A stretch of DNA of 64,000 nucleotides, from assembly GCA_047495785.1 (NCBI GenBank), contig JBLDXI010000066.1:372001-436000 (forward strand), in the 5' to 3' direction. The translations under genes and the position numbers were made by a program. Below, one piece after another: positions 1 to 64,000 of the stretch. Below the pieces are notes generated by a model. It was not told where the DNA came from. It did no database searches and saw nothing but the letters and a program-made list of their open reading frames with translations. Each line of letters starts with the position of its first letter. The first letter of the stretch is position 1. Source of the stretch: Lepidodermella squamata. Lineage: Eukaryota > Animalia > Gastrotricha.

Positions 1-177
1 ACACCACTCGGCAAAATTTGCTTTGGTAAATCCGCCGAACAAAACGAGACTGAGTGTAAGAAGAAGTTCCCGAATGCTTACACAATCCAATACAGCGGCT
101 ATTCATGGAAAGATGACTGGTACAACTATTTGAAGCAAGCTAAATTGGGTGAAGGCGGAAGTCCCTTTCGAAAGTAA
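1..177 (+). CDS. 3' end of a GT32 glycosyltransferase paralog (partial at window edge)
   Basis: Frame 1 reads TPLGKICFGKSAEQNETECKKKFPNAYTIQYSGYSWKDDW...GEGG*, closely matching the C-terminus of ORF 2258-3340. Confidence 0.85.
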   Translation, partial: TPLGKICFGKSAEQNETECKKKFPNAYTIQYSGYSWKDDWYNYLKQAKLGEGGSPFRK

Positions 178-312
178 CTGCCAAAGTAAACTTTTCTAGT
201 GATTAGGATATTTTTCTATTAATTTAACAATTTGTCCGCACAATAAAGTTTGCTCGAAATTAAAAATATGAGCTCTTGCTGCTGGGTCGAAAATCCGTTG
301 GTGGGTCGAAAT

Positions 313-1428
313 TAAGGAATCCTTAACGGTGTTGAGGGCAGAAACGAGATTTCGGCCCGCTGAAAATGCCCGAGGGCGTAGCGAAGCGAAGCCCGAGGGT
401 ATTTTCAAGGGCTGAAATCGAGTTTTTGCCCGAAACACAAGTTTAGGATTCCTGTTCCCACATTGTTGGTTATTTTCTGAATAAAAACCCAATTTTCCAC
501 TGGAAATCTGGATAAAATGCCTAAACACTCATACCCACTGTGTCTGACTAAATTAATTTTGTTGAAATTAAAAAATCAACCTTAAAAAATCGATTAACAA
601 ATTCTAATTGTTTCATTCCTTTTTTAAATCAATTTTTGCACTGAATTCTTTGTTGGTTGAAACCACGCACGGCATCGGCGATTTAATCCTCGGAAACGCA
701 GTCGATTCTAACCAAATGGATATGGCTGTTGCAGTCTGAGCGACACCAATCAGCTCGTGAAAACCGCAATGCTCAAGATATCGAGCTGCTATAGCAAAAG
801 CCCGAATTTCCTCTTCGCCGATGTTCAGTGTTCAATCCAGTGTTCAATCCGACGGCGATGACGGCGATGACTTTGAAGGCGTTGCTGAATAACTGCAACA
901 ATACATCGAAGAATTGGCGCTTGAGACAATTGGCACGGTGCAAAATTCCAGGAAACGATACGCCGACTATGCTGTTCAACGACTTTCGGTGGAAAATCTC
1001 TATGCGAAGCGACGGCATTGGCATTGTTGGGCTGTGATCCTGTTAAGCCTGAAGAACCGGTTTGAATCACGCCATTTCACGGTCGACGCCAGTTGTCAAG
1101 TAATTTACTGCACGGTGCATGTCACATCCAGAACTGACTATTGTTTATAAGCTCTCCCACAGTATTATTGTTCAATAAAAATTGTTTTTGTTAAAATGCT
1201 TTATTTTGGTTCAAATTTTTGCTTTGCTAGTCCAATCCCTAAATGGAGTCTGGTTCGCCCAGTAATTCAATGATTTGGATTTTAACCGAAATTAATAATA
1301 AAAGATCCACCTTAAAACGCGTGAGCGGGCGGAATCACCGGGCGGAAACACCGGGCGGAATCACATTTTCCATTGAAGCAAAAAATAACCAACCATGTGG
1401 GAACTAGTTTTGTTTTAATAAATAAGGA
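313..1428. mobile_element. Putative non-autonomous Crypton-like element
   Basis: Large 5' palindrome (315-452) centred on GCCCGAGGGCGTAGCGAAGCGAAGCCCGAGGG; subterminal inverted repeat GTTCCCACATTGTTGGTTATTTT (~454-476) vs AAAATAACCAACCATGTGGGAAC (~1382-1403); TAAGGA direct repeat at both ends. Family assignment is inferred from architecture only. Confidence 0.45.
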
Positions 1429-1558
1429 AAAACGCGGCATTTTTGCTCTAAGAGATGCAAATCATTATTGCAGCATCATTACTCTATTGCAGTCATTGAA
1501 ATTTTCAAAACGTATGGCATCGTGGCAAAGGTCCATAGGAGGGCGGAATTGAAAGAGG

Positions 1559-1753
1559 GTGATGAAGCCATTCACATTTCCGTTTGATTGTTACAGCAAG
1601 TCGAGCAGGCAGAATGAAACTGAGTGTAAAAAGAACTTCCCGAATGCTTATACAATTCAATATAGCGGTTATTCTTGGGAAGATGACTGGAACGGGTTTT
1701 TGGCTCAGGCGAAGATGGGGGAAGGCGGAATACCGAATGACAGCCACAAATGA
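1559..1753 (+). pseudogene. Truncated GT32 glycosyltransferase C-terminal fragment
   Basis: QNETECKKNFPNAYTIQYSGYSWEDDWNGFLAQAKMGEGGIP matches the GT32 C-terminus; no upstream catalytic domain is visible. Confidence 0.75.
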
Positions 1754-2257
1754 ATCTGTGATGTATTTAGGCCTTGTAAAATGAAAAATTATTTGTAGAT
1801 CACATATCACATGCCACATGCTCTAGAAAATAAATTATGTATCTGTGTAGTGAATGTATGTTGCTGTTGGATTGAAATCGCCAAATTAATAACGTCGGGG
1901 CTTCATCATTTTCCCATCAATTGAAATCGTGAGATTACTATAGACCAATAAATTGGGGAATTAGCATATAGTAGGGAATTTTGAGAATCGTTTATTCCAA
2001 TTAAGAAAATGAGCTTATCCCTAAAAACTGGGTCCAAAGGTCGGTAGATTTTCATTCATTTTCATCCGGATTTTTTCTACGTAAATCAATCGAATCGTTG
2101 CAGCAATAAGTAAGCGCTCACACGTGCGCTGATTCTACTTTGGCCAGGCCTGGGGTCGCGTGCGTTACTCAAAAAAATAATAAAATCACATTCATCGATA
2201 AATAGTCATTTTAGTTTTGAGCCCACAAATACATAACCAATATTGTCGAGTGAAGAA

Positions 2258-3340
2258 ATGGTTGCCGATCGCAACTCGAAAATGGCCCTGCTAATTGGTG
2301 CCGTACTTGGGGCTGTAACGGTAACCATCCTACAATCATTAAACATTACACCAGTTCGCTCTTTCATCGACGCCGCAAGTAGCTTCAAGCAAGCTCAGGC
2401 TTCAATCAACAATACGACCATTGCAATTAATCCAGCTCAAGCGAACGTTAGCCTGGACCCTACATTTGACGAGTTGGACAAGGCGATGGATGCAGTTGCT
2501 GCAAAATTTAAAAATCTGAAGATGATCCCGAAGATTCTTCATCAAACCTGGAAGAACAACGTCCCGCCTCCGAAGTACAAAAACTATCGCCAGGCCTGGC
2601 TCGATCTCCACCCCGATTGGACCCATCACCTGTGGACGGATGAAGAGAACCGAGCTTTAGTCGCCAAGTACTACCCGTGGTTTCTCGATACCTACGACGC
2701 TTACCCTGTTGGCGTGATGCGTTCCGATGTGATTCGCTACATCCTGATGCATCGATACGGCGGGATGTATGCCGACCTGGACGTAGAGCCACTTCGGAAA
2801 CTCGATTTTCTGTTCGAAAACGTGACTCAGCCAGTGGTGCTAGGTTACATGGAGTGTAGCACCAGTCGCCACAATATCCCGCCAGCTTGGTTTATGTCTC
2901 GACCTGGCCATCAGCTGTGGCTACTGGCGTTGATGAGGTCACAAGATGCTACGACAAAATACCCGAAAAATATGAGACCAGAGTACATTACTGGACCAGT
3001 TGTGCTCTACAAATCCCTGGAAACTTTCATCGCTCTGAAGCCTGATACCCTGGGAAAACCGATCGCTGGTAAACCGCAGGATTGCTCATCGGTCATTGGC
3101 GATATAAGAATCCTCGAGCCTGGTCTGATCTATCCTTACCACTGGAAAATGGGCGGTAGTCCGATTGGGAAAGTATGTTTCGGCAAGTCGATCGATCAGA
3201 ATGAAGCTGAATGCAAGAAATATTTCCCGAATGCCTACACTATCCAATACAGTGGCTATTCGTGGCAAGACGATTGGACCGGTTTCTTATCGAAGGCAAA
3301 GATGGGCGAAGGTGGCATACCGCCCGACAGTTACAAATGA
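2258..3340 (+). CDS. Glycosyltransferase family 32 (DXD sugar-binding; SUR1/OCH1-like), type II membrane protein, intronless
   Basis: N-terminal TM anchor; IPKILHQTWK, RSDVIRYILMHRYGGMYADLDVE (DXD) and ITGP motifs; ATG at 2258. Confidence 0.9.
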   Translation: MVADRNSKMALLIGAVLGAVTVTILQSLNITPVRSFIDAASSFKQAQASINNTTIAINPAQANVSLDPTFDELDKAMDAVAAKFKNLKMIPKILHQTWKNNVPPPKYKNYRQAWLDLHPDWTHHLWTDEENRALVAKYYPWFLDTYDAYPVGVMRSDVIRYILMHRYGGMYADLDVEPLRKLDFLFENVTQPVVLGYMECSTSRHNIPPAWFMSRPGHQLWLLALMRSQDATTKYPKNMRPEYITGPVVLYKSLETFIALKPDTLGKPIAGKPQDCSSVIGDIRILEPGLIYPYHWKMGGSPIGKVCFGKSIDQNEAECKKYFPNAYTIQYSGYSWQDDWTGFLSKAKMGEGGIPPDSYK

Positions 3341-3457
3341 ACCCTTGATTTAGGCTGTGAGATCAAGATATGTTCATATGCAGCTTATAAATTATGAAAT
3401 AAAATTATGAATGTCGATTTTTATTGTTTGTTTTGTAAAAATCAACGCCTTCGGATG

Positions 3458-6240
3458 TTACACAGGTTGCAAAGTGGTAGCTGCTGGGTCAATTTCAGGC
3501 TCTTCTTCGCCCCTTGCGAGCCTTAGAAGCGACCTCAGCCAAGCTGGGAATTTCTTGATTTCTTCATGGAACTTTTCCGATGAAGAATCCGGTGAGGCTT
3601 GACAGTTTCCAGCGCTACTGGGCATAGGCATGGTGACATCGCCGTATATTATTTTCGCCGCCGTGGGACCAGTGGTGTTTCCTTAACGGGGGAAAACATT
3701 ATTTAAATTATTTAAATTTAATTTCGGATTTTTTTACCGCAAAATGGGAGTTGTGTGTTGCCGGCTACGTCATAGCCACTCTTTGTTATCCTGCAATTGC
3801 CCTCACTAGTCGACACTGTACCATTTTCTGAAGGGCACATGGCTTGGACTGTTAGTCTGAACCCATTACCCCGGCCGTCCCAAGCATGGCCGTAGTTGGG
3901 AAAGCTCTGGAACCTAACCATAGCCAGCCCACCTTCGATTCTTATTTTCCGATTTGAAGTTTTAGTACACGCGCAGAAACTGTTAAAAATAATTTAATTT
4001 AAATATGAATATTTCGAGAACTTTTTAATTACAATTTTCCAGGCTTATCGAGTCGCTTGAAGTTGGGCCGAATTTCCAGCCAATCTACACACATTCCAGC
4101 TGCGTAGTTGTAGTAACACTGAATTCCTGGTTTCTCTTCAAATGCAAACTCCAGATTGCAAGCGTCACTCTATATAGGGTTATAATTTAAGGAAATTTCA
4201 AGAAAATTGTAAGGGGTAATTACCTTGATGACCCAGGTACATGCCGCATTGTAAGGAAACTTGCCAGGGTAAGTTGGCAGGGTTAAGGTCGTGGATTCGC
4301 AAGGGTTAAGCTCGATCAGCCCTCCGCACGGTTGATAGACAAACCCAGATTGAGTTTCAATTTTAGCGCAATAGGTCCCACCAGTTCCAGGAGGACATCG
4401 ACATTTCGAACATGATAAAGGATCCTGGAATTTTTCAAAATTAAACAAAAATTTATTTATTTTTGAATTTGGAATATTTTAATTTTATCAAAAATTTATA
4501 CCTGATAGCCTCCATTCAAGCAGCGTTGCTTCAGCTTATTTTTGCATCTCAGCTCTAGAAAAAATTCTAAAAATTCCCAAAAATTTCTGAAAAATCAAAA
4601 AATCTCACGTGAGCATTTGTAGAATAAATTGACTCGTTTAAGGTCGTTGAAGCTAGGTAGTTGGTAAGTTCCCATGATATTATCCTGATCTGAATCCCAA
4701 GCTTTGAGAACCACAAGAAATTTAGGATCTTTCGAGTAGGCCGTAGCTCTGTAATGCATTAACGAGGTCACATCATAGGGTGTTCCCTCGACTATGCCCC
4801 ACATAGGATTTAGTTCATAGGCCATTCGATCGATTACATTCTCGCCGATAACATCCAACCTAAAAAAAATGAAAAAATTAAGAAAAATTTTAAAAAATTC
4901 TGGATTTTACTCTCTGTCCGGCCGTTGATGCTCGTGCATCCTATGAACAAAATAAAAGAGGATAATTTTTCAAAAAAATATCAGGATCACTAACAGTCCT
5001 AGAGAGTGACCAAACTCGTGAGCTATTACGGCATAGTGACGCTCGGCGATAGTATTATTCCCGAAATGGAGCCTTTGATTTCCCGTCGCTTTGTCCTGCC
5101 AGTGAGCGATTCCGCCAATCAACTCGCTAAAATTATAAAAAATTATAAAAAATTTAAAATTTAATTTTTTCAAGTTTTTCAATTTTAAGTTGGATTTTTT
5201 GAAATTCAAAAAACTTAAAATATAAAAATTAATGAATTAAAAAATTCACTCACTCGTCAGTTCGAGCAATCAGGATTGTATTTCGAAGCTTATTGCTGAA
5301 CGGTACTTCCTTGTACCGAATACACGTTTGACTCGTCCACATTTCCATGCCCATACGAATCGCCTGTTTATCCGCTTCACCTAAGGTATATGGAAATGTT
5401 TCGGAAAAAAGCTAAAAAAATTGAAAAATTTCTTACTAAAGGACTTGTCCGAAAATGAGTACAAAATCGGCTCACTCGCGTCCCACTCTGGTAATAGCTC
5501 ATTTCTCTCCTGAATATAGTTCAGCTGCTGGGCGTAGATATCATCGCCGGATGTCTCGAAAGTCGCGTTTTTTATACGGCGAGGGGAAAATTTCACCTGG
5601 TTCACTCTTGAGCCTTTCGCACTCGGCACCGTGCGAGGCGACGCTGGCAGGTCATATAGCGGCTCGGGTGGTAACCCTATCAGGAGATTAGTTGGTCTCA
5701 TCCGGGCGACGTAAGGATTCCGGCATGGTAACGGCTGAATTGGGACGAATTGGCCGTTCCAGGGTGCCCAAGCCGTGGCTAATAACCGGCAATCGGGTAA
5801 ATACCGGTTAATTTCTGTAGATTCGATTGAGCGAGCGGCATCTGATGTAATAAAAAATTTAATTAATTTCTTAAACAATTTTACAGTTTTTTGATGTTTA
5901 AAATTTAAAATGAATGGAATATTTCGAATTTAAATTTGAAAATTAAATTTTGAAAATTTGAGATTTGAATTTTTTTGCAATTTTTTTAAAATTAAAGTGA
6001 AATTTTACATGATGTCTTGTTGAGTAATAGAAGGCATGGAACAACGATGACGAGGGCTATTAGGCATAGGATAATCAAAGTTATTGCAGCAAAAAACAGC
6101 GGGTGATTGCAATGTTGACGGCAGGACTCTCTCGAGCACTCGCCTGCCTCGCGATAGGCAACTTTTTCATGGTTTGAAATTACGACGGATGTATGATCAT
6201 CCAACGGCTTTACAACAGCTGCTCGTTTCAAAGCAGCCAT
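3458..6240 (-). CDS. Astacin (M12A) metalloprotease with EGF-like and CUB domains, multi-exon
   Basis: HEFGHSLGL..HEHQRPDR zinc motif across exons, SLMHY Met-turn, CRCPPGTGGTYC EGF-like segment, CGG...YPGKFPYNAACTWVIK CUB segment; N-terminal hydrophobic anchor; GT-AG introns. Confidence 0.88.
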
Positions 6241-6607
6241 TGATATAAATAAATTTTCCTCGAAAAATATTTAGAAAAAATGGAATTGAAATTACTTATG
6301 GAGTAATAAAAAAATTAAAATGTACTTGTCTTTAGGTAATTTGAGCGCTTTGAGACGTGATGCATTGAGCTGTGATAAAAGCTTGCTATTCATGTCTCAC
6401 TTAGCAACCTCGCACTTGAAAAACCCAGAAAAAAACCGATAGAAGGTAATTCTCGCTCTAGGCAAACATGAAGCGGTAAAAATAAAAAGCCAAGAATAAT
6501 CTGAAAAATTGCTTCATTTTATTGAAAGGTGTCTAATAAATGAGCTATGAAAAAGGTAGAAAATTGGAAAATAGCTAAAAATATCATCTATAGATGAGCG
6601 ATTAGTT

Positions 6608-9085
6608 TCATCGAGCAGTCACGTTTCGTCGTTGTTGTTGTTGTTGTTGTGATGGCGTTGTAGTAGTGGCGGGTGGCTTCTTTTCGGCTGGTTTCTTACG
6701 CGGCCATAACGAGTACAAGATGATAGCATTTATCTCGCCAATGAGCTTAAATAAAAACAAAATTAAATTAACACGCTAAAAATACTGAAATATGCCTAAA
6801 GGGAAATTATTCATTACATATTGAATTGAGGTTGAAAAGAATCAAGAATTCCTAGAAATGTTGCTGATTAATCAAACATTTTAGGAAAATTATGACCGCT
6901 AAATCCGTATTGAGCTAAATCCGTTAATTAGAGAAAATATTTGAAAACAATCTCCTGCTCAAGTTTAGCGCGCAAGCGACTCTCATCTTTTTTCTTGCTT
7001 GAATCCCATATTCAATCGATGGATAATTTTCTGAATTTCTGAAGGCACAAAAACAGCGAATATTAAAAAATTAGAAAATTGCTGCTACTTTCGGGGACTT
7101 ATAGGATTCCGATCACCCTAATTAAGATCTATTGAGCAGTTTTGGACCTCAAAGAAAAATCAATCTAAAAGAGGAAATTGAACAAAAACATGCAATTTTG
7201 TCCTATCCTTATACTGAATTTGTATATTTTTTGGCAATTTTGGCTGTAAACAAACAGAGCCCAAGGCTGGCTTTTTATCCACCTTATATCTGTTAGGGTG
7301 ACTAAAACCCCAGAAAGTCTAAAAGGCACGCAGGGAAATCCTATAATTTCGGGCAAAACGGATAAAAAAAGCTTGGACCTGCTTCAATGGACTGTTACCA
7401 TACCGCTCTCGAGAAATCAATTTTGCAATTTTGAAGTTTTGTCAACTGTGATCAAACAGAATGCATTCCTAGGTAGATCTATCATGGCAGCGAACATTTT
7501 CTTTGAGAACGGCTTAGCTATCGACGTTCTCGAGATAACCGCTTAGGCGTGACGTTAGGTAAGGTCACGTGACCAGCTTAATTTTAAACGCTGAATAATA
7601 AAATTATGTGGCAATTTCCTTGCAATTTCAGTCCAATTTTTTCTCGATCGGAAAATGTCAAAAAAAAACAGAAATCAATAGGAAAAAAAATAAAAAGATT
7701 TTCCTTAACAAATTATGAGCTTCAATTCATTCGATTTTTCACGATGTTGGGTTGAAAGACATAATCTGGTATTTTAATTGCAAACCATAAGGAGAGTGAC
7801 AATTCCAATAGCTATGCCGAGCCAAAACATGGCCGTTGTGTCGATGTAGTTTTTAATCACGTACCAACATCCGAATGATTGCTGTATTATGAATAATATA
7901 AACAAATTTATTCCACAATTTTGGCGAAAAAATAAAGCCAACTTGGTAATCCTCAACAGCATATTTGCAGACATTGGAATAGCCGAGTTCTCTATCAGTT
8001 GCGGCATTCCAGCCCTGGATGCCGCAGCATTCGCCGTGGTACTGAACGGCGTCGATGACGATTTTCGACGAGCTGCAAGCGCCGTTTTCGAAGAAGCCAT
8101 AGCGGCCAACGCCGAGCATGTAGTCGAACGAGTTGTAAATCCAACTCATAAAATAGTCGTACAGCTGCTGCATGTAGTAGACGAGGAGGTAGAAAATGGG
8201 CAGAGCAACCATGATGATTGTTTGAAAAACAGAGTACTAGAAAAAATAAATCATTAAAAAATCATAAAAATCAAAAATTAATTACAAAATGAAGAATAAT
8301 TTTTTTAAATTTCAATTCAAAATTCTAGATTTAAAAAATATATTGAGCAAATTGAAATTAAAGTTTGATTTGATTTTTTCAAATTTCCAAGTATTTTTTT
8401 CATTTTTTTTTATTTTTCGAAAAATGACTCACGACAACGAGAAAAGCTCGGTTGCAGCATCGAGCTAGCGAAACGAGGCCCCAGAATGCTAAAATCGCCA
8501 GATAGCCGCCGAAGCAAACCGTGCAGAGAAGAAGAATTGCTGAGAGTGAAATTTGCCACCACTGTATCACGAGGTCATTAACGCCTAGTCCATTTCCAAC
8601 GCACATCCTTGTGTTGCCACGCTCTGAAATATCAGCGTACATAGCTTCGAGAATTGGGCCGTAGGAGCCTAACATATAGGATGGGTAGACTATCGCGAGG
8701 ATGGAGGTAATAACCATGAATAGGCCAATCATCTATTTAAAAAAAACATTATTCAAATTATTAAAAAAATTGAAACATTTTTGAAAAATTGAAATTTCAT
8801 TATATTTTATTTTAAGGCGAAAAATAGTTTAATATTTGAAATTAATAATCGCTATAGAAGGCCGAATATTTCAATAAAAATTATGCAATTTATTAAAAAA
8901 TGGAAAAATTATCAAAAATTGAAATTTCTTCAAATTTAATTAAGTTGCCTGAATTATTTTATATGTTGCAATCTTTCAATTTTTTTGAATTTTTCAACCA
9001 AGCTTACCAGTTGTAAGGCATTAGCGAAGCAGAAAAAGACGATGCTAGCGATTAGGCAAGCATCCCATCCGGTTTTCCGTTGCAT
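6608..9085 (-). CDS. Tetraspanin, multi-exon
   Basis: Four hydrophobic segments, CCG motif (GECCGIQG) in the large extracellular loop, later GC; ATG at 9085 with GTAAG donor; last exon ends ...RRNVTAR*. Confidence 0.8.
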
Positions 9086-9542
9086 TGTCTCGTTTTAGAC
9101 GCGAAAAATTATGAATAAAATGTGAGTAAATTGCCAGTAGTACCCTCGGTGCAAACGATTGTTTATACTCAGGTAAGAACGTGTACCTTTATTACTATCA
9201 ACTTTTGCATACTCACCGCAAGTATTTTTCTCTCATTGTTTTCATGATATATATTATTTCAATTTGTTTTCTTTATTTTTTTTCACCTCATACACCTAAA
9301 AACGTGTTTTACTACGTGCACGTATAGCTAGTAGATACAAAAAACAACTGGCAGTAAAAAATCGTTAATTAATTGACTGATTGGTAAAAGATGTGATAAA
9401 TTGATCGAACGAGGTTTCTAGACGTCATTTAATATTCCGCTGTGTGGTGGTATGTAGCGACAACAAACCTTAGACACAGTTGGGTAGTGATCGATCGAAA
9501 CGCAACACGCTGCAGTATTCAGTTTAGATTCAGAGAAAAAAG

Positions 9543-12020
9543 ATGGCTTACTACGGCCAACCACCGCCTCAACAAATGTACCCGCAGGGTGGCTACCCGG
9601 GCGGGCAGCCTATGATGCAACAACCGCCTATGATGCAACAACAACCCCGACCACAGGGGTACTATCCTCCCCAGCAAATGCCGCCAGGGCACTACCCACC
9701 CCAGCAGCAAGCTCCGCCCCCTCAAAGGGAGCCACTCCCAAGTGGGTTATGGCCGCAGGATGTCCCGCCAGCTCAACCCGGTCCGCCTAAACCCGTTCAA
9801 CGGGAGCCACTCCCTGCGGACATGTGGCCTGCTGATATCCCAGAGAGACAGCCGCCGAAATCTGCAAGGCGCGAGAGACCGCCGGAAAATGTATGGCAGC
9901 AGGGCCCGCCTCCTCCCCAAATGCAACAAATGCCACCCCAACCACCGCCCCAGCAGCAAATGATGATGCATCAGGAGAATCTGCCGATTCCTGAACGGTC
10001 AAAAACCGCGAAGATCAACTCGATCCTGTACAGGCAGGAGCATACGAAATCGGGCCGGGTGAAGGTCAAAACTGTGAAAGCTGAAGAGTTGAAGGATCGC
10101 TACGACATTTTCGAAGATGAGGAGATTTGTAAAAAGTTCAACAAGCTACCGGCTGAGTTCAAGGAGAAGTTCCTGCGCAATCTGGACGTTTTCATCGAAG
10201 AAGAAAGCGAGGATATGATCGAGTTTATCGAGCAGAGCCGCAATGAAATCGCTGATATGTGCGGGCGAACCTATGACGAATCTGAAGAAGAGGTCGATGA
10301 AGAGAAAGCTAAAATGGGTAAGCTCATGACTTCCCAAGAATAGTCTATTCTTAAGTTTCCCTTCTCCTAGAGCGCAGAAGGAGACGAAAGGATGACAAAG
10401 CAGTTCAAGAGTATTTGGCAGAGCGTGAGCGGCGTTTGCAAGAGCAAAAGGAGGTCAGCACAACTTACCACGCTGGAGCCGACGATGAGAAGAAAGCTAT
10501 CGAAGAGGTTTGCCATATTCTAAATATTTGATTTTAGGATTCCACCAATTTTTGAGATCGGCTGTCTGAAGAAGCAGACTTGAACAATTAGTTTCACAGG
10601 GTTCTAATTCAGGGATGGAACTTCAATTTTAGTGTTCGGACCCAATTTGAAGCTCTGAGACTCACTCTGAACCTTTTTAGTTTGGAATCCTAAGATTCAG
10701 ATCCAGCTCTTCCCTATTACTAAGTTTCTATCTCTCTTTTAGTATCTCGCCCAAAAGCGGAAAGAAGAGCTTCGAATTATGCGTGAGAAGGAGAAGGAGC
10801 GTCTCGCCGCTGAACGAGCGATGGAGGCATTTGCAGAGAGCCAGCAAACTATCAATGACATCATGGACCCAGCTGAGCGACTCGATGCTGAACGAGAGCG
10901 CCAACTTGCTGAAATCGCGAAGAAGAAGGCGCGGAAAAAGGAGAAGAAATCTGAGGTTCGCGATAAGGCCAATGAAATGTTGGACGAGCTCATGTTCACG
11001 CAGTCCAAAGTCGAGAGAGCGTAAGTCTTATTCCTAGAATTTTCAAGTTTTAGGCCTATGTACTCATTTTAGACAATCTGCGACTCGAGAACGGCAAGAA
11101 CAGTTGATTCAGGAGCAACTGAGGAAGAAACGAGAGGCCTCAGGCGTGGCACATGACCCGAATAAGCCAAGGGAGTTTTCGGAATTCGACAAACCTCCAG
11201 ATGCAGTTCAGGGCGATCCGAAAGCTCCGCCTGAAGAGCCGAAAAAGGAGAAGGTAAAGAAGAAGGCGAAACCTTCATCCGAACAGCCTCCACCTGAGGC
11301 TGCCCCTCCGCCCCCACCTCCACCTGCCGAAGCTGCTCCGCCACCTGAGGAAGGTGAGAAAAAGAAAAAGAAGAAAAAGGACGAGGAGCCTCCACCACCT
11401 CCCCCTCCTGCTGAAGCTCCGCCCCCTGCTGAGGATGGCGAGAAGAAGAAGAAGAAAAAGAAGAAGGACGACCAGCCGGAAGATCCAACGCCAGCCCCTC
11501 CCCCAGAAACTCCAGCTGGGGAACCCGGCGAAAAGAAGAAAAAGAAGAAAAAAGACGCTGAACCTGAAGCTCCACCGCCGCCACCACCGCCAGTCGAACC
11601 GCCACCTGAGGATGGCGAGAAAAAGAAGAAAAAGAAGAAGAAAGACGCGGAGCCTGAGCCACCCCCGCCCGAAGAACCACCTGCTGATGAGGGCGAGAAA
11701 AAGAAGAAGAAAAAGAAGAAAGATACTGAACCAGCCGAGGAAGCTCCCCCTCCACCGCCCGAAACACCAGCTGAAGATGGGGAAAAGAAGAAGAAAAAGA
11801 AGAAGAAGAAAGGTTAGTCGTTATTCGGAATTTCATCATTCTGAAAATGTTTGCTGTTATTTTACAGAAGACGAACCAGCCGAAGCGCCTCCACCTCCCG
11901 CCGAAGAACCCCCAGCTGAAGAGAAGAAGAAGAAAAAGAAGAAAAAAGGCAAGTTGAATGAATTTTCTGTTCCTCCAACCTTCTATGGAACTATTTTCTT
12001 TCTCAGATGGAGCTGAGTAA
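9543..12020 (+). CDS. Pro/Gln-rich, coiled-coil, Pro/Lys-repeat protein of unknown function, multi-exon
   Basis: ORFs 9543, 10779 and 11104 can be joined by GT-AG introns; repeats of PPPP..EDGEKKKKKKKK; the last intron appears to be GC-AG (GCAAGT at 11949). Confidence 0.75.
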
Positions 12021-13264
12021 CATGCGTGGTGCTGGACTGTGAAGCAAGACAATTCAAATTACTGACAATCCTCACCTTCAATTCTCATCTTTGATCTCTG
12101 TCTGCTACCTATCTAAACAAATCTTAATAATAAAATCATTCCGAGTGTTTGAATGCACAGTTTTCCATTTATTATTTCGCTCGCACTGTTTTCCTAGTAG
12201 CATATCAAAATGGCGAGCAGAAGAAACGGTATGAATTTCGTAATTTACGCAACCGATAAGGGCGACACAAGCAGCTGAGCAATTCAACCGTTGCTTCATC
12301 CTCGAATTTTTAATAGAAAAGATCCCTCTTTACCCATCAATTCATTAAAGCCATCAACATTTCAAATGAGCTTGACGAATGCTATGAAAAACCCATTAAC
12401 TTTATTGGGGAGCTTATAGGGAATCAGAATCATTAGCAACGTAGCAACATACGCTCGTAGATCTTAGTTCAACCAGTATCTTCATAACACGAAACCTAAA
12501 ACAACATTTGAGGTTTTTCAGGCTTACGTCTTCAATCTTCAGCCTCAACCTCGCATTTTCAGTACTTGGGATAAGAAAGTCAGAACATCGCAAAAAGCTG
12601 AGCGTACTACGCCGAAAGCAGAGCGGGGATAATTGCACGGAAACCCGGTTTCGGCATGTTTATTTGCTGAAAGATGTCTTTATAGAAGCAAGTGGGATGA
12701 ACGCCTCCCAGTAAAGAGCCTTGTTTCTCACTATATACAGGATATATCGCATAGTTAATGCTAGCTTTTCTAGCTAGCCGTTTTTACATAGCCATATTTC
12801 TATCGGATTCGAGAATTTCAAAATATAAATAATTTTAAAGGAATGATTCTGACCAAGGTTTGGCAGCTTTCAAGTCGTAGGTTGTAGTCCATCCAATAGT
12901 GGTGTCCGCATTTCAAAGACTTCAGCTATTCTGTCCTCGGTGACAAACTAGCCTTTCGGCTGATATGTAAATCTGTCTTGGCCCAGGTCAAAGTTTATTT
13001 ACCATATAATATAGTTGTAGTAGCATGAATTGGCACGTAAATCATCATAGAAAAAAGCTATGCGTCATTGGCGCCATGAGCAGCTGAGTACTTGAAGCTA
13101 CTAAACATATTGTTTTCTCACTCTTCTTTCTTGAAAAAACCTATTACCAAAGGCTTATCCTCTCAGCCACGACTAACAGGCGCAAGCTATAAAACCGCTC
13201 TTTCACTATCTATTTTAAAGCTTAACTAGTGATCATCTCAAGTGAATTTCTTCGAAGAATAGAA

Positions 13265-14028
13265 ATGGACTTTACTCACGCAGCTGTGCTGCAAATTTTG
13301 ATTTTTGTCTCGCAAGTCTTGTTAGTGGCTTGTCTCCCTGAGTACGCTGCCCTGATACCTAATGGAGACAAAGTTCCTAATCCATGCGAAAACGGTACCT
13401 GGTCTGGTAAGTAAACTCCTCAGATTGCTTCGTAATCTCGTGCTAAAATCTAATTATATCAGCTGTTGGCCATCGCTTGCCTGGAGAAGGCGGAAACGGA
13501 AGAACACTGAATCCATTCGGTCGTCAATTCGACAGGGCAAAATTCAAATGGACAGTCGAACTGTGCAAAAATGACAGGTATTTTAAAGCAGACGTATCAA
13601 ATCCGTCCGTTAATTGTTTGTTTTAAAAAAGTGACGGGGACGGCTTGACGAATGGGCAAGAATTGGGAGATCCGTTGTGTGTATGGCAGGGGTCTGGCCT
13701 CCCAGCTTCTTCGGTTAACATCACGCATCCTGGGATTTGTGAACCGCTTGATTCAGCTCTCTGCCGGTCGATGAACACCTTCTTGAATGCGACGAATTGC
13801 AAGCTATTGATAAACGCGACAGTCGCTGTGTCAAATGCAACTACACCTGTTGTTCCGGTGTCAAGTAATTCGACGGCGAATATGACTACAACACAGGGCT
13901 TGCCTGCTTCTACGACGACCACGTCAGCTATCAAACCGGTTGCCAAAAATGCATCTCAAGCAAAATATGGCCTATTGCCTGTTATCTACCTGTTCCTGAT
14001 AATCTACTCGGTTTATTCAATCCTCTAA
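13265..14028 (+). CDS. Temptin-like secreted/GPI-anchored protein, copy 1 (3 exons)
   Basis: Signal peptide; IPNGDKVPNPC, VGH...GGNG..LNPFG, WTVELCKND/SDGDGLTNGQELGDPLCVW; Thr-rich stalk and hydrophobic C-terminus. Confidence 0.85.
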
Positions 14029-14757
14029 AATGCTGCTAAATATATTTATGAATAAAAAACTGCTGTTTTAGAAATGGTTCAGAAAGTTAGAAATGAAACA
14101 TGATGGAATATGGAAGAGAAAATTATTCAGTTTCATGGACAATATAGAACAATAGGACAAGCATAACAGCAAAACCGCTGCGTAATTGTTCCATCACAGG
14201 TCAAAATTTGTTTGCTTGCAGCTTTGCACTAATATTGTCTATGATTATTTGCGATTCAACCATTTCGCTTCTTGTTCGATTGAAGCTGCGATCAGTGTGA
14301 ATCTGAACATAATAGAAGAATTTCTCGGAAACAAATCATTGTGGGAATTCCCCAACTTTCATTCAAAGCCAAAAAGTAAGATTATGACTATTTCAAATAT
14401 TGTTAATATTTTACCCGAACGGACCGAATTCTCCAATCAAATAGATGCCGAAGAGAAAGGGTATCGCTTACTCTCATTTCAGGCTTTCCGAGCCCTTGTC
14501 TGTGTATTGTCATTTCTGCGCTATTTTTAGGATACATCGTAGCTTTTCTACTGGGTCTATATTCTCAATTTTGTAGAGTTGAGCTAGCCTAAAACGCTAA
14601 TAGGATGTGAGTTTTAGTTTTTTTCCTGAAATTACAGTGCTGCACGCAATGCGAATATGGCACATCTGAGTTTGTCATACGAGGCCTTTCAGCAACTCTC
14701 TCACTGTCTCGTTTTTTACATCGGCCCGTGCATAAATTCAGAGATCGCACCGATAAA

Positions 14758-15402
14758 ATGAGTCGTCATTTACAAGGCTGCTTGCTGATTGTAGCTTTCA
14801 TAACTTTGCAAAGTGCTCTTAGCAAACCTGGATTTCAAGTTTTCCTACCGAACGGAAGATCAGTGCCTAACCCGTGTCAACCTAAAAACCCGAACAGCAC
14901 CTGGTTTGGTAATTAAAGATTTGTGAAAAACTTTCTAATAAGTAAATTGAACTTCAACCCAGCCGTTGGGCATGTTAGACCGGCTGAAGGAGGCGGTAAT
15001 CGAACTCTGAACCAGTTCGGCCGCGATTTTCTTGCAGCTGGCATTAAATGGACTGTAACTCTCTGCAAGCAAGACAGGTGAAATGATTCATTACTTAATT
15101 TAATAGTAAACAGAATGAGAATTTTGCAAAGTGATGGCGATGGGTTGACGAATGGGCAAGAACTCGGCGATCCGATGTGCGTATGGCAAGGAATGGGTGA
15201 ACCCTCGACAAAGCTCAACATTTCGCATCCTGGAATTTGCGAACCGGTCAACTCACCCAACTGTCGCATGAAAAATATGTTCCTCAACGAGAAAAACTGC
15301 TTGGCCTTAGCCTCATCCGCTTGCCGAGATTTCCAACATTCACTTGTCGCAGCAGCTTTCAGTCTTTTAAGCCTGATTTTCGCTATGCGTGGACATTTCT
15401 AA
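14758..15402 (+). CDS. Temptin-like protein, copy 2 (3 exons)
   Basis: LPNGRSVPNPC...VGH...GGG..LNQFGRDF...WT..LCKQDSDGDGLTNGQELGDPMCVW; same intron positions as copy 1. Confidence 0.85.
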
Positions 15403-15516
15403 TTACAATGCCTTGTTAAAAAAGCTTCCTTAATTACAATGAAAACAATGAAAAGCTGAAGCGGGGGTATTAATAAAGCTTCATTGTTAAATGCAAATAA
15501 ACTTCCAGTTTTTAAC

Positions 15517-16323
15517 ATGCTAGTACATCTCACGATTGTTTTTACTTTAATTACGCTTGCTTTCAACGAAAACACGGATTTTTGCTCAGATGATGGTCAA
15601 ATTTCTTGCCAGGCTGGTTCTGTCCGTCTAACAGGAAATTATACCGGAAACGGATATGCAAGACGCTACGTGCTCGATGGACTTCTACAGGAAGACCAAT
15701 GTAAACGGCTTATCAAAATCATAGACCGACTTGGCATGATTGGGAATGGATACACTCATGAGAAAACGAAATCACACGGCTCACCTTGGACAGATTTCGA
15801 ATATTTCAGAGGCCTGAATTCTATTCAGTTGCAAAAACTAGCGAGTGACCGTAATTCTGGGATAAATCAGGCTGATATCGATTTAGTATCAGCCACCTTA
15901 AAAAAGGCGCTGAGCCAAGCTCGATCTGTGTTTAATCGGCCTGGATTACTGGAACAATTCACTCATATTGTATGCCGAGAGGCTGTTGATGGTATCCAGC
16001 ATCTCAGGCCGAAAGAGGATGAATTCAGCCACAGGATTCACGCCGATAACTGCGCGATTCAAGACAATGGGCAAGATTGCTTACCTCACGAAAATATCCC
16101 AACTTTAGGGTTGAGAAATGTCTCAGCTCTTCTGTATCTCAATGAAGGATTTCAGGGCGGAACCTTTTTCTTCGCAAATCGGCCCACATTGAAGAAGGAA
16201 CTTGAAATCAGGCCAGCATGCGGAAGGATGGTGACCTTTGACTCCGAGGAATACCACGGGGTTGAGGCTGTAACTCGGGGCAAACGATGTGCTTTCGCTA
16301 TGTGGTACACTCTTGAGCAATAA
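15517..16323 (+). CDS. 2OG-Fe(II) oxygenase, prolyl 3-hydroxylase (leprecan) catalytic-domain-like, intronless
   Basis: Signal peptide; HADNC (HxD), SALLYLNEGFQGGTFFF, PACGRMVTF, HGVEAVTRGKRCAFAMWYT. Confidence 0.85.
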   Translation: MLVHLTIVFTLITLAFNENTDFCSDDGQISCQAGSVRLTGNYTGNGYARRYVLDGLLQEDQCKRLIKIIDRLGMIGNGYTHEKTKSHGSPWTDFEYFRGLNSIQLQKLASDRNSGINQADIDLVSATLKKALSQARSVFNRPGLLEQFTHIVCREAVDGIQHLRPKEDEFSHRIHADNCAIQDNGQDCLPHENIPTLGLRNVSALLYLNEGFQGGTFFFANRPTLKKELEIRPACGRMVTFDSEEYHGVEAVTRGKRCAFAMWYTLEQ

Positions 16324-16400
16324 AGCTATTATACAAGGCAAGCTTGTTTTATTAAGGAAATCAGCGTACAAAATTTAAAAACCGGAAAGTGCGATAGGGT

Positions 16401-19329
16401 TCAGAAATCAAACGTGTCTTTGCTAAGTTGCCGCCGCGGCATAGGCTCGACAACGATAAGGGGGATCTTGCGACCAGATGGCGTGCCAACGACCTGGTCC
16501 TGGTCGCTTTTTTCTTCGTCTTGGTCCTTCGGCGCCTGAACATTGCCAATACTGCGCCGGCGCATCATTCGCGTTTGGCTGAAAGAGGGCGGAACCAAGT
16601 CGCTGCCTAGCAAATTCTCATCCGGGTTCACAACGCCCGGTTTCACAACAATGCCTGCGGTAGCTCGACGTTTCGAGAGGAACGCCGCGATGCTAGACGC
16701 TAGTTCGCCCTCGCCCATAGATTTTCTCGCTGATTCAGTCGATCGAACCTCCTCATCATCGGAAAACGCGACAGGGGGTAAGGCTTTCAAGTCGTCCAAC
16801 TCAGCCATTGGGACAAGTTGCGACCGACTCGTATGAGTTTTCGTCGCATCTAACGAGGCCTGGCGATCAGGCTGTTTTGTTGGTTTGACACTGGACTTTC
16901 GGCGGTTAATCGCGTCCACTCCCTTTTTCTTCTTATCGTCCATGCCGGAATCTACGGAGGAAGAGGTTGAGTCGTTGCGTTTCGCGACTAAGTTAGTTTT
17001 CGAGTCTTTGCTATTATTTTCCTTTTCTAAATCCTGTTTCTTCTTCTCAGCAGCTGCAGCTTGTTGGATTTCGACGAGAGTTGGCACGAACATCGTTAGA
17101 GCCGCGAGTTTATTCAAAAGCTTAGTCGCCCGTCGTTTCGGCCGCATCTTCGCTCGAGTCTGAGCGTGGGAGTAGTACAGCGAGAAGTTGTTGACAACAA
17201 TCGGGACAGTGAAGGCAATCATAAGGACACCGAAAATCGCAGCGACACAGCCGATAACGAAGCCTCCAACTTTAGTAGGCGTGTAATCGCCGTAGCCGAC
17301 CGTTGTCATGGTTACCAGGGCCCACCAGCACCCTATTGGGATGTTCGAAAACGTCTCAGGCTCGACGTAGTAGACGAGACAAGCGAATATCACGACGCCT
17401 ATCATGAGGAAAATTATCATTAGAGCCAACTCTTTCGCCGATACTTTGATTGTATAGACGAGGACTTTAAAAGCTCGGTAATGCTTCATCAATTTCATAA
17501 TTCGAACGATTCGAGCGAATCGAACTGGGATAAGGACCCGGAGGTACTTGCTTCGAGGGATTTCGTTGACCAAAATCACTGCAATGGTCTCGAAGCACAT
17601 TGCCATGAGAACTAGCAGGTCGAGGTTGTTAAGCATTGATTTCATGAACTCCCTCTTATTAGGGCAGATCAATAGGCGAAGGAAATACTCCATCAAGAAC
17701 CAGCCGAAGCAAACGAAATTGATAACGCTCAACCACCAGACAATTGACGAGTTGGATTCGGTTAATTCAAAGAAATCCTGATCATCACCATCGTCATCAG
17801 TTCCATTCGCAGCCTGGGTGGCGTTCGTTGAGAAGTTGAACATTTGGACTATATAAGCGGCAGTAGAGTTATCAGGCGATGATGTGGTTTTATTGCGTGG
17901 AACTCGAAAGTTCGGATGCGTCTCTAAAACGTAGGAACAAATCGATAGGACAACGAAGAAAATCGATAGGGAAGCGAAAATTTTGCCGACGATTGAATAG
18001 GATGGGTCTTCGATGTGGCGCCACAACCTTCGCTGGAGCCGTTTCCAGCCGGATTCATTTTCAGGTTCGGCAAACACGTCTTCGTAAACTGCGAAGCTGT
18101 CATCAAGCATTTTGAGGGTTTCTTTATTTTCGAGGAATTTCGCAAACTGGGCCCAGCAACAGGGTTCGATGTCATTAGGATCGATTTGCCAAAAATCAAG
18201 CTCCTATACGAATTAAAAGGAAAATTTGATTTAGCCATATTTTAACAATTTAAATCAATTTTTACGATTTAATCATCTTTCATCTTTCAGCTTACGTTTT
18301 TAATTGCATTTCCGCAGATATTGTGATCGATATGCAACTCCCCAGTTCGATAGTACTGAATAATCGAGGTGAAAATAAGGGGGTTTCTATTGAAGAAAAA
18401 TGTCCCAGTCTCCGGATCAAAAGCCTGATCCCTGTCGTAGTCTTGCGCCAACTTTGCCAATCGCGTCTCGGGCAGTCGATTCAAGGTGGCTAAGAAAGTC
18501 TCATGAATCTGACCGCCAACATTGAGGATAATTCTCTCGTTGAGGTTCGTCTGAGCAATTAAGCCACTCAGTGATTTGTCGGCCATAGATGCCATGTCCT
18601 CCTCATCACTATCGTCCTCGTCATCGCTGAATTTCGGCGGTTTCTTAACAACGGGCACGCCGGGTTGGCTGGACGGTTTCCGGACAACGACCGCGCGCCC
18701 GCCTACAGTCTCGGTCACTCGGTCCCAGCTCGACATGCGGCGAGCTAACGCGATGTGCGCAAATTCTTTAAGTCTTGGGGTCGGGGAGCTTGAAGAAGTT
18801 CTCCTCTATTAAAAAAATCGCAATTAATCAATTAATCAGTAACATAATTAAATTAGAAGAAATAAAAAAACAGAGCATAAGGAATTTTTCAAAATTAGTA
18901 GGTTACGGATCAATATCACACAAATCTAAAAGCCAATAGACCACGCCTCTGGAAATCACTGAAGGCGTGATTTTTGAGCGGGAGGGATTAGCCTAAATTA
19001 GACCCCGAAGCATATTTTCTTAAAAATTTAATTGAATGAGGGACAAAATAGTAGGTAAGTGCTTGTTTATGTATTTACACCGCCTTAATTTTTACGACTA
19101 ATAGCCCCATTGAGTCACCCGTAACCATAAACAAATTTTCGCTGATCTTTGCGTTCTGTAGAATGCAGTACGCGGTGAATTGAAATAGAACGCGCGTGCT
19201 ATTAACGATGATAATAGCGCTGCTAATACTTACGCGCAGGGCTTGTCGACTCGGCGGCCTCAGCAAGTTGTTATCTTGCGTCGGTGGCGGAATGTTCGTT
19301 AATTCGTCCAGCGACAGGTCGGACGCCAT
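16401..19329 (-). CDS. Voltage-gated potassium channel, Shaw/Kv3-like, multi-exon
   Basis: T1 domain (ERIILNVGGQIHETF...FFFNRNP...YYRTGELH), S1-S6, S4 with spaced R/K, pore TMTTVGYGD, FSNIPIGCWWALVT. Confidence 0.9.
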
Positions 19330-20144
19330 TGACTCACGACTGACATTGAGTGGCTTCACCTAGAATAATGCTTTTTTTGTAAAAAATTTAGGTAATCGAC
19401 GCATTTAATCGCTAACCATTAGAGCTGTTGGCGAGCCAGGCGGGCGCTGTGAAAGAGCCATTAAAGCCGTGAAAAACTTTTTGCTGCTACCTGGTCGGAA
19501 ATTATTTGAAGAACTACGCCATGGTAACTCTGGGCTTGATTCGAGAATAATTTATCCTGTGCCTTCTCATACCGTCAGGTTGATGTGCACTTGAAAGCGC
19601 GCTATTCAGCGTTTTGTCAACAAAACGACTTTTGGCAGATCATTTTGATGGGCGAATGCGCTCGCTGAATGCGCCTTGACATTGAGCTGGCAATTTTCAG
19701 CGAGCTGCTGCTGTGATGTGTTAATTAAGTATCATACAAAAGCGCGCGCACTTCAAAAGCCGCAGAAAAGTCCTAAATGTTGATAGGTACTTTCTTTAGG
19801 TGAAAATCAATGACGAAGTTCGACGGCTTTATTTATAAAATGGGTCATAATAACATGCCTGGACACATGCTCATTCCGCGTTGATGTTGCGGTTACATGA
19901 AAGAATTGTGTCAGCAGGTTGTAGTTCAATTTTTGAACACATGAAAGCATCCTCAAGGAAACTTGAGATGAAATGACAATGAGTCACAAGAGTTTTATTT
20001 GAACACTTTACATATTGCTATAAAATGTCTTACCTAATTGTCGAAGTTGGTCTGTAAATAGACGAAAATAAAATTTACTGGAAACAAGTGAAAAGTGGGG
20101 TTTGGCATATGTTCTGTATTCTCCAGCAAATGGCAAAAGGTGTG

Positions 20145-20716
20145 AGTAGAGTACAATAGCCGGTCCTAGACCAAACCCAGGGAAAGTGAAATAATCAAAG
20201 AAATTATGATTTATAGGGCTATATGGTGTGAGTGTATTTCCAAGGGGGGAGTATTGGGTTTTGTAAAAACTGGGGGTTATCGAAAAAAGGGTGTATGGCT
20301 GTGAATATGATGTATTTACCGAGTGATTCGGCATACACCCTTTTTGAAAAATTGAGGGTGGGGCGGGGGAAATTGGGAATTAGGGGAAAAATAAATGGTG
20401 AATTTATAAAAAGCGAAGAGATAATGAGGGTGCAAAGGAGAGAAAGGGAGTAAATAAATTTGGGGGAAAATTTGGGGAACAAATTGCTGGGGAAATTATT
20501 TCGAAAGGGAGCGTACAAGAGGTATAACAGAGGGTAGGGGGTAGGGGTAGGGGTAGGGAAAGGTGTATGGGTAAGGGTAAGGGTGAGAGGTGAGAGGTGG
20601 GCGAGGGCTGGTGAATTTGGGGGAAATTCTGAAAAATTCTGGGAAACTGTGGGGAAATTGTGGAAAAATTCTGGGGAAAGTATTTTGATAAGGAGGGTAC
20701 AAGAGGTATAACGGAG
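20145..20716 (+). repeat. Polinton left terminal inverted repeat (572 bp)
   Basis: Reverse complement of 42914-43485; no mismatch seen by eye, and ORF-track translations are identical at both ends. Confidence 0.95.
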
Positions 20717-20965
20717 GTGATTGACTGCTGGATATTCAATAGTGTGTTTTGTACTCTCAGGTGTGAATGTTTTCATATGGATATTCGTTTATACAAAATG
20801 CTTTTATCACTTTTTTTCGAACGAAAACATTTTATTTCTGGAATAAATATGGCGAGGGAAAAATTATTGAAAAAATTCGGTCAGACATTTTTGCTTCAAG
20901 TCAACATTCATAATAGGCAGACCATGCTGTTCTCAGAATTTCCAAATTGATTGGTTCCCGTGTTA

Positions 20966-21067
20966 TCAGTGGGTTGAGAAACTCCCGCAATCAAGGCACA
21001 CCCATCTTCTCGGCACGGAATCTTCAATTTGCTCGACATGATTGTGAGGGCAGTATTTGGGGTCCAT
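20966..21067 (-). CDS. 33-aa zinc-ribbon micro-ORF
   Basis: MDPKYCPHNHVEQIEDSVPRRWVCLDCGSFSTH*; Cys/His pair plus CxxCG; below the ORF-track cutoff. Confidence 0.45.
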   Translation of the reverse strand: MDPKYCPHNHVEQIEDSVPRRWVCLDCGSFSTH

Positions 21068-21218
21068 CGCTGATTACTAGTAAATTGTTCGATATTATCA
21101 GGTGTTCAAAATGATACCTAAAGATCACATAATAGTGAAGAAGTAAGCCGAATAAATATTTTTAATGGTCTCTTAACAAGTGTCTTAACAATTATTTTCT
21201 AAAATTTTCCAGTATAGT

Positions 21219-21356
21219 TCAGCATTCTTCTTCTTCCGAGCAATCATCACCAGGGTTATGAGGGTCGTCGATGCGATGTCCATTTCGGTATCTTCTTGCA
21301 TCGTAATCACCAGCCTCTTCATCCGATTCGGTTTGATCCTTTGGATTTTGCAGCAT
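21219..21356 (-). CDS. 45-aa acidic micro-ORF
   Basis: MLQNPKDQTESDEEAGDYDARRYRNGHRIDDPHNPGDDCSEEEEC*; co-oriented with neighbouring micro-ORFs. Confidence 0.35.
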   Translation of the reverse strand: MLQNPKDQTESDEEAGDYDARRYRNGHRIDDPHNPGDDCSEEEEC

Positions 21357-21427
21357 TGCCAAAATGATAAAATATTCCGAGCTTTTTTAACCGGTCTACT
21401 GCGAGGAATAATTTAACATTGAAAAAA

Positions 21428-21604
21428 TTATATATCAACGCCGGTGGAGGAGACTGGCTTCCCGCATTTGGTGCACACAAAGCATCCGAGGAAATAAGGA
21501 TCATCATGCACTTCGCTGTTACACTGGCTGCAGAATGTTGTGGGCGGCATCGAAATGATTTTCGCGACTTTGAGACCGAACAGCGCACAAAGTTTTGCAG
21601 GCAT
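21428..21604 (-). CDS. TFIIB-type zinc-ribbon micro-ORF (58 aa)
   Basis: ...MPPTTFCSQCNSEVHDDPYFLGCFVCTKCGKPVSSTGVDI*; CxxC...CxxCG spacing resembles the TFIIB/BRF ribbon. Confidence 0.5.
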   Translation of the reverse strand: MPAKLCALFGLKVAKIISMPPTTFCSQCNSEVHDDPYFLGCFVCTKCGKPVSSTGVDI

Positions 21605-22110
21605 GAAATAATGAATTGAGAAAATTCTTTTGAGCGAGCTTCAAGTTTGTTACATGCGTCCCAGCAACGAAACGGTTGCTATGATACATATTCTATATTT
21701 CTCAATGGCAACAGTGCAGACGCCCTAATGTCAATGCTCAATGCAGGCATGAATTCATCGCACTTCTCCATTGAAAGCAGATGGTTGGGGAATCGAGCAT
21801 TTTTTGGTCTCGTAAACATATTTTTATATCACTGCCGCTGGATCAATAGCTTAGTTACATTCTCAGTATCAGAAGAATGTGTCTAGACAGCCATTGAGTA
21901 GCTAATCAGTTGCTAAGGTGCATATTTTTTATTCCTCAATGACAAAATTTCAGAATGCTCAATGCTGGTATGAATTCATCGCACTTCTCCATTGAATGCA
22001 GAGGCAGGTGGGTCAATCAGTTTTAATCTCGTTTAAATATTTTGATATAACTAGCGCTACATTTGTAGCTCGGTTACTTTCTTCAGAATCACAGAATCGT
22101 TAGTATTACG

Positions 22111-22992
22111 ATGGCTGAGTTCAACTGCTCAGGCAATTATTATTCCGCGGATGCTGGAAAAATAAAACGTCGTTACGATGATGAATGGGAAAAGCTGGGT
22201 AAGCATAACCCCGCACCGCATTTGTGCTGCCTCTACCTTGACTATGGACAGCGAAGATCACAAGCTCAATTCCTTAAACGGTTGCAGCAAAACTTCTTGG
22301 GAAGTTTCGATAATGAATTCAAACTAGTTCCAGCATTTGGGACATTATTGGGTAAGACACACTACACAGTTTTATTAAAGGTGTTAACTTTTTTGCACAG
22401 GATTTAAGCGGGAGAAGGACATCATCCCGTTCGACGACGACATTGACTTGATGTCCAAAGCAGCACAATTTGCTAAAATGCAAGAACTATTTGAGCGAGG
22501 AGAAGCTATAGCAAACCAACCCGACCAGAGGCGAGTCAAGGTCAAAGGTGCCAATGGCCAGCAAAATACGTGGGTGATCGGACTCGAAAGAAATCCAAAG
22601 ACCAGCAAAATTAGTCACATTTCCATCTATGAATGGCAAACGAAGATTTTGGAGTGGCCATTCGCAGAGTTTTGGCTGGAGTCGCGGTTTGACGTAATTT
22701 TTTAGATGGGCAAATCAAGCTCTCAAATTATGTCAAATATTTTTAGGAAAATACCAAACTGACAACGGAAACCGTGCAGCTCAAGGCGGATTCCAATCGA
22801 GAGCTAACATATTATTTGCCCGAGTTTTGGGAGTATCATCTGGTTGAAAACTATGAAGATTTGTGGCAAACTGAGGTGAAGATTGATAATGGTCATCTGA
22901 AAGATCATAGCAAAAAGTTGCGCTCGTCAACAAATTGCATTTATAGCTTTCAAACGGGACTATTTTTGCGTCATGAAATGCCAAAAATCTAA
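22111..22992 (+). CDS. LicD/fukutin-family phosphotransferase (3 exons), Polinton cargo
   Basis: Introns 22352-22400 and 22694-22746 (GT-AG) give AFGTLLGFKREKDIIPFDDDIDLM (LicD GTLLG...PxDDDxD motif) and C-terminal LPEFWEYHLVENYEDLW. Confidence 0.8.
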
Positions 22993-23032
22993 ATTTCATT
23001 TTGCCATGAAAACCTTGATTTTGTATACCTTT

Positions 23033-23330
23033 TTTTCCTATTTTTCAACGACATGGGGTGAGATGAAAGGATAGCAAGAATCCAAAGAGCCATATATCAT
23101 TCGATAGCCTGCAATGTGTATATCATGTTGAGTCGAACCGATTTTCTGATTTTGCAACTGGAAATAAGACATTACGTAATCAAGAAATCGATATATTTTG
23201 CGTTTTTCCTATTTTTCAACGACATGGGGTGAGATGAAAGGATAGCAAGAATCCAAAGAGCCCTATATCATTCGATAGCCTGCAATGTGTATATCATGTT
23301 GAGTCGAACCGATCTTTCGATTTGGTAACT
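23033..23330. repeat. Tandem duplication, 171-bp period
   Basis: CCTATTTTTCAACGACATGGGGTGAG...GTCGAACCGAT starts at 23037 and 23208, about 105 bp nearly identical. Confidence 0.9.
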
Positions 23331-23523
23331 GAGAATGAAATATCACTTGACGAAAATATTGTATTTTGAGTTTTGTTAGATTTATTCATCGACACTAGGT
23401 AATGTTGAAAGATTGCAACCCAGCGTAATCTGGAGTTTCAATAAAACTTGAATGCCATGAAGGGTAAAGCAAAACATTTCCAATCTTTCACATCTTTCGC
23501 AGCAGTTTCGCACACTCACTCAT

Positions 23524-24426
23524 TCACGGCTTTAGTAAAGTGACAAATTTTTCAAATTTTTCCACAGTTTCCTTTTGTGGTTTTGTCTTGCGTTTGATGA
23601 AATTTGATACGGTTTCTTTACCAATGCTCACTCCCATCTTGTTGAAAGCGGCCACTGCTAAGTCAATTATTTGAGTGTCGCTCTTCTTAGGATAGTGCTT
23701 TCTGATTTGAAGAAGGATTTCATCTCGTCGTCGTTGCTGTTCATTCAGCAGAATGTCATCAATCTAAAATGGAAATTAAACAGTGAGAAAGAAGTATCCA
23801 AGCAGAAAGTCACCTCGGGAGGGTCTGATTCTGGCTCTGTAACAGGAGTCGTCAAGCGATTACTCCCAATGTCGTGGGGAAGTAATGATTGGAGTGCCAA
23901 TGGTAATGGAGTGTCAATCTGAACAACAACATGAAAACGATTATAAATAACTTTTGTAGCATTTAATACGGAAAATTACCTTGTAGTATTTTATTGATTT
24001 CGCTGGACTTGCTTGAGCGGCATTAGGTAGTGAAGACGATGTCTTAGGTGATGCAGGAGAAGGATGTGCCGCAGCAAAAAACGATCTGTTTGTCACGCAT
24101 TCCATCTCAGATGAATCGCTCAAAGTCAAACTTTCCATTGCATCATCAAGCTTTGTCACCAATGGAAACGGTGGTACTGAAACCAGGCGAAGAACTAGAC
24201 GATCTTCAGCTTTGAAGGCTGCCACAGCAGCTGCGAGGTCTTCCTCGTCAAGAATGAGGGCAACATGGTCACGGTCATTCCACTCTAGTAACGCATCTCT
24301 TCGCAAAGCCTTGCCGAAGAACTTACTTATTTTTGTTTCGAGACGATTTAAATTTCTGCCGTCATCCGAGTCGTAGATGGTAAATAGTGCAATTCTGATG
24401 TCTCCCGCGATAACCTTCAGCAGCAT
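23524..24426 (-). CDS. PB1-like domain plus C-terminal Cro/XRE-like HTH protein (3 exons, ~263 aa), Polinton cargo
   Basis: Exons 24426-23980, 23918-23814 and 23763-23524, all phase 0 with GT-AG; N-terminal LKV...EWNDRDHVALILDEEDLAAAV (OPCA-like); C-terminal GVSIGKETVSNFIKRKTKPQKETVEKF. Confidence 0.65.
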
Positions 24427-25300
24427 ACTGAAATACTATGAAAAGGTCTTTAAATGCTATGGGGAAAATGCAATCGATAAAAACTGATTAAATTAAAAAT
24501 GACGAGTCTACGCTTGAAACACTGGAAAATTTCTGGTTATATTCATGATTATAATATGACCATACTATAACCAGGTAACCATGAAGTTAGGAATAAAGGT
24601 TTGGGCAATATAACTTCGGTATTATGCACATAACTAAATATTCAATACAAGCAATTGATGTATTGCGGTATTATTCCCTTCATAATATGTAGTGATCATT
24701 TCCTCTTTTGAGCGTTAATCTGTAAGCACATATAATAAATGATTTGTTGTCGCACTGGGTAATAGGACGATAGCACAACACGTGGCGCAAGAAATGAAAT
24801 ATACTAAGTAAACACGCTGTAGGCCTAGTGCTCATCATTACTAAATACAGATACATATTATTTCAGGTCTACTCTCATAGCGTGCTGCGTAGAAGCCTCT
24901 AGAAATGGCAATCCGAGAAAAAGGCGCACGTGGTAGACATGTCGGGGACAGGAATAGCTCATCGACAGTATCGTCTACATGCAGATAAATAATGTTTTCC
25001 AGGTCAATTCTCGGAGCACGTGGCGTGGAAGCCTCTAGAAATGGCGTAATCCAGGACAAGACGCACGTGGTCTACATGCATAGCCCATCGACAGCGTGGT
25101 CGACATGCCGAGGGCAAGCATATCTCATCGACAGCCTCAGTCGTTCATTTTGCGTTTTGAAAGGCATCGTCTTTTTGTTTAATTGCAATCGTCGCGTTGG
25201 CGCGCAACGAGCCACATTTTTATATATTTCTGTTTTGGAATATATTTTATGACTTACCCCTCTCATCTATTTGGTTTTTTTCCCTTAGATAATTGTTGAA

Positions 25301-26087
25301 ATGAGTGAAGAAATGCTCGATTCAAACACGTTGGCTTGCTTCGTTCGAAAAGCAACATCTTATCTAACCATACGGTACGTTTTAAAAAACACCACTAGAT
25401 TTATAATTTGTGAATGTCTCTTATTCAGCTTGAAATCAGAGTTATCACCTGGAGAAAAGAAGGAAATAACCGACATTTTGTGCATTGTTACGAATGAAAT
25501 TGGCAATGAAGCGAATTCCCCAGCAACAGCAACAAATAAAAAAGTAAGTATTACTGTTTCCTGCCATCACGATATGTAATTAATTTTTCATTTTTTCAAA
25601 GGATGTGGCACAAATCGATTTGCTACGATTTCTTCAATGCTGCGAACCGCAACAATCGATCCCTCCGACAGATTCCGCCGACACATTTCTGCCCGATGTC
25701 CTCACGGAAGATGCTTTGATATCTGATTTGAAAATTAAATTCGTCAATTTCTTGAATTTTCGCTCTAAAACATTGTATTCTGCTTACGAGCTTGGTTTCT
25801 CTTTGTTCGTGTATAAAACTAAATACTTTAAAAAAACCGGTAGAAAAGGCTTTGCAACTATTCTGGCCAAAACAGTTCTCCATCAGCGTAATGTCTCTAG
25901 TAAGTCCTGGATAAACAAATGCCTCCGCTTGTATAAACTTTTCAAAGATTTTTCGCATCTAATGTATTTGAATGTCGGTGTCGAAAAAATGTTGAGGTTG
26001 TCAATTGATATATTTACATTGCTCAAGTCAAATGATGATGCCAGACAATGGTACCAGTCGCTGTCTCGTTTTGCTTCTGAAATGTGA
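25301..26087 (+). CDS. Spliced Polinton accessory protein of unknown function
   Basis: Donor GTAAGT at 25544 and acceptor at 25601 join ORFs 25301 and 25605 in frame; possible extra in-frame intron 25375-25428; C-terminal AYELG...SKSWINKCLRLYKLF...W. Confidence 0.65.
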
Positions 26088-26643
26088 TCGTGTGATTGTT
26101 GTATTATGACTCATATTTCTATTTCATTATTGTCAAGAAGGGAGAATTCGCTGTACTAATCTGATATTCAAATTGCCGGCATTTGAATTTCGGCTTAGTC
26201 TTCGGATAATCTCTGTGACGTAATGAGTGGAAATATTTGTTAACTTTCAGCCTTTTCGGAATTCCTCTCTTTCTTTACATGCTTGAAATGACGTAAATAT
26301 CGTTTATTTCTCCTCAAAATTGTCTTGCTTCAGCGTTTTCTCATTCCATATTTCGACAGACATAAGCATGTAACGGGGTTTCATAGTTCAAACTGCCGGC
26401 GTTTGAAAAATGAAGCATTCGTCATGCATTTATGGTTGGCGAAATATGGAATGAGAAATCTGAAGTTGAGAAGGTGAAAAGCTTCTGTCGGGAATAATAC
26501 GGAGAATAAAAGTGAATACAATGAAAGTGCTTTTGCAAAGTAATAAAAGCAATGAGAGCTTCGATCGAGTCGTCATATAATGATCCTGAGCAAGCGTAGT
26601 TATAGTTACACCGCCGGCACACACCCATCGCTACTCCAGCTAG

Positions 26644-29600
26644 TTAAAGACCCGAGCCCTCCTTCTCTTTGGCCCGCGTTTGTGCACGTTTCGCAATAAC
26701 CGAGAGTGGTTCTTTCAAAGATGATTCATTTGCCGCTATTTTTGGAATCTTTTTGGGAAACAATCCTTCGCGAAGCAAGCATTCTAAAGAAGAATCGTGT
26801 GTGGAGTTATTTTTCAGCCAAGTTTCAAGTACCTCTCTGTCTTCTATGTCGGCTATAACATGCGCCTGAGGTAGATAGTCGGCTGGGCGTTGCCCCGATT
26901 GAAACCACAAGTTGTCTAATTCTTCGAGTTCGTGCCCAATTTTTTTGAAAGTTGCATCAAAATTTCGGCAAAATGAAGCGATGTCCGTACATTTTTCTTT
27001 ACTCAAATTATCGTATAAAATATTTTTCAATTTGATGCGTGAATATTTGCATGCACTCGATAAGGACTTCAACGTGTCCAATTTCTTACCAAGCTGATCC
27101 ACCCTAAATTGTTCATGCTCCTTGGCTATCCGGAAATGGCCGTGGGCGAATGACGTGAACCCGTCAGCTTTAACCCACCTTTTATCGTCATAAGGACAAA
27201 GGGCAACTTTGGTACTTTGAATGCTGTATAACTCGTGATTCACGGATCGAATTTGCCGAAATCGAACCCTTTCAATTTCACTGTTTAATAAGGAACTCTT
27301 ATAGTTTTGAAAATTAATTATATTTCCGATACAATGCTTAACAACTCCTTTGGCTTTTACTACTTGGTTGGGTGAGTTCCTTTCAACAGTAACAGCGCTG
27401 ACAACCTCCGTAGTAAACGCTAGCGATTTTGAACGATGGCCGACGAATTCAGTTATTTGTTCCAGAATATTTTCTGGCCTTTTCGCGCCATCTGCACCCG
27501 TTACTTCAATCACTCCGGTCGACACGTCCTTGAATTTCCCAATTACCTTGTTGTTTTCCATGGAATGCAGCCTATGGTTCAACGGGTACGCCGAGCAATC
27601 GAGATGTTCTTTCCAATTTTCCATGTCCGCGTATATATCGTCGGTTTCGATGTGGTAACAAAGCGAATCTGTGTCAAAGAATAATAATTTGGCCTTGTCT
27701 CCGTATTGGGCTTTAATTACTTTATAGTGAAAATCATACATCAAAAGCTTACTCAATTCTAAAATACACGCTCCGACAATTATGGGCTTATCGTAAAGTA
27801 TGGAGGTTCTAGCCATGTCTACTGAGTATAAGCTCTCACTAACCCTAGTCGCATTTTTAAAATTCGGTCTGTTAATCAGCTTTTGCAGCTCGCATGGGGT
27901 TGTCGCCAGCTTGATGTCAATCCGCTTTTTGACATTTTCACATGTCTTTCCAAAGATCGAATTGTTCATCAGCTTGTAAAAGTCCTTGTCAAAGTCCGTT
28001 TTCGCGTTCTTCCTCATCGATGTGTTCAAGTCGATATAGGGCTCCAACCATTTGGACTGTCTAAAGCGGAGAACTTTGTGGACTTTCGTCAAAATCAGGC
28101 CTGCCTCCAGAGCTTGCTTCAGATTTCTATAATGAACCACGTAGTTCGTCTTGTGGCATAAATTCTGAGTTAGCTTAGGTCCATTATCTGGATTAGGCAT
28201 CTTCAATTTGGCCATCATTGATTCCATGTAGGGGCTTGGAGCGCATTCCGTATGTTCTGGGAAAAATGGAAACGCGTCATGAGCGTCGTGAAGTCTACGC
28301 GGATACATTGCGTCGATTGAGAGCATGTATCCAAATTCAGCTTCATCGCTCAGGCGCAAAATGTAGTCTTGGGTGAAAACAGAGGCATCGACGAACACGA
28401 AGTCTCCGATCGGAAGCATTTGAGAAGCTGCCCAGCCATACAGGTTATTTGCGTCTAAGCATGTGATATAAGAGTGTGGCATTGACTTGTCATAATTTTT
28501 CATGTAAGGATTGTTAGCTTTCGCGTGCCTAAGAACTACGCCACTTATGCCCCCACGCACACTTTTTTCGACAAATTCTAACATTTCATTGTTATTCAAA
28601 ATACCTATAGAGGCTTTGGTGTACTTTTTTCCGGCGTCCCATGTTAGCCCTGGAGTGGTGAAAAAATGAGCAGGATCCAGCGAGTAACTCTTCATCGAAA
28701 TACTTCTGAAATTTTCGAAGCAATCTGCTAGGAGAAGGACATCAGTTTTCAAATATGCATCGTGATAATCCTTCATGGTTTTGCATTTTAATTTATCCCA
28801 CACGTTTTTAGCGTGATTGTATTCCTCGTCGGAGATCGGAACAGGCGCATCTTCTATTCTGCCGATGTCATCGGTCACCAAGCTGTTCGATTTTAACTTG
28901 CTCGAGAAATGTTCCTTAGCTGGCAACATAGTTTCTTGGAACCTCCTGGGGGAATTCATATAATCGTAAGGATAAACCCCTTTTTTCAACAGCAGACATC
29001 GCTGTTCATCTGTGAATTCAGAAAAGTTCGAATTCAAATGTTCAAATTTCCCCCCGGACTTCTTCAGATTCTCAACCATTTGGTCCAGGCCAGTGGACAT
29101 GAAATTAAAACTGTCGATGAATCGCAACCGGCCAACCGAGAAACCGATGAATTTTTCGGAACTCTGCGCAATAATGTTGATTTTCAGCGGCTTGAGATTT
29201 TTCTTCAACCTACCCTTGTTGAACTCTACAAGCACTTCCCCCAGAGATTTCAGAATCAAGTGACTGTCATACCCTTTCAAATTATGGAAAATCACAGGTA
29301 TTGCCGTTTTTTTGTAGCTGTACTCTAAATTACACGAATTATGAGCTGCACCACGGAATCTGCCTGTTAGATGATCATGGTCTCGAACTTTTTCGTCTTC
29401 GGAAACCGGGCAGCCGCAAATATGGCAAATTGACGCCGACCTGAAGGACCTTTCCTCGGTTTCGCTCAGATTCATTGGAACGTTTGTTGAAGTTAGAAAC
29501 TTGATTAGGTGCGTTGTCTTAGACAAAAGATACTCAAGGAAGCTGGCGCAGTTTTCAAATGATTGGTATCTCGAGGGAAGTGACGCGATGTCACTTTTGA

Positions 29601-31221
29601 AATAGCACCCGAACGAATTTGCCCGGTGGTGTTGATACGCAATCGAGTTAGTCCCGTGGTTTTTGTTAATGTCAACAAGAAAGCACTCGATGTCGCAATA
29701 AAAAGCAAAAGGCAAGCGAAGCTGTTTGTATACGTTATTAAATTTAATTGTATTGCTTTTTGGAAAATGCACTCGTATATTTTTTTCGAAACCTACGCAT
29801 TTGTTATCCAGAATGTGGTTTTGTCTCACTTCTTCTGAAGTGAAGCTGGTAAAACACTTGAAACACCAAAAACGCGCGTGTTCGTTCTTGTTAGTGGATG
29901 CAAACAACGCACTAGGGTTTTTGATCCAGCTATAGTGGGCCTTTTCGTTATCAGTTGTACGCAACAGGTTAATTTCCTCGTGATAACTCCGTTTGGATAT
30001 GTAAAAGGGGGAGAATGTTCGTTTTTCATCATCATATTCAATTATATTCAAATTTAAAACATTTGAATCCTCTAATTTATCGATATCTTCATATTTTATG
30101 GGAAAATCTATACCATTGTATTGCACACTATTCAAACACCACCTGTAATTGCTGACTCGGTCCACGTGATCTTTTGGCGGGTACCTACAGGCTAAAATAC
30201 TCCAAATAATGCATTTATCGTCAGAGTTTTTAACGTTGACTACAGCATGTTTCCGTTTGATGTAATCCGGCGTGGGAATGTAGCTCCCTCCGGCAGTCGG
30301 ATGATACCGGAAGGTGTTGACATCTGTGTCAACCATTTTATTAAATACGAACTGACTACCTCTCTCTTCAAAGTCTCGAATGCCGTCTGCAAGCATGGAA
30401 AAGAGGCCGTCGACAACGTCGGGAATGTCCGCCGCATTTGTGACTAAAGGTGCCGCGTTGCTTGAAGAGCTCCATTTAAAAATTGTGATGCACTTCCTCG
30501 TTATTTTGTGAATGAATTCCACCTCAGCATGAAGCACGACTTTAACTGGGCCGAGAGAATTCAATTGTCGTCGATATTCATCAATCACTTTCGGGCGTAT
30601 CACAGAGGTGTATTTCAAATAATCGAAGCCTTGCACTATTGGTAACAGCTTGAGCATTGACGTGACTTCTACGAAAGTGCCGAAGTCATCTGGTCGCAGT
30701 TGGCGGACGTAATCTGATTTTTCGAAACTATTCATTGAAGCAATGTAAATGTAACCCGCGCGGATCAGCCGGTTAAATGCCGCGCCTCCAATCTTTATTG
30801 GGCGATTTGTTGTGGGGTTAATGACTGATTCGGCCCTCCGAACGGGGATTTGGACGAATCCTCGCCCTTTTAAAACATAGTTATTTTTCTTTATTTCTTC
30901 GTATCTTTGACTACCGGTTAGGATTTCTGCACCATTTTCTGGGTCGAAAACGGTACCTATCGTATTATTATTGGCGTACTCCATCAGTTTCCTATTTTGT
31001 CTATCATGAAAATAACTACCAGTTTTCAGCATACGGCGTAACTTGGGTGAATCGACAGGAATTACGGATCCATCGGGAAGCTTTACTCCTTCTTTCAAGA
31101 CTTTTCGTCTTTTGTCATAGTAATAGTTTTGACTCAAAAACTTGGTGAACGCTGTTCCATTAACCATGATTTGCCTGTGGGGAGCCACGGGATGAGGGAT
31201 TTTCTGTTCTTTTCTAGGCAT
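26644..31221 (-). CDS. Protein-primed family B DNA polymerase (pPolB) with embedded endonuclease-VII-like zinc domain
   Basis: Exonuclease motifs YCDIEC, FHNLKGYDSH, YLKTDVLLL; polymerase motifs LDANNLYG, KLMNNSIFGKT, FDTDS; CHICG...VRDHDHLTGRFRGAAHNSCN. Confidence 0.97.
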   Translation of the reverse strand: MPRKEQKIPHPVAPHRQIMVNGTAFTKFLSQNYYYDKRRKVLKEGVKLPDGSVIPVDSPKLRRMLKTGSYFHDRQNRKLMEYANNNTIGTVFDPENGAEILTGSQRYEEIKKNNYVLKGRGFVQIPVRRAESVINPTTNRPIKIGGAAFNRLIRAGYIYIASMNSFEKSDYVRQLRPDDFGTFVEVTSMLKLLPIVQGFDYLKYTSVIRPKVIDEYRRQLNSLGPVKVVLHAEVEFIHKITRKCITIFKWSSSSNAAPLVTNAADIPDVVDGLFSMLADGIRDFEERGSQFVFNKMVDTDVNTFRYHPTAGGSYIPTPDYIKRKHAVVNVKNSDDKCIIWSILACRYPPKDHVDRVSNYRWCLNSVQYNGIDFPIKYEDIDKLEDSNVLNLNIIEYDDEKRTFSPFYISKRSYHEEINLLRTTDNEKAHYSWIKNPSALFASTNKNEHARFWCFKCFTSFTSEEVRQNHILDNKCVGFEKNIRVHFPKSNTIKFNNVYKQLRLPFAFYCDIECFLVDINKNHGTNSIAYQHHRANSFGCYFKSDIASLPSRYQSFENCASFLEYLLSKTTHLIKFLTSTNVPMNLSETEERSFRSASICHICGCPVSEDEKVRDHDHLTGRFRGAAHNSCNLEYSYKKTAIPVIFHNLKGYDSHLILKSLGEVLVEFNKGRLKKNLKPLKINIIAQSSEKFIGFSVGRLRFIDSFNFMSTGLDQMVENLKKSGGKFEHLNSNFSEFTDEQRCLLLKKGVYPYDYMNSPRRFQETMLPAKEHFSSKLKSNSLVTDDIGRIEDAPVPISDEEYNHAKNVWDKLKCKTMKDYHDAYLKTDVLLLADCFENFRSISMKSYSLDPAHFFTTPGLTWDAGKKYTKASIGILNNNEMLEFVEKSVRGGISGVVLRHAKANNPYMKNYDKSMPHSYITCLDANNLYGWAASQMLPIGDFVFVDASVFTQDYILRLSDEAEFGYMLSIDAMYPRRLHDAHDAFPFFPEHTECAPSPYMESMMAKLKMPNPDNGPKLTQNLCHKTNYVVHYRNLKQALEAGLILTKVHKVLRFRQSKWLEPYIDLNTSMRKNAKTDFDKDFYKLMNNSIFGKTCENVKKRIDIKLATTPCELQKLINRPNFKNATRVSESLYSVDMARTSILYDKPIIVGACILELSKLLMYDFHYKVIKAQYGDKAKLLFFDTDSLCYHIETDDIYADMENWKEHLDCSAYPLNHRLHSMENNKVIGKFKDVSTGVIEVTGADGAKRPENILEQITEFVGHRSKSLAFTTEVVSAVTVERNSPNQVVKAKGVVKHCIGNIINFQNYKSSLLNSEIERVRFRQIRSVNHELYSIQSTKVALCPYDDKRWVKADGFTSFAHGHFRIAKEHEQFRVDQLGKKLDTLKSLSSACKYSRIKLKNILYDNLSKEKCTDIASFCRNFDATFKKIGHELEELDNLWFQSGQRPADYLPQAHVIADIEDREVLETWLKNNSTHDSSLECLLREGLFPKKIPKIAANESSLKEPLSVIAKRAQTRAKEKEGSGL

Positions 31222-31482
31222 TGTGGAATTTACGAGGGAAAATCGAGGATTTATATATCTATATATATTGTGAGGAGATTATTTTTTTAAGCCTTTTCAA
31301 CGCGCCAGTTAAGATTATGGATAGCTGTTATGGATCAGAGAGTTAAATTTTCATTTTTCTCAGGGGAATTTAAGCTCGGCAGGTGGCAATTTTCAACAGA
31401 CCCCACAGTCAGTCGAGAATGATGAAACAATACTTAAAAAAATATTTTCTTATATATTTATATAAATAATAATATAAATCCT

Positions 31483-31728
31483 ATGTCTGTCGGAATTCAT
31501 AAAGTTAATGACATGCCTCAGCCAGCAGAACAGAGTCAGAAGACCCAACTCATCACAAGTGGATGTGCCAGTTATCCAAGATGGATAAAATATAGAACAG
31601 ATGAAGAAAGAAAAGAAGGATATAAGTCAGCTTTGAAAACTGCGCAAAAGAAATATTATGAGAAGCGAAAAGCAATGGTAGAGGAGTATAAACAAATCAA
31701 AGCAATTATTTCCAACAACAAGGTTTAG
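31483..31728 (+). CDS. Small basic protein, divergent from pPolB
   Basis: 81 aa with KYRTDEERKE...AQKKYYEKRK helix; AT-rich upstream region mirrors that of pPolB. Confidence 0.65.
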   Translation: MSVGIHKVNDMPQPAEQSQKTQLITSGCASYPRWIKYRTDEERKEGYKSALKTAQKKYYEKRKAMVEEYKQIKAIISNNKV

Positions 31729-31888
31729 CAGCTTTGATTCTTCAGAATATTTTCCGTGAAATGCTATCCGCAAAGTCTGGTGAATAATTTTCTACATATA
31801 AAGTAGGAATTTACGAGGGATTTTAGCCTTACCATCAGGGCATATGAAATGTGACGGTTCCATATGCCTTGCATGCCAATTTAAATCA

Positions 31889-33493
31889 TTAATCAATAAC
31901 ATTTTCTGCATTTTCCCATGTGGGTTTGTCATAACCCGACCATTTTATTAAAACCAACTCTTTTCCTTTAACTTTCTTCCTATCCAAAATTTTCTCAACT
32001 CTATACACGTCATCTACCTGCTGTTTCGATTTTTGCATTTCTTGCTCGTAAAAACTACCGAAAACAGGCTCGCCGTCCATTGCCTCTATCTGGTATGTTC
32101 TCGGATATGTGTCATTTATTTTTACAACTCGCAATAGTTCTTCGCTCCATGAAGGGTGATACCCTTTTTCGAATGCGCCTTTTACGCGGCTTATCCTAAT
32201 CACGTCACCCAGCGCAAATTTCGGCTTTTCCAATTTTTCTTTTCGTTCCGGGGGATTCAGCCTAGAATGGACTTTGTTGTGGTTTTTGGGATCGCTGGCC
32301 TCGATGGGAGTCATTCCTATCGACCGATGCAGAGAATTATTATAATCACTGACCAAGCTATCGAGCATGCCAACCCAGTTACGGGTGTTGTCCAGTGTGA
32401 ACCTTTTCCACATCTTGGTTTTCAAAGTTCGGTTGAATCTTTCTATTATGGGATTGTGAAAATTCTCATAAGTCGAATACCTGTTAACATTATTAGCTTT
32501 TAGCCATTTCGTGAACACAGCATTGTAAAATTCACTGCCTTGATCTACCCAAATATTTTTGGGCTTCCTGTTGCTTTCTCGGACCACAGACAAAAATGCA
32601 TCAAAAACATTTTTCGCATCCTTGCTCTTAAGTGCGACAGCCCACGCATATTTGGAAAAGCAATCTATAATCGTGAGTAAATACTTATGCTGATTATTTT
32701 CTTCGGATAAATCGCTCAGAAACACGATATCCATGCCCCAGGTTTCGTCGATATCGTGAATATACACTCGCCTGCGAGGAAAATGCTTCCGGGCCGGTTT
32801 ATGAAGTTCCTCGGAGAGAACGTGGAATTTGACTTTGCTCAAGCTTTGATCTGCATCCGTCTCTTTTTTCGACGCTGGGACTGCTTGCGTTGTTTTGGCA
32901 CTGCTTTCTGCTTTTTTCCTTGATCGTTTTGGTTGCGGAACCTCGCCGATATATTTTGTTCCAGTATAATCCACAGGTTTCCTTTGCCGTAATTCGTATC
33001 CTTCTCCGCGGCACTCGCGTTCTTGAGGCGGAAGCTCATGGCCCGTCAGCCCTTGACCTTGACCGCCATGGAACTCGCCTTCCCGACTGGAAAGCTCGTA
33101 TCCTGTAGGCACTCGGCCTCCATGGAATCTATCGGCTAAGCCTCCTTCGTGAAAGGTTTTGAAAACGAAGGCAGCCATGGCTCTCTCGTATCCGTTTTTA
33201 GAATCGTCGTTGGCTATCTTGAAAGCTTCTTCGGCTAGAAGTCTGTCTGCTCTTGTCCGCATTTCACGATCTTTAAATTTCCAATAGTAATAGTCATGAT
33301 TTTTAGCTGCTTTGTCCAAATCATTGATTCCTTCATATCCTTCCTTCATGCGCTGGACGAAATTTGTACCTGGTCCAGCGTAACTGTATTTCTGCGTGTT
33401 GTTGAATGATCCGTTGGGACGATGCTCGCCTTTGAACGGGTAAGAGGGAAGATGCAATTCTACCGGCAAGTTATTGATAATTCCGTCGAACAT
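31889..33493 (-). CDS. Parvovirus-VP1-type phospholipase A2 fused to retroviral-like (rve) integrase and chromodomain
   Basis: YSYAGPGT...NDLDKAAKNHDYYY (PLA2 Ca-loop and HD); DDE triad WGMD / WVDQGSEF / IERFNRTLK; C-terminal YRVEKILD...LIKWSGYDKPTWE chromodomain. Confidence 0.95.
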   Translation of the reverse strand: MFDGIINNLPVELHLPSYPFKGEHRPNGSFNNTQKYSYAGPGTNFVQRMKEGYEGINDLDKAAKNHDYYYWKFKDREMRTRADRLLAEEAFKIANDDSKNGYERAMAAFVFKTFHEGGLADRFHGGRVPTGYELSSREGEFHGGQGQGLTGHELPPQERECRGEGYELRQRKPVDYTGTKYIGEVPQPKRSRKKAESSAKTTQAVPASKKETDADQSLSKVKFHVLSEELHKPARKHFPRRRVYIHDIDETWGMDIVFLSDLSEENNQHKYLLTIIDCFSKYAWAVALKSKDAKNVFDAFLSVVRESNRKPKNIWVDQGSEFYNAVFTKWLKANNVNRYSTYENFHNPIIERFNRTLKTKMWKRFTLDNTRNWVGMLDSLVSDYNNSLHRSIGMTPIEASDPKNHNKVHSRLNPPERKEKLEKPKFALGDVIRISRVKGAFEKGYHPSWSEELLRVVKINDTYPRTYQIEAMDGEPVFGSFYEQEMQKSKQQVDDVYRVEKILDRKKVKGKELVLIKWSGYDKPTWENAENVID

Positions 33494-33539
33494 TTCACAA
33501 TGCTTATAACAGCATTAGAAATTTCTAACCTGAATTAAA

Positions 33540-34262
33540 ATGATCAATTTTGATGAAATAATTCCAAAGAGCGAGTCTAAGCCACTCAATATTTCCCCTT
33601 TTTACCCGCAGCATTGTTTCCGAACAATTATTATCGGTCCAAGTAATAGCGGGAAAACTAATGATTTGCTCAATATCATCCATCATTCTGTTTTTCATAA
33701 GCTGCACATTTACTCTAAAACCTTGGATGAAGACAAATACCAGTTTTTGATAAATTTGCAGAAAGCTAAAGAAGCCGAGTTGAAAATGAAAGGGGTAAAC
33801 GAGTCACTTATCCACTTTTCCACTGATATAGCGGATGTCGTGCCCCTTGATAAGCTTGACAAGAAGTATCAGCACTTGTATGTCTTTGATGACATTTGTT
33901 TGGAAAATGCTAAAAACCAAGAGAAATACATCGGCGATCTCTACATCAGGTCGCGAAAGTACAATTGCTCCGTGGTTTATTTGAGTCAGTCATATTTCAA
34001 AATTCCGAAAATAATTCGCGACAATGCGCAGTTCATTGTTTTGAAAAAGCTGAATGATGGACGCGAACTGCAAACAATTCACAGAATTTATGCTGCAGAA
34101 ATAGAAAAGCCTGGGTTCCTGAAAAAGTATGAATTGAGCGTTTCGTCCAATAATAATCACGGTTCTTTTATAATAGACAGCGTGATAAAACATAAATCGC
34201 TGAAGCTTAGAGCAAATTATACGGGAATTTTTGTCAGCGAATCTGATTCAGCTGGGGCCTGA
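33540..34262 (+). CDS. A32/FtsK-like DNA packaging ATPase
   Basis: Walker A GPSNSGKT, Walker B YVFDD, RSRKYNCSVVYLSQSYFKIPKIIRDN. Confidence 0.95.
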   Translation: MINFDEIIPKSESKPLNISPFYPQHCFRTIIIGPSNSGKTNDLLNIIHHSVFHKLHIYSKTLDEDKYQFLINLQKAKEAELKMKGVNESLIHFSTDIADVVPLDKLDKKYQHLYVFDDICLENAKNQEKYIGDLYIRSRKYNCSVVYLSQSYFKIPKIIRDNAQFIVLKKLNDGRELQTIHRIYAAEIEKPGFLKKYELSVSSNNNHGSFIIDSVIKHKSLKLRANYTGIFVSESDSAGA

Positions 34263-34815
34263 GCGCGCCCCTCGTAAATTCCCGAACTCTCTCAATATTT
34301 TTGAGGCCGGATTAATTAACTTACGTCGGAAATCGCAATATTCGCTGTTTTAAGCTGGGTTAAACTAGAAAGTTTACCGTTAAAATAAGCCTAAACGCAT
34401 TATTTTCCATGGCCTGATACTCAGTGTTCTGCGTACCGGGCCGTAGGACCGCTAGCCGGCGGTCGAACACCGCCCGAGTACCGGTCCGTAGGACCGCTAG
34501 TAGCGAGCTAAGGGCTCGCGTAATACCGGCCCTCCGACCAGTTAGCAGCGAGCCAAGTGGCGTAATACTGCCTCGTGTCTTGAATCCTCCAACCCTAAAC
34601 TCATTCGGTAATATTCCGATGGCCAGATTTTATAATTTACACAGGAAATCGCAATATTTGCTGGTTTAAGCTGGGTTAAACTAGAATGTTTTCCGTTTAA
34701 ATGAGTCGAAACGGAATTTTTCCCATGGCCTGATACTCTATCTTGAATTCTTCAACACTGAACGCATTCGGTTAATTCGGTAAAATCTGATCGAGAAAAT
34801 CTAGTGGTAAACCAA

Positions 34816-35970
34816 ATGCCGATCAAAGAACTCACGATCCCCGAACAGATAAAAATTTTGGAGCAATTAGATAGAGAAGAAAAACTGTATGATAAAAATC
34901 TCGCGCTTGCAAGTCATGATTCTTATGCGCTCAAGCACAAATTTGGGATGGAAACGGAACCCAGCCCGCTGACGGCCATGCAAACAGCATTCAACCAACG
35001 ACCGACCACTGAAGCCATACGTAGTTTGCAAAATTCGATTAAGGAATTAGTTGTAAAAAAGAAACCACTAATAGCTAAACACGGCATTCCAACTATTTCT
35101 GCCTCTGCATCCCCTGTGGCTCTGAAAATTCCTAAACTCGAGTATGAGAGTCCTGAGAAAAGTAGGCTAGCCTCTTCGCGAAATTCGCAAGATGATGAGA
35201 GTGATCAAGACTCTGACTCGTCGAAGGAACCTGATGCTCAAGATGGGACATTTACCACAGACGAAATGAACACTATCATCCGTCAGCATAATTTCCCGAC
35301 AATTGAGCAAATTAAACAGGAGGACATAGAAGAAGCCGTAGTGAGTTTGGCCACATACAACAGACAGGTATTGGGGGCCAGGCTCTCTAGTCTCACACGA
35401 GCGGGGAAAAGAGATTCAGAAGACTATAATAGAATTAAGCGCGACATCGTAGTTTTGAGGAACTATCGCGAAGCATTAAAAAGCAAACAACTAGGCGACG
35501 GTTTCACTAAACCAATCCCAAAAAATCTCCAAAGGTTTGGGCGATTTTATGTACGCAAGGAAGACTTACTCGACGGGTGGCTCCGCGTCAGAAAAAAGAA
35601 CCAAAGTAGAGTGTTTGATGAGCAAATTTCCGATGGTGTGAGAAATCTCATTTTGAAGCGATATGAACCGAAAAAGTACAAATACACCCAAGAAGATTTT
35701 TCACACTTCCAAGAAATTTGTCGTAGGACCGGATACCAACCGAAACCTCACTCCAACGTAAGATCTGAACTCGCAATTTCTAGGCAGTCCGGTTCTGCGC
35801 TTTTTGTGACCTTACAGGATGCACAAAAGCGTATGCTGCATTGTTTAGGAGAAATTAAAGCAGGTAATAACAATGAAGCAATTAGGAACGAATTGGTGTC
35901 TATAGCGGACTTGTTGCTGAAGCATGGAAAAATAACGAAGGAAGAATACACAACAGTTTGTAGTATATAG
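34816..35970 (+). CDS. Conserved Polinton/adintovirus virion-associated protein
   Basis: C-terminal KRMLHCLGEIKAGNNNEAIRNELVSIADLLLKHGKI motif typical of this Polinton gene family; GxG motifs; ATG at 34816. Confidence 0.7.
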   Translation: MPIKELTIPEQIKILEQLDREEKLYDKNLALASHDSYALKHKFGMETEPSPLTAMQTAFNQRPTTEAIRSLQNSIKELVVKKKPLIAKHGIPTISASASPVALKIPKLEYESPEKSRLASSRNSQDDESDQDSDSSKEPDAQDGTFTTDEMNTIIRQHNFPTIEQIKQEDIEEAVVSLATYNRQVLGARLSSLTRAGKRDSEDYNRIKRDIVVLRNYREALKSKQLGDGFTKPIPKNLQRFGRFYVRKEDLLDGWLRVRKKNQSRVFDEQISDGVRNLILKRYEPKKYKYTQEDFSHFQEICRRTGYQPKPHSNVRSELAISRQSGSALFVTLQDAQKRMLHCLGEIKAGNNNEAIRNELVSIADLLLKHGKITKEEYTTVCSI

Positions 35971-35994
35971 AGAATTATCTAGCTTCCAAATAAA

Positions 35995-36741
35995 ATGAGT
36001 CTGAATCCAATTTTCTTACCACTAGAGTATCTTTCAAATAATCGAAGTTCTCGAAATAACACCATCGACCGATACCTCAATGATAAAATAGACTTCACTG
36101 GAAGGCGAATTGCAGTTAGTTATTTTCATTTCAGCGATACGTTTCACAACGTTTCTGCTCGTTACGGAAACAATACATTGAAATACTCACTGAATGAAGA
36201 AATATTCGAAACAGTTTTTCCTGATGGAACGTACACCTTCCAAGATTTTAACAATTATTTGCATTTCCAGATGAAGTTAAACGGACATTTTGCCGTTGAC
36301 AGCGCGAAAGGAGCAGAAATTTTCGGCATCAATATTAGTGTCAACCCCGTATTCAGTTGCATTAGCGTTAGGATTGCGGAGAATTATCGTTTGATGGTAG
36401 AAACTGACGCTATGGCCCGGTTTCTCGGGGTCAACGTAGGCTCCTACGACCACGATTTCAATTCTCAAAACGTCCCTGATGTGACTATGGGGCTGGATAC
36501 AATGTTTGTTCATTGTTCCGTGGTTAATAATAGCGTCATCCCCGAATATAACACAGTTATTTTTACTTGCCCTATCAACAAAAAATTTGGGGAACACGTC
36601 AACTACATCCCGAACGAGAAAAGGTTCCTAATGTGCACAAACGCGAACACGCAGAATATTCGAGTCTGGCTCACCAATCAAGAAGGAAACGAGATTTACT
36701 TCGTCGAAAGTAAGTGGGGGATAGGTATAGATATAATCTAG
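35995..36741 (+). CDS. Minor capsid (penton, single jelly-roll) protein
   Basis: FPDGTYTFQDFNNYL, FVHCSVVNNS and IRVWLTNQEG motifs; position upstream of the major capsid gene. Confidence 0.85.
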   Translation: MSLNPIFLPLEYLSNNRSSRNNTIDRYLNDKIDFTGRRIAVSYFHFSDTFHNVSARYGNNTLKYSLNEEIFETVFPDGTYTFQDFNNYLHFQMKLNGHFAVDSAKGAEIFGINISVNPVFSCISVRIAENYRLMVETDAMARFLGVNVGSYDHDFNSQNVPDVTMGLDTMFVHCSVVNNSVIPEYNTVIFTCPINKKFGEHVNYIPNEKRFLMCTNANTQNIRVWLTNQEGNEIYFVESKWGIGIDII

Positions 36742-36765
36742 TGCTTATCTAGTTATTGCTGAATT

Positions 36766-37083
36766 ATGAATAATCGAAAAAGAAAGCGCGTTTACATTTC
36801 TGGCCGAGGATTCGTCGACGTTGGTAAACACATTTTATCGAAAATAATAGCAGTATCAGCTGAACCAGCCCAAAATTTTGTCAAAGCAGCGCTGAAATCT
36901 GGTTCAGAAGCTGCGGGAGATAAAGTAGGAAGTTTCGTAGCAACGAAGTTGGCTGATAAAGTTCTGCCTAGTCATGAGACAACTAATCTTAAAGCCATAG
37001 AGGAGCTTGAGCGCAAAATTAAAAATAATATAACTTCATACTCGGGCTCTGGTTTCAAAAAAGTTGAATTTAAAAAAATCTAA
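36766..37083 (+). CDS. Small basic core-like protein with GxG cleavage-type motifs
   Basis: RKRKRVYISGRGF...amphipathic helix...YSGSGF; lies between the penton and major capsid genes. Confidence 0.7.
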   Translation: MNNRKRKRVYISGRGFVDVGKHILSKIIAVSAEPAQNFVKAALKSGSEAAGDKVGSFVATKLADKVLPSHETTNLKAIEELERKIKNNITSYSGSGFKKVEFKKI

Positions 37084-37097
37084 TCCTTTGGTAAATT

Positions 37098-38477
37098 ATG
37101 CTTCAACAAGAGATTGTCAATAACATTTTCGAGACCACTGAAATTCAAGATCGGGTCTTTGAGAAAAAGACATGGACGGAAACGCCAGCACAGAATTTCA
37201 CTCAAGATCAAAATTCACAACCCTCGAAATTAATATTTTCCAGCTACAACCTAAAAGACAATTATTTACTAGTCAGAGAGGGGTACTTGGAGTTTCAATT
37301 GCAAATTAAAAGGAAGAATGGAGCCGCGTTCGTGAATACTGACAAGTATGCCATTCGGAATCACGTGTTGAGCCTGTTTGACAATATTGAAGTTCAAATA
37401 TCGGATTCGGATCACAAAATCGAAGAGCTGCGGTTCCTCGAACATTGGGCCAACATCAATTTCCTTTTGAAATGGAGTCCCGAGTACGCCAATAGTTTAG
37501 GGGAAGAAGTGTTATTTTCGAAAGACTGCCCGTTGGCTTTGGGAAGCACAACGCTAATTGCTGATGTGACGGCTGACACTTTCGATGCTTCGAAAGCTGC
37601 AGCTAACAAGGGTTTGATAACGCGAAGCAGTTATGTTAAATCTGCTGAGGCCACCGTCACTTTATATCTGAAAGATTTGCCCTTTTTCAATTCATATCAC
37701 GGAATTTTCACGAAGTCTCGATTTAGGATTATTCTCACCCCAAGCTATAATCGACCTTTGGTTTATGTGATTGCAGCGGCTGATAAAGATACAGCTGAAG
37801 GATTAACTTATTATTTCAATCGGGCTAATATGTACATCCCGGAAGTAACGCTCATGAACCAACAGAAACTTTCAATAATGAAAAAGTTCAACGAGGGATT
37901 CACCAAAATTCATAAATGGATATCGATTGATCCATATCAGTCCTGTCAATTTGCTGCTAATACCACGAATATTCAGTACACAATCAGCACTGAAATAAGG
38001 AAACCCAATTGGGTTTATATTGTTCTTTGCCCCGATTACTCAGACGAGGAATATCCGAAGAAACTCACGCAGATATATAACACGTGGAACGTTACTTCAT
38101 ATTCCCTTTTGATTAATAACAAAGAAGCCTTTAATGAATCCAATGTTTCTTTTGCTAAGCTGAAAGCTCACCGGTTATACAATTACATAAAACAGAATAT
38201 GCACCAGAGCAGCGATAGGGAAAGTCTGAATACGGGATGTCAGATTTCGTACATGGAATTCTGCAACTTGTACAGAATTCTTTGCTTTTGCTTGGACGAC
38301 GTAGATGCTACTTCCATTTACAACTCTCGAGCAGATAACACTGTTTCTGTAGTATTCAAAGCGACGGTCGGTGCGGTGAATAAGCCTCTTGTAATTTATT
38401 CGTTCATTGAAAGGGAAAAGGAGATATGCTTCAACTACAAACATGACTCTGTTGATATTAGTCTTACCAGCGTCTAA
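37098..38477 (+). CDS. Major capsid protein (double jelly-roll)
   Basis: 459 aa beta-rich ORF; EGYLEFQLQI, SLFDNIEV, MYIPEVTL, KPNWVYI, ISYMEFCNLYRILCF; position in the virion module. Confidence 0.85.
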   Translation: MLQQEIVNNIFETTEIQDRVFEKKTWTETPAQNFTQDQNSQPSKLIFSSYNLKDNYLLVREGYLEFQLQIKRKNGAAFVNTDKYAIRNHVLSLFDNIEVQISDSDHKIEELRFLEHWANINFLLKWSPEYANSLGEEVLFSKDCPLALGSTTLIADVTADTFDASKAAANKGLITRSSYVKSAEATVTLYLKDLPFFNSYHGIFTKSRFRIILTPSYNRPLVYVIAAADKDTAEGLTYYFNRANMYIPEVTLMNQQKLSIMKKFNEGFTKIHKWISIDPYQSCQFAANTTNIQYTISTEIRKPNWVYIVLCPDYSDEEYPKKLTQIYNTWNVTSYSLLINNKEAFNESNVSFAKLKAHRLYNYIKQNMHQSSDRESLNTGCQISYMEFCNLYRILCFCLDDVDATSIYNSRADNTVSVVFKATVGAVNKPLVIYSFIEREKEICFNYKHDSVDISLTSV

Positions 38478-38502
38478 TGCAAAATTTCTAATCTAGCGGT
38501 AA

Positions 38503-39132
38503 ATGAGCCATAAGTATTTCGAATACGAATTGCCCCTGACGGATAGTCAGCTTGAGAAACTCCAGGGTGCGGTGAAGAACAAAAAGTCAATAACACTTAA
38601 ATTTAGCAAACAGGTTATTCACCAAAACGAAAATTTACGCAAGTTGATGCTTACCCAAACTCAAATAAACAAAGTAGAGAAACACAAAGCCAACGACACC
38701 GGTGTTCAATTGAAGCTTAGTTTATCGCAACTGAAGAAAAGTCAATCAGGCGGCCTACTTCCCATCCTGCCCATACTTGCGAAAGCCGCAACGATTGCTG
38801 CACCTTTAGCCCTGAGTGCTGTATCAGGGCTGATAAACGGCGCAACCAACGCGATCGGTAACAAATTAGCGGGGAAGGGCGTAAACGAGACCACCGTACA
38901 ACTATCAGTTCCAAAAGAGGATTTGAATGAACTAGTCAAAATGGTCGATATGTTAGAAAATAAGAATTTATTGCCACTGGGCAGTAAACTTTCGATTGAT
39001 CGCGATATTGAGCAAAAGGGTGGCTCATTCGTTGTTCCACTAGTTGCTAGCCTGCTAGGGACATTTTTACCTACATTGTTCAAGGCGAATAAGGGAAATG
39101 GAGTGTATTTACCATGGGAGTCAAAAAACTAG
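38503..39132 (+). CDS. Adenovirus pX-like core/membrane-active precursor protein
   Basis: QSGGLLPILPILAKAA and QKGGSFVVPLVASLLG resemble the GG+hydrophobic segment of adenovirus pX. Confidence 0.7.
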   Translation: MSHKYFEYELPLTDSQLEKLQGAVKNKKSITLKFSKQVIHQNENLRKLMLTQTQINKVEKHKANDTGVQLKLSLSQLKKSQSGGLLPILPILAKAATIAAPLALSAVSGLINGATNAIGNKLAGKGVNETTVQLSVPKEDLNELVKMVDMLENKNLLPLGSKLSIDRDIEQKGGSFVVPLVASLLGTFLPTLFKANKGNGVYLPWESKN

Positions 39133-39563
39133 GGCGCTTCTTCCCACTTTCGAATTCGGATATTGACAAAATGATGTTCTCGAGAGTTGGGAAGAAGTAC
39201 AATGGATGTTACCCCAGGCATATCTTGCCTATACATTTGAAAAATGGATACTATGTGATCAACTTGGATGACTTTGGAGGGGGAACGCACTGGGTAGGAA
39301 TGCAGGTAACTGATAGGGAAATAATTTATTTCGACAGCTTTGGGTTCATTTGTCCCAATGAAGTCATTGAGAGGCGAAGTAATCGCGACATTTGGTATTC
39401 CACTCACGAAATTCAGCACACAAAAAGTGTGGCGTGCGGCTTTTACGTAGTTTACTTCTTGTCTGAGCTGGCGACAAAACGCAATAAGCTGGAAATTCTC
39501 CTCGATTTCACAAATGACGGGTCCATTATGAATGATATCAAGCTTAAAGATCTGATGTCTTAG
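39114..39563 (+). CDS. Adenain-like cysteine maturation protease
   Basis: GTHWV (His), YFDSFG (Asp), IQ....VACG (Gln/Cys); overlaps the upstream ORF in the -1 frame. Confidence 0.93.
   Translation: MGVKKLGRFFPLSNSDIDKMMFSRVGKKYNGCYPRHILPIHLKNGYYVINLDDFGGGTHWVGMQVTDREIIYFDSFGFICPNEVIERRSNRDIWYSTHEIQHTKSVACGFYVVYFLSELATKRNKLEILLDFTNDGSIMNDIKLKDLMS
39123..39198 (+). promoter_or_regulatory. Putative -1 programmed ribosomal frameshift signal
   Basis: A_AAA_AAC (39123-39129) immediately before the TAG of ORF 38503, 6-nt spacer, stem 39136-39153 paired with 39180-39198. Confidence 0.7.
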
Positions 39564-39569
39564 CAAAGA

Positions 39570-39690
39570 ATGCATTATTTGAAGTGTAAGGAGCATACCG
39601 AAACCTTTAACGAACAATGAAAGGTTTCGGAAAACAAGTAAGTGAGCAATTCTCAAATTTTCGGCTCCAAAAAGAGCAAATTTGTCGAAT
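39570..39690 (+). pseudogene. Degenerate DUF5679-like zinc-ribbon ORF
   Basis: MHYLKCKEHTETFNEQ*KVSENK*VSNSQIFGSKKSKFV resembles the YCLKCK..TET...C..CGSKKSKF pattern, with two stops and lost cysteines. Confidence 0.55.
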
Positions 39691-39738
39691 CAGGACAAAA
39701 TATTTTGTTTGTAAAAGGTAGTAAGTGCTTTCCTGGTT

Positions 39739-40212
39739 ATGGACGAAGAATTCGAATATTGCCTCTCTCTTTTAGCCGAAATAAAAAACAAGAGTGTGAA
39801 ATGCCATTCTAAAACAGAATGTGAAACGTGCTCATCACAGTTGCAAATTGATCATAGTCTCCACATCAACTTTTGTCCAAAATGTGCCATCGCATACCCT
39901 TTCATAGATTACTATCAAAGGGTTAGCCGTTCCCCACCTTACAAGCGGAAGTGGCATCTCATGACAAAAATCAGAAAACTAGGACTAATTCTCAAATGGT
40001 ATGAGCTCGATGACATAATGTCAAACTTCCAGAAAATAGATAAGCTCTATTCCACCGAATTTCCCGGTAAAAATATGATCAATGTAGAATTTGTGCTGAA
40101 GTACTTGTCAATGAAATTGGGCTATGAAGACATCGCTAATAAAATCCCTCTGGGCCGTTCTAAGGATACGATTTTACGCTGGCATGAAAAATTAAATCTA
40201 ATCATTACTTAG
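39739..40212 (+). CDS. Poxvirus/NCLDV late transcription factor VLTF3-like protein
   Basis: CETC...FCPKC zinc ribbon, YKRKWHL, then KNMINVEFVLKYLSMKLG...IPLGRSKDTI; parallels the VLTF3 pattern Y.R..H...RKNF..Y.YVL...LG...PLLKS. Confidence 0.7.
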   Translation: MDEEFEYCLSLLAEIKNKSVKCHSKTECETCSSQLQIDHSLHINFCPKCAIAYPFIDYYQRVSRSPPYKRKWHLMTKIRKLGLILKWYELDDIMSNFQKIDKLYSTEFPGKNMINVEFVLKYLSMKLGYEDIANKIPLGRSKDTILRWHEKLNLIIT

Positions 40213-40217
40213 TTGAA

Positions 40218-40931
40218 ATGAAATCTAGTTCAATTTTTATTCCTAGCGAATGGTCGGGAAGCTCGCATGGGTCGGATTTATTTCTACGCGCCGATGGGAA
40301 GAAAGGGCTCATGGGTAATATGAACGCAAATAATTTCAAAATTGAAAATCTTGGCCGCCCCGTTTTCGAAAATGACGCAGCATCGAAATCTTGGGTGGAA
40401 GAAAACACGTTGAATGAAAAAGAATCCAGGCAACTTATCGAATCGTATAAGCCGCTACAGTACGCTGATGACAGAACCATCGACATGAATGGTGGTCGGA
40501 TAACAAACGTGGCGTATCCCGTAGGTCTTTTTGACGTAGTCAACAAGCAATACGTTGATGGCCAAACATTTTTAGGCTTTGGTGAGAGTCATGTGAATGA
40601 CCAAACGAAAATGCCGGTAACAAGGGTGGTAACCCACACTTTGCTGGTTCAAATTAATGATGAGTTGTCTTTTCTCGAAAACATTTTGGCTAATGTGCAA
40701 TTTTGGTTTAGAATTTGGGAAAATGTCTCGCCAGGCTGCACTTGCGATTTCATGAAAAACGGCAGTGTCTTAATTTCTAAATATTTTTCATTCGACTACG
40801 ACGCGATTCGAAATATAGCCGAATACTGTACTTTCGTAGAACAGTTTGAAAATGGTGACACTTTCAGCATCATGATATCGTCCAGCAAACCTATAACTGT
40901 TGAATTTTGTATGAAAATATCTAACGTTTGA
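40218..40931 (+). CDS. Putative fibre/spike protein
   Basis: Two MN...I.N...P....D...K.(W/Y)V repeats (trimeric fibre/adhesin-stalk type), then a beta-rich C-terminal head. Confidence 0.6.
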   Translation: MKSSSIFIPSEWSGSSHGSDLFLRADGKKGLMGNMNANNFKIENLGRPVFENDAASKSWVEENTLNEKESRQLIESYKPLQYADDRTIDMNGGRITNVAYPVGLFDVVNKQYVDGQTFLGFGESHVNDQTKMPVTRVVTHTLLVQINDELSFLENILANVQFWFRIWENVSPGCTCDFMKNGSVLISKYFSFDYDAIRNIAEYCTFVEQFENGDTFSIMISSSKPITVEFCMKISNV

Positions 40932-41083
40932 TAAACGATGAAGTTCACTTCACTGAAACAGAATATAATATGATAATAAAAAAACGGGAAAAGCACACTG
41001 ACATGAAATTAAACCTGCAAAATTCGCTCCAGTCAGCAATCCCTGACAATTTTCGGGGGAAACTGTTAGAGGAAATGAATAGA

Positions 41084-41590
41084 TTACAACAGAAAATATG
41101 AACCGTGCTCAATAGGCATCCATGGAAATTGTAATGCTGATACTTTTTGATGCTCGTTCATAATTTTATCACGGGAGGCGGAAAGATTTTTAGATAGTTC
41201 TTTAGTAGATATAACTAATTTTGATTTATCACTATAATTTTCACGTGCAAGTTTAATTTTACTCAGATTAGCCTTGGTCTGTTTTCTTTTCTCTTCTTCC
41301 CTTGGTTCCACCTCTTCGTCATTTTCTTCATCAGTTTCTTCGTCATTTTCATTAATCATGGTATTATATATCATTTTCAGTAGCTCGCACAACCTTGGCC
41401 AACAAGTGAAAATTACTGATAATAATATAGTAATTGAGATTGTGAAAATTGCTAATTTCTTGTTTCTTGCATTCATTTCTCTTACTTTATTTACTACCTT
41501 CTCCATCAATATTTTATTAAGTTTCATCATTTCTTCTATGTATGACAATTCATCTGCTTTCATTTGTATTAGTATATTATATGCCTTCAT
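41084..41590 (-). CDS. Hypothetical membrane protein (Polinton accessory)
   Basis: 168 aa with one TM segment and an acidic stretch; AT-rich. Confidence 0.55.
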   Translation of the reverse strand: MKAYNILIQMKADELSYIEEMMKLNKILMEKVVNKVREMNARNKKLAIFTISITILLSVIFTCWPRLCELLKMIYNTMINENDEETDEENDEEVEPREEEKRKQTKANLSKIKLARENYSDKSKLVISTKELSKNLSASRDKIMNEHQKVSALQFPWMPIEHGSYFLL

Positions 41591-41595
41591 TTTTC

Positions 41596-41949
41596 TTATT
41601 CTCTTTCGAGATCCTCAATAAAAGCTAAAATTTCAGCTTTTGTTTTCTGACTCCTTGCTCGCATTTCAGCCTTTCTAATTTCTGACCTTTCTTTTTCTTC
41701 CTTCTGTTTTTTAATGATCTCGTTATACATATTTTCAATTTTAGCTTTTTCCTTGCGCTCAATTATTAACTTTTCTTGTATTTCTTTCAAGTTGTTAGAT
41801 TGATTTGCTTTCATAGCCTCTTCAGATTGCTTTTTAAGCAGCTTATAATCTTCTCTATACTCCTTACACTTACCTTTTAAGAAGTCAATGGTTTCGTTTT
41901 TTTCTATAACAATGTCATCACACTCAGTTAACGTTATGCAGGTCGGCAT
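41596..41949 (-). CDS. Hypothetical coiled-coil protein (Polinton accessory)
   Basis: 117 aa, E/K-rich; tightly packed between co-oriented ORFs. Confidence 0.6.
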   Translation of the reverse strand: MPTCITLTECDDIVIEKNETIDFLKGKCKEYREDYKLLKKQSEEAMKANQSNNLKEIQEKLIIERKEKAKIENMYNEIIKKQKEEKERSEIRKAEMRARSQKTKAEILAFIEDLERE

Positions 41950-42014
41950 TTTTATACTATTAAGTAGTACCGAGAAATTAATTATTTTTGATTATTCCTC
42001 CCTCGCTGTTTGGT

Positions 42015-42410
42015 CTACTCATCATCTTTATTATAAAACCCATGGCGGATATCAAATAGACTCGAGTTAGATTTCATCGATGATTCTTCTGCTCTATCAT
42101 TTCGTACCCTTTTCTCTCGGTCATACGTTCCTCTAGGGATGAGTACTATTGGTTCATTTTGCTGACCTACAGTGGATCGACCAGTTTGTGCTTTTACGCT
42201 CTTATCACGAGGTTCCCTGCTTGCAATAAAACCCCCAATTTGGGTGCCCTGCCCTTTCGATTTATTTATATAGTAAAATAGACTACTTGATGAAATGTCA
42301 AATTCCTCTACTATTTCTTTAACACTCTTTCGCGTTGTCTCATATTCCTTGATTGCCGTTTTAACTCGTTTACGATATTCTGGATCTCTTCGCAAATTTC
42401 GCACTACCAT
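42015..42410 (-). CDS. Helix-turn-helix (psq/CENP-B-like) DNA-binding protein
   Basis: RVKTAIKEYETTRKSVKEIVEEFDISSSSLFYYINK HTH pattern. Confidence 0.65.
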   Translation of the reverse strand: MVVRNLRRDPEYRKRVKTAIKEYETTRKSVKEIVEEFDISSSSLFYYINKSKGQGTQIGGFIASREPRDKSVKAQTGRSTVGQQNEPIVLIPRGTYDREKRVRNDRAEESSMKSNSSLFDIRHGFYNKDDE

Positions 42411-42449
42411 TATAAATTATTTTTTGATATATATTTGATTAAGAAAATA

Positions 42450-42877
42450 TTCCAGGTTCCAGGCACCAGTTTCCAGGTTACAGATTCTGGACCCCCGGGG
42501 ATTTGTCAGATTATGCAATAGCCCCCACTTATATATTGTTCCAGATTCCAGGTTCCAGGTTCCAGGTTACAGATTCCAGGTCCCAGGTTCCAGGTTCCAG
42601 GTTACAGATTCCAAATTCCAGATTCTGGACCCCGGGAATTTGTCAGATTATGCAATAGCCCCCACTAATATGTTGTTCCAGATTCCAGGTTCCTGATTCC
42701 AGATTCCAGATTCTGGACCCCGGGAATTTGTCAGATTATGCAATAGCCCCCACTTATATGTTGTTCCAGATTCCAGGTTCCGGATTCCAGATTCCAGATT
42801 CTGGACCCCGGGAATTCGCCAGATTATGCATTAGGCCCCACTTATATATTGTTCCAGATTCCAGGTTCCAGATTCCC
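42450..42877. repeat. Subterminal tandem repeat array (4 units of ~88 bp with TTCCAG(A/G) heptamers)
   Basis: TTCTGGACCCCGGGAATTTGTCAGATTATGCAATAGCCCCCACTTATAT occurs 4 times, separated by variable heptamer runs. Confidence 0.9.
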
Positions 42878-42913
42878 CATTCCCTAGTTGAACCAAGCTT
42901 ACAGTATCTCACT

Positions 42914-43485
42914 CTCCGTTATACCTCTTGTACCCTCCTTATCAAAATACTTTCCCCAGAATTTTTCCACAATTTCCCCACAGTTTCCCAGAATTTTTCA
43001 GAATTTCCCCCAAATTCACCAGCCCTCGCCCACCTCTCACCTCTCACCCTTACCCTTACCCATACACCTTTCCCTACCCCTACCCCTACCCCCTACCCTC
43101 TGTTATACCTCTTGTACGCTCCCTTTCGAAATAATTTCCCCAGCAATTTGTTCCCCAAATTTTCCCCCAAATTTATTTACTCCCTTTCTCTCCTTTGCAC
43201 CCTCATTATCTCTTCGCTTTTTATAAATTCACCATTTATTTTTCCCCTAATTCCCAATTTCCCCCGCCCCACCCTCAATTTTTCAAAAAGGGTGTATGCC
43301 GAATCACTCGGTAAATACATCATATTCACAGCCATACACCCTTTTTTCGATAACCCCCAGTTTTTACAAAACCCAATACTCCCCCCTTGGAAATACACTC
43401 ACACCATATAGCCCTATAAATCATAATTTCTTTGATTATTTCACTTTCCCTGGGTTTGGTCTAGGACCGGCTATTGTACTCTACT
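42914..43485 (-). repeat. Polinton right terminal inverted repeat (572 bp)
   Basis: Reverse complement of 20145-20716. Confidence 0.95.
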
Positions 43486-43963
43486 GGTGTGTTGAACCGG
43501 GATACCTCCATATTCTTAGCCAGGGGTTTCGTGGGTTTCGAATGCATTTTTTCGGGATTCTGCTGTTGAATATTGCTAAGTGCAAAGGCTGAAATCGTTG
43601 TTAAATTTTTTTTTCAAATTATTTCAAAGCAGCCTACGGAATTTCCCTAATTTCGAGCGTTTTATCATACGAGCACGTTTGCCATCCGGAATGACGGCTA
43701 TGGAAAAATCATGTAAACCAAAAACAAAATGCATCCGAAACCCGAAACTCATGATTAATTTTTGAACGGTGTATAAGCTCTGTTTGCTAGCACACGTCCA
43801 CCCGAAGAGAAAAGAATCCGAGCCTTGTGGAATCGAAATTACGTTCTTTGATAATTGAGGCTGGTCCTTGACGTTTGCCAGGCAAAATTCACCACGTTAT
43901 GCTATTTGCTATTTTATTGCTTAAACTCTGCGTGCATCTTTCAATTCTTAAATTGATACTTAA

Positions 43964-44365
43964 CCCTTAGCCGCCGAAGACGTGTACACGCGTTAATTCC
44001 GGAGAAAATTCACCGTGGTCGGGGGATTTGGGCTATCGAACCCATTGTTGCGTCATAAATTATGATAAATCAATAGCTAGAAACAAGCACTCCCCGAAAA
44101 TCCAAATTTTCAAAGCCATTCCGACCAGGTCGAAAATAGTGAGAAAAATTTCAAGTGACTTGTTAACACGTCATGAAAACGCGTTAACACGTCATAGCAA
44201 CGGGAACCCAGGTAAATTTCTTCTGAAAAAGAGGTTCGACTTTCAATCTAAGGCTAAATGTAAGACTTTCTGCCGACTCAGAATTTGATTTTAGCCTCTT
44301 CTTGATTTTCTGGGATTTTCTGAAAGGTGCTCGAGTTAACACGTCATTGCGCCGGCGGCTAAGGG
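43964..44365. mobile_element. piggyBac-type MITE
   Basis: TTAA flanks (43960-43963, 44366-44369); 13-bp TIR CCCTTAGCCGCCG. Confidence 0.85.
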
Positions 44366-45533
44366 TTAAGCAGATCAAATGAAAGATAGCTTTCTCAACT
44401 CCTAATCTCCCCAACCTTCAACCTACAACCCCTCAGAACGCCATCAGATCTTTTTACAACAGATAAATAATAGCTCTTCAGTTCTACTTAAATCGTGTCT
44501 CAGCAGTCATAGATGGAGATAAACGGGTTTCAAAATCGTGATCTCCGCCCTCTACAACCCATGACCCCTCTAAACTCCATCAGATATGTTTTCTCCCCAG
44601 ATAAATGATACTGCCGTGAAAGGGTTATTTCAGGATTACGGAAGCTGGAAGATTCAAATTAGAGACCAATTTAAGGCAACATTATCATTTATCTTAGGTG
44701 ATGATTATTCTGAAACTTGAAATTTCTTATGGAACCTGGAAACATGACAGGACGGAAGCACCTACAGCTGGACTGGGGACGGGAAGAACATTCACTTGAG
44801 AAGTAACAGCTCAGGAAATTTTTCACATTTCGCGGTGGCCATGGACAGCAGTTTCAGCCGTTTTCGCCTAGGAAGTAAAAGGTTTCTTTGAAAGTCGCAT
44901 CGAATAGGAAATAATAGTGATGGTTGAATTCGACTAATCAACATCAATTTGATTGGATCACACACAACACTCTATGTTTATTATTTCGCAAACAACCGTT
45001 CGTGCAATAGCATTTTAAATAGTCAGTTATTTTTATCATAGCGCAGCCACTTTTTCCCATAGCGGAGAAAATTTCACAATAGAAACCATGAAATGAACAA
45101 TTGAACACGACCAGGCTTTTCGGCAAATATTTTTCATTTTGGAAAAGAAAAATATAGCATTCCTAATGTTCCAGCTGTTCCAGTCCGAGGCGATTAGCAT
45201 ATCGGAGTTATTTTTAGCTCGTTTTTTTATAGTTACAATGCTCCCTCGATAACTGCACCAAAGATAAGTCCAATTTCCTGGCAAACTGCCAGGCGCTTTC
45301 AACATTAATTGCTGAATTCAATTTATAAAAACAAAATAATTAGTTAATTATTTTAATTCAATGTGAATACCAAATTATTGCGAAAGCAGGCAGTGCTCTG
45401 GGGCCCTCAAAGCACTGCCCAAAAGGTTAAATCTTACATTTGAGCGGTGGCTAACAACAGTAATAGGATTTTTTAAAGACTGATTTTATTCCTAATATCG
45501 ACATTAGAAGGATTTGCGATGTCATTGAATTAA

Positions 45534-46037
45534 CACTTTAAATGCCAAAAATAGACTGCGAGGTCCGATATTTAGGTCTAATTCCTGGGTCTGTCAAAAA
45601 GTCATATTTTTCGGGTCAACGATGCGTCGAGGGGCAAAATGCCTGACGGCAAAGTGTAGGCCATGACCTGGCGGTTCTTTTGACACCGAATTTGGGGCCA
45701 CAAGGTCTGAGCAGGTCATTGAAAATGACAGTGAAATAACGTCGAAAATTTTGGATTAGAGCCAAAAATCAGACCTAAGAATTGGACCTAATTATTAGAC
45801 CCAGATTATGGCGCAACAATCGAAATTTCATGTTTTTCAAGTTTGATTTCTGTGCGTTCCTTGAAGTCTTTGGCCCCAAATTCGGTGTCAAAAGAACCGC
45901 CAGGTCATGGCCTACACTTTGCCGCCAGGCATTTTGCCCCTCGACGCATCGTTGACCCGGAAAAAATGACTTTTTGACAGACCCAGGAATTAGACCTAAA
46001 TATCGGACCTCGCAGTCTATTTTTGGCAGTTAAAGTG
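45534..46037. mobile_element. TTAA-flanked MITE with ~165-bp inverted arms (piggyBac-like)
   Basis: 45534-45699 is the near-perfect reverse complement of 45871-46037; TTAA on both sides; a related end occurs at ~56519-56542. Confidence 0.85.
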
Positions 46038-46986
46038 TTAAGTAGAATCGTGGAAAAACAATGATTGAAATATTTTGGGCACATTATCCGCCGGGACGAA
46101 TAAGACGTTGAAAGCCTCACGCAGTGCGCGGAGTAGGATGCTCGAACTAGGGGGAATTTGCGGGCCCCAATTTTATGCCTAGTTAGCACCAAACTAATAA
46201 CTAACAGGATACTCTCAGCAAATCGACTTACAACCAAAACATTTGTGAACGGCGGCGCCCGTATGATGCTGGAAATTATCTGGAAATAATTAAGCACTTT
46301 AAAGACTACGCCTGAACTTTTCAACTTCATCTCCCTGAAGATGATTTCTGTTAGAAATCGAAACGTCGGAAATAAACTGTTAGCGCTAAATTTCATCAAC
46401 CGTTTGTACTCCAAAAAACTGGTTATCAAAAACTATGTCAGATTTTATTACCAAATATATAGCTATAGCGTTTGGCATTAGGCGTTGGGCAATGTTTAAA
46501 GAAATTTCAAAACAAATTAAAAATTCAAGCAAATTTGAATATTTTCAATGTATTCTTGTGCGAGCCGCCATGCCTCACATTTTTACGGCACTGAATGCGC
46601 CTCGAGTACAGCAGCTAACGCGGATCCTCTAGCATTATTTTTGCAACCTAACTTCTTATGGGGAAAACGACTCGCCAAGGCCAGCTTCACGGTCAGCTTA
46701 TCGTTTATGAATTTTATTAGATCACACATCAGAATATATTTTTATTCGAAATCAACCAACCGTGCCATAGCATAGGGCAACAGGAGTATAGCGTTCGAGT
46801 TAAAATTAGATGTCAAGCATCGAGCGGAGTACAACAAGCTGATAGTTATACGTAATAGTGTACAATCACAATATACGATTAGGAAACAAAACCAAGCAAG
46901 ATGTTACTAGCTGGGATGATTCTCAACAAATTATGCGCTCCATCATCTCTCATCAATATAACGCTAACACTTGGTACTCATCACTG

Positions 46987-47140
46987 ACCATTGGGCGGGA
47001 TTTTAAAAGCTCCAAACGACCGAGCAGATCCCTCTTTACTTTTACCATTGGGCGGGATTATGAAAGCTCCAAATGACCGAGCTGATCCCTCCTTACTTTT
47101 ACCATTGGGCGGGATTATGAAAGCTCCAAATGATCGAGCC
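46987..47140. repeat. 57-bp tandem repeat, ~3 copies
   Basis: ACCATTGGGCGGGATTATGAAAGCTCCAAATGACCGAGC repeated; a diverged copy lies near 57931. Confidence 0.85.
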
Positions 47141-47964
47141 AATTCCACTTCTTCCCTGTGCTTAGGCCCTTGACGTACCGGCTTGCCGCAAATGACAACA
47201 GCAATCTGCAATAATAAGAGAATTCACACGATTTAAAACGAATTTGCTTGAACTATCGTAACTGACCAAGCTCGCAAACAGCAGATAGCGGATCATTTTT
47301 TTGAGACAATTTCAGATGAATTAAGAGAGGAAAAATAATGAACTGCCGCTAATGGCTGCTAATTGATGCAGGGTGCAGGGTGCTTAGTCTTCTGCCAAAG
47401 ATTCCACCTACCCAGTTAGCATGGGCGCTTGTTAGCTAGCTAGCTTCATTCTTGCGCGAACTAAAGAATCGCTTTGCTGTTGTCCCAGCTGCTTGCAGAG
47501 AAGCGATTAGCATATCGGAGTTATTTATAGCTTGTGTTTTAATAGTCAGCTATTTTTATCACAGGGCAGCCACTTTTTACCCGTAGCGGAGAAAATTTCA
47601 CAATAGAAACCATGAACCGAACAATTCACGAGTGCAAAACTTGCATATCAGGGAAAACCAGGTTACCGGGAAAATAGAGACTTCCAGAGAAAATATAAAT
47701 TCTCTAGAATAGAAAATAGAGAAAAATAGAGAAAAAAATAAATAAGATTAGTTATCTTGGTTATTTTTTCTCTATTTTCCTAGGAAATTTCCAGGTAAAC
47801 TCATTTATTGACATCGTTCAGCCAACGATATGATAAGATAAGAAGTATATAAACTGTAATTTCGATCATTTGTTTCCATTTATAAATCACTTTTCTTGGT
47901 GTAATATCTGGTATTATTACTTTTATCTTGTATCACAAATTCAATAATTCCGGCTCAGATCACA

Positions 47965-48361
47965 ATGTCTCCGATTTTGACAATCGTCTTAGCTGGGGTG
48001 CTGCTGCTTGTTTCATCGTCGTCCGTAGACGGGTTAGTAATATTCAACAAATGTGGTAACAAAATTATATTTATTTTTTGTAAAAAGGGCAATCCCAGGT
48101 TATAGTATCTGCTCGTCCGCAAGCTTTGATAACAAGCCAAGTCAAGGAAACTATCACGATTGTAGCGGTCAATGCATATGCAAGGGATGGACTAGTGGAA
48201 AGTGCGTTAATGGTACCTGCAAATGCGATACAGATCCGAAGAAATATACGTGCCAGCATGGTACTTGTTGGTGGGGGGACTGTGAATTCGACAATTATTG
48301 CGTAAAAGAAAATGCCGAACGTGATAAAAAGTATGGGTGCAAAACTGCAGGACGAAAATGA
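47965..48361 (+). CDS. Secreted cysteine-rich defensin-like (CS-alpha-beta) peptide, 2 exons
   Basis: Signal MSPILTIVLAGVLLLVSSSSVDG; intron 48033-48087; CSGQCICKGWTSGKCVNGTCKC motif plus a second Cys-rich tail. Confidence 0.75.
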
Positions 48362-48754
48362 TTGGTGACTACTGGCCAATGACAGCAGCGATCTATAGTC
48401 GCATAATACGAGAGTTTCAGATGTAAGAATGATCAATAAAATCGATAAAATTTCAACCTACCAGGCCAACCAACAGTAGGTAACTGTTCATTTTTCGGAT
48501 GGATTGCTTAAGAATGAACAAAGTTTTGTATATGAAGAATAATGAGGTACTGTCATGGGACTGCAATTTTTACAGGCTCGCTCTCGGGTGCTAACGTCAC
48601 TAGCTTTTTCACCTGATCATTCCGCATTGACGTATGACGTATAATTTGCGTTGCTCGCGAATTGCAGCAGCTGTTTCCGCTGGGGGAAGTGTCTCATGGT
48701 AGATGGTAGCCCGAATTCTGCTCTTGGGTTAGTTAAGTATACTCCTCGTACTGA

Positions 48755-51700
48755 CCCGGACTCAAACATTTTGATCATGCAGGCTCTGTAAATCTGAATA
48801 AAATTGTGTATTTGCCTGAATTTCGCTGTAAATTGTTGTGATGTCGATTTATTCCAGCTCAGGATCCGGCTGTAAGCTGATTTTTCGCCTCTGTAATTCG
48901 AAATAAGGCTGGATACAGCGGTTTACAACCGTGGAAATGCTGCTTTTTGCTGATGTAATTGGCAATAAGGCGTGTTATCCTGCTTTACAGACTGCCAAAA
49001 GCTGAAATCGGGGTCTGTAAAATGCTATGAGGCAATTTATCCGTCTTTACACACCTAGACAAGCTGAGTTTTCGGACTGTAACACTTAACTCTGCTTTAC
49101 AGACTGCCAAAAGCTGATACAAAGGGACTGTAAAATGCTCTTGGGTTAGTTAAGTATACTCCTCGTACTGACCCGGACTCAAACATTTTGATCATGCAGG
49201 CTCTGTAAATCTGAATAAAATTGTGTATTTGCCTGAATTTCGCTGTAAATTGTTGTGATGTCGATTTATTCCAGCTCAGGATCCGGCTGTAAGCTGATTT
49301 TTCGCCTCTGTAATTCGAAATAAGGCTGGATACAGCGGTTTACAACCGTGGAAATGCTGCTTTTTGCTGATGTAATTGGCAATAAGGCGTGTTATCCTGC
49401 TTTACAGACTGCCAAAAGCTGAAATCGGGGTCTGTAAAATGCTATGAGGCAATTTATCCGTCTTTACACACCTAGACAAGCTGAGTTTTCGGACTGTAAC
49501 ACTTAACTCTGCTTTACAGACTGCCAAAAGCTGATACAAAGGGACTGTAAAATGCTGTTAGACGAATGACACGGCTTTACAGACCTCGGCAGGCGGATAG
49601 TTTGGACAATAAAATGCTATAAGGCACGATACTTGGCTTTACAGACCGAGGCAAACTGTAATCAGGGTCTGTAAACTTATGTAAGTCAAGTTACCCGGTT
49701 TTACAGATGTCGGTAGGCGGAGTTTGCGGACTGTAAGATGCTATAGGGCAAGGTACACGGCTTTACAGACCTGGGCAATCTGAGTTCCCGGACTATAAAA
49801 TGTTATAGGGCTTTACACGGCATTACAGATCTAGACGAAGCTGAATTTCCTGACTCTGTAAGCGAAGGAAACTTCGAAAATGACCTAATATGTGAACCAC
49901 GGCGACGTGAAATTACATACTGTAAAATGCTGTAAACAGAATTTATCGTATTTTTAAACAAATTTAACCCGGTAACCGGCGATTATTCGCGAATAATCAC
50001 ACAATATTTTGATGTGAGGCATTGAAATTAGCTGGCGAAGTGAACAAAGCAACCTCCGTGTAATTTATTTAATTTATTCAGGGAGCAATAAATTGGTGTA
50101 AATTCTTGAAAATTCGTGTGACCAATTTTCGATAAAAGTGAGACAAATCGAGGTGGAACATTAAATCACATAAATTTTTGAAAAACATAAATTTCATCGA
50201 AGAAACGTGACATCTGTGGCGTACTTTCTCTTAAGACACGTATTTTTGTCTTCAAAATTACGGCGATCTTAAAAGCGTTAATTTCTTTAAAACTAGGAGA
50301 TTTTTTAGAATTTTTTTTCATTATGTTGAGATTCTATCTATTTGTGACATTTTCGGAATTTACAGGAATTTTTACATGAAGAAAAAAGATTAATTCTTCG
50401 CTGATCGAAATTCTCAATTTCAGTTGATCTTGCTATATTAGCCAGTAAATTATATCGTCATATTCAAGGATCAATTGTAAATTTATTTATTTTAAAGTTT
50501 ATTTAAAATGAATTTTGAATTTTCCTAATAAAAAGGTAATCAAGTGTTCACGATTTTAATTCAGTTAAAATTTAGAAGGTCATTTTAATACCATTATCAT
50601 TTAAAGCTCATCGGAATGCATTTAAGAGATACAATTAAATTTTCAGGGACTTGGCAATAATTTTGATTCGCCAATTTTTGTAGATGAGCATTTTCCAAAT
50701 AGGAAATCTGAAATTCCAGGTGAATTGAAAATAAATTTCAATTGACCTGTTTTCAGATATCATTTACCGTTTTTCAATTTTTGAATCGAACCGCTGACCC
50801 GAATAATAAATGACATAGGCAGCGGCAAGAATTTTAGCTGCGAATAGCGATAGCCAAATTTCTCAGTTAAATAGGAGCGATTCGAGTTTTTTCAATCACC
50901 ACGCCGCGAATTACGCAACAGCTGCTCGCACGCCACGTTTTGCACACGTGAATTAAAATGCATAACACACAAAAGCTAAACCACATATGCATTTTGACCT
51001 ATAAAAGTCAGTTTATCAGATGAATTGCCCATGCAGATTTCTTGGCTATTTTCTAGAGCGAATATTTAAGTTATTTTTAGCGAAATTCTGGACGATGTTA
51101 CTGTTCTGTTACTCTATACCTGGCGTGAGTTTAAAATTTGTCGAAATTACTGTTTATTATTTGCATGCATTTCATAGAAATCGGCGATGTCGAGGGATGA
51201 AAACGATGACGTCAAGGTGATACGCATCGTCTTTCCCGCATACCACATCGTTACAAGATAAGTTTTAATTCTCCTATTTTAATTCTGCAATTCGATCTCG
51301 TGAATTGGCTTGACTTTCCCCGGAATTGTTGACATTTTCAACACTCCTTAATTAATTCTTCAATGTGAATAATTTTAATTTTAATTTTTAGCCAAATTTC
51401 TGGTTTTTGTTCATTTCCCCCCAATTTTTCAACACATTGCCGTTCCGTATCAATTTCGAAATAAATTTTCTGATTTTTTTGTAATCAGGACACGTTCTTC
51501 AGAAAAGCCTCTTTTAATTTTTGCCGAGTTTTTTAAGCAATTAATTGAAAGAAATTCGAATTTTTATTTGCTATTTCAAAATCATAGATTAATCTGAAAT
51601 ATCTTAATTGATGAATTTTTATTGATTTTGCGACAGTTCGAGGCTGGAAAAATCACAGACTGCCCAGACGTTTTACAAACATTGAGAATTCAAAAACTTT

Positions 51701-52802
51701 GAGATTCAAAATTGTTTAAAATTTCATTGTAATTATTTCCTGAAATTCTATTATTTGTGGATTTATCCATTTTAGGAGTTGGCTTGCATCTCGGGTTCGA
51801 CAGCGGATCAATCTTATCGTGGCTGGTTTTGTTCACAGGTATAGCAATACATTTCATTTTGATTCCAAGTTCTGCTTAGTTTTCCCCTATTATTTCAGGC
51901 TGGATAGACAGCGCACTAATGGCTCGGTGACTCGATGCGTGTCGCAAATCACCGCTTGGCGGAAACTTCGTGATAACGAGAGACCTTGTTTTGCTGTTCG
52001 TTCAGCGGCGACTTGAATTTTCTTTTCATAAACGGCTTTTTTACGGTTGAGATCCTCATGAGTTTTGCTTATTTTCACGGAAAACTGAGTATTTTTTGGA
52101 AATGGCTTAATTTGTGATGCACGTTTGTGATGCACGTTTTTTGGCGAGAAATATATGGCTGATTTTGCTTGAAAAATATCACTTCGCGGCATTGGTTTGA
52201 CATTAGTTGCCCTGCGGATCTGAGCTTTTTAGCGTCGGAAATATGACCCGATATAATCAAAGATTTATATTATTCGTCTGAAAAATTTGCTGAAGTCGCT
52301 GATTGCCAATAATCTTTTCTCCGATTTTTTCAAAATCTCTCTTGTTATTGTTAAAATGGTTGTGAAAATCGATTTTGCTTGTAAAAATGAAGCAATTTGT
52401 GATCTTTTATAATTTACAGCGATTTGCAGACGCTGGTCGAGGCACTGTAAATTCCTGTACCAGCCCTGAGAGTGAAGACTTCACATTTTCGGCATTTTTT
52501 GCTCTTTAGTAGTTTAGAAAGCTTTCGAATTTCAAAGGCTGTGTAAACTGCTGTAGGGCAAAAATTGCATAACTTGTGAAGTTTTCACTTTCTGGGCTTT
52601 TACAGGAATTTACAGCGCCCTGGCGAGTGTCTGTAAATCAGTGCCAAGGTGATATTGAATTCCCAGTGTAATTGAGTGGAAGGTACCAATAAAAGTGCGT
52701 TTGTAAAAGGGTGTAAGTCAACATAAGATTTCCAGTGAAATACAGCAGAATACATTGACAGCAATTTACAGCGATTTACAGCGATGAATTTTTGAGTCCG
52801 GG
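48755..52802. mobile_element. Non-autonomous CMC/EnSpm (CACTA)-like DNA transposon
   Basis: TIR CCCGGACTCAAA / TTTGAGTCCGGG; 2-bp TSD GA; subterminal ~60-bp TTTACAG/CTGTAAA repeats; left end duplicated (second start at 49172). Confidence 0.65.
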
Positions 52803-53798
52803 GAGCTGTTAATATATCGCTGCGTTGTTGACGAAGCAGCCGACGCCATAAAAACCATTTTTACACCAAATCACACAACGCGCACAACTAACTAAGGTAC
52901 CTAGAATGCGTCGTGCATCGGGTCCAACTAGTCTAGCTCTCCAACTAGTCGCGGCCCAGTTTTATTCAACTCACTTACTCTCTTTTTTCATTGCCCTCAC
53001 CATCATCGACCTATTGAAATTCTTACTTAGAGCTCTGCTCCTCCCCTGACACTACTTTCAGCGCTGCTGAACGGATGTAACGATAGATGGAAATATGCAA
53101 ACTGTTGATGTTAATAAAGCACTTACCACTTACTGAACCTTTTTATTAGCAATTGGCCTCAATTTCGAACGTAATGTATCAAAATATATCGAACGTAGAC
53201 GCAATTGAAGCCCTGAGACACATTGTTCGTAAAATACCCGTTCGCCGCGTCATTTGCATGAGTGCCAGTTTACGGCCAAGGTCGGAGTTAACTACTACCG
53301 TATTACCGCGCTTCCTACGACATGTCCGTATGTCGTTATGTAATTTCAAGCTTATCTCAGGAAGTGACCCTACACCCTAGGCGTGATGGTTATACCTAGA
53401 ATGGTTATGAAACTACTTTTTGGGGCTTCCTTCTACCGAATCTAGCTTTCGGCTTTGTTGTATCCCAGTGATCTAGTGTGCGCTTGAATGGCTGTACACA
53501 GATGAGTAACGAATTATTTTATTGAAGTCTTCTTTACTTGGGACTATGATTTACTAAATGATCAGCAAATTAAGCATTACAAGTCATTCAACAAAACGAC
53601 TGAAAATCATGGAAACAGAAGCTTATATCTACACGGAATAGAGATAAGGTTAATTCAAAAGTGATTTTGTTATCTATATCGGGGAGCTAAGATTCTAACG
53701 GGGATTGAATGTCTGCAATAAACTAGTAGGCTTATGAGAAGTCCTAGAATGTCGAAACCAATCCGTAATTCAGTCCATTATTCCGCCATCTCACTGGC

Positions 53799-54355
53799 TT
53801 ATTGCTCTCTGGGCTTCCCGTTCTTCAACGCATCCTTGAGACCCTTCGCAGCGGCTTTGGAGACGGCCGACGCAGCTCGGGCGGATTCCTCCTCTCTGGG
53901 CTCCCCGTTCTTCAACGCATCCTTGAGACCCTTCGCAGCGGCTTTGGAGACAGCTGACGCAGCTCGGGCGGATTCCTCCTCTCTGGGCTTCCCGTTCTTC
54001 AACGCATCCTTGAGACCCTTCGCAGCGGCTTTGGAGACGGCCGACGCAGCTCGGGCGGATTCCTCCTCTCTGGGCTTCCCGTTCTTCAACGCATCCTTGA
54101 GGCCCTTCGCAGCGGCTTTGGAGACAGCTGACGCAGCTCGGGCAGATTCTTCCTCTCTGGGCTTCCCGTTCTTCAACGCATCCTTGAGACCCTTCGCAGC
54201 GGCTTTGGAGACAGCTGACGCAGCTCGGGCAGATTCCTCTTCTTTTTCGCTAAACACGGTAGCAATCTTTGTTTTGAAAAATAAAATTGAACTTTCTATT
54301 CATAATATACATGGCTCAACCTTACCAGGCATGCTAACAGCAGATAGCGGAACAT
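53799..54355 (-). CDS. Secreted multi-copy peptide precursor (5 x AASAVSKAAAKGLKDALKN-G), candidate antimicrobial peptide
   Basis: Exon 1 (54355-54326) MFRYLLLACL; exon 2 from 54266 IATVFS..; five 87-bp units of EEESAR-peptide-G(K/E)PR. Confidence 0.8.
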
Positions 54356-56544
54356 TATCTCAACAATTGAGGAAGACTTTCGAAACGAAAAAAGATGAAA
54401 TGCTGTTTCCTGTCATGAGTTTCACTGAAGTTGCTCTCTGGTGCCAAGGGCACTTGCCAACTAATTCGTCTGCCTAATGCAATTGAAGAATTTGTTTGTG
54501 TCGTTACAGCTGCGCTCACTAAGGCAAAGTGGCGTGTAGGAGCGCGTTTTCTCTTCCTTCTCGTAAGCTTATAATTATTAGGAGATGAACTGGAAAGATA
54601 TCATCACAATTAATAATTTTGTCATTCAGAAGCGTATTTTTCGTGTTTAAGAAGCAATGGACACAAAGAAGTTTAAAAATTTCAATCAATTTTTTCCAAC
54701 TTTTTGTGTTGCAAAATAGATCATGTTTGACCGTTAAAACGTTTGAGGAATGAAATGGTAAATCTCATCGATATCATCCTTCTATTGATCTAAGGAAATA
54801 AATCATGGTTGGAGAGCAAATTGGAGAGCAGCAGATTATCCTGCGATTCAAACGCACCAGAATGAACATTGCTGAAAAGCTTTCTTGTGATGATTATTAC
54901 CGACAATTACGAACATTCAGTCAAAACTACAGTTTGGCATCAGTGTGCGACTTTCAGGGGGGGAGGGGGGATGGGGGGGATCATCCCCCCAGCTCGGCCA
55001 GACGACAAAATGAGAATTTATCCCCCTATTTCGTCAATTTTGAGAGGTTCTGGAGCGTGTTTTAGTGAAAAATCTGCAAAATTTTCTCGCTTCGCGCGGT
55101 TATCCCCAAAACAACTAGTAATTTTGGCAAATACAGCAAAACTCTTTTTTCCATCCCTGGCAGCTCGAGGATCCAAGATCGCACCCTGTTTGGCATCAAA
55201 AAAGTGCCTTAGCCACATGATTGTCCACGAACGCCGCTACAACAGTTCTCCGCAATCTTTTTCCACAGCCGGCATTTTTGGCCGCCGGAAAGGCTTGACT
55301 TGGCCGCAGATACAATCAGATCCTTCTCCGGCCGGTTTGTCGAATGCCAGAACTCCAGATCCAACCAGTTCTTCACTGTATTTAAAAACGAACTTCACTA
55401 CTTATGCCGACTGCTTCTCCGCAACTAACAAAATGATTCCTACGGCGTTAGGCCCTCAGCGATCCTACGCGCATAGAGAACGAAGTGATCTGTGATAAAT
55501 GCCTGTGCGACACAACTTTTATCCATTACGGGCCACAGTTTTATATCGCGGGCAACCCCACAGGGCTCTCGGGGGTCATAACTTTCACTTGAAACTTCAC
55601 TTAACTTCAAATCACGTGAATTGATTAGTTCTTCCTGTTTCCTACTCGAACAAAGATGAGGGACAATATTCAAGATTACCGCTTTGGACCCAGCACACCA
55701 GAGGTTACTAATATATGAGAGCGAAACGAGCTTTAGCTAACGGTATTTTACTGAAATTTTGGTTGAAAATGGTCTAAAATGGGCTGATTTTCGCGTCATG
55801 ATCGAAGAAAACGGGTAGCCGCGCGGTAGTCCGCCGCATTCCAACCATCCTTCGAGAAAAGCTTTATTCCAGCCGCGATGAACTGCTCCACCGAGTTTGT
55901 GGAGCACTGCGCTATTTGATATTACTGAAGTTTTTATGATCTCAGTTGGTCTTTTATGTGGCTTAAATATAACGTTTGAGTCTCATCCTGGAATTTCCCG
56001 ATGTAGCTTTTCATCGCTCAACCGTCAACTGGTATTCGGCGGATTTTACCTCTTTGCAAAAATGACTTTCTAATGTCTTTCAAATACTATCTGATGGGAA
56101 GATTCTCAGAGGAATTAATGACGAACAAAAATAAGAAGAAAAGTGGATTGCTGCTGTAGTCTGCATTGTTATAAGCTATTGTAGGGCTATTGTTATAAGC
56201 TCTCCGCTGCCACCTACTTCACCCGCTCACTCAGTACTGGCGTTTCTCAGCTAGGCTTCGTCATTCTTGTGTAAACGGAAGAACTACTCTTTCTATTGTT
56301 CCAGCTGCTTCGCCGATGCGAATCGGTAGGTCGGAGCTCGATTTCGCTTGTTTCTAATTGCCAGCTATGTTTTAAAACTAGAAAAAACGGCATCAGAGGA
56401 ATTAGGATGCGTTCACCTGAGATAACCCCAAAAAACCGACTTTGCATTAGAATATGTGATGAGCTTATTGCGCAACGAAATATCAATTGATGCGATATGC
56501 GATAAAAAACTACATTTGTTAACACCTTAACTGCCAAAAATATA

Positions 56545-57924
56545 CAGTGCGTTCACTAACTAATATGCCGGTTATTTTTAGAAACAATGAATCACACGCA
56601 CTTCGTCATAGCGATGTTAGCAATTAATGCTTATGAATGGCTAGTTTTATAGCGTCAATTAAACCGATTTGTATACACTGAATGAAATACCATTTCATAG
56701 CCTTATTATTATCACTTGCTACCACTACTATCACTCCCAATTTAACAGCCACTTTAGTTCAATAAAATTTTAGGAGTTTTCTTGTAGCACAGTAACACCA
56801 GGAAAGTTTTACACGTCATTTCGGTAAAATCACTTCCATTTTTAATCAGTTGGCCATGTCTTGCCCCTGATTCTTTGGTGCTCAATATCTGGTTAAGATA
56901 TTACTAGTTACTAGGCAGTCTTTTGACGTAAGAAAGCGGACGTCATCTCTTTACAACATTTAGTTTTGGATCACCTGAGGCGAGGATCTTAGCGCCTACA
57001 GGCATCCGGCTATGGCCATCTTTACTCTAATAATAGCTAATGGCACATTTTGCAAATGGTTCATTCGATTTGATATTTGCGGGCGAGACTGAAAAGTCTC
57101 ATTAATAGAGTGAAACTGCGCAATAAAACGCAAAAGCTAACCAACAGTTGTCCTCTCATTTGCATATATTCACAGTATTCACAGAATTAAAATAATCGCG
57201 TGTTTCAAAAGTGTTGATGATCTCACTTTTTCCCTGAGTTTTTTCGTGCTTTTTATTAATATTTCCATATTAGTCGCGTGCGGATAAAGGTCACGTTTAA
57301 ATTCGAAAGGTAAAATACTATATAGTCTTGCAACCAGAGCATTCAGCCCAGTTGATCCCAAGGCAGTTTTTCATGTAAAGAAACGAGATTTCCCTTTTTT
57401 CTCCTCCAAGAAGGAGGCGCGAAAGCTTAAAATCTTCAATAATAACGACGTTTCCGAAGGTACTCTTTCCGGGCCGAGAAGGCGTGAGGGCATTCAAAGG
57501 ATAGACATCGCGTTTCTCTCAGCTTTAAGAGAAAAACTTGCATTACTTGGGCCACTTATTCATCTATATATAAAATCATTTCGAAAAATAATCCTCAGTC
57601 ATTTGGAATTTTCAAGTATCACATTAATTTTCAGAACTTTCGATTAATAAAATAAAAAAACTGCCATTTTCGTAGAAAGATATTTTCAAGGTAAAAAGAG
57701 TCGCCAAAGCATCACCTGCGAAGAAATAGATAAAGAGGCGATAAAATTCAATTGACGTAAATACTAACGTACGCAATAAGCAATAAAATCAGAAAATACG
57801 TGCGCAATTATCGGTAATAAACGCGAGGCCACTATCTACACGTAAATCGGTCGCAATTGGCAGTAAAACTGTGCTATATATAGGATTCTAAAAATAGCCG
57901 GCATATTAGTTAGTGAACGCACTG
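56545..57924. mobile_element. Non-autonomous Tc1/mariner-type element
   Basis: TA TSD; ~37-bp TIR CAGTGCGTTCACTAACTAATATGCCGG...; no transposase ORF. Confidence 0.85.
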
Positions 57925-59617
57925 TACGTATCACTGACCATTACGCGGGACTCTGAAAGCGCCCAATGATCCAAGCGTCCAAACGCAATTCATTGGCCAT
58001 GAACTATGAAATAAACTCAATAAGCATGTTGACCCTTTCACGGCGGAATTAGTTATCTGTGGGAGAAACCATATTTGACACCAGTTCTAAGGGTTTTAGA
58101 GGGCCCTGATCACGATTTTGAAACCCGTTTATCTCTATCTATCACCGTTAAGGCTGTACACTGGCCGAAATCGCCCTATCGGCCCAGCTGATTTCAGCCG
58201 ATTTTTCAAACACCCTAGTTTCTGTCTTAGATGCTTAGAACATTGGATTTTCAGACTCAAATTGCTCTCGTGGAAGTCCTTAACGATTCCCTTTACTGAA
58301 GTTATCAAAAGGAACCCGTTAAAGCCAGTTTCAAAAATCAGTGTTGAAATCAGTATTCAGCTTTCTCATCTTTTTCATGCGCAGCTGTTTTAGAGCACAA
58401 ATATCTGTATAAGTCCTGGCGGATAGGACGATTTCGGCAGATTTGTTTAAATTTCAATAGCGTCGTCATTCTTAATTTTCAACTCGAAATAATTGACACA
58501 GAGGTCAATGAGACTAAGCGGACACCGTGGTATTTTTTGCTCGTTCAAAAACCGAACTTTTACGGTGCAAAGGTTACCATGTGCCAAGCGACGTTTTTAT
58601 GCGTATAATTTAAGCGATGTGCGCCTAGCTAAATGCATGTAAAATCGACCCATTTTTAAATCAATTTTTAAAAAACTTCATTTTTCTGATTTTTTGATAA
58701 CGTTTATCCTAGTACAACTTTTAGCGCTCTTTCGAACGAGACAAGGCTCGTCAACCTGGGACATTCACAAGGTCATCTAGATATTCGCAAAGTTGGTCAC
58801 AAAATCCCGAAGATCGAAATTTGTCGATTATGTCGGGGCGGAAAGAATTGTCAAAATTAGATCGGAAAATTTCAGAAACAATATTTTCTTTACCAGGATG
58901 GGCTAAGCTGTCGAAATATATAACTTTTGTCCTCATCCGATTTTTGGGAACTTTCTAGGTTTTGCATGGGCATGTTGAAATTAATGCTTTGAAATGATTT
59001 CGCTTTCCTGTGTGACTGTAGATCTCAGCAATCATAGGAAATTATCTCCTGGCTTGGCTGTGACACCAAACGGGAGAGAATGAGCCAATAAAAAGGAAGT
59101 ATATACGAAATATCAATTCCTAGAATATTCCATTCCTTTCCGGCTTTCCGCATTCCGCATTGGAGCTGTTGTGGTTAAAAACCCCGTTTAACTTTAACCC
59201 GGTTAACGTTAACTTCATTGACAGTTTCCATACAATGAATCTTGCCTGCAAAAAATGTTGCTCAGGGCACATTGCTCATTTTGAACGATGAATAATTTAA
59301 AAACCAGATTTTCGTATTACTGTAGAGCGCGATGAGTACATTAGGAATCCGTTGAAAAGACCTTGGTTTTTACAGCTCGTACACCCTTCACATCCCGTGC
59401 CTGGCACCGATCGATCCGCCTTAATTGCCAGAATTGCGGAACTGGAGTCACGGCTTGAAATGTCAAATTTTAATGCCCTATTCCCCTAATCAACACTATT
59501 CCATCACTCTTTTGCTTAGGTTTGATGTGATAATGATATTAAAATTATCGTTTTGATGTGTACATAATCAAATGAACATCATAATATTGCCAAAGTGCAT
59601 ACAGCTAGATCTAATTA

Positions 59618-59763
59618 AGAGAGAATTAAGCCAAGGGAATTGGAGGAATCGGCTCGAGGAAAGAAGAGGAAACCAAGGGAATTATTCAAATATAATTATG
59701 GAGCGAAAATCCTCGGTCTGGTTCAGCAAAATAGCCTAACAATTTGTTCTAATGAGGGGTAAC
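59618..59763 (+). pseudogene. Fragment or exon of a third member of the EE(S/A)AR...KPR precursor family
   Basis: RIKPRELEESARGKKRKPREL; upstream sequence is inverted-homologous to 60323-60364. Confidence 0.55.
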
Positions 59764-60355
59764 TGGAAACCCGCCAACATTCACCACACCTTCTTCTCCC
59801 GCCGCTCAACAAACAGCTATCTTGTGATGTTTTATAATTGCAGTCGACTAAAGCCGACAGGGTTGTTGAAGTTTTGGGAGTTCCGTCTTTTTACTGAAGA
59901 CCCGTCGCTCAGTCTTTTGAAGTCTTTTCGAAACGATCGAGCGCCCATGCTAAGGTTAGTTAAGTGAACTACGATAATTTACTCTCGCGAGATCATTCGA
60001 GACTCAGTTTTGACACAATTCTACCCAATCTTCGAATAAGTAACCTATCCTACTAAATGTAACATGCTGAATAGTAAAAACAACAGTAGAGTGTTCTGGA
60101 ATTACCTTTCACCGATTAGGAGTGGTTTGACTCGACTACATCCATACATAGCATAGCCTGAAGTCTGAAGTGAAAGTATTTTTCGTTTTGGCATCTTTTC
60201 ATGCTTCTATAAAATGTATTCGACCATTCAAAAATCCGAGGTAGTTCCGGCCGCTTGCACCGCTCTTTCACCGGTTAATTTGCATGGCCAAATGACGAGA
60301 TCAAGCTATCTTTTCCAACAGAAGAATTCTCTCTTAATTAGTTCTGCGGCTGTAT

Positions 60356-61192
60356 TCACTTTGGCTTCCTCTCCTTTCCTCGAGCTGCTTCCTCTGCTTC
60401 CCTTGGCTTTCTCTCCTTTCCTCGAGCTGCTTCCTCTGCTTCCCTTGGCTTTCTCTCCTTTCCTCGAGCTGCTTCCTCTAATTCTCTGGGTTTCCTCTCC
60501 TTTCCTCGAGCTGCTTCCTCTGCTTCCCTAGGCTTTCTCTCCTTTCCTCGAGCTGCTTCCTCTGCTTCCCTAGGCTTCCTCTCCTTTCCTCGAGCTGCTT
60601 CCTCTGCTTCCCTTGGCTTTCTCTCCTTTCCTCGAGCTGCTTCCTCTGCTTCCCTAGGCTTCCTCTCCTTTCCTCGAGCTGCTTCCTCTGCTTCCCTTGG
60701 CTTTCTCTCCTTTCCTCGAGCTGCTTCCTCTGCTTCCCTTGGCTTTCTCTCCTTTCCTCGAGCTGCTTCCTCTGCTTCCCTTGGCTTTCTCTCCTTTCCT
60801 CGAGCTGCTTCCTCTGCTTCCCTTGGCTTTCTCTCCTTTCCTCGAGCTGCTTCCTCTGCTTCCCTTGGCTTTCTCTCCTTTCCTCGAGCTGCTTCCTCTA
60901 ATTCTCTGGGTTTCCTCTCCTTTCCTCGAGCTGCTTCCTCTGCTTCCCTAGGCTTTCTCTCCTTTCCTCGAGCTGCTTCCTCTGCTTCCCTAGGCTTTCT
61001 CTCCTTTCCTCGAGCTGCTTCCTCTGCTTCCCTTGGCTTTCTCTCCTTTCCTCGAGCCGATTCCTCTGCCACTCTTGCCATGTCGCAAATTACGGCAGCG
61101 ATCTATATTGAAGAATAATTCATTGATGTATATGTCAAGTATTAGGAATATTCGAAACCTACCAAGCACGCCAACAGTAGATAACGGATCAT
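60356..61192 (-). CDS. Secreted repeat precursor (17 x EAEEAAR-GKERKPR), paralog of 53799-54355
   Basis: Exon 1 (61192-61163) MIRYLLLACL; exon 2 from 61102; 42-bp tandem units. Confidence 0.75.
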
Positions 61193-63174
61193 TTTTACTG
61201 AAATTGATGATGAATTTTGAAACGAAAAAGAACGAAATGCGACGATGATGCTGCATACTTTTATTTTCTTGCTACCGGATGCTCATGTGACTCGTCTCAA
61301 ATAGTTCACCTGCTCGTATAGAATGTTCGTCATTCTTGCGCGAACCAAAAAATAATCTACATATTGTTCTGCCAGCTTGCATGAAAATTGTCAATAGCAC
61401 ATTCATTAAGTGCAATAATATGAACTGAAAAAATGACAAAACCGACGTCGTTTTTTATTATTTTGACGGCTGTGTTTCGACCAAGGTTCATCCTTGTGAA
61501 TTGAAAGATTATGAACAATTTCTGCGAAAGATGAAGCTAGTTCGGCTTAGAAGTAGCTTGGAAACTGGAAGCTCAGGCCCTGTTCATTTCGCATGGTCGT
61601 TACTTTCATTAGACTTATATGTGCTAACCGGAGCATTACCTCAACAATCCAGCCGAACGGACTTGAAGCACACATTAGCATCGAACATCTCAATTTTGAT
61701 TCTTAGTGATAATTGGGATGAGAACCATTGACAAAAATCAACAGCTCTCTCGCCGCTCCTTAAATGATGATAATGATGAGAAATTCTGAATTCGAAATTG
61801 AAATCCGAAACACAGGTTCATATGGATCCTCGATCGAAGCAGCAATGTTCCTATTCTAATGTCCAACGGCATCCGCTAATCATTGAATAATAGATGGTGA
61901 CGCAAAATCAAACAAGAGAACCAAAATTCAGCTATCAGCTTGGAAAATTCATAAGCACTGATAGCAAGTTATGAAATCAATTCTACTTCTTAGCAGTACA
62001 GCTGACTCGCTTCTACAGGCCGCCAGTTTCTGGCACCAGAGCGATCCGGACAAGATTTCAGGTAAATTTTGTTCCCAACGTTTCGAGTCTGATATTTATG
62101 TCTCTAAGTTGACGTCAGAGACCTGAATGGTGTTTTCTGGATAAAAATTGTCGTTCGCCCGGAAAATACACTTTTGCTCGATACAATTTACGAACCTTTC
62201 GATAGCCATTCGATGCCAGCGCGAAAATCCGCCTTAATTTTTTCAATCCTGCCCGCGAAATATTGACATTTGGCATAGAATTCTCTCTTTCGAATGATGA
62301 TAGCGAGACTGTAGGGTGCGAATTAAAGGAATGCTAGGGTGTCGCGGCGCCCCAGCTAGCAGCTCTGGGACCCTAAACATAGGAAGGCTCAACAAACCAG
62401 AGGGGGGGGGCCCTTTGGTTTAATCGGCTGGGTGCTAGAAACCTGCTAGAAAACAACCCAGCTACCGGATCCTACTTCGCACACTGCGAGACTGCATGCG
62501 ATTTCAAGGAAACCATGTCTCCTGGAGCGATTTTCGCCATTGTTCTCGGTTCTATCCTAGCGTTGCTGGGCGTGGCGAAACTGTTCATTGGAATTTGCAG
62601 TCGTAACAAACAAAATTACAAACAGTATTTGTGAAAAGTTTGAAAAATGATTAATTTCAATATATTGAAGAATTTTTCTGCAAGTAAAGAAATATCCCGT
62701 TCTGTAGCTTTGCGCCTTTTGCTTTTATCATTCATTTAACAGACTCAGCAATACCAAAGCCTACAATTGCGTATTAATGGTTAATGGATTGTTCTTTACT
62801 TATGCGAAACATTTGATGCCCCATCGTAAAATTTGATGAAAAACACGTGAAAAAATACTACACACACTTATAAATTCAGCGCGCACGAGAAAATTCTACA
62901 TCCATATGTTTGCATAACACATGAAATAAGGCATGAATTCAGTTTCAAACCCATGAATTTGGGGAAAAAATTGAGCCCTAAATGGTAGGCTTTTCACTAA
63001 AGCTTATACAACGTGTGCTTAAGTTTCATTCTCTTTCATAAAAGCTTGTAATTCATGGGGTAGATTTTCATTCTTTTATTGCATGTTTTATAACTTTAAT
63101 TCCTCAAATCATCAAGCTAATGACGTTTTCTTCATGGTGACAGGCCTGAAAAACGTTCAGTTTTCAAATGGCTT

Positions 63175-63613
63175 GTGCTAATTGACATGCCTATTGTCAC
63201 CAATAAGCCGAAGAATTGTATCAGAGTTCTTCATGAGATTTTCAACCTGCGAGTTAAGCTATTGCCTGAATTTACAATATCGCGGAAACTCACCGAAGTT
63301 GGGACCAAGAAACTGAAGCTAGATCTCATCAACCGCCAGTTCGTCGTCTACAAGTTCACATGTGGCCAGTGTGACGCTGGAATGACAGCCGGAATGACGG
63401 AGAAGCACCTTCAAGAGCGCGCTGAAAAACATTGGCTGAAGTCAGGCTCGATCGGATAGCATTTGCGCTTACATGAATAGCCTGATGGCTTCAACCTGCA
63501 CGCATGTTTCAAGGTTTTACGCAGTAATGCAGTAACAGATGGGACTGTTTATTGCTTGTTGATAGAGGAAATCAAACTAACATACTCGCAATCAAACGCG
63601 CAATCAGATTATT
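63175..63613 (+). mobile_element. Degenerate Penelope-like retroelement GIY-YIG endonuclease fragment
   Basis: VVYKFTCGQCDAG..GMTEKHLQERAEKH followed by stops and frameshifts. Confidence 0.7.
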
Positions 63614-64000
63614 GAAGCTATATCAGTGCTATTCCTAATTTTGCTGTGGAATTACCATCAGGGCGGTTTTACCATGAGGTACGCACTCGAGAATTGTGCC
63701 CTGTGCCCTTGGCTCCGTAGCCGGCGACACGTCTTCCTGTCAGCTTGATTAACGGTCCCGGAAACGCCGCATTCAATGCGTGGAAGAATGATTGGTGTTG
63801 GCGGAACCCGTGCCTCTTCGCCGACAGTGAGGTGCTTGGACCGCTCGACCACTTGCTCCTCCTCATAGGACTCGCATTGTTATAGACTCGCTAACGGGTG
63901 CTGGCGTCACCAGCTTTTTCACCCGCTCATTCCGCATTGATGTATGACGTATGAAGTATGACAATTTGCGTCATTTTGGCGCTCTCGCTTGCGTCTTATT

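What the first reader, a model, noticed from the sequence alone, without database searches (positions are those of the whole stretch)
39114..39200. Retrovirus-style -1 ribosomal frameshift linking the pX-like core protein to the maturation protease in a Polinton
Seen: ORF 38503 ends TCA AAA AAC TAG, placing the heptamer A_AAA_AAC directly before its stop. After a 6-nt spacer there is an 18-bp stem with one bulge (GCTTCTTCCCA/CTTTCGA at 39136-39153 pairing with TCGAGAG-T-TGGGAAGAAGT at 39180-39198). The protease ORF lies exactly in the -1 frame and is the one core virion gene without an upstream TCTA motif. Established: A_AAA_AAC followed by RNA structure is the gag-pro frameshift site of MMTV and HTLV. 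Inference: the protease is made as a low-abundance ~353-aa pX-protease fusion, which would package it into the virion at fixed stoichiometry and allow release at GG/GxG sites. I am not aware of this being described for Polintons or adintoviruses.
Basis: partly seen in the sequence, partly recalled or inferred. Interest (0 to 1): 0.92.

Follow-up and report, generated by a model that had tools for sequence, protein, structure and literature searches.

The report
Likely frameshift signal before Polinton protease
In a freshly inserted virus-like Polinton element, the gene just before the maturation protease ends in a textbook ribosome-slipping signal, so the protease is probably also made fused to its neighbour, as in retroviruses; this has not been described for this group and is not proven here.

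Summary
ORF 38503-39132 ends with the in-phase heptamer A_AAA_AAC (39123-39129) directly before its stop. Six bases later comes an 18-bp stem with one bulge (39136-39153 / 39180-39198). The adenain-type protease ORF (39114-39563) lies in the -1 frame.

The stem is not a by-product of coding: 0 of 200 dinucleotide shuffles and 0 of 3000 synonymous-codon samples fold as well. The protease has no TCTA motif of its own, while eight other genes have one.

Protein-level comparison adds support:
- All ten close relatives of the upstream protein end in ...K-N or ...K-K then stop.
- Read against the protease N-termini (G-x-K-K-L), three relatives must carry A_AAA_AAY at the same place.
- One relative, possibly three, lacks the protease ATG.
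- Two distant lineages have the two proteins fused in frame.

Against: ATG 39114 has a perfect Kozak context and is kept in most relatives. Conservation of the stem could not be tested, because I did not fetch relatives' DNA. No expression data exist. The 'pX-like' label found no support.

Verdict: -1 frameshifting is the best explanation (about 0.55). It is a canonical signal in a new setting.

The parts
20145..43485 (.). The whole Polinton/Maverick-like element (23,341 bp). It has 572-nt perfect terminal inverted repeats (20145-20716 / 42914-43485) and a 6-bp target-site duplication GGTGTG at 20139-20144 and 43486-43491.
   Evidence: Gene content. No stop or frameshift interrupts any of the 11 ORFs examined (count of breaks: 0).
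38473..38495 (+). Cluster of three TCTA motifs just upstream of the ORF209 ATG; presumed promoter/initiator of the ORF209 (+ protease) transcript.
   Evidence: motif 10-25 nt before the ATG of 8 genes; background 0.29 per 80 nt. for the same core motif in mavirus-type virophages. The promoter role is inferred.
38503..39132 (+). ORF209, the 0-frame gene. It has an N-terminal folded alpha/beta domain (res 1-82), two hydrophobic helical stretches, four invariant GG/GxG motifs and a highly conserved C-terminus.
39123..39129 (+). Slippery heptamer A_AAA_AAC in 0-frame phase.
   Evidence: Conservation deduced from two reading frames in relatives.
39130..39135 (+). 0-frame stop TAG (39130-39132) plus the rest of the 6-nt spacer.
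39136..39198 (+). Stimulator-like stem-loop: 11 bp + 1-nt bulge + 7 bp, extended by an inner 7-bp helix; 8-nt apical loop.
39114..39563 (+). Adenain-type cysteine protease ORF (149 aa) in the -1 frame. His59, Asp74, Gln101 and Cys108 are invariant in relatives. Its own ATG sits in an ACCATGG context.
39598..39630 (+). Perfect 11-bp hairpin 35 nt after the protease stop; possible 3'-end signal of the ORF209-protease transcript (inferred).
   Evidence: No AATAAA/ATTAAA between 38664 and 39780.

Best explanation
The 3' end of ORF209 is a programmed -1 ribosomal frameshift cassette. Transcription probably starts at the TCTA cluster before ORF209 and runs through the protease gene. Most ribosomes translate ORF209 and stop at TAG 39130. 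A minority, paused by the stem-loop 6 nt downstream while decoding A_AAA_AAC, slip back one base and continue into the protease frame, giving a 353-aa ORF209-protease fusion. Shown here: the signal, its statistical strength, the frame relation, and conservation of the hinge at the protein level. Inferred: that slipping happens and how often; that the fusion carries the protease into the particle; and that the protease frees itself at the invariant GxG motif nine residues before the shift site. Free protease from ATG 39114 may be made as well.
For: 1. All canonical parts are present in the right order and spacing.
2. The stem has z = -5.19 and ranks 3rd of 934 heptamer contexts and in the top 0.4% of windows. 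It is unique among the regions after the element's 15 stop codons.
3. It is not dictated by the protease sequence: 0 of 3000 synonymous-codon samples reach its energy (mean -13.5 against -30.2) or its 18 pairs.
4. No TCTA motif lies anywhere in ORF209 upstream of the protease, while 8 other genes have one. No poly(A) hexamer lies between the two genes. Reaching ATG 39114 by scanning means passing 6 earlier ATGs.
5. All 10 close ORF209 relatives (46-76% identity) end ...LPWE-(x)-K-N or K-K then stop.
7. Of 49 full-length family members, 21 end exactly in KN or KK, and 32 have K[KN] in the last 8 residues, against 11.5% of background windows.
8. P0001 has Leu where the window has the start Met. 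P0004 and P0006 were called from later Met codons.
9. In-frame fusions of an ORF209-like part to the protease exist in P0008 (a mite) and in P0198/P0279.
10. The first 5 protease residues are disordered in the model, and the extension before the conserved PLSN motif is peculiar to this clade.
Against: 1. ATG 39114 lies in an ideal ACCATGG context. A Met stands there in 5 of 8 close relatives, and 115 of 120 wider homologues start with their own Met.
2. The hinge is read in two frames, so double coding constraint alone could keep it. A basic C-terminus could also be kept for the protein's own function.
3. Relatives' peptides allow at most 17, 17, 15, 14 and 15 of the 18 stem pairs, so the stem may be eroded in the more distant ones.
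4. The contig pairing of relatives is inferred, not seen.
5. No close relative is an in-frame fusion, and the fused forms may be decayed genomic copies.
6. There are no expression data of any kind.
7. There is no Rfam match.
Confidence: 0.55

Rival explanations
1. Independent initiation. The protease is translated only from ATG 39114, on its own (internally started or spliced) mRNA. The A-run is kept because two proteins are encoded there, and the hairpin has another role or none.
For: ACCATGG context. Met is conserved in 5 of 8 close relatives, and nearly all distant homologues have their own Met. A pyrimidine-rich stretch followed by AG at 39083-39084 could be a splice acceptor (by eye only).
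Against: No TCTA or other recognisable start signal for this gene. The ATG is lost in P0001 and perhaps in P0004/P0006. This reading does not explain a hairpin that synonymous sampling never reproduces, nor why distant family members keep KN/KK right at the stop.
Confidence: 0.25
2. Termination-reinitiation. Ribosomes that finish ORF209 at TAG 39130 move back 16 nt and restart at ATG 39114, giving free protease in low amount from a bicistronic mRNA, as in coupled translation of some RNA viruses (established knowledge).
For: Start and stop overlap by 19 nt on what looks like one transcript. The ATG is mostly conserved.
Against: Known cases depend on signals upstream of the stop, not on a strong hairpin downstream. 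This reading does not need an in-phase slippery heptamer. P0001 has no Met at that place.
Confidence: 0.1
3. The hairpin is a 3'-end or termination signal of the ORF209 transcript (or a DNA-level element), and the heptamer is coincidental.
For: It starts 4 nt after the stop. A second perfect hairpin follows the protease stop.
Against: Hairpins after stops are not a rule in this element: 13 of the other 14 genes show no unusual downstream structure (background fraction 0.077 or more), INT is borderline at 0.040, and ORF209 stands at 0.004. Such a signal would also cut the protease off from the only nearby promoter motif.
Confidence: 0.07
4. Transcriptional slippage on the A6 run adds or drops a base in some mRNAs and so joins the frames.
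For: A conserved homopolymer lies at the hinge.
Against: Six A is short for slippage by a cellular polymerase (established knowledge). This reading does not use the hairpin.
Confidence: 0.03

Closest known systems
Retroviral gag-pro -1 frameshift sites (betaretrovirus / deltaretrovirus type)
   Same: A structural precursor gene ends at an in-phase slippery heptamer followed by RNA structure, and a protease lies in the -1 frame. The expected result is a minor precursor-protease fusion that is packaged and cleaves itself out. This comparison rests on established knowledge only; no retroviral sequence was fetched or compared.
   Different: A dsDNA, integrase-bearing Polinton rather than a retrovirus. 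The protease is a cysteine protease of the adenain fold, not an aspartic one. Here the protease also has its own ATG. There is no match to any Rfam frameshift family.
Adenovirus protease with its precursor-protein cofactor
   Same: The protease model matches the adenovirus proteinase best (1nln, 4ekf; TM 0.68-0.74). The neighbouring protein has GG/GxG motifs of the type that protease cuts, plus hydrophobic helices.
   Different: In adenoviruses the protease is a separate gene product that binds a peptide of another precursor. Here a covalent link through recoding is proposed. ORF209 shows no detectable similarity to any adenovirus protein.
Conserved -1 frameshift in tail-assembly chaperone genes of dsDNA phages
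   Same: A programmed -1 shift in a dsDNA virus sets a fixed ratio of a short and an extended morphogenetic protein (established knowledge).
   Different: That case involves bacterial ribosomes, other proteins and no protease.
Mavirus-type TCTA gene-start motif
   Same: The same four-base core lies in an AT-rich setting shortly before most genes.
   Different: In virophages it is read by a giant virus. Here the element sits in what looks like an animal genome, and what reads the motif is unknown.

Membership tests
Canonical eukaryotic -1 programmed ribosomal frameshift cassette | X_XXY_YYZ heptamer in phase with the upstream frame | tested here: met
   A_AAA_AAC at 39123-39129.
Canonical eukaryotic -1 programmed ribosomal frameshift cassette | Spacer of about 5-9 nt followed by a stable stem-loop or pseudoknot | tested here: met
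   6 nt; 18-bp stem, -33.1 kcal/mol, z -5.19; 0 of 3000 synonymous samples reach it. A pseudoknot was not tested.
Canonical eukaryotic -1 programmed ribosomal frameshift cassette | -1 frame open across the site and encoding a functional product | tested here: met
   The frame is open from 39093. The product has an adenain fold with an intact catalytic set.
Canonical eukaryotic -1 programmed ribosomal frameshift cassette | Heptamer and frame offset conserved in relatives | tested here: inconclusive
   Deduced from two overlapping protein readings in 3 presumed same-contig pairs. The KN/KK-stop ending is present in 10 of 10 close and 8 of 36 distant members. The DNA itself was not seen.
Canonical eukaryotic -1 programmed ribosomal frameshift cassette | Downstream structure conserved with compensatory changes | tested here: inconclusive
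   Only upper bounds from the peptides are available: 14-17 of 18 pairs possible. This needs relatives' DNA, which was not fetched.
Canonical eukaryotic -1 programmed ribosomal frameshift cassette | A transframe product is actually made | not testable with these tools
   No expression or proteomic data are at hand.
Curated Rfam frameshift elements | Match to a covariance model | tested here: not met
   No match at E <= 1 in 38900-39700.
Adenain / Peptidase C5 (clan CE) | Fold and the His-Asp/Glu-Gln-Cys catalytic set | tested here: met
   Top PDB fold hits are adenovirus proteinases. H59, D74, Q101 and C108 are invariant. The Pfam score of 16.7 is below the 21.3 cut-off, though many relatives carry PF00770.
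Polinton / Maverick | Long TIRs with a 6-bp target duplication; rve integrase; packaging ATPase; adenain protease | tested here: met
Polinton / Maverick | [quoted passage not shown] | tested here: inconclusive
   The 1525-aa ORF 26644-31221 has the expected size and place, but gives no PolB hit in Pfam or PDB sequence searches.
Polinton / Maverick | Double and single jelly-roll capsid proteins | not tested
   ORFs 34804-35970, 35995-36741 and 37098-38477 gave no Pfam, PHROG or PDB sequence hits.
   No hit in Pfam, PDB sequences, PHROGs or BFVD folds (the model is only pLDDT 60).

The most novel reading that the evidence does not exclude
The KN/KK-then-stop hinge seen in about half of the full-length members of this 1300-cluster protein family marks an ancient, clade-wide -1 frameshift that links a cleavable virion precursor to the maturation protease. 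That would be the first conserved programmed frameshift in eukaryotic dsDNA viruses, arrived at independently of the retroviral Gag-Pro arrangement, with some lineages having replaced it by a plain in-frame fusion.
Probability: 0.3. Interest if true: 0.9.

Novelty: new member of a known kind. Interest (0 to 1): 0.75.

Why it matters
How Polintons and adintovirus-like elements express and package their virion proteins is almost unknown, and no particles have been characterised for most of them. A conserved recoding signal would have four consequences:
- It would show that these genes are under selection for regulated virion assembly, not just for transposition.
- It would give a simple sequence mark for annotating the protease and its partner correctly.
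- It would explain proteases that seem to lack a start codon.
- It would add a rare case of ribosomal frameshifting in a eukaryotic DNA virus group, parallel to retroviruses and to tailed phages.

It can be tested with existing kinds of descriptive data.

Tried and rejected
- **Known RNA family:** Rfam gave no match.
- **'pX-like' identity of ORF209:** no hit in Pfam, PHROGs, PDB sequences or BFVD folds.
- **Leaky scanning from the ORF209 start:** six ATGs lie before 39114, two of them in strong context, so this is unlikely.
- **A general 'hairpin after every gene' rule:** not seen.
- **A second copy of the junction inside the window for a DNA comparison:** none.
- **In-frame fusions among close relatives:** none in the 115-366 aa range. 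Only distant ones exist.
- **Organism names for the relatives:** the cluster look-up gave none.
- **Splicing across the junction:** no convincing donor or acceptor by eye, and relatives keep the region as coding.
- **Literature:** no paper in the held library links ribosomal frameshifting with Polintons, Mavericks or adintoviruses. One search was wasted on a substring match.

Full report
**What is there.** The window holds a 23,341-bp element (20145-43485). It has perfect 572-nt terminal inverted repeats and a 6-bp target duplication GGTGTG on both sides. It encodes:
- an rve integrase with a chromodomain and a PLA2-like N-terminus;
- an A32-type packaging ATPase;
- a fibre-like protein;
- an adenain-type protease;
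- a 1525-aa ORF in the place of the polymerase, which my searches could not name.

None of the 11 ORFs examined is interrupted. Next to the element lies a Shaker-type potassium channel gene with a T1 domain, so I take the host for an animal. Nothing suggests a human contig.

**The finding itself.** ORF209 (38503-39132) ends with A_AAA_AAC in phase, directly before TAG. The protease ORF (39114-39563) is in the -1 frame, which is open from 39093. Six bases after the heptamer an 18-bp stem with one bulge begins (39136-39153 / 39180-39198), and the fold extends it by an inner 7-bp helix.

**Is it more than chance?**
- The fold has z = -5.19, and no dinucleotide shuffle matches it.
- Of 934 canonical heptamers in the window, this one has the third most stable downstream 75 nt. 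Only 0.39% of all 75-nt windows fold as well.
- In-phase heptamers occur once per about 180 codons in the element, so one inside the 13-codon stretch where a shift could work has a chance of roughly 7%.
- Keeping the protease residues and drawing codons from the element's own usage, none of 3000 samples reached the native energy (mean -13.5, sd 3.1, against -30.2) or all 18 pairs. Third codon positions have therefore been chosen to pair.
- No other gene of the element has such a structure after its stop.

**Transcription context.**
- A TCTA motif lies 10-25 nt before the ATG of eight genes, including ORF209 and the four genes before it. The background rate is 0.29 per 80 nt.
- The protease has none, and there is none anywhere inside ORF209 on that strand. 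The same core is the gene-start motif of mavirus-type virophages (PMC8547959).
- No poly(A) hexamer separates ORF209 from the protease, and a perfect 11-bp hairpin follows the protease stop.
- One transcript covering both genes is thus the simplest reading (inference). On it, ATG 39114 would be the seventh ATG.

**The two proteins.**
- Protease: the model is confident (pLDDT 86.4) except for residues 1-5. It matches adenovirus proteinases best, then the ASFV and poxvirus core proteases and CE-clan deubiquitinases. H59, D74, Q101 and C108 are invariant.
- ORF209: it belongs to a large unnamed family, with 1308 representative clusters at E <= 0.001. It has a folded N-terminal domain, then poorly modelled hydrophobic helices. 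Four GG/GxG motifs are invariant in all ten aligned members, the last one nine residues before the shift site.
- I found no link to adenovirus pX or any other named protein.
- Its role as a protease-processed, membrane-active virion precursor is an inference from these features.

**Comparison with relatives, at the protein level only.**
- All ten close ORF209 relatives (46-76% identity) end in ...LPWE, an optional residue, then K-N or K-K and the stop. The tail is among the best conserved parts.
- Protease relatives of the same clade begin M/L-G-x-K-K-L or M-G-K-K-V.
- Three pairs share source and contig length. For them, the 0-frame ending E-x-K-N-stop and the -1-frame reading G-x-K-K-L can only be encoded together by A_AAA_AAY followed by the stop. 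The heptamer, its phase and the offset are therefore kept there.
- In the wider family, 21 of 49 full-length members end exactly in KN or KK. Also, 32 have K[KN] in the last eight residues, against 11.5% of other windows. This holds although the residues before them differ.
- The start Met of the protease is not universal. P0001 has Leu there, P0007 also starts with Leu, and P0004 and P0006 were called from later Met codons.
- Two distant lineages carry the two parts in one frame: the mite protein P0008, and the pair P0198/P0279, which are 94% identical, both in frame, and on megabase contigs.
- More distant proteases, probably of aquatic Polinton-like viruses, simply start 2-6 residues before the conserved PLSN motif.

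**Weighing.** Frameshifting explains all the features at once.
- Independent initiation explains the well-placed ATG. It does not explain the hairpin, the missing promoter motif or the loss of the ATG in some relatives.
- Termination-reinitiation fits the geometry but needs neither the heptamer nor the hairpin.
- The main weaknesses are that the hinge is doubly coding, that the stem's conservation is unknown (peptides allow at most 14-17 of 18 pairs), and that nothing is known about expression.
- I put frameshifting at about 0.55, possibly alongside some free protease from its own ATG.

**Novelty.** In the held library no paper connects ribosomal frameshifting with Polintons, Mavericks, polintoviruses or adintoviruses. 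The adintovirus paper notes only 'nearly overlapping' ORF arrays. The signal itself is canonical, so I class it as a new member of a known kind in a new biological setting.

I could not tell that the bar did not apply.
- I did not fetch or type any retroviral or adenoviral comparator. The likeness to retroviral gag-pro sites rests on general knowledge.
- I built no transframe protein; its length was obtained by arithmetic.

1. In my private reasoning I began three times to recall short stretches from memory: the N-terminus of the adenovirus protease, the short cofactor peptide of its partner protein, and a few bases around a retroviral shift site.
2. The control inside one search put 7-residue stretches of a relative's protein in place of another stretch of the same protein, in memory, for a statistic. 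That strings protein stretches together, which the rule forbids. Nothing was saved or printed, and I do not rely on that control.
3. One search drew random synonymous versions of 24 codons in memory as a null distribution. Only summary numbers were printed and nothing was kept. I mention it so that the operators can judge it.

Noticed in passing
window 31889-33493 (-): The integrase ORF joins a parvovirus-type PLA2-like domain (res 35-98, E 2.4e-7) to the rve core and a C-terminal chromodomain. In adintoviruses the PLA2-like domain is described on a separate virion protein (PMC8502044).
   Followed up: no
window 33522-40222, upstream of eight genes: A TCTA motif in an AT-rich setting lies 10-25 nt before the ATG. 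It has the same core as the mavirus/CroV late promoter, yet the element sits in an apparently animal genome. What reads it is unknown.
   Followed up: partly
window 34263-34803: A 541-nt ORF-free, GC-rich spacer between the ATPase and the next gene. It folds strongly (-152.8 kcal/mol) and contains an internal direct repeat of about 150 nt.
   Followed up: no
window 26644-31221 (-): The 1525-aa ORF in the polymerase position gives no family B polymerase hit in Pfam or PDB sequence searches. The only hit is a sub-threshold Endonuclease VII-like stretch at residues 596-632.
   Followed up: partly
window 20538-20587 and 43043-43092; 42450-42883: The terminal repeats contain telomere-like GGGGTA/GGGTAA runs. 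The right end carries arrays of a 7-mer (GTTCCAG) within 88- and 137-nt tandem units.
   Followed up: no
window 39598-39630: A perfect 11-bp hairpin with an 11-nt loop, 35 nt after the protease stop.
   Followed up: partly
window 45530-46041; 48719-49556; 53805-54243; 60361-61069: Outside the element: a 171-nt inverted repeat pair (98%), an exact 417-bp tandem duplication, and two long tandem arrays (87 nt x5, 42 nt x17) that lie inside ORFs.
   Followed up: no
window 16401-18736 (-): Host gene: a Shaker-family voltage-gated potassium channel in two pieces, a T1/BTB domain ORF and an ion-transport ORF. It ends about 1.4 kb from the element's left end.
   Followed up: partly
P0062 and P0008 (proteins of relatives): In a mite-type lineage a short G-T-R-I-I-G-K-K-Y-like unit is repeated at the end of the ORF209-like protein and again at the start of the protease domain. 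This hints that the hinge region has been duplicated there.
   Followed up: no

What the first reader, a model, noticed from the sequence alone, without database searches (positions are those of the whole stretch)
53799..54355. Multi-copy precursor of a candidate amidated amphipathic antimicrobial/cytolytic peptide
Seen: after splicing, a signal peptide precedes five copies of AASAVSKAAAKGLKDALKN, each preceded by an acidic spacer ending EEESAR and followed by G(K/E)PR. Synonymous differences between units suggest coding constraint. Established: acidic spacers ending in Glu-rich XXXR motifs with Gly amide donors characterise spider linear venom peptide precursors; Ala/Lys-rich helices typify PGLa/dermaseptin-like peptides. 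Inference: a new 19-mer cationic helical peptide family.
Basis: partly seen in the sequence, partly recalled or inferred. Interest (0 to 1): 0.72.

Follow-up and report, generated by a model that had tools for sequence, protein, structure and literature searches.

The report
Cassette peptide-precursor cluster in a spiralian
This is a real two-exon gene with a predicted secretion signal and five copies of a short, positively charged helical peptide, one of four neighbouring look-alike genes that carry different peptides between similar linkers, likely cut up into a mildly membrane-binding defence secretion in an invertebrate that is probably not a spider.

Summary
Observation confirmed: a two-exon gene (59-nt GT..AG intron, 165 aa) with a hydrophobic leader and five 87-nt repeats; 6 of 7 differences between repeats are silent (P=0.0024). 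Between related G-K..E..A-R linkers they carry this helix (A), a Pro-rich decapeptide (D) or linker-like charged units only (B). Contigs of two public runs cover A's 3' end; one shows B's intron removed. No homologue was found in five protein searches. The linker fits the spider iPQM/PQM rule, but a neighbouring channel gene points to a spiralian host, so the likeness is probably convergent. Two claims weaken. Amidation: the Gly is followed by K/E-Pro-Arg, not a usable basic site, so the spider rule gives a 22-mer acid. Cytolysis: the helix is amphipathic (moment 0.385) but barely hydrophobic (0.07 against 0.38-0.46 for listed PGLa variants). An uncut helical-repeat protein and a signalling role remain live rivals. 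Verdict: a new family of multi-copy peptide precursors, a variant of a known kind; function untested.

The parts
54326..54355 (-). Gene A exon 1: ATG and first 10 codons of the hydrophobic leader
   Evidence: 67-83% DNA identity to exon 1 of B, D, E
54267..54325 (-). Gene A intron, 59 nt, GT..AG, phase 0
   Evidence: the splice is inferred from the same position in B, whose intron is removed in a contig of run X3
53799..54266 (-). Gene A exon 2: end of leader, 8-residue acidic spacer (54248-54225), five 29-codon units, stop
54168..54224 (-). First 19-residue cargo helix; further copies at 54137-54081, 54050-53994, 53963-53907, 53876-53820
   Evidence: charge +3, hydrophobic moment 0.385, reached by 0.9% of 20,000 shuffles
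54138..54167 (-). First internal linker G-K-P-R-E-E-E-S-A-R, with iPQM- and PQM-type Arg sites; repeated every 87 nt; truncated form at 53819-53799
   Evidence: definitions from PMC8290080
53518..53798 (-). Likely 3' untranslated region of A, ending near AATAAA at 53523
   Evidence: contigs of X2 (53688-53779) and X3 (53528-53692) cover it
60356..61192 (-). Gene B: same leader exon (61192-61163), 60-nt intron, 17 highly charged 14-residue units resembling linkers without cargo; 258 aa
   Evidence: intron 61103-61162 skipped in an X3 contig, adapter-like tail at 61229
46981..47296 (-). Gene D: same leader exon (47296-47267), 61-nt intron, 18-residue propeptide ending E-L-A-R, three Pro-rich decapeptides ending Asn-Gly; 84 aa
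48369..48491 (-). Gene E: leader exon and 69-nt intron, stop 7 codons into exon 2; likely truncated or a pseudogene
57931..57969 (-). Fragment F: diverged copy of D's last cargo (8 of 12 residues identical, still ending N-G-Q-stop); no leader found upstream
59589..59684 (+). Fragment C: inverted, rearranged partial copy of B's units and 3' end; no leader

Best explanation
Gene A encodes a 165-residue protein with a predicted signal peptide that is likely cut after arginine at both ends of its Glu-rich linkers, which would release five copies of a 19-23-residue cationic amphipathic helix that likely binds anionic microbial membranes as a mild defence peptide in a gland or mucus secretion. Shown: gene structure, repeats, coding constraint, the paralogue family, amphipathicity by calculation. 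Inferred: secretion; the cut after S-A-R (N-terminus); the cut after P-R with trimming (C-terminus, most simply a 22-mer ending G-K-P or a 23-mer); charge masking of the cationic cargo by the acidic linker during storage; the defence role. The family would work as a cassette system: a fixed leader and linker, with cargo swapped and amplified by unequal crossing-over.
For: Four genes share leader exon and phase-0 intron (9-13 of 16 leader residues identical; a DNA profile finds exactly these four, E<1e-34) while the cargos are unrelated, the pattern described for frog defence-peptide genes (PMC3731216 passages). In A, B and D three different propeptides all end E-x-A-R just before the first unit. 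N-G-K and S-A-R are kept between A and D with mostly different third codon positions (AAC GGG AAG against AAT GGT AAA). All 5 S-A-R sites in A meet PQM, all 5 P-R-E sites meet iPQM, and the gene ends in a truncated linker like the spider t-linker. The 19-mer has charge +3 and moment 0.385 (shuffle P=0.009), near the 0.270-0.376 given for natural PGLa variants. The lipid-binding factor D is 1.37 on the cargo and 0.1-0.6 across the linker, threshold 0.68. Contigs of X2 and X3 lie on A, B and D; X3 shows B spliced; X2 has a poly-T end on a D-like copy.
Against: Mean hydrophobicity is 0.07, far below the 0.38-0.46 listed for PGLa variants (PGLa's own value was not in the passages seen). Factor D is not specific: mitochondrial Tim44 stretches with like values pass it. 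Cargos of B and D are not amphipathic helices, so defence is not a family-wide property. D's two internal linkers fail the PQM rule (0 of 2). A has no dibasic site. One of five AlphaFold models folds the uncut repeats as five 26-residue helices with the S-A-R site in mid-helix (pLDDT 77.5, pTM 0.68; the other four 50-54). A's own splice junction was not seen. No peptide, tissue or activity data exist here.
Confidence: 0.42

Rival explanations
1. The precursors are cut as above, but the products are signalling peptides (neuropeptide-, hormone- or pheromone-like) acting on receptors, not membranes.
For: Multi-copy identical short peptides are the usual layout of neuropeptide precursors (established knowledge). 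D's short hydrophobic decapeptide followed by G-K could be amidated at 2 of 3 copies. Monobasic Arg sites occur in nemertean precursors (PMC8557429 passage). A's cargo is weakly hydrophobic.
Against: No dibasic site in A or D. No motif match to a precursor of this kind in the supplement of PMC8557429 (NGKPR 0, YLLLACL 0; the 8 passages shown for other motifs were unrelated proteins). Unrelated cargos in a young tandem cluster with decayed copies fit secretion arsenals better than conserved neuropeptides (inference).
Confidence: 0.2
2. The proteins are secreted uncut: A as a five-helix repeat bundle and B as a charged rod, serving in mucus, adhesive or shell matrix; the 'linker' is a helix cap and turn.
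For: AlphaFold's best single-sequence model gives helices 9-34, 38-63, 67-92, 96-121, 125-149 with G-K-P turns. It matches designed helical repeat proteins at Z 15-16. Gly-Lys-Pro followed by Glu-Glu-Glu is a typical helix C-cap, turn and N-terminus (established knowledge). B yields no obvious bioactive cargo.
Against: Only 1 of 5 models is confident. The best natural match, Z 11.7, is under the tool's own bar of about 13 for helical bundles. B gives no tertiary fold (pTM 0.26) and D's Pro-Pro units cannot share A's fold, so the conserved E-x-A-R and N-G-K need another reason. Spider propeptides are also partly helical.
Confidence: 0.2
3. One reading: the product is the amidated 19-mer and is a potent cytolytic or venom-type peptide. 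It would need a non-standard route: Arg removal, then removal of Lys-Pro as a dipeptide, then amidation.
For: Similarity between A and D begins at Asn-Gly, and D's propeptide and B's units begin G-K, so the cargo may end at Asn with Gly free. The spacing G-x-x-basic-E holds in 7 of 8 A and D units. ACE-type dipeptidyl carboxypeptidases can remove C-terminal Lys-Pro (recalled; search gave no paper that I read on it).
Against: 0 of 5 canonical Gly-basic sites in A; D's last copy ends N-G-Q-stop. Low hydrophobicity argues against strong lysis. No evidence of a venom gland.
Confidence: 0.12

Closest known systems
Spider linear venom peptide complex precursors (cupiennins and related; PMC8290080, PMC7889660)
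   Same: Signal peptide, acidic propeptide ending in PQM, several cationic helical peptides separated by short anionic Arg...Arg linkers with iPQM and PQM, terminal truncated linker.
   Different: No sequence homology found; host probably spiralian; propeptide 8 residues against 25-49 in Cupiennius; five identical copies rather than varied ones; no Gly directly before the linker Arg; much lower hydrophobicity; no venom-gland evidence.
Pipid frog magainin / PGLa / caerulein precursors (PMC3731216)
   Same: Tandem gene cluster, conserved signal and cleavage sites with divergent cargo, near-identical tandem copies, Ala/Lys-rich helices.
   Different: Frog sites are RXXR, KR or RR and derive from a CCK gene; here there is no RXXR or dibasic site in A, the repeats lie in one exon, and no homology was found.
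Multi-copy neuropeptide precursors of spiralians (PMC8557429)
   Same: Signal peptide plus repeated short peptides; monobasic Arg cleavage is possible.
   Different: No dibasic sites in A or D; cargos unrelated between paralogues; no known peptide motif matched.
De novo designed helical repeat proteins and Mp1p-type five-helix bundles
   Same: The best model of uncut A superposes at Z 15-16 on designs and Z 11.7 on AfMp4p.
   Different: Generic helical arrangement, 8-22% identity, 1 of 5 models; shows no function or kinship.

Membership tests
Spider linear peptide complex precursor | PQM: Arg at -1 with Glu at -2 to -4 before each peptide | tested here: met
   5 of 5 in A; 1 of 3 in D (definition)
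Spider linear peptide complex precursor | Anionic linker from iPQM Arg to PQM Arg | tested here: met
   REEESAR, 4 internal linkers plus a truncated one
Spider linear peptide complex precursor | C-terminal Gly directly before the linker (amide donor in most cupiennin families) | tested here: not met
   Gly is two residues away, G-K/E-P-R, 5 of 5
Spider linear peptide complex precursor | Sequence homology to known spider signal, propeptide or peptides | tested here: inconclusive
   No hit; short repeats search poorly; the supplement search found not even REEE and may not hold the sequences as text
Spider linear peptide complex precursor | Spider host | tested here: not met
   Neighbouring Kv gene: no spider among the 120 hits listed, best named hits all spiralian; tree 97/97. 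Caveat: an AU test did not reject grouping with arthropod Shaw, p=0.087
Spider linear peptide complex precursor | Venom-gland expression and PQM protease processing | not testable with these tools
   No tissue or peptide data
Pipid PGLa/magainin family | N-terminal RXXR and C-terminal RXXR, KR or RR sites | tested here: not met
   A has E-S-A-R and K-P-R, no dibasic site
Pipid PGLa/magainin family | Cationic amphipathic Ala/Lys-rich helix | tested here: met
   +3, moment 0.385; helix predicted
Pipid PGLa/magainin family | Mean hydrophobicity near 0.4 | tested here: not met
   0.07 against 0.377-0.464 for the variants quoted
Cationic helical antimicrobial peptides (functional class) | Kills microbes or permeabilises membranes | not testable with these tools
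   Needs synthesis and assay
Canonical neuropeptide precursor | Dibasic or Gly-basic convertase sites | tested here: not met
   A: none; D: G-K at 2 of 3 cargos, no dibasic site

The most novel reading that the evidence does not exclude
A spiralian lineage has independently evolved a spider-style Glu/Arg linker cassette: one leader-and-linker scaffold, amplified in a tandem cluster, releases unrelated peptides (a cationic helix, a Pro-rich decapeptide, a polycationic heptapeptide) as a combined defence secretion, with the conserved Asn-Gly junction processed by a non-standard route. In the boldest form (about 3%) an asparaginyl endopeptidase cuts there and closes D's decapeptide into a ring, a ribosomal cyclic peptide in an animal.
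Probability: 0.25. Interest if true: 0.72.

Novelty: new variant of a known kind. Interest (0 to 1): 0.5.

Why it matters
Known spiralian antimicrobial peptides are mostly molluscan, with big defensins the most abundant group (bioRxiv 10.1101/2023.02.02.526830 passages). The PQM/iPQM linker system was described for spider venom. A second, independent use of that logic in a poorly sampled phylum would be a clean case of convergent peptide processing. It would also give a small family whose cargos can be synthesised and tested at once. If the proteins stay uncut, it is an ordinary lineage-specific repeat family.

Tried and rejected
No whole genome is held, so the family outside the window is not counted. 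No RNA holder was listed by record. A's own splice junction was not seen: the joint table was cut (57 rows not shown) and no closer view was obtained. Word-based homologue searches: A exon 2, 0 of 7,995 candidates at E<=0.01; D exon 2, 0 of 68 at E<=1; only near lengths were searched. HMMER over 1.84 billion representatives: 14 hits at E<=0.001. I read 11 of the 14 sequences and scanned all 14 with Pfam: HEAT, LRR, SPOR and other unrelated repeat proteins matching by period, so rejected; the Ectatomin and Sol i 2 labels on P0126 come from summed repeats. ESM Atlas: no usable hit for A or D. Pfam: nothing above cut-off for A, B, D. PDB sequence search with one unit: one designed protein, E=1.9. 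Foldseek: no match at E<=0.001. Earlier scan findings: none in 4 look-ups. Motif search of the paper library returned noise in the 40 of 2,670 listed. Supplement searches of PMC8557429, PMC10414684 (file 4 cut when stored) and PMC8290080 showed no such precursor; bioRxiv supplements are closed and subscription journals are not searched. Searches on carboxypeptidase E with Pro, on ACE and on legumain gave nothing usable. The 251-aa plus-strand ORF over the array was rejected as the antisense shadow: no leader and no counterpart in the paralogues. Host phylum unresolved: AU tests rejected neither annelid (p=0.17) nor arthropod grouping (p=0.087), and a flatworm grouping appeared at support 46. 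No complex prediction was run, as no binding claim is made.

Full report
Observation. The array is real: 53805-54243, period 87, 5.0 copies. On the minus strand it lies in exon 2 (54266-53799) of a two-exon gene whose exon 1 (54355-54326) has ten codons and whose intron is 59 nt, GT..AG, phase 0. The product is 165 aa: a hydrophobic 16-residue leader, an 8-residue acidic spacer, then five copies of AASAVSKAAAKGLKDALKN, each followed by G-K/E-P-R. Among units 6 changes are silent and 1 is not (P=0.0024). The antisense frame sharing third positions scores the same, so the strand is fixed by the leader and paralogues, not by this test.

The family. A self-comparison showed the same leader exon three more times. 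A DNA profile finds exactly four such heads in the window, at E below 1e-34, with the next hit at E=0.33 (the four match by construction, the point is that there is no fifth). B (61192-60356) has 17 units of 14 charged residues, 5 silent and 2 non-silent alleles, the latter in one codon (P=0.014, 16 full units compared). D (47296-46981) has three Pro-rich decapeptides, SFGAFIIPPN twice and one variant. E stops seven codons into exon 2. F (57969-57931) and C (59589-59684) are fragments. All four heads have a 59-69-nt intron after codon 10 and share 9-13 of 16 leader residues. A, B and D have different propeptides that all end E-x-A-R. A and D share N-G-K and S-A-R around unrelated cargos, with third codon positions mostly changed. 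B's unit reads as G-K...E-E-A-A-R, a linker without cargo.

Expression. No run is on record as RNA. Four runs were laid as contigs on 44000-63500. X2 has depth in 8 of 30 bins: six on or beside A, B/C and D, and two trace bins. Only A was used to find it. X3 has a contig that skips B's intron exactly (joint 61102-61164 with one silent letter) and a tail at 61229 that I recall as a cDNA template-switch adapter; X1 shows no such joint. X2 has a poly-T end on a D-like contig with 41 differences in 289, so at least one more copy exists elsewhere. X2 and X3 contigs cover A's 3' region up to 5 nt from the AATAAA at 53523. Depth from contigs cannot rank genes. A's own junction was not seen. X1 may be the window's source and is not counted as support.

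Host. The Kv channel gene at 16404-18805 has molluscs, annelids, nemerteans, a brachiopod, a bryozoan and flatworms as its best named hits (up to 330 bits, mostly 39-47%). The best arthropod scores 236 bits at 37%, and no spider or frog is among the 120 listed of 240. A careful tree of 31 rows chosen from these hits puts it on a long branch in a 97/97 spiralian clade, outside the mollusc, nemertean, flatworm and bryozoan groups. Against this, on a 17-row quick tree AU tests rejected neither a join with arthropod Shaw (p=0.087) nor with annelids (p=0.17), and a flatworm join had support 46. Spider and frog proteomes are well represented in NCBI (recalled), so their absence counts. I take the host as probably spiralian, phylum open.

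Processing. By the published definitions (PMC8290080, passages) A's five S-A-R sites are PQMs and its five P-R-E sites are iPQMs, giving the linker REEESAR. Spider precursors are cut after Arg and the Arg is then removed; some end in a truncated linker (PMC7889660, passages), as A does. Applied here the rule yields a 22-mer ending G-K-P, not an amide. No Gly in A is followed by a basic residue without Pro, and there is no dibasic site; Lys-Pro bonds resist convertases (established knowledge). Yet similarity between A and D starts at Asn-Gly, and this holds in all 8 cargos and in fragment F whatever follows (K, E or Q). That leaves two non-standard routes: removal of a C-terminal dipeptide followed by amidation, or an Asn-specific cut. 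Both enzymes' properties are recalled; my searches (listings only) gave no paper to cite. D's internal linkers fail the PQM rule (0 of 2).

The cargo. The 19-mer has charge +3, mean hydrophobicity 0.073 and moment 0.385; 0.9% of 20,000 shuffles reach that moment (Fauchere-Pliska scale from memory, checked by hand against one table row). Val5, Ala9, Leu13, Ala16 and Leu17 form one face. The HeliQuest factor is 1.37 on the cargo and falls to 0.1-0.6 across the linker (formula and 0.68 threshold from PMC4624131, passages). The same table shows non-defence mitochondrial stretches passing, so this means 'can bind anionic lipid', no more. Natural PGLa variants have moments of 0.270-0.376 but hydrophobicity of about 0.38-0.46 where quoted (PMC11921344, passages). 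Strong lysis is therefore unlikely; mild or synergistic activity is open.

The uncut rival. Single-sequence AlphaFold gave one model of five with pLDDT 77.5 and pTM 0.68: five 26-residue helices with G-K-P turns and the S-A-R site in mid-helix; the others scored 50-54. Its best matches are designed repeat proteins (Z 15-16); the best natural one, Z 11.7, is below the bar for helical bundles. B gave one long helix with pTM 0.26. No common fold explains the family's shared motifs, but A alone could fold before cleavage or stay uncut.

Novelty. No relative was found (the 14 hits are unrelated repeat proteins), nor in Pfam, PDB sequences, earlier scan notes, paper searches (listings and abstract starts) or three supplements. 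Short repeats search poorly, so this is not proof. Other papers seen as passages only: PMC3731216, PMC8557429, bioRxiv 10.1101/2023.02.02.526830, PMC4280546 (nothing relevant). PMC10414684: supplement search only.

Verdict. It works like a spider or frog multi-copy linear peptide precursor but is a member of neither family. Odds: cut, membrane-binding defence peptide of 19-23 residues 0.42; signalling peptides 0.20; uncut repeat protein 0.20; potent amidated 19-mer 0.12; other 0.06. New variant of a known kind; interest 0.5.

Noticed in passing
window 26647-41000: Polinton/adintovirus-like element: a 1544-aa ORF that reads like a protein-primed DNA polymerase (judged by eye; Pfam gave only a weak Endonuclease_7 hit), an integrase with PLA2-like and chromo domains, an A32-type ATPase, a weak adenoviral protease hit and a capsid-like ORF. 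Similar sequence at 20011-20788 and 42659-43589 may mark inverted ends.
   Followed up: partly
window 16404-18805 (-): Kv3/Shaw-type potassium channel, nearly intronless, on a long branch; used to place the host.
   Followed up: yes
window 13627-14025 (+): Temptin C-terminal domain protein (E=5e-10); a related stretch lies near 14916-15398.
   Followed up: partly
window 2237-3337 and 15460-16320 (+): Long single-ORF DXD glycosyltransferase and 2OG-Fe(II) oxygenase genes.
   Followed up: partly
window 9528-11814 (+): Gln/Pro-rich ORF and a Pro/Glu/poly-Lys repeat ORF with no clear Pfam family.
   Followed up: no
window 56543-57926: Element with 41-nt terminal inverted repeats (98% complementary) inserted 4 nt after fragment F's stop codon; likely a DNA transposon.
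   Followed up: no
window 45014-45233 and 44943-45013: Scrambled copies of D's upstream region and 3' end, suggesting a further decayed paralogue.
   Followed up: partly
window 47446-47497 and 61330-61381; CAGCTG 157-195 nt upstream of the A, D and E start codons: Shared upstream motif in B and D, and an E-box-like hexamer at a similar distance in 3 of 4 genes; possible common promoter; not tested against chance.
   Followed up: partly
window 48719-49556: Perfect 417-nt tandem duplication (100% identity); recent duplication or assembly artefact.
   Followed up: no
window 45530-46041: MITE-like element with 171-nt arms, very high depth in run X1.
   Followed up: no
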